Positions 1-32,000 of a DNA stretch of 32,000 bases are shown here, in pieces; the first letter of the stretch is position 1; each line of letters starts with the position of its first letter. The stretch covers positions 30,001 to 62,000 of the forward strand of contig MWMI01000004.1 in the NCBI GenBank assembly GCA_003568775.1. Reading direction: 5' to 3'. The notes beneath the pieces are model-generated. The model did no database searches. It had not been told where the DNA came from and worked only from the letters and a program-made list of their open reading frames with translations. The DNA comes from Candidatus Nanoclepta minutus (lineage in GTDB: Archaea > Nanobdellota > Nanobdellia > Nanobdellales > Nanobdellaceae). Both the position numbers and the translations under genes were made by a program.

Positions 1-1
1 A

Positions 2-160
2 AAGTTTGAGTATGCTATCTAAATCTCTTTTTTCATCATCAAAAGATGAGATATAGTATATAGATTTTCTATCCAAATCCATCAAAAGATACTTTCTAGC
101 TTCTTCATATCTCCCTTCTCTTATCAACCTCCTTATCTCTCTAGAGGAAAAATATTTGTT
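2..160 (-). pseudogene. C-terminal segment of the NMN adenylyltransferase-like gene, displaced into the -1 frame (frameshift, recoding or homopolymer sequencing error)
   Basis: Hand translation of the minus strand from the A6 run (T6 on + strand at 159-164) gives KNKYFSSREIRRLIREGRYEEARKYLLMDLDRKSIYYISSFDDEKRDLDSILKL with no stop before the window edge. SSREIRR aligns with the YSGTEIRR-type second nucleotide-binding motif of archaeal NMNATs, which the 133..558 ORF lacks. Confidence 0.55.
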
Positions 161-558
161 TTTTCATAATAGACCTTCACATCAAAATTGTTATAGGCAA
201 TTACTCTAAAAAGGCTAAAGATCAAGTATCTTGTAATATCTCTCGTATATATTATGTATTCCTTATCTCCTATACTCTCTAATAATTGAACGAACTTCCC
301 TATAAAACTCCTTTCAGCCATGTTTATAGGATATATTATATAACTCTTCCTTTCAAGATAAGTAGAAAGTATTTTATCTATATATTTTACTCTTATTTCT
401 ATAGGAATAGGATGCTTCGAAGATAAGATCTCTCCTCGTCTTTTATAATATATAGGAATTATAACGATTCTAGAAAAGTCCTTATAGGACTCTACTATTC
501 TATAAAAATGTCCTTTATGAAATGGCTGAAACTTCCCTATTAAAATTAGAGTTGTCAT
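133..558 (-). CDS. Nicotinamide-nucleotide adenylyltransferase-like nucleotidyltransferase, N-terminal reading frame (ends prematurely)
   Basis: N-terminal LIGKFQPFHKGH matches the GRFQPFHxGH (HxGH) motif of archaeal NMNAT and the cytidylyltransferase superfamily. The 141-aa ORF stops before the expected SxxxIR motif. Confidence 0.7.
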   Translation of the reverse strand: MTTLILIGKFQPFHKGHFYRIVESYKDFSRIVIIPIYYKRRGEILSSKHPIPIEIRVKYIDKILSTYLERKSYIIYPINMAERSFIGKFVQLLESIGDKEYIIYTRDITRYLIFSLFRVIAYNNFDVKVYYEKTNIFPLER

Positions 559-575
559 ATCTAATTAGTAGATAC

Positions 576-590
576 AAATTTTAATATATT
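576..590. promoter_or_regulatory. TATA/BRE-like element in the 55-nt divergent spacer between the NMNAT-like gene and the ATPase gene
   Basis: aaattttaatatatt lies 18-32 nt upstream of the minus-strand ATG (558) and 24-38 nt upstream of the plus-strand ATG (614). The identical 15-mer recurs at 7216-7230 upstream of sepF. Confidence 0.35.
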
Positions 591-613
591 AACTCCAAAA
601 CAATCAATAATAA

Positions 614-1912
614 ATGGATATTATTATAGGAAGAAGTGTTGGTGATATCGAAAAGTTTGGAAAAGAGGGAACTATTTTCATCGGTAAGGAATACGTAAAA
701 ATGGAAAACGTTATGTCTCTAGCAAACGATATATATTTAGATGTTAATTTTCCTCATATAATACTCATAGCCGGAAAAAGAGGACAAGGTAAATCCTATA
801 CCTTAGCATCAATTATCGAAAGTATATCACTATTAGAAGAAGATCTATTGAAGAATATAGTAAACGTAGTATTCGATACGATGGGTATTTTCTGGACTAT
901 GAAATTCCCAAACTATAGAGATGCTGAACTTTTGGAGGAATGGGGTTTAAAGGCAAAGAGCTTAGAAAACGTTAAAGTTTACGTACCAGAGGGTGCAATA
1001 GAAAAATATAGAGAACTCGAAATACCTATAGATGGGACTTTTACCTTAAATCCCTCAGACTTAACAGAAATTGAATGGGTAATTACCTTTGGAATAAAAC
1101 CTAACTCTCTTTTGGGAATATATTTACAAAAAATAATAAGAGAAATTAAGAGAAGAGAGGGTAACTTTTCTATTGATGATATCATATCATATATAGAAAG
1201 GAAAAAATTGGATATAAAGATAAAAGAATCCTTAATAAATTATTTTGAAAATGCTAATAGCTGGGGAATCTTTTCTTCAAAATCTCCAACTTTAAAAAAC
1301 ATCCTAACACCCGGAAAAGTCATAATATTAGATCTATCTCTATATACGACAGTATTAGGTGGATGGTCCGTTAAGAATCTAGCAATAGGACTAATTTCAA
1401 AGAAGATATTCTATGAGAGGATGCTATGGAGGAAGAGGGAAGAACTAGAAGAAGCCCATCTAGGTCTGAGTATTAGGGAAAGGGAGCTCCCACTAATTTG
1501 GATATATATAGATGAGGCCCATGAGGCAATACCGAAAGATAGCGTTACACCGGCTACCGAACCATTATTACAGATAATAAGGGAAGGAAGACAACCTGGG
1601 ATATCTCTAGTCCTAGCAACACAGCAACCTGGAAAGTTGGTTGAAGATTCTCTATCACAGGCGGATATAATAATTTCACACAGAGTTACTGCAAAGAAAG
1701 ATCTAGAAGCATTAAATGAGATTATGAAAAACTTTTCGATTCAGGATATTGAAATATATATGAATGAAAACCTCCCAAAAAGAAAAGGTGCAGCTTTAAT
1801 CTTAGATGACAAATCAGAAAAGATATATCCCGTACAAATAAAACCTAGGATCTCCTGGCATGGTGGACAAGATGCTATGTTGATCAGAAAGAGAACATGG
1901 TTAGAGGTATAA
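614..1912 (+). CDS. HerA/FtsK-superfamily P-loop ATPase (COG0433/DUF87-like), short N-terminus
   Basis: Walker A GKRGQGKS (aa 54-61, nt 773-796), Walker B WIYIDEAHE (DEAHE at nt 1511-1525), and REGRQPGISLVLATQQPGKL...IISHRV sensor/arginine-finger region typical of HerA-like ATPases. Only about 53 aa precede the P-loop. Confidence 0.75.
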   Translation: MDIIIGRSVGDIEKFGKEGTIFIGKEYVKMENVMSLANDIYLDVNFPHIILIAGKRGQGKSYTLASIIESISLLEEDLLKNIVNVVFDTMGIFWTMKFPNYRDAELLEEWGLKAKSLENVKVYVPEGAIEKYRELEIPIDGTFTLNPSDLTEIEWVITFGIKPNSLLGIYLQKIIREIKRREGNFSIDDIISYIERKKLDIKIKESLINYFENANSWGIFSSKSPTLKNILTPGKVIILDLSLYTTVLGGWSVKNLAIGLISKKIFYERMLWRKREELEEAHLGLSIRERELPLIWIYIDEAHEAIPKDSVTPATEPLLQIIREGRQPGISLVLATQQPGKLVEDSLSQADIIISHRVTAKKDLEALNEIMKNFSIQDIEIYMNENLPKRKGAALILDDKSEKIYPVQIKPRISWHGGQDAMLIRKRTWLEV

Positions 1913-3552
1913 CAAAGGAGGTTGAGGCTTTAATTGCAATTGTTATATTCACACTCTTTATTATTTTCTATTTTAATATGGTTAATATAGGAATTGTAAA
2001 TAGGATAAGGTTTTATCAGGATTTATACTATAAATTATCTCTTTCTGACTCAATATTAAAATCTATAGAGAAGGAAGGATACATTATAACTTTAAATGTG
2101 TCTATTCCAAAATATTCGAGAGAATTCATCTGTAATATATCCGATTATAACTTAAGAAAGGATTTTTGTGAGAATTTCCCGATCTTTTATCCCCTAAATA
2201 TCTCCTTCCTTACAAACCTGACAGGGGCTTTAAACGGCACAAACAACACTATCTTAGACCCTAATTTAGGGATTTTTTTATACGCAAACTTCAGTGAATT
2301 CTATTGTGAAGAGGATAAAGGATATGTAATTGTAAAGATTTCGAATCCGTTCGATAAAAGTTTAAGCAATATAAACGTCTTGGTTATGTCTCCTACGATA
2401 TACAAATGGCTAGAGGATGGTTCTTATATTAACATAAATGAAAGTTATAAGTTCTGCTACCTAAATACAAATGGCGATTGCGGAAATTCTACCTATAACT
2501 CAATTGGTATAGTTATACAATTATATAACTTTAATAAAAATTCTTCAATTTATCTAAAAATATCTAAAAGTTATTATAACTATGCTAGCAACTTAGGAAA
2601 AGTCAATATAACCTCTCTCCCATATAGGATAGCCTACGAACCTTCCTGCTACAGGGAATATAACTTTATAATAACCGATAATATTAAATACGACTTCAGC
2701 AACTATAACGATCTATCATGCACTATTTCAGAAATTAGAAATAGTTTCCTTTCAATAAGGTTTATTCTAAACGATATAGCACTCTTCTATAACACCTATA
2801 ACTATATTTTCTTTGATAATGCTTCTATAGCAAATGGAGATTTTACGACTAAAAGAGATATATCAGAGAACATATCCTGTATCAAGATATTTGACTCCTC
2901 TATAGGAGAAATAGGATATATCATTTTTTCTAAAACAAATTGGTCAATTATATCTATATATAATAGCTTATATCCATATATAAATCTGTTTTATTGGGGT
3001 CCCTTTGGTGAAATAAACTTTAAAAGCTTTTTCTATATTTATAGGTTTGAATCTTATGATCAAAAAAGCTATCTTAATAATTCTTACTTCAATATACTTT
3101 TCAGAAACCAAACATACTTCGGTATCATCTCTAAATCATCAGCCGGCATTATTTCATACTATAAAATCATGGTCAATATCCCGAATCCTCCAGAGATGCC
3201 AGGAGAAAAAGATATCCTAAACAGGTTTAATATATCCTATTATGAAAAATCCTATACAAATAAAGAATATATCTACTTATATTTACTGTCAGATTCCTCC
3301 AACCAATTACTAATTCCCATAGGAGTCTATTATAAATTTAAAATACCAAATGCAACGATATCTAAAATTGAAAAAATCAATTACATAGATATAGAAGACC
3401 TCTCAATGATTAATAATGCTTCATTTAGGATAGATGGATTAAAATTAACCTATGGAACTGTTGAAGACAAAAAATTCTCCAAATCTTACTATACATACTT
3501 ACTCTATAATAATACGTTAATAAAGGATACTATAACAATTTATCTAAAATGA
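1897..3552 (+). CDS. Large N-terminally anchored or secreted Asn/Tyr/Ser-rich protein, putative N-glycosylated surface protein with a pilin-like N-terminus
   Basis: N-terminus is MVRGITKEVE followed by about 18 hydrophobic residues. I count 20 N-x-S/T sequons by eye. Composition is beta-rich. The ATG lies 16 nt inside the end of the ATPase gene. Confidence 0.6.
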   Translation: MVRGITKEVEALIAIVIFTLFIIFYFNMVNIGIVNRIRFYQDLYYKLSLSDSILKSIEKEGYIITLNVSIPKYSREFICNISDYNLRKDFCENFPIFYPLNISFLTNLTGALNGTNNTILDPNLGIFLYANFSEFYCEEDKGYVIVKISNPFDKSLSNINVLVMSPTIYKWLEDGSYININESYKFCYLNTNGDCGNSTYNSIGIVIQLYNFNKNSSIYLKISKSYYNYASNLGKVNITSLPYRIAYEPSCYREYNFIITDNIKYDFSNYNDLSCTISEIRNSFLSIRFILNDIALFYNTYNYIFFDNASIANGDFTTKRDISENISCIKIFDSSIGEIGYIIFSKTNWSIISIYNSLYPYINLFYWGPFGEINFKSFFYIYRFESYDQKSYLNNSYFNILFRNQTYFGIISKSSAGIISYYKIMVNIPNPPEMPGEKDILNRFNISYYEKSYTNKEYIYLYLLSDSSNQLLIPIGVYYKFKIPNATISKIEKINYIDIEDLSMINNASFRIDGLKLTYGTVEDKKFSKSYYTYLLYNNTLIKDTITIYLK

Positions 3553-3869
3553 GGGGTTGGGTGATCCTTCTAGAGACAATCTTCTCTATCATTCTACTAA
3601 CATCCGCATACCTATACCTATCGAATAATATAAATTTTCAAAAAAGCTACAATTTAAACATTGAAAGTGAATACTTTAGGACATTTTCCGAAGGATGCGC
3701 TAGTAACTATGTCTATTTGATTTTATTCTTAGAAAATAACCAAACCTTAGTATGTATAAATGGAAGAATTGGATCAATAGAGGAATTAAAGGGATATAGC
3801 TTAACAAAAACTTATATATTCTCAGGAAAAGATTCCTATAGGCCATTTATATTGTATATTTACACATGA
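3549..3869 (+). CDS. Small pilin-like protein (N-terminal MRG-WVILLE-hydrophobic helix)
   Basis: ATGA overlap with the upstream gene. MRGWVILLETIFSIILLTSAYLYLSN resembles a class III (prepilin-type) signal, with Glu six residues after the RG. Confidence 0.5.
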   Translation: MRGWVILLETIFSIILLTSAYLYLSNNINFQKSYNLNIESEYFRTFSEGCASNYVYLILFLENNQTLVCINGRIGSIEELKGYSLTKTYIFSGKDSYRPFILYIYT

Positions 3870-4306
3870 AAACCCAATATATCTTAGTTGCATCCTTGAT
3901 ATTACTGTCTATACTATTTTCAATTTTTTACAATACCACCTCACAGAATAAGAAGAGTGATATAGAACTCTATAAGAGGAATTTAGAAGATGAAATCTAC
4001 TATATATCCAGAGAACTGTCTAAATCTTATGTTGGAAACTTTTTAAGAGATTTTAAATTTTATATAGAGAACTTAGGCTATAACTTCACGTTCATCTGTA
4101 TATCACCAATATACTTAGGTATAGATATCTGTAAGGATCTTAACTCTGTAAATTGCTGTTACTATTTCAATAGTTCAATAAACGTAAATAAGACTTTACT
4201 TAAGTTCTGCGATAAGGAATTTGCAATATACAACGAGGGAATATTATGCATCTGTTATAATATCTCCTCAGGAAACTCTTACTATTCAGACTTTATTTGC
4301 ACTTAG
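3866..4306 (+). CDS. Small Cys-rich secreted or membrane-anchored protein
   Basis: ATGA overlap with the upstream gene. N-terminal hydrophobic helix MKTQYILVASLILLSILFSIFY, 8 Cys and 5 N-x-S/T sequons. Confidence 0.5.
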   Translation: MKTQYILVASLILLSILFSIFYNTTSQNKKSDIELYKRNLEDEIYYISRELSKSYVGNFLRDFKFYIENLGYNFTFICISPIYLGIDICKDLNSVNCCYYFNSSINVNKTLLKFCDKEFAIYNEGILCICYNISSGNSYYSDFICT

Positions 4307-4763
4307 ATAAATAGATTCTTCCAGATGAAGTATTAATCGCCAAACAAAAATCGTTTGAGAAACTAATGTTGCTGTAATCAAGAAAATAAAGTGGAACCTT
4401 AATAGAAAAATTATATTCAAACATATTACCCATTTTGTTTACAGTCAAATTCGTATAAACTCTGCTTGGGGTATAGTTATAAGATGCATAATACATAATA
4501 TATATAATATCCGAATTATTAAACAAGTACAAGGAAGCGTAGTCCGGCAATTTTCCACTAACTGAAGTTAAACAGTTTCCGCAGTTTTTATAGGTTATCA
4601 TAGAGACGTATATATCCACCAAAGTATTCTGTATATTGCTTACATCAATCTTTATCCTCTCCCTCGAGGATATTATGTTAGAATAGTAGAGGACGTAGGA
4701 TATGGCTAAAAGTGTAAAGGAAGTATATATCAAAAATTCAACCCATAAACTTACATCCCTCAT
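4293..4763 (-). CDS. Small pilin-like secreted protein, co-oriented with and coupled to rps19e
   Basis: MRDVSLWVEFLIYTSFTLLAISYVLYYSN has the same R-[GD]-x5-E-hydrophobic layout as the 106-aa and 551-aa proteins. It has 6 sequons and 4 Cys. Its ATG forms an ATGA overlap with the rps19e stop. Confidence 0.5.
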   Translation of the reverse strand: MRDVSLWVEFLIYTSFTLLAISYVLYYSNIISSRERIKIDVSNIQNTLVDIYVSMITYKNCGNCLTSVSGKLPDYASLYLFNNSDIIYIMYYASYNYTPSRVYTNLTVNKMGNMFEYNFSIKVPLYFLDYSNISFSNDFCLAINTSSGRIYLSKCK

Positions 4764-5269
4764 AAATAATTCTTTATTTGTTCAACTATATTTTTGTTAC
4801 TCTCCATAAGTTCCCTATATATTTCGGAAGATAGCCTATCTATCAAACTCCTTCCTTGGCTAGTAACAACTCTCCCTTTCCTTTTTCCTTCCAATGACTT
4901 AGTTACTAAACCTGCCATCTCTAACTGTTGTAATATGGTTCTTACAATTTTTCCATATCCTCTCTTAAATTTACCAACTTCCATTCCTCTCTTTCTAAGA
5001 CCCCCATATTTCTTTCTCAGCCTAGAAATGCCAATGGGACCCCTTAAGTATACCTGCCTTAATACCGACGCTGCCCTATAATACCACCAACCTGGTCCTC
5101 CCTGATAATCCTGGTCTGCTGGGAAGTCTGGTGGTCTCTCATTGTGAGGACCAGTTTTTACGAATTTCGCCCAGTAAGGAGGTTTAATTATATCTTTATA
5201 ATTTTCAAATAGATATCTCGCTAATCTATCAACGAGGATTTGCCCAGGTACTTCGAAAGCTGTTGGCAT
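4760..5269 (-). CDS. rps19e: 30S ribosomal protein S19e (eS19)
   Basis: YWAKFVKTGPHNERPP...WWYYRAASVLRQVYLRGPIGISRLRKKYGG is the characteristic eS19 signature. Confidence 0.92.
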   Translation of the reverse strand: MPTAFEVPGQILVDRLARYLFENYKDIIKPPYWAKFVKTGPHNERPPDFPADQDYQGGPGWWYYRAASVLRQVYLRGPIGISRLRKKYGGLRKRGMEVGKFKRGYGKIVRTILQQLEMAGLVTKSLEGKRKGRVVTSQGRSLIDRLSSEIYRELMESNKNIVEQIKNYL

Positions 5270-5291
5270 TCTTTAAAATAAATGTATAACC

Positions 5292-5301
5292 TTTAAAAAT
5301 A
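5292..5301. promoter_or_regulatory. Central TATA-like box shared by divergent rps19e and rpl37ae (51-nt spacer)
   Basis: tttaaaaata is centred about 25 nt from the rpl37ae ATG (5321) and about 27 nt from the rps19e ATG (5269). A second ctttaaaa copy lies at 5271-5278. Confidence 0.3.
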
Positions 5302-5320
5302 CATTTACGTATTTCTATAT

Positions 5321-5539
5321 ATGTCTCATACTAAACTCGTAAGATCTGCTGGAAGGTTTGGATCAAGGTATGGAAGAGGAATTAGAGAGCTCGTCTCGGA
5401 AATCGAAAGTCAATATAGGAATAAAAGGTTAGTCTGCCCATACTGTAACTATAAAGCTGTAAAAAGGATAGCATTTGGAATATGGTATTGCGAAAAATGC
5501 GGTAAAAAGTTTGCAGGTAAAGCCTATAGCATAAAATGA
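5321..5539 (+). CDS. rpl37ae: 50S ribosomal protein L37Ae (eL43)
   Basis: TKLVRSAGRFGSRYG plus CPYC...CEKCG zinc ribbon, 72 aa. Confidence 0.92.
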   Translation: MSHTKLVRSAGRFGSRYGRGIRELVSEIESQYRNKRLVCPYCNYKAVKRIAFGIWYCEKCGKKFAGKAYSIK

Positions 5540-5679
5540 TCTATTACCTCTGTATAAGCTGTGGAAGAAAGGTTCCACATGAACTTGTCAAAAAAAAGGT
5601 TAAATGTCCATATTGTGGAGGAAAAATACTCATAAAATATAGACCTCAGAACGCTATAAAGCATATTAAGGCAAGATGA
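5536..5679 (+). CDS. rpoP: DNA-directed RNA polymerase subunit P (Rpo12/RpoP)
   Basis: Not in the ORF track because it is under 60 aa. Hand translation gives MIYYLCISCGRKVPHELVKKKVKCPYCGGKILIKYRPQNAIKHIKAR (47 aa), a CxxC...CxxC zinc ribbon. ATGA overlaps occur at both ends. The position after L37Ae is the conserved archaeal order. Confidence 0.85.
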   Translation: MIYYLCISCGRKVPHELVKKKVKCPYCGGKILIKYRPQNAIKHIKAR

Positions 5680-5876
5680 AAGTAGAGCTATTATTTGATG
5701 ATAAAGATTTTATAGAATCTGTTAGATTTTTAGAGGACAAAGAATCTATAAGAATTATGGAAAACTGTATTTTAATAGAAAAAACCGAAACTTCAAAAAT
5801 AAGAGCTTCAGTTAATCTAATAATGAGATTAGCAAAAATAAATGAAGACTTGGGGAGGACCCTGTCCAAACTGTAA
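5676..5876 (+). CDS. Probable KEOPS subunit Pcc1-like protein
   Basis: 66 aa. The C-terminal [20 protein letters not shown] resembles the Pcc1 helix (ALRGTVNSYLRWIKAAIDV in Pyrococcus, recalled from memory). The neighbourhood with L37Ae and RpoP is consistent with this call. Confidence 0.5.
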   Translation: MKVELLFDDKDFIESVRFLEDKESIRIMENCILIEKTETSKIRASVNLIMRLAKINEDLGRTLSKL

Positions 5877-6306
5877 ATCCGATAATACAGAAATAAATTA
5901 TTTAGAATACGATTTACCTGAGATCGGTAGGATACTGATAGTATCCTTCCTATGCCATAACTGCCTCTTGAGGTATTCCGATATATTCCCAGAATCCATT
6001 AAACTTAAGGATTATAGAATAACAATAGAAAGTATAGATGATATAAGAAATAAGAGAATATATAAAATACCCGAATTTGAAATAAAGTTAGAAGAAGTTG
6101 GGATAGAGATTAAACAAATATCAAAAAGCAAATTCATGGTTTATACTGTAGATGGATTTATTATGGAAATTATAGACTTTCTAAAAGAATATTCCAAAAA
6201 TATCGAAGATAAAAGGGAAGAGATAAATGAAAAAATTAAATACTTAGAAGAAGTATTGAAAGGAAAAAGAAGGCTAACTATTTCTATAAAGAAATCTATT
6301 TCTTAA
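5842..6306 (+). CDS. ZPR1-type C4 zinc-finger protein (COG1779-like)
   Basis: CPNC...([10 protein letters not shown])...CHNC followed by a beta-rich domain, as in archaeal ZPR1-related proteins. The longest ORF overlaps the upstream gene by 35 nt, so the start is uncertain. Confidence 0.6.
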
Positions 6307-6811
6307 TTACTCTCCTTATAAACTCTATAGCATATTCCCTATCCCTCCAACCTTTTACTTTTACCCATTTACCAGGTTCTAAATCCTTATAATGTTCAAA
6401 GAAATGTTTTATTTCATTCTTTATAGCTTGAGGTATATCGTTAACGTCTCTTATCCAAGAATACCTTGGATCTACCTTGTCTATAGGTACAGCTATTAGT
6501 TTTTCGTCCCTACCTTTTTCGTCTTCCATTTCAAGCAATGCAACGGGTCTAACTTTTACTATACATCCTGGCAAAAGTACTTCAGAGGATAGTACTAGGA
6601 CATCTAAAGGATCCCCATCCTCACATAAGGTACCTAGGATGAAACCATAGTTTAGAGGATAATACATATTAGTATAAAGTATTCTATCTACAAACAACGT
6701 TCCGAACTCCTCATTATATTCATATTTTACTCTACTACCCTTGCTAATCTCTATGATTGCGTATAATTCATCTAAAATATTCTCATCTATCTTTATATTT
6801 TTAAAATTCAT
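6296..6811 (-). CDS. ppa: Inorganic pyrophosphatase, family I
   Basis: [12 protein letters not shown]...[33 protein letters not shown] contains canonical family I PPase motifs. Confidence 0.92.
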
Positions 6812-6822
6812 TCTTTAATTTT

Positions 6823-7194
6823 TTATTTTTCTTCTAAACTAACTTCTGGAGTTTCCTTTACCCTCCATATCCTAACAAAAGAAGGAGTAGCAATTATCCA
6901 GTCTCCACCAACACCCGCAATATCTCCATTAATTGCATTTACAACCGATTTTATCCTATTTATTACTCTCTTTAGCTCTACTATGTCCTTGGTCTTCTTA
7001 AACTCTCTTATGTCAATGAATACAATTGTATTACCCTCCCTCAACGTATCTACTATGGCCTTTACATCTGAAGAATCCTTAAGAACGAATACTCGTATTA
7101 AAATCTTACTTTCCTCTGTTTTTTCGACTGGAACAACCTCAATATAATTCCCAATTTTTTCTTCTTTTTTCTTGAAGAAGGGTAAAGATACCAT
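6823..7194 (-). CDS. sepF: SepF-like cell-division protein (DUF552)
   Basis: The layout follows archaeal and bacterial SepF: YIEVVP..., DVKAIVDTLREGNTIVFIDI, ELKRVINRIKSVVNAINGDIAGVGGDWIIATP. Confidence 0.7.
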   Translation of the reverse strand: MVSLPFFKKKEEKIGNYIEVVPVEKTEESKILIRVFVLKDSSDVKAIVDTLREGNTIVFIDIREFKKTKDIVELKRVINRIKSVVNAINGDIAGVGGDWIIATPSFVRIWRVKETPEVSLEEK

Positions 7195-7215
7195 AATAAT
7201 CTTGTATATTAGTTA

Positions 7216-7230
7216 AAATTTTAATATATT
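7216..7230 (-). promoter_or_regulatory. TATA/BRE-like element upstream of sepF
   Basis: Identical 15-mer aaattttaatatatt as at 576-590, lying 22-36 nt upstream of the sepF ATG (7194). Confidence 0.3.
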
Positions 7231-7583
7231 TATTTGATATCTTTCTTTGATGTTCCAATAAGCTTTTCTATTTCGTTTTGCAAATTTGTTAATCTTTCCC
7301 TTAACTGGGATTCCTGCTTATCTATAGACTTAATTCTAATATTTAATACATCCCTCTTCTCTTTAAGCTCTTCTAAAACATTATTTTTATCTTTTCTTAT
7401 CATTACATTTCCTATCATAACAAATACTTTCTCTTCTCCAGTTAATCCCTCTAATTCCTTTATTGCATTTTCAACTTCTAATAATTCCTCCTCAAGCCTT
7501 TGTTTTTGGTATAAAGCTGCCAAATATGTTTGTCTTAAGACTTCAAATTCCTCTAATTTTTTGTTTATAATCTCTTCATCCAT
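7230..7583 (-). CDS. pfdB: Prefoldin beta subunit
   Basis: 117-aa coiled-coil/beta-hairpin/coiled-coil protein. The central VFVMIGNVMIRKDK hairpin is typical of prefoldin beta. Confidence 0.85.
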   Translation of the reverse strand: MDEEIINKKLEEFEVLRQTYLAALYQKQRLEEELLEVENAIKELEGLTGEEKVFVMIGNVMIRKDKNNVLEELKEKRDVLNIRIKSIDKQESQLRERLTNLQNEIEKLIGTSKKDIK

Positions 7584-7610
7584 AATAATATATCAAGGAA
7601 AAATATTATA

Positions 7611-9320
7611 TTACTTATGTATAAATATAAAGTGATCTCCCTCCTTCTTGAGAAAGCCATATCTAACAGCCTGTATGATTTCCCCTTCCTTAACATCATC
7701 TAAATATTTTTCTCCCATTGCAAAAATCTCTTTGAATGGTTCTAATATCTTTATATTTCTGTAAGAACTTTCATACAACCAATGGACTATTTTAGCATTA
7801 ATTTTTCGAGCATCTTCCAAGCTATAACTAACTAAATTAGCTATAGCATAGTCTTCCTTAATCTCTACAACTTCTATATTGAAGGCATCCATAAGCCTCA
7901 AGTATCTATTTCCTAAAACATCTTTTCTCTCTAAGAAGAAAACATTAGATCTTATCTCATAGTATCTCTCCCCTAAATCTTCCGTCGGATGATTCCTAAT
8001 CTTTATATTGTAAGGTAGATCTATGCCTCTTACAAAAACCTTCATTGGTTCCTTTATTATAAAATACCTCTTAGCCTTCTTGTCTATAATCTCCCTATTA
8101 TAGGAATATATCCTCTCCCAATCAACGTATATATCAACTGGACTAACCCCTAGCTCAACTATATATCTCTTTATAGCAGCCGGCTGTATACCCCTCCTCC
8201 TAATAGCCTGTAAAGTTGCTAAGAATGGATAATCCCACCCAGATATCTTTCCTTCATCTATTAGCTTCTTAATCTCAGATTTATGCAACGGTACATCTTT
8301 TACAAGCAAGGCACCATAGCTCGTAACTTTTGGCATCTCCCAACCAAAATACTTGTATACATACTCTTGCTTTAACGTATTAACTTCATGCTCCTTCATC
8401 CTAAAAACATGAGTAACACCCATTAAATGATCGTCTATAACAACGGAGAAGTTATATGTCGGCCATAACCATATCCCTTCAGCATAGTTTTCACCATACT
8501 TATAAAGGAGCCATGGATGTAAATTATCCTTAGGATTAACTATTCTAAATGCTATCCAATCTCTAACAGATGGATTAGGATGAGATAGGTCTGTCTTTAC
8601 CCTTATAACTGCCTCCTCTTCATCATATTCTCCATTTAACATTTTCTCAAACTGTTCGAGATTCCATCCTATATCTTTATTCCTATGCTCGCATTCCTTC
8701 CCAACCCTTCTATTTCTGGATATGGTATCCTTGTCACATAGATCAACATATGCATAACCCATCTCTATCAGCTTTCTTATATAATTATAATATATATCAA
8801 GCCTCTCAGATTGTATATACATTTCCCTAACTTTATCTTCGATTAACCATTCTACATCATCCTTTATTTTTTCATATGCCTCTAATACTGGCTTTTTAAC
8901 CTTTGGATCCGTATCCTCTAACCTTAAGATAAACCTACCATTATACATCTTCGCATATTCGTAACTCAGTATTATCGCTCTAGCATGACCTATATGAAGA
9001 TAACCAGATGGATTTGGGGCAAACCTAGTAGCAACCTTCCCATTCTTTGCTCCTTCTAATAGAGGAAGTCCTTTTCTTTCTTCCTTTTTTATTTCCAATA
9101 ATTCTGGATACTTTTCCTCTAATATCCTTCTAGCTTCTTCTTTAGAAATCCCCTCAACTTCTTTGATAACCTTTGATATTTCTGGAATTATATTCTTTAT
9201 TTCCTTTTTTATATCCGGTAATTCTGCTACAAGCCTAGAAACTATGGAACCTAACTCTATCCTATCATATTTACTCCTAAGGTATATAGCCCACTTCCTA
9301 GCTAGCTCTATGTAATCCAT
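7611..9320 (-). CDS. gltX: Glutamyl-tRNA synthetase (archaeal type)
   Basis: RFAPNPSGYLHIGHARAIILSYEYAKMYNGRFILRLEDTDP is the class I HIGH region. 569 aa. Confidence 0.92.
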   Translation of the reverse strand: MDYIELARKWAIYLRSKYDRIELGSIVSRLVAELPDIKKEIKNIIPEISKVIKEVEGISKEEARRILEEKYPELLEIKKEERKGLPLLEGAKNGKVATRFAPNPSGYLHIGHARAIILSYEYAKMYNGRFILRLEDTDPKVKKPVLEAYEKIKDDVEWLIEDKVREMYIQSERLDIYYNYIRKLIEMGYAYVDLCDKDTISRNRRVGKECEHRNKDIGWNLEQFEKMLNGEYDEEEAVIRVKTDLSHPNPSVRDWIAFRIVNPKDNLHPWLLYKYGENYAEGIWLWPTYNFSVVIDDHLMGVTHVFRMKEHEVNTLKQEYVYKYFGWEMPKVTSYGALLVKDVPLHKSEIKKLIDEGKISGWDYPFLATLQAIRRRGIQPAAIKRYIVELGVSPVDIYVDWERIYSYNREIIDKKAKRYFIIKEPMKVFVRGIDLPYNIKIRNHPTEDLGERYYEIRSNVFFLERKDVLGNRYLRLMDAFNIEVVEIKEDYAIANLVSYSLEDARKINAKIVHWLYESSYRNIKILEPFKEIFAMGEKYLDDVKEGEIIQAVRYGFLKKEGDHFIFIHK

Positions 9321-9526
9321 TAGAACAACTTAATTGCCCAAATACCTTCCTTTAAATTCTTTTCCCTCGCTATCTGAGATCTCTCAGAATTTATTATAAT
9401 CACAAAACCTGCATATTCCTCTACGAAATCGCTGGATCCACAGTAAGGACATTTTACTACATTATAAGGCAATATTGCCTTACAGTTCCTACAAACTTTC
9501 CTATTAATAGTCCTTTTCTTTGGCAT
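9320..9526 (-). CDS. spt4: Transcription elongation factor Spt4 (RpoE'')
   Basis: CRNC...CPYCGS zinc ribbon followed by EEYAGFVIIINSERSQIA...GIWAIK. It lies directly downstream of rpo7, the conserved pairing. Confidence 0.85.
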   Translation of the reverse strand: MPKKRTINRKVCRNCKAILPYNVVKCPYCGSSDFVEEYAGFVIIINSERSQIAREKNLKEGIWAIKLF

Positions 9527-10068
9527 TATTTCTTAGCAGTACTTTTTTCTAGCCATTCTATTTTTCCAAGTCCAGGCTGCTTCATTGTTAATGCCACTTT
9601 AAGGCTAAGTATATCCTTATAACTAACGGAAATAACCCTTGCCTTAACCAAATCCTTCAATTTCAATACATTTTTCGTTTTCTTACCTACTATAGCCTCC
9701 TTTCCGCTTATGGTTACTTCATCGTCCATAATCTGTGAAACATGAACCAATCCGTCTAAGGGTCCTATATTGATGAAGGCCCCGAACTCTGTAATATTTG
9801 ATACTATTCCATAAAGTATTTCATTTATTTCTGGTTTAAATGTAATTGCAGTAAACCTAACCCTATAGTATATACCACCATCTTCAGGAACGATAACTCC
9901 CAGATCTATTTCCTTTATATCTTTAATTGTAATTATCATCCCTATCTCCTTTTTTGATAAAGCTGTATAGGATGATATGAGGATGTTTCTTATTGCCTCC
10001 TCCTCATCTTCTTCTAATGCTACAGGTGGTACCCTCACTATATCCTCTATTTCTACTTCGTAAAACAT
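9526..10068 (-). CDS. rpoE: DNA-directed RNA polymerase subunit E' (Rpo7)
   Basis: N-terminal MFYEVEIEDIVRVPP, and a C-terminal S1 domain (GIVSNITEFGAFINIGPLDGLVHVSQIMDD). Confidence 0.9.
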   Translation of the reverse strand: MFYEVEIEDIVRVPPVALEEDEEEAIRNILISSYTALSKKEIGMIITIKDIKEIDLGVIVPEDGGIYYRVRFTAITFKPEINEILYGIVSNITEFGAFINIGPLDGLVHVSQIMDDEVTISGKEAIVGKKTKNVLKLKDLVKARVISVSYKDILSLKVALTMKQPGLGKIEWLEKSTAKK

Positions 10069-10109
10069 TGTTTAAATTCTATTAAAAAATTTAAAAAGTA
10101 TAATATTCC

Positions 10110-11456
10110 ATGCTTCTGAAAGGGGAACTGAGGAAATTCTATGAAAACAATAGAGAAGTCGTTGAAGACATAGTTCAAATTTCCCAAAATAGGGAAGTTG
10201 GATATTTATTAGAAAATATGAAATTTGGTAATAGACCATCAGTTATAGAGAACACTGGTGATATATTCAACTTAATAGATAAAGGTGCTGTTTCGTTCCA
10301 TATATCTTTAGAAAGATGGTCCAACCCACTAATGCTAAAGGAAGTTAAGTCTAAGAGAGAAATGAACGATCTTAGAATAGGTTGGGACCTTATACTTGAT
10401 ATAGATTCTGAAAACATTGAAGTATCAAAGATAATAGCTAGAGAAATCCTAGATTTTTTGTTTGAAAAGGATATAAAGAAAGTCTATATAAAATATTCTG
10501 GAGGAAAAGGATTTCATATAGCCATACCATGGGAAACCTTTCCTGAAAGGATAGAATACACAAAAAAAGAAGATTTAGTAGAGGAAGAAACAAAAAACCT
10601 TTTTCCAGATTTAGCAAGAGAAATGGCATTATATATAATGGAAAAGACTAAAGAAAGATTAGAAAAAAGAGCTACATATAAATACCCAGAAATATTTGAA
10701 AAGATCGATAAAGATTCTATTTCTTCGCTTATAAAGATTGATACAATAGCTATATCTAATAGGCATTTAATTAGATGTTTATACTCGATAAACGAAAAGA
10801 CAGGAAGGATATCTATACCAATAGATGTAAGGAATATCGAAAAGTTCAATCCAAAATATGCTGAAATCAACAACTTCGTATATGAAGGCATACCTTTCCT
10901 AACAGAAGAGATTAAGGATGGATATAAGATAGAAAGGTTTCTTAGAGACGTAATAAACTGGAAGATAAATAACATGCTAGTATCTGGAAGAACTTTCATT
11001 GAAACAACAAGTATTGAAACACCTGAAGAAGAAAAAATAAAGAGAAAATTAAAAATAGAAAAAAATAAGTATAAGGGAAAAATCTCTGAAGATCTCTTTC
11101 CACCATGCATAAAAAATATACTTTCGGGTGTTTCAGATGGAAGAAAAAGATCTATTTTCATTTTAATAAACTTTTTAAAAAATATTGGATGGGAATTTGA
11201 CGAAATAAATAAAAAATTGATTGAATGGAATAATAAATTAGAAGATCCATTAAGAGAAAGATATATAGATTACCAAATTGAGTGGCATAAAAGGGCATAT
11301 TCAAAGGATAAGCAGTATCTCCCGCCAAACTGCGATAATGAGATGTACTATAAGGAAATAGGTGTCTGTCAACCAGATGAAGTATGCAAATATATAAAGA
11401 ATCCAATATTATATCCCTATAAAAAGCTGGGGCTGAAGAAAGAAAGTAAAAAATAA
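10110..11456 (+). CDS. DNA primase, single-chain fusion of a PriS catalytic module and a PriL C-terminal Fe-S-type module
   Basis: The PriS part has WDLILDIDSEN (DxD) and YSGGKGFHIAIPW. The C-terminal part has FPPCIKNIL...GRKRSIFILINFLKNIGW plus three further Cys (PPNCD, GVCQPDEVC), compatible with 4Fe-4S ligands. Confidence 0.8.
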   Translation: MLLKGELRKFYENNREVVEDIVQISQNREVGYLLENMKFGNRPSVIENTGDIFNLIDKGAVSFHISLERWSNPLMLKEVKSKREMNDLRIGWDLILDIDSENIEVSKIIAREILDFLFEKDIKKVYIKYSGGKGFHIAIPWETFPERIEYTKKEDLVEEETKNLFPDLAREMALYIMEKTKERLEKRATYKYPEIFEKIDKDSISSLIKIDTIAISNRHLIRCLYSINEKTGRISIPIDVRNIEKFNPKYAEINNFVYEGIPFLTEEIKDGYKIERFLRDVINWKINNMLVSGRTFIETTSIETPEEEKIKRKLKIEKNKYKGKISEDLFPPCIKNILSGVSDGRKRSIFILINFLKNIGWEFDEINKKLIEWNNKLEDPLRERYIDYQIEWHKRAYSKDKQYLPPNCDNEMYYKEIGVCQPDEVCKYIKNPILYPYKKLGLKKESKK

Positions 11457-11482
11457 ATTAACAAGAATACATGATTTTATAA

Positions 11483-11971
11483 ATGCCTGCACAGAGAATA
11501 GTAGATAATCTACAGTTCTCATATACGGGGATAATAGATTTTAAGAGATTTTATTCGGAGCTAAAAAACTTCTGGAAAATTAAGGATTACATATTCGTAG
11601 AAAAGAAACATGAAGAAAAAATAAATGAAGACGGAAGTAGAGCTATAAAACTAGAATGGGAATGTAATAAAGAAGTTACTGATTATGCAAAGTATATATT
11701 TTATTGTACTATTGAAGCAGAAAAAATAAAAATAATAAAAAAAGAAAACTTTGAATATGAGTATGCAGAAAATTTAAAGATTACAATAAATGGAGATTTA
11801 GATATAGATTATGATAAATATTTTGGTAATAAACCATTTGATGTATTTCTAAGGGTTTTATTTGAAAAGTATCTTGTTTCAGCTGAAGTTAAGGAACATA
11901 AAAAGAAAGTATCTGGTATAGCTGATGAGTTCCTAAACATAGCAAAAAACCTTACGGGATCCTATAAATAA
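11483..11971 (+). CDS. Hypothetical protein (member 1 of a coupled apparent-paralog pair)
   Basis: 162-aa ORF with normal Lys/Glu-rich composition. TAATG junction with the next gene. No family recognised. Confidence 0.6.
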   Translation: MPAQRIVDNLQFSYTGIIDFKRFYSELKNFWKIKDYIFVEKKHEEKINEDGSRAIKLEWECNKEVTDYAKYIFYCTIEAEKIKIIKKENFEYEYAENLKITINGDLDIDYDKYFGNKPFDVFLRVLFEKYLVSAEVKEHKKKVSGIADEFLNIAKNLTGSYK

Positions 11972-12489
11972 TGAAGGAAGATATATATAAGACAAAGGTT
12001 TCATTTAAGACAAAGTTTAATATAGGCGATTTTTATGAAAAATTTACAAAGTTTTTATCTAGTCTTGGATGGAACGGTGTTTTAGGTAAAGACTACTTTG
12101 AAACTTATCAGTATCATAGGATAACTCCCGAAGGGTTGGAGTTCTATGAAATTGTCTTCGAACTTACAAAAACCTTTCAACCAGAGGAACCGAAGGTAAC
12201 TTGGTATATGAAGATACCTATTAAAATAACTGGCTATGATAGAAGGACCTCCTTTGGAACAATTGAAATAGAGATAAATGGGTCTCATGAGATAGAAGAA
12301 AAAGAAGTAGAAATAAGAAATACTCCTGAAAAAATCCTTGCATTTATAGGATTTTCTAAAGATATTCTAAAGAAAAACTATGAAAAAACTAGAGTTAAGG
12401 GGGCAAAGAAAAGATCTATATCCAGTTTATCAAAAGAATGCGAGGATATAAAAAAATGGTTACACGAATACTTTAAAGCTTACTATTAA
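11971..12489 (+). CDS. Hypothetical protein (member 2 of a coupled apparent-paralog pair)
   Basis: 172-aa ORF. By eye its layout is collinear with the upstream ORF: IGDFYEKFTKFL vs IIDFKRFYSELKNFW, and IEIEINGSHEIE vs LKITINGDLDID. Confidence 0.6.
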   Translation: MKEDIYKTKVSFKTKFNIGDFYEKFTKFLSSLGWNGVLGKDYFETYQYHRITPEGLEFYEIVFELTKTFQPEEPKVTWYMKIPIKITGYDRRTSFGTIEIEINGSHEIEEKEVEIRNTPEKILAFIGFSKDILKKNYEKTRVKGAKKRSISSLSKECEDIKKWLHEYFKAYY

Positions 12490-12865
12490 GAATTTCTATA
12501 CCCAATTCTTGAGCTTTCTTTATTATTTCAATTCTTTTTCTTTTTCCAACCTCTGAAGCTATTACAGCAACTTCCTTTTCTTTATTTAGCCTCTCAAGTT
12601 CTTCTACATTGTGTACTATTACTGGTCTTTTTCCATTACCCAACAATCCCCTAACTTCCCTCGGAGAACCATAACCTACTTCAACCAGGGGCTGTTTTCC
12701 TTTCTCCTTAAATTTCATTTTGCTATGTATTCCTTTTGGTCTTCTCCAAGAATCCATCTTATTCCTTAACCTTAATTTAGTCCACCAATAAGGTCTTAAA
12801 TAATCTGGTTTTTCTCTTTTTATTCTCTTTCTAATTCTTAATAAGCTAAAAATATTTTTTCTCAT
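12473..12865 (-). CDS. rpl32e: 50S ribosomal protein L32e (eL32)
   Basis: WRRPKGIHSKMK...VEVGYGSPREVRG is an eL32 signature. Confidence 0.9.
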   Translation of the reverse strand: MRKNIFSLLRIRKRIKREKPDYLRPYWWTKLRLRNKMDSWRRPKGIHSKMKFKEKGKQPLVEVGYGSPREVRGLLGNGKRPVIVHNVEELERLNKEKEVAVIASEVGKRKRIEIIKKAQELGIEILNSKL

Positions 12866-12866
12866 C

Positions 12867-13406
12867 TTAAGGCTTTTGTATTATATATATTCCGTCCTGA
12901 AACTTTCTTGGATCCTTTTTTCCCACCTTCTTCTTGGCTAATGCCTCTAATAGTCCTGCAAAGTTTCCTGCCTTTTCAATATCATAACTCTCCACTATAA
13001 CAATATCACCCTCTATCCTAACCTTAACATCCTTCGGAATTTCTATCTCTCTATTCGCCCTCTCTCCTAAGAAGTTCTCTATTATGAACTTATCTCCCTG
13101 AATCTTCATCTTAAATGGGAAATGAATATAAACTGCTTTTAACTTGTATATAAAGCCCTTAGTAACACCTTCTATATCGTTTCTTATATGAGATGCTAAT
13201 GTATTCAAACTCCTTACCTCTCTCCTCGTAGCAAAATATGATTTTAAATGAAGCTTATTTTCCTTTAATTCAACTATTATTTTAGGGTTATCGATCTTCC
13301 TTAATTTTTCTCCTTTAGGTCCTTTTATTATTATCTTATCTTTTTCTAACCTTACTTGAACCTCTTTAGGTACTTCTATTGTATCTTCTATAGTATAATA
13401 CCTCAT
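12867..13406 (-). CDS. rpl6: 50S ribosomal protein L6 (uL6)
   Basis: Two-domain uL6 pattern (IEVPKEVQVRLEKDKIIIKGPKGE...YKLKAVYIHFPFKM). The position before L32e is conserved. Confidence 0.9.
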   Translation of the reverse strand: MRYYTIEDTIEVPKEVQVRLEKDKIIIKGPKGEKLRKIDNPKIIVELKENKLHLKSYFATRREVRSLNTLASHIRNDIEGVTKGFIYKLKAVYIHFPFKMKIQGDKFIIENFLGERANREIEIPKDVKVRIEGDIVIVESYDIEKAGNFAGLLEALAKKKVGKKDPRKFQDGIYIIQKP

Positions 13407-13430
13407 CTCTTATGTTGTAAAAGAAAATTT

Positions 13431-13964
13431 TTAAGGCTCTTCTACGATCCTTACATTATAGGCTTCCTTCAGGAACTCTATAACCTCCTCCTTAGTAGTT
13501 CTATGCCTACTGGGTATCTTAGATCTCTTAATCTTTCTATACATGACCCTGTAGCCTGGCCTCCTAACAGAAACGCATACATCCATACCATACATACCTA
13601 TCTCTGGATCATACTTCATGCCGGGTATCCAAACGTACTCCTTTATACCAAAGCTGAAGTTCCCATACTTATCAAACTGCTTTGTACTTATAGTATTATT
13701 AACAGCTTTTAATAACCATCTTAAAGCTTCTTCAGCTTCTTTTCCCCTTAAGGTAAGCTTAACACCAATTTCTAAACCAGGCCTTACCCCCCACTCTGGT
13801 ATTCTCTTCTTTCCTTTTGTTCTAACAGGCTTCTTGTTAGGAAACATTTTCATGATCAATTTTTCCGCCTTTTCTAAGGGTTCTCCAGCTTGTCCAACTC
13901 CTATGTTTATAGTAACTTTATCTATTACTATCCTTCTCATTGGATTTTTGTCTTTGTTTCCCAT
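13431..13964 (-). CDS. rpl5: 50S ribosomal protein L5 (uL5)
   Basis: NPMRRIVIDKVTINIGVG...FGIKEYVWIPGMKYDPEIGMYGMDVCV. Confidence 0.92.
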   Translation of the reverse strand: MGNKDKNPMRRIVIDKVTINIGVGQAGEPLEKAEKLIMKMFPNKKPVRTKGKKRIPEWGVRPGLEIGVKLTLRGKEAEEALRWLLKAVNNTISTKQFDKYGNFSFGIKEYVWIPGMKYDPEIGMYGMDVCVSVRRPGYRVMYRKIKRSKIPSRHRTTKEEVIEFLKEAYNVRIVEEP

Positions 13965-13965
13965 T

Positions 13966-14694
13966 TTATAATGTTATTAGAGGCTTATCTTTGCCTACAA
14001 CAATTGCAAATTCTGATAAAGTCTCCCTACTCTCTCCAGTCTCTAGATCTTCATAAACAATGAATCTTGTATGTCCAAAACTCTTCTTCAATACCTTAAC
14101 TTCCTTAATTCTACCCAATCTTCCTGCACTATTTCCCTTATAGAAGAAGACCAACATTCCAGGCTCCATACCTATTACTTTTTCTATTTTCCCATTAATT
14201 AAGTTTATAAATATAGAATCTTCAGTCTTTACGTTATTTTCATTGATAATGAAATTCCTCCCATCAAATCCAGTTATCTGGGTCTTTCCTCCCTTTATAT
14301 TTTGCTTTCTAATTATCCTTATTACTTTCTTTCCATACTCATCTTCTGGAATTTCAACCAACTTCAATTTTCCTTTTGGATCAACCGAAACCCTATAACA
14401 TTTGTTTATATCAACGATTTTCATAGTATCAAACAATCCAACTGGATAGTTAATATCCCTAACTTTCTTTCCATTAACTTCAACAGAACCTTTAGATAGT
14501 ATATACCTTAGCTCCCTTTTATTCTTAACTAACTTTAAGTAATCCCTCAACCATAAAAGTATAGGCATACAGAGCTCAAACGGTATTCCAGTAGTAATTG
14601 GTCTTGCTACCCAATAGGATCCCTTTCTATATATCGGCCAGGTTTTCGGTGCTGATATTCTTCTCAAATGTCTCTTTCCACCTATATGTGCCAT
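13966..14694 (-). CDS. rps4e: 30S ribosomal protein S4e (eS4)
   Basis: GGKRHLRRISAPKTWPI...YWVARP... and a KOW-like C-terminal half. 242 aa. Confidence 0.92.
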   Translation of the reverse strand: MAHIGGKRHLRRISAPKTWPIYRKGSYWVARPITTGIPFELCMPILLWLRDYLKLVKNKRELRYILSKGSVEVNGKKVRDINYPVGLFDTMKIVDINKCYRVSVDPKGKLKLVEIPEDEYGKKVIRIIRKQNIKGGKTQITGFDGRNFIINENNVKTEDSIFINLINGKIEKVIGMEPGMLVFFYKGNSAGRLGRIKEVKVLKKSFGHTRFIVYEDLETGESRETLSEFAIVVGKDKPLITL

Positions 14695-14695
14695 T

Positions 14696-15193
14696 TTATA
14701 TATTTCTTCCTATATCAATAGCCTTTTTGACATCTTCTTGGCCAACAGAAAATTTCTTTATTATCTCATCTACTCTCTCCCTATCCTTAACTTTCCTAAT
14801 CAACGCTTCTATTCTCAACTTATCAGTAAGGTTTAACTTGAGGATCATTAACTTAGAATGGTGAATAGGATAATAAATCTCTTTTCCTGTCTTTGAGTTA
14901 TATTTTGCATTTTCTACAAACACCCTATACCTCTTCGCATCAACCTTTACAACCAAACCTTCTGTACCTCTAAACTTTCCCCTTAGTATCCTTACATAGT
15001 CCCCAACCCTTATCGGGAAACTCTTTATTCTTAATATTTTCCTTATTTCTTCACTAAGAGTGGAGCACATAATTTTCCTCCTTATATGGATTGGAGCATT
15101 AATCAAATACTTCCTCTGTTTTCTTGGCTGTTTAGATTTCTTCCAACCTTTATACCAATTATCGTATTTTATATTTTTGAATTCCAATACCAT
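14696..15193 (-). CDS. rpl24: 50S ribosomal protein L24 (uL24) with N- and C-terminal extensions
   Basis: SKQPRKQRKYLINAPIHIRRKIMCSTLS...PIRVGDYVRILRGKFRGTEGLVVKV (KOW). At 165 aa it is longer than the roughly 120 aa I expect for archaeal uL24. Confidence 0.88.
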   Translation of the reverse strand: MVLEFKNIKYDNWYKGWKKSKQPRKQRKYLINAPIHIRRKIMCSTLSEEIRKILRIKSFPIRVGDYVRILRGKFRGTEGLVVKVDAKRYRVFVENAKYNSKTGKEIYYPIHHSKLMILKLNLTDKLRIEALIRKVKDRERVDEIIKKFSVGQEDVKKAIDIGRNI

Positions 15194-15594
15194 TATACGA
15201 TTATACTTGCGATTTTTCCAACTTCAGGCCATCTTTCAACTACCTCTCTTGCTACAGGGCCCCTTATAATAGTTCCAGCTAAAGTTCCCTTTTCATCTTT
15301 AACTAACACACATGCGTTATCCTCAAACTTTATTCTGACTCCATCAGGTCTCCTATATTCCTTTCTCTGTCTTATTATAATTGCCTTCATTACTTTTCCT
15401 ACTAAGCTTATATCCCCCTCCTTGACCGTAACAACTACTAAGTCCCCTATTCCTGCCTTTGATAACCTCCTCTTAACCCCTTTATATCCTATTACCTGAA
15501 TGATCTGAACTAACTTTGCTTTAGAATTATCCGCTACTTTGAGATAACTTCCCGTATTTAGTGCCCTAACAACCTTTGCAGATATTGCCTTCAT
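15193..15594 (-). CDS. rpl14: 50S ribosomal protein L14 (uL14)
   Basis: LKVADNSKAKLVQIIQV...GDLVVVTVKEG...IRFEDNACVLV-type pattern. 133 aa. Confidence 0.92.
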   Translation of the reverse strand: MKAISAKVVRALNTGSYLKVADNSKAKLVQIIQVIGYKGVKRRLSKAGIGDLVVVTVKEGDISLVGKVMKAIIIRQRKEYRRPDGVRIKFEDNACVLVKDEKGTLAGTIIRGPVAREVVERWPEVGKIASIIV

Positions 15595-15929
15595 TTTTTA
15601 GATAAAACAACAAAATGAACTGTCTTAGAAAGTGGCCTAGTTTCCCCAATTATTACGTTATCTCCTGGTTTTATGTTAGATAAGCATTCTGGTACGTATG
15701 CTAAAATCCTACTTATCCTCTTTTCATATCTTTCATATTTCGTTAAATAAACGTATCTTTCTATTTCTACTTTAGCTATTTTACGAGAATACTTCAAAAC
15801 CTTTCCCTCAAATATAAATCCATGTATCCTAACTTTACCATGCCAAGGACATTTTTCTTCATTACATGTCCTTTCCGGTGGCGCTATGTCCTCTATACCT
15901 ATGTTTTTAACATAAGTCATCATTTTCAA
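15591..15929 (-). CDS. rps17: 30S ribosomal protein S17 (uS17)
   Basis: CPWHGKVRIHGFIFEGKVLK...GDNVIIGETRPLSKTVHFVV. The track start at 15929 is a TTG codon; the first ATG is at 15923, so the true start may be 15923. Confidence 0.9.
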   Translation of the reverse strand: MKMMTYVKNIGIEDIAPPERTCNEEKCPWHGKVRIHGFIFEGKVLKYSRKIAKVEIERYVYLTKYERYEKRISRILAYVPECLSNIKPGDNVIIGETRPLSKTVHFVVLSKK

Positions 15930-15936
15930 AAAATGA

Positions 15937-15970
15937 GGGATTATATTTATAAATTATGAAGAATAATCCC
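15937..15970. repeat. Perfect 8-bp inverted repeat (GGGATTAT / ATAATCCC) with an 18-nt AT-rich spacer in the S17-5S divergent region
   Basis: gggattat at 15937-15944 and ataatccc at 15963-15970. The spacer contains tatttataaatta. Confidence 0.6.
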
Positions 15971-16003
15971 ATTGCTGAAACGTGATGAGAGATGGGCGTG
16001 CAG

Positions 16004-16011
16004 ATTTATAA
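16004..16011 (+). promoter_or_regulatory. Candidate TATA box for the 5S rRNA gene
   Basis: atttataa lies about 30 nt upstream of the first paired base of 5S helix I. Confidence 0.3.
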
Positions 16012-16036
16012 GCTTATCATTATCAATAATAATAAG

Positions 16037-16157
16037 GGTAGGGCGGCCAAAGTGGCCGGGAAACACCCGTTCCCATTTCGAACACGGAAGTTAAGCCGGC
16101 CCACGTCCGCAGGAGTACTGGCGAAGGCCGGGAAACTGCGGAAGCTGCCCGCCCTAT
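16037..16157 (+). rRNA. rrf: 5S ribosomal RNA (stand-alone gene)
   Basis: GC-rich island with the conserved CCCATTTCGAACACGGAAGTTAAGCC core. Terminal helix TAGGGCGG pairs with CCGCCCTA. About 120 nt; ends uncertain by a few nt. Confidence 0.93.
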
Positions 16158-16441
16158 CTAATTTTAAACCTCTTTACATAACCACAGTTCAGGCATTTAT
16201 ATATGACTTTTCCCCTCCTAACTCTTATAGATAAAGTCTTTCCAGGTATCCAAACGGTATAACATTTCTTGCAGAATTTATTCCTCAATTCTCTTATTAG
16301 CTTTATATTTGCCTTCCTCTTTATCTCTAAGAGGATCTTAATATACCTTCTAGAAAGATCCGGATCTTTATCAAAAACTTCTAGCGATTTTTTATACAAA
16401 TATTTTATCCTTTTAATTGCTATCTTTCTATTATTTATCAC
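16154..16441 (-). CDS. rnp4: RNase P protein component 4 (Rpp21/Rpr2 family)
   Basis: IAIKRIKYLYKKSLEVF...DLSRRYIKILLEIKRKANIKL...FCKKCYTVWIPGKTLSIRVRRGKVIYKCLNCGYVKRF is collinear with Pyrococcus Rpp21 (helical N-terminus plus CxxC...CxxC zinc ribbon), recalled from memory. Confidence 0.8.
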   Translation of the reverse strand: MINNRKIAIKRIKYLYKKSLEVFDKDPDLSRRYIKILLEIKRKANIKLIRELRNKFCKKCYTVWIPGKTLSIRVRRGKVIYKCLNCGYVKRFKIR

Positions 16442-16782
16442 TTTAAATTTATTTCAACCTTCTTACTTTCTTTCTTACTTAAGTTTTCTATTAGTATTAT
16501 TATTTTATCAGAATTCCTATAATCTAGGTTAGGTATCTTTATCTCAACTTCTGCTTTTTTATATTTTTCTATATTTAGGATAATCGGAATGTTTAAATTA
16601 TAATACATTCTAAATCTCAAATTTGTTAATTGATCTTCAATCTTTATCTCTTCTGTACTAATTCTAAAGTTCCTTAAAAATGGAGAATGATTTTTTATTG
16701 TTATTATAACCTTTTTTGAATATTTTTGATCTATTAAAGGTTCAACAATGTATCCAACCTCCCACCTATCCTCTACCTCCAT
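16438..16782 (-). CDS. Hypothetical beta-rich protein
   Basis: 114-aa ORF wedged between pth2 (17-nt overlap) and rpp21 (ATGA overlap). No family recognised. Confidence 0.5.
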   Translation of the reverse strand: MEVEDRWEVGYIVEPLIDQKYSKKVIITIKNHSPFLRNFRISTEEIKIEDQLTNLRFRMYYNLNIPIILNIEKYKKAEVEIKIPNLDYRNSDKIIILIENLSKKESKKVEINLK

Positions 16783-17125
16783 AATAGAGTCTTAGATTTC
16801 CAGTTATTTTATCTATTTTTGTCTCCTCATCAGGACCAATCCCAACACATGTAATAGTCCCTGGAGGGATTTCAGTTAATCCTGCATCTTTAATTAAAAC
16901 GCATGTTAAATTATTTTCCTTTGCCATTTTATATATATTTAAGAGTTCTTCTTCATTCTTTACTTTCAATAAAACCTTTTTAGCACCTTCTTCCCTCCAT
17001 TTTTTTAGTATTTCTGGATCAGCAGATAAGGCTGCCTCAAGAGATGCATGAGCAACTTGTATACATAGTTTTCCGCAAGAAATGGTAAGATCCTCCCTTA
17101 AAACTATTACTTGCTTGTATTTCAT
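16766..17125 (-). CDS. pth2: Peptidyl-tRNA hydrolase, archaeal Pth2 type
   Basis: KQVIVLREDL...GKLCIQVAHASLEA...KKVLLKV...DAGLTEIPPGTITCVGIGP. Confidence 0.9.
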   Translation of the reverse strand: MKYKQVIVLREDLTISCGKLCIQVAHASLEAALSADPEILKKWREEGAKKVLLKVKNEEELLNIYKMAKENNLTCVLIKDAGLTEIPPGTITCVGIGPDEETKIDKITGNLRLYYGGRG

Positions 17126-17505
17126 AAAAGTTTCTTTATTTTTTCCATTAAAAGGCTATATCTTATTTCCATTTCTTTTCTTCTTTTATATTCATCCTCA
17201 TACATCTTTGAGATATTCTTAATATCGTTTTCTAATCTAGATATAATGTTCTTTATATTTTCTATCTCCCCATCTATACCTAAAAACCTATCCTTAGTAA
17301 TCTCCTCTCTTCTCTTGTTAAAATTTTCTATTTCTTCTATTTTTCCATCAATAGATTTTATTTTACTATCTATAACGTTAATTCTTTCTTTTAATTCCCT
17401 TATTTCCTTTGAAAGTTCATCTATTTTTGAGATAAGGTTCTCCACATATTTCTTTAAACCATCAATATTTAACAACTCTTCTATAACTTTCTCATATGGT
17501 TCCAT
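17122..17505 (-). CDS. Hypothetical coiled-coil protein
   Basis: 127 aa with a Lys/Glu/Ile heptad-like pattern throughout. ATGA overlap with pth2. Confidence 0.55.
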   Translation of the reverse strand: MEPYEKVIEELLNIDGLKKYVENLISKIDELSKEIRELKERINVIDSKIKSIDGKIEEIENFNKRREEITKDRFLGIDGEIENIKNIISRLENDIKNISKMYEDEYKRRKEMEIRYSLLMEKIKKLL

Positions 17506-17534
17506 TATAAATAGTAATACATTAGTCTTTATAT

Positions 17535-18041
17535 ATGATCGGAAGACTGCATTTCTCTACATCCTTACTGCTGTCTTACCTAATATATGGCTTTTTAGGG
17601 TTTGATAAGGTTTCATCGATAGTTCTATCTATAATTACTGCAAGTATATCTTCCTTACCAGATTTCGATTATAAAATCTTCTCATGGGCAAATAAAAAGA
17701 AAATTCTATTTGAAAAAACAGGATTGAAATATATTTTATTTCCTATATATTTACTAATCTTACTCTTAATTAAATTATTTAGACACAGAGGAATTACACA
17801 TTCTATTTTTCCAATAATTATATTCTTTTATCTTTCTATATTCTTTAGACCCTTCCTAATATTATCAATCTCTTTCTTATTGCATTCCATTGAAGATTCC
17901 TTTACCGTTAGTGGTATATATCCCCTCTATCCAGTAAGAGACATTCAATTGAAGATACCAATACTAAGCAATAAGCAGAGGAGACTTCAAAGTATCCTAT
18001 CGTATCTCTTTATATTCATTTTCTTCTTATTGATCCTATGA
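17535..18041 (+). CDS. Membrane-bound metal-dependent hydrolase, YdjM/DUF457-like
   Basis: Multi-pass hydrophobic protein with RHRGITHS and LLHSIEDSFTVSGIYPLYP motifs typical of DUF457. Confidence 0.55.
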   Translation: MIGRLHFSTSLLLSYLIYGFLGFDKVSSIVLSIITASISSLPDFDYKIFSWANKKKILFEKTGLKYILFPIYLLILLLIKLFRHRGITHSIFPIIIFFYLSIFFRPFLILSISFLLHSIEDSFTVSGIYPLYPVRDIQLKIPILSNKQRRLQSILSYLFIFIFFLLIL

Positions 18042-18568
18042 GAGTTTTTATTGCAATCGATATACCGGAGGAATTAAAGGACAATATATATAATGAAATT
18101 AAGAAAATAAGGGGGGTTAAAGGAAAGTTCGTAGAAAAAGAAAACTTACACATAACCCTAAAGTTCTTAGGAGAACTACAACCAAATATCGTAGAAAAAA
18201 TAAAGAATGACTTAGAGATAATAAAGTTCCAGAAATTTAAAATAGAAATATATGGGCTTGGTAATTTCAATAATAGAGTCCTATGGTTTGGGATAAAAAG
18301 AGGGGCTGAAAGAATAATTGAACTAAAAAATCAGATAGATGATATACTAAGAAAATATAATCTTCCACCTGATAGGGATTTCCATCCACATATAACTATA
18401 TTAAGGATAAAGGAAATCCTTTCAAGACAAGATTACCAAAATACCCTAGAAAAACTCAGAAACGTTGAAGTTGGAAGGTTTATTGCAGAAGGCTTCTCCC
18501 TAAAGCAAAGTATATTAAGGAGAGAAGGCCCACTATACTTGAATATAAAAGAATACAAATTCATATAA
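18038..18568 (+). CDS. thpR: RNA 2',3'-cyclic phosphodiesterase (2H phosphoesterase, ThpR/LigT family)
   Basis: MRVFIAIDIP plus two HxTx motifs (NLHITLKFLG and HPHITILR). Confidence 0.85.
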   Translation: MRVFIAIDIPEELKDNIYNEIKKIRGVKGKFVEKENLHITLKFLGELQPNIVEKIKNDLEIIKFQKFKIEIYGLGNFNNRVLWFGIKRGAERIIELKNQIDDILRKYNLPPDRDFHPHITILRIKEILSRQDYQNTLEKLRNVEVGRFIAEGFSLKQSILRREGPLYLNIKEYKFI

Positions 18569-18603
18569 TCACTTTTTAAGTTTATCATAAAACATAATGG
18601 TAA

Positions 18604-18807
18604 ATGGGTGCAGGTGACCTACTACCTGAAGTAAAAGCCAGGTTATTTAATAATATATTTATATGTAGGAGATGTAAGGCTAGGATCAGAGCCGATCCTA
18701 CTAAAGTAAGGGAAGGTAAAGTTAGGTGCAGGAGATGTGGATCAAAAAATTTGAGACCAAAGAAACAAGTGATATCTTTAGTGGGAGGCAGTAGTGGAGG
18801 CAAATGA
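18604..18807 (+). CDS. rpl40e: 50S ribosomal protein L40e (eL40)
   Basis: PEVKARLFNNIFICRRCKARI...VRCRRCGSKNLRPKK zinc ribbon. A short Gly/Ser tail overlaps the next gene (ATGA). Confidence 0.85.
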   Translation: MGAGDLLPEVKARLFNNIFICRRCKARIRADPTKVREGKVRCRRCGSKNLRPKKQVISLVGGSSGGK

Positions 18808-19865
18808 ACCTAAACTCAATTTTTCTTTTAATTTATGTCTTCTTCCTATCCTTAACATTCTATATATTAAAGAAGTTTGGAAAAAATGTAGAGTATAACA
18901 TACTCTATAGTATATTTAGGATAGGTGATAGGATAGGTTTCTTAGAAAAAATCAGTAAGAGCTTTCTATCAAAGATCTTGGAAATTTTAGCCATACCTAC
19001 AGGATTTTTAGCAATGTTTTTTTCGATATACTTTATATTATATGGAATTAAGGCAAAGATACCAACAATAGTTCCAGTAATCCCAGGAATTGAGATATAT
19101 GGAATCCGATTCCCTTTTATAGAAATAATAATAGCAATATTCCTATCTGCCTTGGTCCATGAACTCTCACATGCCCTCCTAGTCCTAAAGAATAAGCTCA
19201 AAATAAAGTCATATGGAATATTCTTCTTAGGTCCCTTTTTAGGTGCATTCGTAGAACCTTCTGAAGATGTATATAGGATAGACAAGATAAAGCAGATAGC
19301 AATATTTCATGCCGGCATATTAGCAAACCTGTTATTAGCAGTTTTAGTTATCTTGATAGGAAACCTCTTTCATTTCTATTTAGTAAATTCGGGAAACATT
19401 CAAGTTATAATAGTAGGAAAGGTTCCAAATACTACTGTAGAAAACATTAGTGGTGAGAGACTTCTATACATTAACCAGTTTAAAATAAATAGCTTATCCG
19501 ATATAGAAAAGGCTTTAATGAATTATAGGCCAGGGGATACCATTGAATTGATTACAAATGTCTCTAATTATAGAATAAAATTATCTAACAATAATGGAAA
19601 GCCTTTTATGGGTCTCTATTTTACTGAAGAAATAAACAATAAATCATACAGATTTATAGTTAATTTACTGTTTTGGATTATGATGATCAGCTTGGGAATA
19701 GGATTGGGAAACGCTCTACCGATCTTTATTTTAGATGGAGGTCAGTCTATGAAAGCCCTTCTAGAGATTATATTTAAAAATGAGGAAGTTGCCAATAAGC
19801 TCTATATCCTCATAAGTTGTCTGGTTATAGCTCTAATAATAGTTAACTTCATTGTTGTATTATGA
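18804..19865 (+). CDS. Site-2 protease family (M50) intramembrane metalloprotease with a PDZ-like insert
   Basis: HELSHAL (HExxH) in a transmembrane helix, a later GNALPIFILDGG (NxxPxxxLDG) motif, and multiple transmembrane segments. Confidence 0.85.
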   Translation: MNLNSIFLLIYVFFLSLTFYILKKFGKNVEYNILYSIFRIGDRIGFLEKISKSFLSKILEILAIPTGFLAMFFSIYFILYGIKAKIPTIVPVIPGIEIYGIRFPFIEIIIAIFLSALVHELSHALLVLKNKLKIKSYGIFFLGPFLGAFVEPSEDVYRIDKIKQIAIFHAGILANLLLAVLVILIGNLFHFYLVNSGNIQVIIVGKVPNTTVENISGERLLYINQFKINSLSDIEKALMNYRPGDTIELITNVSNYRIKLSNNNGKPFMGLYFTEEINNKSYRFIVNLLFWIMMISLGIGLGNALPIFILDGGQSMKALLEIIFKNEEVANKLYILISCLVIALIIVNFIVVL

Positions 19866-21002
19866 AAAAAGATGTTTAACTAAGATAGTTGCATAGCTTC
19901 CTTTCTTTAACTTGAAATATATTCTTATTGTTGAATCCTTAATTTCGTATTTAAAGTTTGAGACTTCAGCTATTATCGGCCTATTAATGGAATTCAAAGT
20001 TAGGGATGGCTTATCCTTAAAATATAATCTGTCTAGCCTTATTTTTTCTTCCATTAATATTTCCTTATAGACTCTCTTAAAATCATCTTCAATTTTTTCT
20101 ATATTTAGATCATGTCCAACTGCAGGTAATACTTTACCCCTAATCCTATCAATAAAATCCTTATTTTTTGAAATATACAGATCCTCCATTGCAACCTTTA
20201 TCTTGTATAAGTTATCCCCAAATTCCTTTATATAGTTAGAGAGGACCTTATTCCAAATATAGGATTGATATGAATGTAAGAAGAGCTTTAAAAGCCTTTT
20301 ATGAATTACTTTAAAGGCTCTATAATAGTTTCTATCCCTTATAAGATAATTTAAAATACCTAATTCTATATCTAGCCATTTTGGAAAATATTTAATTGCT
20401 TCTTCAAATTTACCCCAGTTTTCACTTAACCATTTTCTAGCATTTCTTGCAGTAAGGTTTTCGTTTTCTGATTGATATGTCAACAGGATTCTTATAGCAT
20501 TTTCCCAGTTTCTATTTATTATTTCTCTACCAATTAAATGGTTAATATACCTTATATTGCCAAACCTTTGATCATCAAAATAGTTATAAAAATACTTAGA
20601 AAATATGTCCAGGTTTTCCTCAAATTTTTCCATCTCTTCATTCTTTACATCTCTTATAGTTATCTCGAACTCATTTTCGACTATATCCGATATCCTTAAA
20701 GGTTCTTCAAAACTTCCGATATATTTTAGCTTCACGTTACCAAAGTTATATTCATACTTAAAATCCTCCAAACCCTTTATCGCTATATATTGTTCTGAAA
20801 CAGTTTTCTTATCCTTCTCTCCAGCAAAAAATATCCTTTTCTTTGATATCCTTAAATTCCTTGCAACAAGCCTTATAGCCCTTATTGTACTTAAGTTCTT
20901 CTTTTTCATTAAAAAATAAGCATATCCTGTTCCAGGAGTCTTAGAATTTAAATCAATTATCTCTCTTACAACAAAATCCTCTGGTCTTTCTTTTATTTTC
21001 AT
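19860..21002 (-). CDS. truD: tRNA pseudouridine synthase TruD/Pus7 family
   Basis: ERPEDFVVREI, GEKDKKTVSEQYIAIKG (catalytic KD) and FDDQRFG motifs. Confidence 0.85.
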   Translation of the reverse strand: MKIKERPEDFVVREIIDLNSKTPGTGYAYFLMKKKNLSTIRAIRLVARNLRISKKRIFFAGEKDKKTVSEQYIAIKGLEDFKYEYNFGNVKLKYIGSFEEPLRISDIVENEFEITIRDVKNEEMEKFEENLDIFSKYFYNYFDDQRFGNIRYINHLIGREIINRNWENAIRILLTYQSENENLTARNARKWLSENWGKFEEAIKYFPKWLDIELGILNYLIRDRNYYRAFKVIHKRLLKLFLHSYQSYIWNKVLSNYIKEFGDNLYKIKVAMEDLYISKNKDFIDRIRGKVLPAVGHDLNIEKIEDDFKRVYKEILMEEKIRLDRLYFKDKPSLTLNSINRPIIAEVSNFKYEIKDSTIRIYFKLKKGSYATILVKHLFS

Positions 21003-22141
21003 ATCTTAAACTCCCAGTTCCACATTTCAGAAGCTAGTTTTCCATCATACATAAACTTATCAAGGTCTATTTTCCTTCTGTTTTCCTGTATATTTCTTAA
21101 GAATTCCCATACCTTCTTTGCAGTATAATCCTTAAGTTCTCCAGTAGTTATTTCTCCTTTTCTATATCCTTCTTCAATTTCCTTTAGCTTTCTATCATCT
21201 TCTTCAAAAAGAACAGATAACCAAAAGAAAGATACATCAATTTCTGGTTTTCCCCCATATTTCTTATGTTCTTCCAAAGTAGCACCACCACCGGAAAAGG
21301 CATACTTCAATATCTTATACCTTACCGTCTCATAATCGTCGTCTATAAATATAGCGGATTTTGGATCCGACGCAGACATCTTTGTATAAGGTCCCTGCAA
21401 TCCCCATACGAACTTTGAGAGTATAGTAATTGCCTTTTTTCTATTGAATTTTTCAGCAATATCCCTTTGTAACCTAAAGTATGGATCCTGATCTATTCCA
21501 CAAGGTATTAATGGATAACTTTCTTCAAAAAATGTTGGGACAATTTGTAATGATATATAGAACGGTAAACCGATTGTTGCTGAATCATCGAATCCAAATA
21601 CCTTTTTAGCTTCATGTATGGATATTTCCCTAGCAACATATATCGCTGGTTTATATAGATGTTTTATATATTCTGAATTTATGAAAATAAAGGTCCTATC
21701 TGGATCTAATCCAACTGATGCAATAGTTCTTGCATCTTCATAAGCATATTGCCTTGTAGCTTCATAATCGTCTGTTTTCTTAGCCCAATACTTTTCCTCA
21801 TCAGGTATCTGTATATATACATTTACCTTAAACTTATCTTGCAACCATTTTACTAAAATAAATGGGATTAAATGTCCTATATGCATCTTGCTTTTAGAAG
21901 GTGCTCTACCCGTATATATGAAGAAACTTTTTCCGTTTTTATATTCCTTTAATAACTCATCAAAACCTCTATGTGCATAAAAGAACCTCCTCCTCAACAA
22001 AACATGTAAATCTCCCGTAATCTCTTTTAATTCGTTTAATAAATTATCATCTATTTCTTTCACACCAAACTCTTCAATTAGTTTCCTGTAATCTTCTTCA
22101 GATTCAATATCAACTTCCCATGGAGTAACCTTTGAGTTCAT
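20999..22141 (-). CDS. trpS: Tryptophanyl-tRNA synthetase (archaeal/eukaryotic type)
   Basis: YTGRAPSKSKMHIGHLIPFILVKWLQDKF...IQIPDEEKY and KMSASDPKSAIF (KMSAS). 380 aa. Confidence 0.9.
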   Translation of the reverse strand: MNSKVTPWEVDIESEEDYRKLIEEFGVKEIDDNLLNELKEITGDLHVLLRRRFFYAHRGFDELLKEYKNGKSFFIYTGRAPSKSKMHIGHLIPFILVKWLQDKFKVNVYIQIPDEEKYWAKKTDDYEATRQYAYEDARTIASVGLDPDRTFIFINSEYIKHLYKPAIYVAREISIHEAKKVFGFDDSATIGLPFYISLQIVPTFFEESYPLIPCGIDQDPYFRLQRDIAEKFNRKKAITILSKFVWGLQGPYTKMSASDPKSAIFIDDDYETVRYKILKYAFSGGGATLEEHKKYGGKPEIDVSFFWLSVLFEEDDRKLKEIEEGYRKGEITTGELKDYTAKKVWEFLRNIQENRRKIDLDKFMYDGKLASEMWNWEFKI

Positions 22142-22154
22142 AGGATTTCTTAAG

Positions 22155-22162
22155 TATATAAA
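22155..22162 (+). promoter_or_regulatory. Candidate TATA box for tRNA-Ser
   Basis: tatataaa starts 24 nt upstream of tRNA position 1. The AT-rich context makes the assignment ambiguous. Confidence 0.3.
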
Positions 22163-22178
22163 GAATAATAATATTTAT

Positions 22179-22263
22179 GCCGCGGTGCCCGAGTGGACCA
22201 AGGGGTCTGGCTCGAGACCAGATCCCCGATAAGGGGACCGGGGTTCGAATCCCCGCCGCGGCG
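22179..22263 (+). tRNA. tRNA-Ser (anticodon CGA), class II with long variable arm, no intron, no encoded CCA
   Basis: Hand-folded cloverleaf. Acceptor GCCGCGG/CCGCGGC. Anticodon stem TCTGG/CCAGA with loop CTCGAGA. Variable arm CCCC-GATAA-GGGG. T arm CGGGG-TTCGAAT-CCCCG. Discriminator G. Confidence 0.92.
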
Positions 22264-22601
22264 TAAGATTAAACCTCTCTATATTTATCTATAAACCTTT
22301 TATAAAATTCCCATTATTCATTTGTTAACAAATAGAATTCGAATGGAGAATTAAAGAATTCTTTTATTAATATTCCGAAAACTTCTAATTTTTTATCCCT
22401 ATTTTTAAATTCTTCAGATACTATTGCGATGCCTATATTAGACTAAATAATAGTAACAGATATATAAATAAGTCAAATTATCCTTAACTCTAACAGAGTC
22501 GATATAAATAAATGCAGCGAGATCAATAATCAAATAAACATTTACTTTTATTAATGGTTTTTGATAGCTCGAAATTATAAATACTATACTAAATTACAAT
22601 T

Positions 22602-23498
22602 TTAATCTCCTTTCCTTATAGCATAAATATAGCCTATTTTCATATTAGGATTGGATGCAGAAGGGTTGTAAATATTTTTAGGTTTTGTATATTTTACATC
22701 AAAACCGTTATCTTCTAAATAATTATATAACTCTTCATAACCATAATGATATTCGATTTGAATTCTTTTGAACCTTTTTATTATATCTCTATCTTCGCTC
22801 AATATGTTATACTCACATCCTTCACAATCCATCTTTAGTACTGCCTCTTTGATATTAAACATCGAAAGTATTGTTTTTAAGGAATACAAATTTATTAACT
22901 TACCCTTCTCATCTTCACTTTCTTTTAGGTCAGATCCGATATCTGGTATAAAGCTTTCATCTATTCTCATTACTCTATCCTTACCATATCCCGCATTCAA
23001 CGGTATTATTTTATCTGTGCAACCATTTATGTTTATATTTTCGGTTAATAACTTAAAAAAGTAAGGATAAGGCTCTAACGCAATAATCTTTTTGGCTCCC
23101 TCAATACAAAAATAGATAGAAGAATCTCCAATGTTTGCTCCAATGTCGATAACTACTTCATTCCTTGGATTTAAAAATTTGTATTCTTCATTAGCGAAAA
23201 CTGATACTAAATCTCCTTTCCAAGGTTCGATAAACTTTAGTTTGTGTTCTTTAAATATAAGAATAATTTTGTTATTTTCGATATCAATATCCTTAATATT
23301 GGGATATTTAAGTAAAAAAGCATACAAAGATGCCAACTCAGGATTTACTTCACATTTTTTTCCATTACTTCTAAGGATAACCTTTATTTTATAATTTGAT
23401 TTACTACTCAATTTTCTAACTCTATATAAATTATATAATATAAATATCCAATTCCGATAAGCTTTTCTGTAACGAGATATTATATCGATAAACCTCAT
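22602..23498 (-). CDS. FkbM-family SAM-dependent methyltransferase
   Basis: VIDIGANIGDSSIYF...ALEPYPYFFKLL...LKMDCEGCEYNIL pattern of FkbM methyltransferases. Confidence 0.8.
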   Translation of the reverse strand: MRFIDIISRYRKAYRNWIFILYNLYRVRKLSSKSNYKIKVILRSNGKKCEVNPELASLYAFLLKYPNIKDIDIENNKIILIFKEHKLKFIEPWKGDLVSVFANEEYKFLNPRNEVVIDIGANIGDSSIYFCIEGAKKIIALEPYPYFFKLLTENININGCTDKIIPLNAGYGKDRVMRIDESFIPDIGSDLKESEDEKGKLINLYSLKTILSMFNIKEAVLKMDCEGCEYNILSEDRDIIKRFKRIQIEYHYGYEELYNYLEDNGFDVKYTKPKNIYNPSASNPNMKIGYIYAIRKGD

Positions 23499-23770
23499 AT
23501 TTTAATTTATTTTACTCTACAATATTATTAAATATACACTTAATGACTGCGTATTTCATATACCTTAAGCGCTTAACAGATTCGTGATTCAAATAAATTA
23601 AAGAAACATTGAAAAACATAGATAGAGAAATAATTAACAAATTTAAAAACCAAAAAGCTGATATTATATCATAGATATTAAAAAGAAATAGCTAGTTATT
23701 TATCAGACTAAGAATTCAATAATTAACTAAAAAGCAAATTCATTTTAATTATTTTAGATTTTCTATATAA

Positions 23771-24895
23771 CTAAGATAAAAATATCTCTTCAAATTTATC
23801 AACTACCTTTTTGATATCAAACAATTCCCTTGCTCTTTTAGCAACGTATTTTCTCTTTTCAAAATAACCTCTTGGATCTTCCTTCCAAAAGGTATAAATT
23901 TCTAATATTTTATTTGCAAAGGCTTCCGGATTATAACTATTTTTGATCCAACCAAAGTTCTTATCATAAATATTTAATAAATCCCTAAAGGCAACTATAT
24001 TAGATCCTAAAAACGGGGAACCTGAGACTAGGGCTTCTACAACAGCTATTGGAAATCCTTCAAATCTAGAAGGAATAAAAAATAGAGAAGATTTTGATAA
24101 GATTTCTCTTTTGGTATTTTCATCTACAAATCCAAAATATTTAACGTTTTCTGGATATTTGCTTTCTAATAATCTTAGCATTTCTTCATACTTTTTATCT
24201 CCAGAACCTGCAACATAAAACTTTATTTCTTTATTTTTATCCAAAACCTTCTTTATAGCTTCTATTAATACATCAAATCCTTTTTGTTCATGAATCCTAC
24301 CCATAAACGTTAGTATAAACTCTTTATTATCTTTAGGATAAAGATATTCTTTAGAATTAACAAAATTAGGAACTAAATAAACGTTTTTAAAACCTAATTT
24401 TTCATAAAATTCCTTTTGAGCGGAATTTAAAATATGAATATATATTTTATGCTGATATTTTAACATTTTATTTTCCATTAATTTTATAATATGAATTTTA
24501 TATCTCCATTTTCTGTCATTATAATCTAAAAATGTAGTGTGATTTCCTATAATAATTCTATTTGCCTTTTTTGTATATATAGAGAGGATGGGGTGTAAGA
24601 AATAGGAAGTAAAATTAACCAGATAAATATAATCTACATCTTTTAAAAGCATTAAGTCGCATAGACCTCTAAAAACCCTAAAGACTCCATTAGAGAATTT
24701 ATTTGATAATATATATCTAAACTTAATTATTTTTCCTAAATCTTTTGGCTTAATCCTAAACAGATCTCCATAATTACTAGAAATAACCCATACATTATAC
24801 TTCCTATCAACAAGTTCGTTTCCTATCTTTATAACCCAATTCTCAGTACCTGCATATGTTTCTAGCCTAGTAAAAACAAAGAATACTATCTTCAT
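23771..24895 (-). CDS. Glycosyltransferase, GT-B fold (GT4-like)
   Basis: MGRIHEQKGFDVLIEAI...FIPSRFEGFPIAVVEALVSGSPFL (E-x7-E region). Confidence 0.85.
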   Translation of the reverse strand: MKIVFFVFTRLETYAGTENWVIKIGNELVDRKYNVWVISSNYGDLFRIKPKDLGKIIKFRYILSNKFSNGVFRVFRGLCDLMLLKDVDYIYLVNFTSYFLHPILSIYTKKANRIIIGNHTTFLDYNDRKWRYKIHIIKLMENKMLKYQHKIYIHILNSAQKEFYEKLGFKNVYLVPNFVNSKEYLYPKDNKEFILTFMGRIHEQKGFDVLIEAIKKVLDKNKEIKFYVAGSGDKKYEEMLRLLESKYPENVKYFGFVDENTKREILSKSSLFFIPSRFEGFPIAVVEALVSGSPFLGSNIVAFRDLLNIYDKNFGWIKNSYNPEAFANKILEIYTFWKEDPRGYFEKRKYVAKRARELFDIKKVVDKFEEIFLS

Positions 24896-24930
24896 AAAAC
24901 TTTAAAGTTGGATTTAATATTTAATAGTTT

Positions 24931-25959
24931 ATGAAGCTCGGTATTTATGGCACTATTTATAATAACGCAGATACTGTAAAAACTACGATAAAGACATTAG
25001 TTAATTCTATTGAGGACCTATTTGATGAAATAATCTTCGTTATAACAGATAATTACTCTGATGATGGAACATACGAAAAACTTTTAGAGCTGAAAAAAGA
25101 ATATGAAAACTCTAAAATAAAAATAGAGATAATAAGAGAAAAAAGTACAAGGGGAAAAGGAAGACAAATCGCAATGGAATATCTTATAAACAATTATGAT
25201 ATAGATTTCGTGACATATACGGATTTCGATATAACATATTACCCATTTCAAAGAGACATCTTCAAAGCAATCATTGATAATATAAAAGATTATGAAATAT
25301 GGGGAGGTGTTGCTGGTCTTGCTACATATAAAACGTATAAAAGAATACTAGAAAGAGGAATCGAATGGCCTGATACAAACTTTTACGAAGATAACACATT
25401 CTTTTATCTTATTTCTACTAAAGCAAAAATACTGATAAAAGATTTATGCACTATTGGACACTCAAATGCTATCGTATATAATATCAATAGAGAAAAAAGA
25501 TATGCAAAAACAACTTTAAGATGGATCAAAAGATATCTAAAGACACAGTTAGATATATTAAGATCTTCTTTAACAATTTGGAGAGACATAATAAATATGA
25601 AAAATATCGCATTTGGAAGAAAAATTTTTAACTTGGCTAAGGGAATAAATGCTCATTACTTACTAGAAAATATGAGAATTTACATTCTCCCTGAGGAAGT
25701 AGGTTTACCAGAAAACACATTCTATAGGTTCAGTACATATGCTCCTAGAATGTTATTAGCTAAAATAATTGATGATAAAAAAGCTAAATTTATAAAAACT
25801 AGAGGTTTTCATTTCTTTAGAGACTTAAAGTTTGCTAAAAAATTTATAGAAGATCATGAAAAAGCTATATATAGAAATTTTGACTTTGACATAAATAAAG
25901 TTGAAATATATAAAATAAGTGAAATATTTGAAAAAGTACCTTATTTAATACACTACTAA
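24931..25959 (+). CDS. Glycosyltransferase, GT-A fold (GT2-like) with an extended C-terminal region
   Basis: IYGTIYNNADTV...IIFVITDNYSDDGTYEKL...RGKGRQIAME...TDFD (DxD-like). Confidence 0.75.
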   Translation: MKLGIYGTIYNNADTVKTTIKTLVNSIEDLFDEIIFVITDNYSDDGTYEKLLELKKEYENSKIKIEIIREKSTRGKGRQIAMEYLINNYDIDFVTYTDFDITYYPFQRDIFKAIIDNIKDYEIWGGVAGLATYKTYKRILERGIEWPDTNFYEDNTFFYLISTKAKILIKDLCTIGHSNAIVYNINREKRYAKTTLRWIKRYLKTQLDILRSSLTIWRDIINMKNIAFGRKIFNLAKGINAHYLLENMRIYILPEEVGLPENTFYRFSTYAPRMLLAKIIDDKKAKFIKTRGFHFFRDLKFAKKFIEDHEKAIYRNFDFDINKVEIYKISEIFEKVPYLIHY

Positions 25960-27149
25960 TGAGGATTTTACTATTTCATCCATGGATAAAATCAAAAGGA
26001 GGTGCAGAGAGGTTAATATTAGAATACATAAGAAGATCTAAACATAAAATAGATATATTAACTTGGGTTTATTTATCAGATAAAAGCTTTGAAGAATTCA
26101 AAAAATACAAAATTATAAGCATATTTCCAGAATATTTAGAATCTGTATCTAGAAGCTTTTTATTAAGGGGAAGTTTTGGAATCCTTTCTATAATAAAAAA
26201 TATATTAAAAGAAGGTTTTATTGAGAATTACGATCTCTTATTGATAAGCACTTCCGGTATAGCCGAACTAATCTTATTAAACAAAAAAATAAATATACCT
26301 GTTGTTTTATACGTTCATACACCCCTAAGAGCAACCTATAAATATGATATCTATTGGAACTTTAAATACAGGTTTAAAAATGTTTTATATAAAGCAGTAT
26401 ATAAACTTGCTCTACATTCTTATAATTATTTAGAGAGAAAAGCATGGAAAAGAGTTAGCTTTGCGATATTTAATTCAGAATTATCCAGAAAAAGGGCTTT
26501 AGATAAAAAACTAATAGATATAGAAAAGACAAAGGTAATATATCCGGGGGTAGATATCAATTTAGAACCCAAAAACCAAGAAAACTACTTTCTTTATATA
26601 AGTAGAATTGGGATGGCTAAAAGGCAAGAAATACTACTATATACATGGAAAATGTTTTCAAAAAAATATGGGGATTATAAACTAATATTAGCCGGAAATC
26701 TAGAAAACAAAAAGTATTATAGAAAATTGTTAAGGATAATAAAAGTCTTTAATCTTAGGAATGTAGAAATTCTGACTAATCTACCATCAGAAAAAATAAA
26801 AGGATTACATGAACATTCCCTATGTGAAATACAGGTTCCTTTTATGGAAGATTTTGGAATTGCACCATTAGAATCTGTTGCTGCTGGAAAATACTTAATA
26901 AACGTTTATCCATCTGGAAATTACGAATTGTTAAAAGATTTTCCTGGTATATACTGGATAAAAGAAAGAATAGACAATATAAAAATGGCAAGGGAAGTCT
27001 ATAAAGCTATGGAATACTTTATAAAAAATCAGGATAAATTAATAAACCTAGGATCAGAAAACAGAAAAAGATTTAAAAGATTAGATTTGTCTTGGGATAG
27101 ATTCGCAAAAGAAATGGATAAAACCTTGGAAAGTCTAATATTTTATTGA
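25959..27149 (+). CDS. Glycosyltransferase, GT-B fold (GT4-like)
   Basis: MRILLFHPWIKSKGGAERL...YISRIGMAKRQE...MEDFGIAPLESVAAGKYLI. TAATG junction with the upstream GT2 gene. Confidence 0.8.
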   Translation: MRILLFHPWIKSKGGAERLILEYIRRSKHKIDILTWVYLSDKSFEEFKKYKIISIFPEYLESVSRSFLLRGSFGILSIIKNILKEGFIENYDLLLISTSGIAELILLNKKINIPVVLYVHTPLRATYKYDIYWNFKYRFKNVLYKAVYKLALHSYNYLERKAWKRVSFAIFNSELSRKRALDKKLIDIEKTKVIYPGVDINLEPKNQENYFLYISRIGMAKRQEILLYTWKMFSKKYGDYKLILAGNLENKKYYRKLLRIIKVFNLRNVEILTNLPSEKIKGLHEHSLCEIQVPFMEDFGIAPLESVAAGKYLINVYPSGNYELLKDFPGIYWIKERIDNIKMAREVYKAMEYFIKNQDKLINLGSENRKRFKRLDLSWDRFAKEMDKTLESLIFY

Positions 27150-28187
27150 AGATTCATATATTTCCTTAAGACTCTTATTTCTATTTCCAATACTAAACTT
27201 ACCGTATTTTATTTCTTTCCAAGCATTTAAAGAAATCTCTTTAATTAAGTTAGTATTCTCTATTAAGCTACTTATAACATCTGTATATTTCTTTATTTCA
27301 TCTTTATCTCTCTTTATTATATATCCTGTCTTTTCGTTCTCTATTATCTCTCTTCTAGCAAATCCCTCAGAGGTAACAACTACATTACCATATGACATCG
27401 CTTCCAAAATTGTAAAACCGAAACTATCTGAATAACCTGGATAAACATATATATGAGATTTTCTGTATAAATTCCTTAATCCTTCATCAGTTAAAGATTC
27501 TAACCATTTAATGAAATTATATTTCTTTAAGATCTTATCTGATATCCATTTTTTTGGTGTTACAATAAACATCTCTATATCATACCTCTTATTTAAATTT
27601 TCAAAGACTTTTAATACGGTACTTCCACCTTTAGCATAAAAATATCTTGCTACAAATAATAATCTTATTTTATCAAAATCCTTATCTACATATTCTTCGG
27701 CAGGTACTGCTGGATAAATTACTTTTAGTTTTTCTCTTATTTTAGGATCTTTTCTTATTTCCTCTGGTATAGTATTATACGCCTCATAAGTCCATGGTAG
27801 TAGATATTTTAGATTCTTTTGCTTAAATAATTTTTTTATAATAATCTTCCCGATCCCGGAATAAGCTGGATAATGCGTAAAAAAGAAGATATAATAATGC
27901 TCAAAGTCTGTAACATATGGTTTATCTGTAAATAAAAATAAATGAGAAGTATGATATAGATCTAAATCTGAACTAGATACTTTTCTAATTTTAAAAATAG
28001 GAAATCTACCAATAGAAGAATAAATAATCCTCTTTACTTTTAAATAACTAATAAATTTTCTTGAAGATGTTATAAGAGTATCCTTTATTTTATTTAAATA
28101 AATAACTCCGTCTGGCGGGTACAAAAATAAGTATTTATAATAAGAAGAATCTAGCTTTCCTAGACTCTCTACTCTAACTTTTATCAT
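27135..28187 (-). CDS. Glycosyltransferase, GT-B fold (GT4-like)
   Basis: LLFVARYFYAKGGSTVLKVFENL...VYPGYSDSFGFTILEAMSYGNVVVTSE. Confidence 0.8.
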   Translation of the reverse strand: MIKVRVESLGKLDSSYYKYLFLYPPDGVIYLNKIKDTLITSSRKFISYLKVKRIIYSSIGRFPIFKIRKVSSSDLDLYHTSHLFLFTDKPYVTDFEHYYIFFFTHYPAYSGIGKIIIKKLFKQKNLKYLLPWTYEAYNTIPEEIRKDPKIREKLKVIYPAVPAEEYVDKDFDKIRLLFVARYFYAKGGSTVLKVFENLNKRYDIEMFIVTPKKWISDKILKKYNFIKWLESLTDEGLRNLYRKSHIYVYPGYSDSFGFTILEAMSYGNVVVTSEGFARREIIENEKTGYIIKRDKDEIKKYTDVISSLIENTNLIKEISLNAWKEIKYGKFSIGNRNKSLKEIYESSIKY

Positions 28188-28240
28188 ATAACAAACACAC
28201 AGAAGGAAAATTTATAAAAACTTATATTCAAGCTATTTAG

Positions 28241-29056
28241 ATGTCTGGTAAATATATAAATTATATTAAATGGTACATTGGCAGTATAAATAGCATAAGC
28301 GGTATTGGTAAATTAAAATTTGCAGCTACAGCACCAATACTTTTTGTTTATAATAAAATTAAAGGTAAAAGGGATAATATAAAGAATATAACCCGTTTCG
28401 ATCTTACTGTAAAGGTCTATGGGCATAAATTCGAATGTAGGAAAAACACACTTGATATAAGCTACATCATAAATTTCGAACCGGAAACCACAGAATTTTT
28501 GTTAAATAAAAAAGGAAAAATATTCATAGATGTTGGAGCACATATCGGAAGATATTCTATATTGCTTTCTAAAAACTTCGAAAAAATAATTTCCATTGAA
28601 GCTGATCCATATAATTATTCTCAATTGATTAGAAACACAAGATTAAATAGTCTATGGAATAAAGTAATACCGCTGAATATTGCCCTAACAAATAATGATG
28701 GGATACTTAAATTAAACCTTTCAGAAGAAGGAGACGGAACACATTCAATTGTTGTTAATTATGGAAAAGGAAGCATAGAAGTCTTAGGTCTTAAACTAGA
28801 TACGGTAATAGATTTATTAGGAATAGATCCAAAGGATATAGATGTAATTAAAATAGATGTAGAAGGGGCAGAATACTTCGTTCTACAGGGAATGAAAAAG
28901 GCTTTGAAAGATGGAAAACCAGTATTGGTTATTGAAATATGGGAAGATTCTAAATATAAAGAAAAAACTATAGAATTATTAAAAAAGTATGGATATAAAA
29001 TGATAAAAGAATTGGATAAAGGTTATGCTACAAATTACATTTTTGTTAAAGAATAA
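28241..29056 (+). CDS. FkbM-family SAM-dependent methyltransferase
   Basis: FIDVGAHIGRYSILL...SIEADPYNYSQL...IKIDVEGAEYFVLQGM. Confidence 0.8.
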   Translation: MSGKYINYIKWYIGSINSISGIGKLKFAATAPILFVYNKIKGKRDNIKNITRFDLTVKVYGHKFECRKNTLDISYIINFEPETTEFLLNKKGKIFIDVGAHIGRYSILLSKNFEKIISIEADPYNYSQLIRNTRLNSLWNKVIPLNIALTNNDGILKLNLSEEGDGTHSIVVNYGKGSIEVLGLKLDTVIDLLGIDPKDIDVIKIDVEGAEYFVLQGMKKALKDGKPVLVIEIWEDSKYKEKTIELLKKYGYKMIKELDKGYATNYIFVKE

Positions 29057-29059
29057 AAA

Positions 29060-29587
29060 CTATTTATAAACTGATAATAACTCTAGTAAAGAATCTTCTA
29101 AATCATATATAGCATCTCTTCCCTTAGTAGTAATCAGATTTCCATCAACAACGTAAGGTAAATCTGCAAACCTAACCTTTAGCTTTAAAACAGTTTTTAA
29201 ATATTCTGGAAACTCGTTAACGTTAAAAGTAATAGTCTTACCCAATAACAAATCCATCTTAGCAAATGCTATCTGTGCTAATGAAGATAAGATAACAGGT
29301 TTCTTTGCATAATAGAACCTAGCAAAAATACCTGCAGTTTCATTATTAATGAACTCTTTAAAACCTTTATCAGCAATCATAATTAAACTATCAAAAAAGG
29401 CTTCCTTTAATAGGAATATTTCTTCCGTTGAGAAATCTGGATAAACCTTTGAACCATATTTAGCAACTGCAACTTTCTTAAATGGTGTCGCAACATAAAC
29501 CTTCCCATCTAATATGTCTAAAAAGTTAACCAAATCTTCTTCAGAAAAACCTTCAGTAGGTAATATTATTAAGTGGGATCTTATCAT
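29060..29587 (-). CDS. DJ-1/PfpI-fold protein lacking the catalytic Cys-His dyad
   Basis: Collinear by eye with Pyrococcus PfpI/PH1704-type proteins (FDSLIMIA..., KKPVILSSLAQIAF vs GKPVASICHGPQIL, YVVDGNLITTKG vs VVVDGNWVSSR). The nucleophile position is Ser and the following His is Leu. Confidence 0.6.
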   Translation of the reverse strand: MIRSHLIILPTEGFSEEDLVNFLDILDGKVYVATPFKKVAVAKYGSKVYPDFSTEEIFLLKEAFFDSLIMIADKGFKEFINNETAGIFARFYYAKKPVILSSLAQIAFAKMDLLLGKTITFNVNEFPEYLKTVLKLKVRFADLPYVVDGNLITTKGRDAIYDLEDSLLELLSVYK

Positions 29588-29653
29588 ATTTATTTTTGAT
29601 ATACTTCAGAATATAATATTTTTATCTTCTAAAGTATTGATATTCTATTATCC

Positions 29654-31297
29654 ATGGTTTCACTAGAAGAGCTAAGGAAAGAAAATCTAGGAGAGAAACA
29701 TAAGGTATTTGAATCTAAAATAATCTTAGATGATCCAAGATATAGGTTAGAAAGCATATACTTTTGGTTATTAGATTTCTTAAGGGATGATTTAAAATTA
29801 AATGTTTCAAAAATTTCCGATGAATTTGGAGGATCTTTCGGATCAGTTTTCTATACAGATATAGTTAGAAGGGCTCAAAGCATTTTAACTACTGCAAGAG
29901 AGATTGGAGGTCTATTAAATACGATAATAAAATCTATTGTAGACGTAAGTAACTCTTATAGAACTCTAGTATTCGAAAGATTACATAAATTTGAAGATTT
30001 AAAATCCGATAATCCAGAGAAATCTTATACAGCATTAAAGGCTTTAAAATCCCTTTGGCTTGATAACGTAGATTCGAGGAAGGGAACATATGCTCTCAGG
30101 AACTTGATTAAAGCAGGATATTCAACAGTTATCGATCTATTTTTATTAGCGGAAGATGGAGAAAAACTAAATGAACTTATATCTAAAGGAATTGCAAACA
30201 AAAGTATCCTAAACCATCCATCCTATAGGGAGATATCTTACTATGAAAAGAATAAAATTGTTAATGAAAGAGTTATATCTTTAGTAAAAACTAGATTAGC
30301 GGAGTTCTATGGTTGGCTAGAGGAATCTGAAAAGTATTTTAAGGAGAGAGCAAAATATTTAAAAGCTTACTTATTACATCAAGTAAATTCCCTAATTTAT
30401 TATTTAGAAATTGCTAAACCATACTTCAAAGCTGCAAGAGCTTTAAAACAGAAGGAATATAATATTCCAGATATAGTAAAAGGTTTCGAATCAGCAATAA
30501 TTGAGATAACATTATTTGCAACCGATAAAGAGAAAGAATTAACAGAATGGGACAAAGATAAGAAAGATTTTATTAAAAAGAAATATATACCCTTATTCGA
30601 AGTAAACATAATAGCGAGGGTTAGACCAACACTACAGGCTATTTCCGTTGAAAGGACAGCCATGTATACATACATAGGAAGGATAGACATAGAGTATAGA
30701 GCATACGTCTTAACTAGGGAGGAATATGATGAGCTAGTAGCTAATAAGGAAATAGAGGATATCTTATATATACAAGGGATGACCGAAACCTTCTTAGAAG
30801 GGATTACAGACGTTATATGCAACGTATACCTATATGAAAAAGTTATTTCTAATAGTAAGTTATTGGAAACTGCGAAGAAATTCCTAAATAAGGATGAAAT
30901 AACTAGTGAGAGGGATATTGTTTGGACTAAAGAACTAGTAAAAGAGCTAGAAAAAGTTGATAAGAATTTTTTAAAGGGATTGGAATGGATAAATAAATAT
31001 TTACCTTCTAAAGAGGAATTAGAAAAAAAGGAAGAAAAGAAAGAGGAAGAGAAAAAGAAAGAAAATACAATAAGCCTTATCTTCCCAATAGCTAAACCCG
31101 CTGCTGATATATTCAAGAGCCTATTATATAATATATTTGAATTTATAGTAACCTATGGGAAGGATATATCAAACATAAGGTATTCTACTTCAAAGAAAAA
31201 ATTGGAAAAGGAAAGGGGAGATTTCATAGATGATGTAAAGAAAAAAGCTTGGCTAATATTCAATACCTCAAAGAAAAGCTTTGGTCTTGTAGCTTAA
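29654..31297 (+). CDS. Hypothetical 547-aa predominantly helical protein with a C-terminal Lys/Glu-rich linker
   Basis: Long ORF with normal coding composition. No P-loop, transmembrane helix or family motif recognised. KE-rich tract EELEKKEEKKEEEKKKEN near the C-terminus. Confidence 0.6.
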   Translation: MVSLEELRKENLGEKHKVFESKIILDDPRYRLESIYFWLLDFLRDDLKLNVSKISDEFGGSFGSVFYTDIVRRAQSILTTAREIGGLLNTIIKSIVDVSNSYRTLVFERLHKFEDLKSDNPEKSYTALKALKSLWLDNVDSRKGTYALRNLIKAGYSTVIDLFLLAEDGEKLNELISKGIANKSILNHPSYREISYYEKNKIVNERVISLVKTRLAEFYGWLEESEKYFKERAKYLKAYLLHQVNSLIYYLEIAKPYFKAARALKQKEYNIPDIVKGFESAIIEITLFATDKEKELTEWDKDKKDFIKKKYIPLFEVNIIARVRPTLQAISVERTAMYTYIGRIDIEYRAYVLTREEYDELVANKEIEDILYIQGMTETFLEGITDVICNVYLYEKVISNSKLLETAKKFLNKDEITSERDIVWTKELVKELEKVDKNFLKGLEWINKYLPSKEELEKKEEKKEEEKKKENTISLIFPIAKPAADIFKSLLYNIFEFIVTYGKDISNIRYSTSKKKLEKERGDFIDDVKKKAWLIFNTSKKSFGLVA

Positions 31298-31298
31298 A

Positions 31299-32000
31299 AT
31301 GGAAGAGGTATTCGGTAGAAAACAAGGTACTTCAACGAACATATCTTTAATAAACCAGTTAAAAGAACTGGAGAATAAGATAAGGCTAGGTTATCCTGCA
31401 GTCGAAATTGGAGTTGCAACTTTCGGACAATGGGAAGCCATACCAAAAGTTATATGGGAAGATATAGCAAGAAAGGCAAGGATAAACAAAATAGATCTAT
31501 CCCTACATGCTCCAGTGAGCGTGGAGGGTCAACTATCTACAGCACAGTTTCCAATAATAAGTGGAATAGAATTTAAAGGACAGGCTGCATTAATAAGCGA
31601 ATCTTCGAAGAAAAAAGTATCCCAAGAACTAAAGGAAATATTGGATACTGCTGCAAACTTAGGTAAAATATACGGAGAGAACATAAAAGTAACTATGCAC
31701 GTTACATCTGGCTTAGGCGAAACTATATGGAGTAAAGAATATGAAGATCACCTAAAGGATTATCTAAGAAAAAATAATGAAAAATTTGAAGATTTAAAGA
31801 AAAAACTTCTAGATTTAGGAATAATAAATAAAGAAGAATATCAAAAAATTAAGGATCCGGAAGATTTACCTTCATGGGTCTATGCGGTAAGTAGCGGTAT
31901 AACAATAGAAGTACCTGGAGGACATGCCTTAATAAACATAGAGGATATTAGGGATAGAAGGTATATAACTCAAAGATTGGAGAGTTTAAGAGAAAAATTG
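31299..32000 (+). CDS. Partial CDS (5' part, runs off window): possible xylose-isomerase-like TIM-barrel / AP-endonuclease-2-fold protein
   Basis: Not in the ORF track. Hand translation gives 234 codons with no stop, starting MEEVFGRKQG..., one nt after the upstream stop. PAVEIG...IDLSLHAPV...IKVTMHVTSG...GITIEVPGGH loosely resembles the beta-strand/metal-ligand pattern of that fold. This is a weak assignment. Confidence 0.4.
   Translation, partial: MEEVFGRKQGTSTNISLINQLKELENKIRLGYPAVEIGVATFGQWEAIPKVIWEDIARKARINKIDLSLHAPVSVEGQLSTAQFPIISGIEFKGQAALISESSKKKVSQELKEILDTAANLGKIYGENIKVTMHVTSGLGETIWSKEYEDHLKDYLRKNNEKFEDLKKKLLDLGIINKEEYQKIKDPEDLPSWVYAVSSGITIEVPGGHALINIEDIRDRRYITQRLESLREKL

Follow-up and report, generated by a model that had tools for sequence, protein, structure and literature searches.

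A compact HerA-clade ATPase gene adjoins a cassette of pilin-like secreted proteins in Candidatus Nanoclepta minutus

In a 32,000-nucleotide stretch of DNA from the tiny symbiotic archaeon Candidatus Nanoclepta minutus (the window), we identified a P-loop ATPase gene that lies next to genes for four pilin-like proteins (Table 1). We favour, with about even confidence, a composite locus, in which a HerA-clade ATPase and a pilin-like cassette share one operon and the pilus is made by a separate TadC/TadC/CpaF-type machine. The four-protein cassette is likely a new pilin set, and its proteins probably supply the filament subunits that have so far been missing for the type IV pilus of nanoarchaea. 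Any functional link between the ATPase and the pilus is putative.

Table 1. Coordinates of the features in the window.
Feature	Position (nt)	Strand	Basis
Compact HerA-clade P-loop ATPase, 432 aa, arCOG00284-type HerA paralog	614..1912	+	ORF, Pfam DUF87, AlphaFold/Foldseek
ATPase Walker A	773-796	+	Within ATPase ORF
ATPase Walker B	1502-1525	+	Within ATPase ORF
ATPase REGRQPG...QQP region	1580-1630	+	Within ATPase ORF
Large pilin-like secreted protein, 551 aa, 20 sequons, 8 Cys	1897..3552	+	ORF, orthologue alignment
Small pilin-like protein, 106 aa, 1 sequon, 2 conserved Cys	3549..3869	+	ORF, alignment
Small secreted protein, 146 aa, 5 sequons, 8 largely conserved Cys	3866..4306	+	ORF, alignment
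Pilin-like protein, 156 aa, 6 sequons, 4 invariant Cys	4293..4763	-	ORF, alignment, AlphaFold
Ribosomal protein S19e gene, context only	4760..5269	-	Pfam Ribosomal_S19e on orthologous genes

The positions, lengths and overlaps of the five ORFs given in the original prediction were all reproduced. The ATPase ORF overlaps that of the 551-aa protein by 16 nt (1897-1912), and ATGA overlaps join the latter to the 106-aa ORF (3549-3552), and this one to the 146-aa ORF (3866-3869). The 156-aa ORF converges with the 146-aa ORF, their tails overlapping by 14 nt, and its start forms an ATGA overlap with the S19e stop (4760-4763). The five ORFs are real genes, since the block recurs in Nanobdella, Nanopusillus, Nanobsidianus Nst1 and YN1 with 30-45% protein identity and invariant cysteines; the gene order from the ATPase to the pilin-like proteins is conserved among relatives. 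The translational coupling originally proposed stands as far as the 16-nt and ATGA overlaps exist, but these carry little weight: of the 26 pairs of same-strand neighbours in the window, 14 share an overlap, one such pair being the 156-aa ORF and S19e, so that overlap by itself is weak evidence of coupling. Stronger support comes from the adjacency and overlap of the ATPase and large-protein genes, which are kept in three lineages with differing flanks (Nanopusillaceae, L006/L021 and L091). The survival of this pair through rearrangement suggests that the two genes form a real, functional operon. No description of this ATPase-pilin arrangement was found in the literature searched. The proteome of N. 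acidilobi, which covers only about 200 detected proteins altogether, includes none of the five.

The ATPase belongs to the HerA clade as a compact arCOG00284 paralog of canonical HerA. Walker A (GKRGQGKS, residues 54-61), Walker B (IYIDEAHE, residues 297-304) and REGRQPGISLVLATQQP (residues 323-339) are invariant among 28 homologues, and the central domain of HerA (Pfam DUF87) is matched with 48.3 bits, the cut-off being 23.2. Only 53 residues lie ahead of the P-loop, and in the AlphaFold model (pLDDT 89) the N-terminal part forms three short strands and no full barrel, in agreement with the earlier description of a HerA-like ATPase devoid of a full HAS barrel. The profile of the protein matches HerA chains in the PDB (8xau, 3.5e-14; 4d2i, 1e-9), and the best Foldseek matches of the model include the T. 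kodakarensis HerA-NurA complex (E 2.7e-20, TMq 0.68), S. solfataricus HerA and Sir2/DUF4297-HerA defence complexes. The protein is probably a hexameric translocase, the substrate of which, by homology, would most likely be nucleic acid.

These top structural matches would also fit a DNA-repair HerA, or a component of an anti-phage HerA system, with the downstream ORFs being irrelevant neighbours, which we regard as very improbable. PADLOC gives a full-length match to mad8 (3.3e-23), as in the MADS system, and partial matches to several defence HerA models, and NCBI labels the Nanobdella orthologue as 'DNA double-strand break repair helicase HerA'. However, the NCBIfam HerA equivalogs reach 30-46 bits against cut-offs of 800-970. 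The ATPase shares with the HerA of the HerA-NurA end-resection complex the core fold (TMq 0.6-0.68), DUF87, Walker A/B and the arginine-region motifs, but is only ~19% identical to it and, in place of a HAS barrel, has just ~45 residues ahead of the core. In N. acidilobi, where the syntenic gene (Nps_02800) is annotated as arCOG00284, a canonical HerA (arCOG00280) and NurA have genes of their own at other places in the genome. As originally predicted, NurA, Mre11 and Rad50 are missing from the window (tblastn and Pfam), and at loci with Pfam-annotated neighbours these genes, Sir2 and mad never adjoin the ATPase, nor are the partner effector genes of anti-phage systems present. The ATPase is conserved throughout the Nanoarchaeota in the broad sense, being present in at least 455 genomes with an identity of 45-50%, and its usual neighbours are genes for an M48 protease, TYW2, FEN1 and PolB, mostly with no pilin-like genes; such a stable housekeeping context, conserved across the phylum, is a poor fit to a mobile defence island.

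The four proteins encoded beside the ATPase have the appearance of secreted glycoproteins of the type IV pilin kind, as had been proposed, and the N-terminal helices, sequon counts and cysteine counts reported earlier (Table 1) were reproduced exactly. Each protein has conserved homologues, and a single hydrophobic segment, located N-terminally, is predicted in each. The N-termini of the four families are conserved, with M-[K/R]-x ahead of a hydrophobic helix: MVRG-ITKEVE precedes the helix in the large protein, the 106-aa protein starts with MRG-WVILLE, in which Glu9 is invariant, the 146-aa protein has MK[ST]QYIL before its helix, and the 156-aa protein has M[KR][GDS]-[VI]SLW[VI]EFLIYT. A charged Glu conserved inside the N-terminal helix is a hallmark of pilins, and a buried Glu at about position 9 is invariant in three of the four families, being absent from the 146-aa family; across 94 loci, such a residue is seen in none of the other ORFs that have a hydrophobic segment at the N-terminus. 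Three of the proteins have 3.4-3.8 sequons per 100 aa, roughly double what their composition predicts (20 against 8.6 expected in the 551-aa protein), and none of the remaining ORFs of the window exceeds 1.8 per 100 aa. For the 156-aa protein, the AlphaFold model (pLDDT 87.7) has a 52-residue helix (6-57) followed by an 8-strand beta domain (63-154), a predicted helix-plus-beta 'lollipop' with the shape of a pilin.

The four proteins belong to narrow, lineage-specific families, confined to thermophilic nanoarchaea. The large protein, 531-741 aa long among its relatives, falls into only 5 clusters at 50% identity among 1.84 billion representatives, and an alignment with 10 orthologues reveals that the FCENFPIFYPLN motif and the cysteines are common to them; it is a candidate tip or adhesin subunit. 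The 156-aa family has only 23 clusters, all from Nanopusillaceae wherever the source names the organism. Neither the large nor the 106-aa protein matches any Pfam or NCBIfam family or PDB entry, and no known pilin family was retrieved for any of the four by Pfam, NCBIfam, PDB sequence or Foldseek-PDB searches. The fourth ORF had been described as related to the others; it shares the N-terminal helix with them, but hhalign detects no homology between the four proteins past this helix.

The lack of homology or fold match to any pilin is what would be expected if the four were signal-anchored (type II) membrane glycoproteins forming a surface complex of another kind than type IV filaments, which could, for example, belong to the cone or attachment organelle or anchor an S-layer. 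This we consider rather unlikely. In its favour, the residue preceding the putative cleavage site is variable (G, S, D, N, I), the canonical residues at this position in prepilins being G, A or S. A prepilin peptidase is not recognisable either: none of the A24 family is annotated in N. acidilobi, and none was found in two nanoarchaea (Makarova 2016). In addition, the pilus core is not adjacent to the cassette in Nanopusillaceae, and the attachment organelle of Nanobdella still has no known molecular parts. Against it, the helix Glu occurs in the same register in three otherwise unrelated families and not in other N-anchored ORFs, one large and several small genes stand in tandem as in minor-pilin operons, the predicted lollipop is pilin-shaped, and pilus core genes directly adjoin the cassette in one relative. 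Leaders that are very short or absent are also seen in archaellin-family (Pfam Arch_flagellin) proteins of sister lineages, one starting with MEVPIAHV (36.2 bits) and another with MKG-IATV (23.9 bits, under the cut-off of 29.5).

The relative in question, L006, has the gene order M48, ATPase, 541 aa, 92 aa, 130 aa, directly followed by T2SSF, T2SSF and T2SSE, whereas in YN1 the T2SSF/T2SSF/T2SSE trio is found ~80 kb away from the cassette, with no pilin genes adjoining it. Such lineages encode a TadC/TadC/CpaF-type core, which does not agree with a HerA-type motor taking the place of PilB/PilC, as the original prediction implied, even though a pilus ATPase, platform protein and prepilin peptidase (T2SSE/T2SSF/A24) are indeed absent from the window by tblastn and Pfam. 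The presence of the pilus core genes in Nanoclepta rests on Hamm 2024. According to Makarova 2016, the pilins that go with the pilus ATPase of nanoarchaea 'could not be identified'. Like archaeal type IV pili and the TadC/CpaF loci of DPANN archaea, a superphylum of small symbionts (Makarova 2016; Hamm 2024), the cassette combines short positive leaders, an N-terminal helix with a buried Glu, a glycosylated beta-rich globular part and tandem subunit genes; unlike them, it matches no known pilin family and, in Nanopusillaceae, is detached from the pilus core and joined to the gene of a HerA-paralog ATPase.

In the composite locus that we favour, the N-terminal helix would insert each of the four proteins into the membrane, and the very short M-K/R-x leader may be cut off. 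The separate TadC/TadC/CpaF-type machine would then extract and polymerise the subunits, giving an adhesive pilus or a short pseudopilus that exposes the large, heavily N-glycosylated and disulfide-rich protein as tip or adhesin, and the filament would likely serve in host or surface contact. The ATPase would be co-transcribed with the cassette, yet not be the assembly motor.

As the ATPase/large-protein pair is retained in three lineages, the ATPase may not be fully independent of the cassette. The ATPase could instead be a second motor for the pilus, and the operon a true contact or translocation apparatus, the motor working at the base of the pilus to pull a polymer such as DNA across the envelope, or energising export or retraction; we judge this unlikely. 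Type IV filament genes surround the pair in three arrangements (L006, L021 and L009/L010), the archaellin-family genes of the latter two lying within about 1 kb of it. As canonical HerA exists separately, with NurA, the ATPase may have another function; PilT is absent from archaea (Makarova 2016), and type IV pilus loci occur widely among the DPANN lineages that carry the ATPase (Hamm 2024), so that co-occurrence across the phylum is possible. The bacterial competence pseudopilus (ComG) with ComFA, a separate DNA-pulling cytoplasmic ATPase, would offer an analogy only for this reading; genes for a ComEC-like channel or a ComEA-like receptor were not seen. The arrangement also resembles Ced/Ted import (CedB with CedA/A1/A2) and VirB4 conjugation, in that a HerA/FtsK-superfamily ATPase adjoins genes for small membrane or filament proteins. 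However, the VirB4/CedB-like logic originally suggested finds no counterpart in the matches: no similarity to VirB4, TrwB or FtsK exceeds that to HerA (Pfam, NCBIfam, Foldseek), and CagE likewise scores no higher, CedB itself being outside the comparison. The N-termini of the filament candidates are type IV pilin-like and not VirB2-like, the operon encodes no channel protein such as the polytopic CedA, the ATPase lacks a membrane segment, and overlapping genes are the rule in the Nanoclepta genome. Neighbourhoods point the same way: some orthologues adjoin the pilin-like ORFs, but at ~60 more distant loci of Woesearchaeota/Pacearchaeota type, where M48, TYW2, FEN1 and PolB accompany the ATPase, pilin-like ORFs and T2SSE/F are both missing from the 10 kb on either side of it. 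In a 57%-identical relative, the overlapping downstream slot is occupied by an unrelated radical-SAM gene, which at L089/L090 is MiaB-like.

The ORFs, their overlaps and the ATPase motifs all proved to be as the original prediction had described them, and the five proteins of the locus are exact matches to the Candidatus Nanoclepta minutus/Nanoarchaeota NZ13-N entries RIB35199-RIB35203. The ATPase matches Pfam DUF87, the HerA central domain, with 48.3 bits against a gathering score of 23.2, and its Walker A (residues 54-61), Walker B (297-304) and REGRQPG...QQP (323-339) regions are invariant in 28 homologues; with this P-loop and conserved arginine region it belongs to the FtsK-HerA superfamily. 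The AlphaFold model (pLDDT 89.1) has a HerA-type core fold: Foldseek aligned it to 9x1m_A, 4d2i and 8xau with E-values of 1e-16 to 1e-20 and a TMq of 0.6-0.68, its best matches being HerA-NurA of T. kodakarensis (E 2.7e-20, TMq 0.68), the S. solfataricus HerA and HerAs of anti-phage systems, and a profile of 28 sequences retrieved HerA chains from the PDB (8xau, 3.5e-14; S. solfataricus 4d2i, 1e-9). As anticipated, the full HAS barrel, which takes up about 100 N-terminal residues in canonical HerA, is absent from the model: only 53 residues precede the P-loop, forming three short strands and one helix. The NCBIfam HerA equivalog cut-offs are also missed (helicase_HerA, 37.1 versus 970 bits; HerA_Thermprot, 30.4 versus 800).

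Coordinates of features in the window and in loci fetched from relatives (L-numbers)
Sequence	Position	Strand	Feature
Window	614-1912	+	ATPase, 432 aa
Window	1897-3552	+	Large protein, 551 aa
Window	3549-3869	+	106-aa protein
Window	3866-4306	+	146-aa protein
Window	4293-4763	-	156-aa protein
Window	4760-5269	-	Ribosomal protein S19e
Window	4760-4763	-	ATGA overlap of 156-aa start and S19e stop
Window	10110-11456	+	Primase-domain protein, 448 aa
Window	22602-29056		Glycosylation genes
Window	29654-31297	+	Lys/Glu-rich ORF, 547 aa
L009	84-599	-	Cys-rich ORF, 171 aa
L009	5410-7250	opposite to ATPase	FlaF/G-like
L010	2970-3871	opposite to ATPase	FlaF/G-like
L089	95-2751		ATPase and MiaB-like radical-SAM gene
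L090	158-2814		ATPase and MiaB-like radical-SAM gene
L093	5282-6634	+	Putative TnpB/OrfB-type protein, 450 aa
L094 (YN1)	6755-13455		TadC/TadC/CpaF trio

In the gene table of N. acidilobi, the syntenic Nps_02800 is a 'HerA helicase' of arCOG00284, followed by four proteins with one transmembrane segment and then by S19E, and the genome has a separate arCOG00280 HerA (Nps_01240) as well as a NurA (Nps_03440). These separate genes speak against a canonical HerA identity, and the ATPase is therefore a HerA paralog and not the repair HerA. The original prediction was to be given up if the ATPase orthologues always lay beside NurA, Mre11 or Rad50; no nurA, mre11 or rad50 neighbours the ATPase in any locus with Pfam-annotated neighbours. 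In PADLOC the ATPase matches mad8 of MADS defence best (E 3.3e-23), along all 314 positions of the profile, and matches HerA models in part. The mad8 match suggests that this protein and arCOG00284 alike are compact relatives of HerA lacking the barrel. In anti-phage HerA and MADS systems, variable islands encode effectors (Sir2, DUF4297, mad1-7) alongside a HerA-like ATPase. PADLOC gave no matches among the ATPase neighbours, and the conserved, housekeeping-type synteny speaks against a defence island. For all its likeness to HerA and mad8, we consider it very improbable that the ATPase is a plain repair or defence HerA.

The resemblance to VirB4/CedB-type translocation that had been proposed did not hold. 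The ATPase has no match to CagE_TrbE_VirB in Pfam and matches TrwB_AAD_bind only below the cut-off (E 0.017), and its top 50 Foldseek matches include no VirB4, TrwB or FtsK chain, so that in sequence and fold it is closer to HerA, CedB itself lying outside this comparison. The partners in VirB4/CedB systems are a polytopic channel (CedA/VirB6-like) and a VirB2-like pilin. In contrast, the ATPase operon contains neither, all four partners having a single N-terminal hydrophobic segment and none being polytopic.

Woesearchaeota, Pacearchaeota and Nanoarchaeia have abundant ATPase homologues of 45-50% identity, and at least 455 of the species-representative genomes scanned contain relatives; N. 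equitans is absent among the best matches listed. The neighbourhood was surveyed by calling ORFs in 88 fetched loci, which were searched with phmmer. Every sufficiently long Nanopusillaceae contig has the strict order ATPase, large protein, 106-aa, 146-aa, convergent 156-aa gene and S19e, and the full block is present in Nanoclepta, Nanobdella, Nanopusillus, Nanobsidianus Nst1 and YN1. The proposed association of the ATPase with these ORFs thus stands across Nanopusillaceae, and also in L006 and L021 (ATPase 62-63% identical), where an M48 protease gene and the ATPase are followed by a 540-aa homologue of the large protein, and in L091 (62% identical), where the large-protein homologue overlaps the ATPase and the upstream context is different again. 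It does not extend to about 60 other loci, in which the ATPase has an M48 protease gene on one side and TYW2, FEN1 and PolB on the other, is followed by variable soluble ORFs, and has no pilin-like ORF or T2SSE/F gene within 10 kb. In L089 and L090 (57% identical), the place of Nanoclepta's large pilin-like gene is taken by a MiaB-like radical-SAM gene, with a 4-nt overlap at the ATPase stop.

An M48 (HtpX-like) membrane protease gene adjoins the ATPase upstream in about two dozen loci (L003, L006, L021, L026-L053 and others), mostly in divergent orientation, and co-directional and overlapping in L006 and L021. It is a second conserved partner of the ATPase, apparently undiscussed so far. A Nanopusillus-like metagenome contig (L093) has, immediately before the ATPase gene, an ORF whose sequence looks by eye like that of a transposon protein of the TnpB/OrfB type. 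A role in cell division was considered and rejected: FtsZ and SepF are 4-5 kb away in Nanopusillaceae, but show no such proximity in other lineages.

The four partner genes (large, 106-aa, 146-aa and 156-aa), here called the cassette, are real and conserved, and their families are very narrow. That of the 156-aa protein comprises 23 clusters, all from Nanopusillaceae wherever the source names the organism. For the large protein, five clusters at 50% identity exist in a set of 1.84 billion representatives, and its profile retrieved only two metagenome loci, both with the same block. Downstream ORFs lacking conserved homologues or an anchor would have spoken against the original prediction; what we found are conserved families, each with one hydrophobic segment, the N-terminal helix that had been described. 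The sequon counts (20, 1, 5 and 6, in the order above) and the eight Cys of the 146-aa protein were reproduced exactly, the Cys counts being 8, 2, 8 and 4. Four Cys are invariant in the 156-aa family, as are most of the eight in the 146-aa family, and the 106-aa family has two that are nearly invariant. Sequon density in three of the four proteins is 3.4-3.8 per 100 aa, about twice the compositional expectation, and is at most 1.8 per 100 aa in the remaining window ORFs.

The N-termini are the most conserved feature of the cassette alignments. Type IV pilins start with a short, positively charged leader, and the hydrophobic helix after it spans about 20 residues and frequently buries a Glu near +5, a hallmark of these proteins. 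An M[KR]x leader is found in all four families, and a Glu at about position 9 (+5/+6) is invariant in three, namely the large protein (M[VA][RK][GS]-I.K.[VIL]E[GA]), the 106-aa protein (MR[GSN]-W[IV][IV]L.E) and the 156-aa protein (M[KR][GDS]-[VI]SLW[VI]EF); the 146-aa protein (MK[ST]QYIL...) is without it. No buried Glu occurs in other N-terminally anchored ORFs of the loci. The 156-aa protein, the sole cassette member modelled, has a lollipop architecture in AlphaFold (pLDDT 87.7), with a 52-residue helix (6-57) and then an eight-strand beta domain. Canonical type IV pilins are processed at a [KR]-[GAS] site by an A24 prepilin peptidase, and the -1 residue of the putative cleavage site is G, S, D, N or I among the orthologues. 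The description of the four ORFs as related is borne out for the N-terminal helix, to which the weak hhalign similarity of the 156-aa family to each of the others is limited, and fails beyond it.

The start codon of the 156-aa gene overlaps the S19e stop, an arrangement kept in most Nanopusillaceae loci, and the gene is therefore probably co-transcribed with S19e; this might raise its expression and make the 156-aa protein a candidate for the major subunit. A 171-aa Cys-rich ORF of L009 starts MKSVSLYLEYLLLF, which resembles the N-terminus of the 156-aa family and is otherwise unrelated to it, suggesting that more pilin-like genes are scattered through these genomes. None of the ATPase and cassette proteins was detected in the N. 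acidilobi proteome, which covers only about 200 proteins.

The window has no T2SSE/T2SSF, A24 peptidase, NurA, Mre11 or Rad50 gene, as had been noted. The L006 cassette has products of 541, 92 and 130 aa, and immediately downstream of it are two TadC-like T2SSF genes and a CpaF/PilB-like T2SSE gene, that is, genes for a PilC/TadC platform and a pilus ATPase of the PilB/CpaF type. In YN1 the orthologous TadC/TadC/CpaF trio, its ATPase 55% identical, is separated from the cassette by about 80 kb; its neighbours are the genes for ribosomal protein S19 and 23S rRNA, with no pilin genes beside it. A census of archaeal type IV pili did not find the pilins for the nanoarchaeal pilus ATPase, and two nanoarchaea had no recognisable A24 peptidase (Makarova 2016); conserved CpaF/TadC loci are reported in cluster 2 DPANN, Nanoclepta included (Hamm 2024).

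Scans of the four cassette proteins and 31 orthologues against Pfam, NCBIfam and PADLOC gave nothing meaningful, PDB-sequence profile searches with three of the four families gave zero matches at E up to 10, and no cassette protein matched a known pilin or archaellin family or structure. The cassette proteins have the architecture of type IV pilins, and in one relative also the genomic setting, and fail every homology test. Of the proposed pilin-like glycoproteins, the architecture, the sequons and the adjacency to a pilus core in L006 stand, and homology to known pilins does not. This failure would fit anchored surface glycoproteins that are not pilins, a reading that the architecture and the L006 arrangement make rather unlikely. 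The cassette is likely a lineage-specific pilin set, separated from its assembly genes and joined in an operon with a HerA paralog.

Other type IV filament genes occur near the ATPase. L021 has two archaellin-family genes 0.7 kb downstream of the large protein, one scoring 36.2 bits against Pfam Arch_flagellin, above the cut-off, and in L009 and L010 FlaF/G-like genes are found about 1 kb upstream of the ATPase; one of them is fused to a DUF2341 domain in L009 (461 aa), and is apparently split in L010. Because these archaellin-family proteins, too, have minimal or no leaders (MKG-IATV..., MEVPIAHV...), very short leaders are the norm among type IV filament proteins of the clade. Archaella are made by Nanoclepta and Nanobdella, and cryo-tomography of Nanobdella revealed, besides the archaella, another type of filament and an attachment organelle. 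As for the prepilin peptidase and AglB sought at genome level, N. acidilobi has no annotated prepilin peptidase; the words prepilin and oligosaccharyl are not present in its annotation, although its archaellum proteins are expressed, and an A24 peptidase and STT3 are both found in its host, Acidilobus (PMC4935971, Supplementary Data 1). A low-GC (25-27%) region of the window encodes two FkbM-type methyltransferases, three GT4 glycosyltransferases and one GT2, which could make glycans for the sequon-rich proteins.

A single apparatus formed by the ATPase and the pilin cassette would agree with the ATPase-large-protein pair being adjacent and overlapping in three lineages with different flanks, with type IV filament genes around this pair in three different arrangements, and with a HerA paralog that has no assigned function. 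However, hundreds of genomes keep the ATPase away from any filament gene, in a close relative its partner is a tRNA-modification gene instead, and overlaps are common in the window: 14 of 26 same-strand pairs have one, that of the 156-aa and S19e genes among them. The pilus also has an ATPase and platform of its own, and the operon has no membrane channel. We regard a single apparatus as unlikely. Weighing these points together, we favour a composite operon, which has about an even chance of being right: the cassette would be served by a separate pilus core, and the co-transcribed HerA paralog would have an independent core function. It is quite improbable that the arCOG00284 paralog, near-universal in Nanoarchaeota sensu lato, acts in the cytoplasm as the motor for uptake or transfer that depends on a type IV pilus, e.g. 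importing host DNA or nucleotides, with the motor-filament link kept in the Nanopusillaceae operon and dispersed in other DPANN; a motor-plus-pilus reading is not supported.

The lifestyle of Nanoarchaeota is attachment to a host cell, and we know of no molecules to which this contact has been assigned. The cassette provides four concrete candidates for nanoarchaeal filaments and host contact, conserved and extracellular-looking, and occurs in cultivated strains (Nanobdella MJ1_0637-0640, YN1, Nanoclepta and Nanopusillus Nps_02805-02820). It also draws attention to an uncharacterised HerA paralog that is conserved in many genomes and may, to go by its operon partner in these lineages, act at the envelope; both leads are directly testable in existing co-cultures. 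We found no description of arCOG00284 or of the Nanobdella genes MJ1_0636-0640 in the literature searched, and the YN1 paper mentions neither pili nor HerA. Elsewhere in the window, the 547-aa Lys/Glu-rich ORF has no Pfam match and no hydrophobic segment, and the 448-aa protein carries the domains of both the small and the large DNA primase subunits, i.e. the two subunits are fused.
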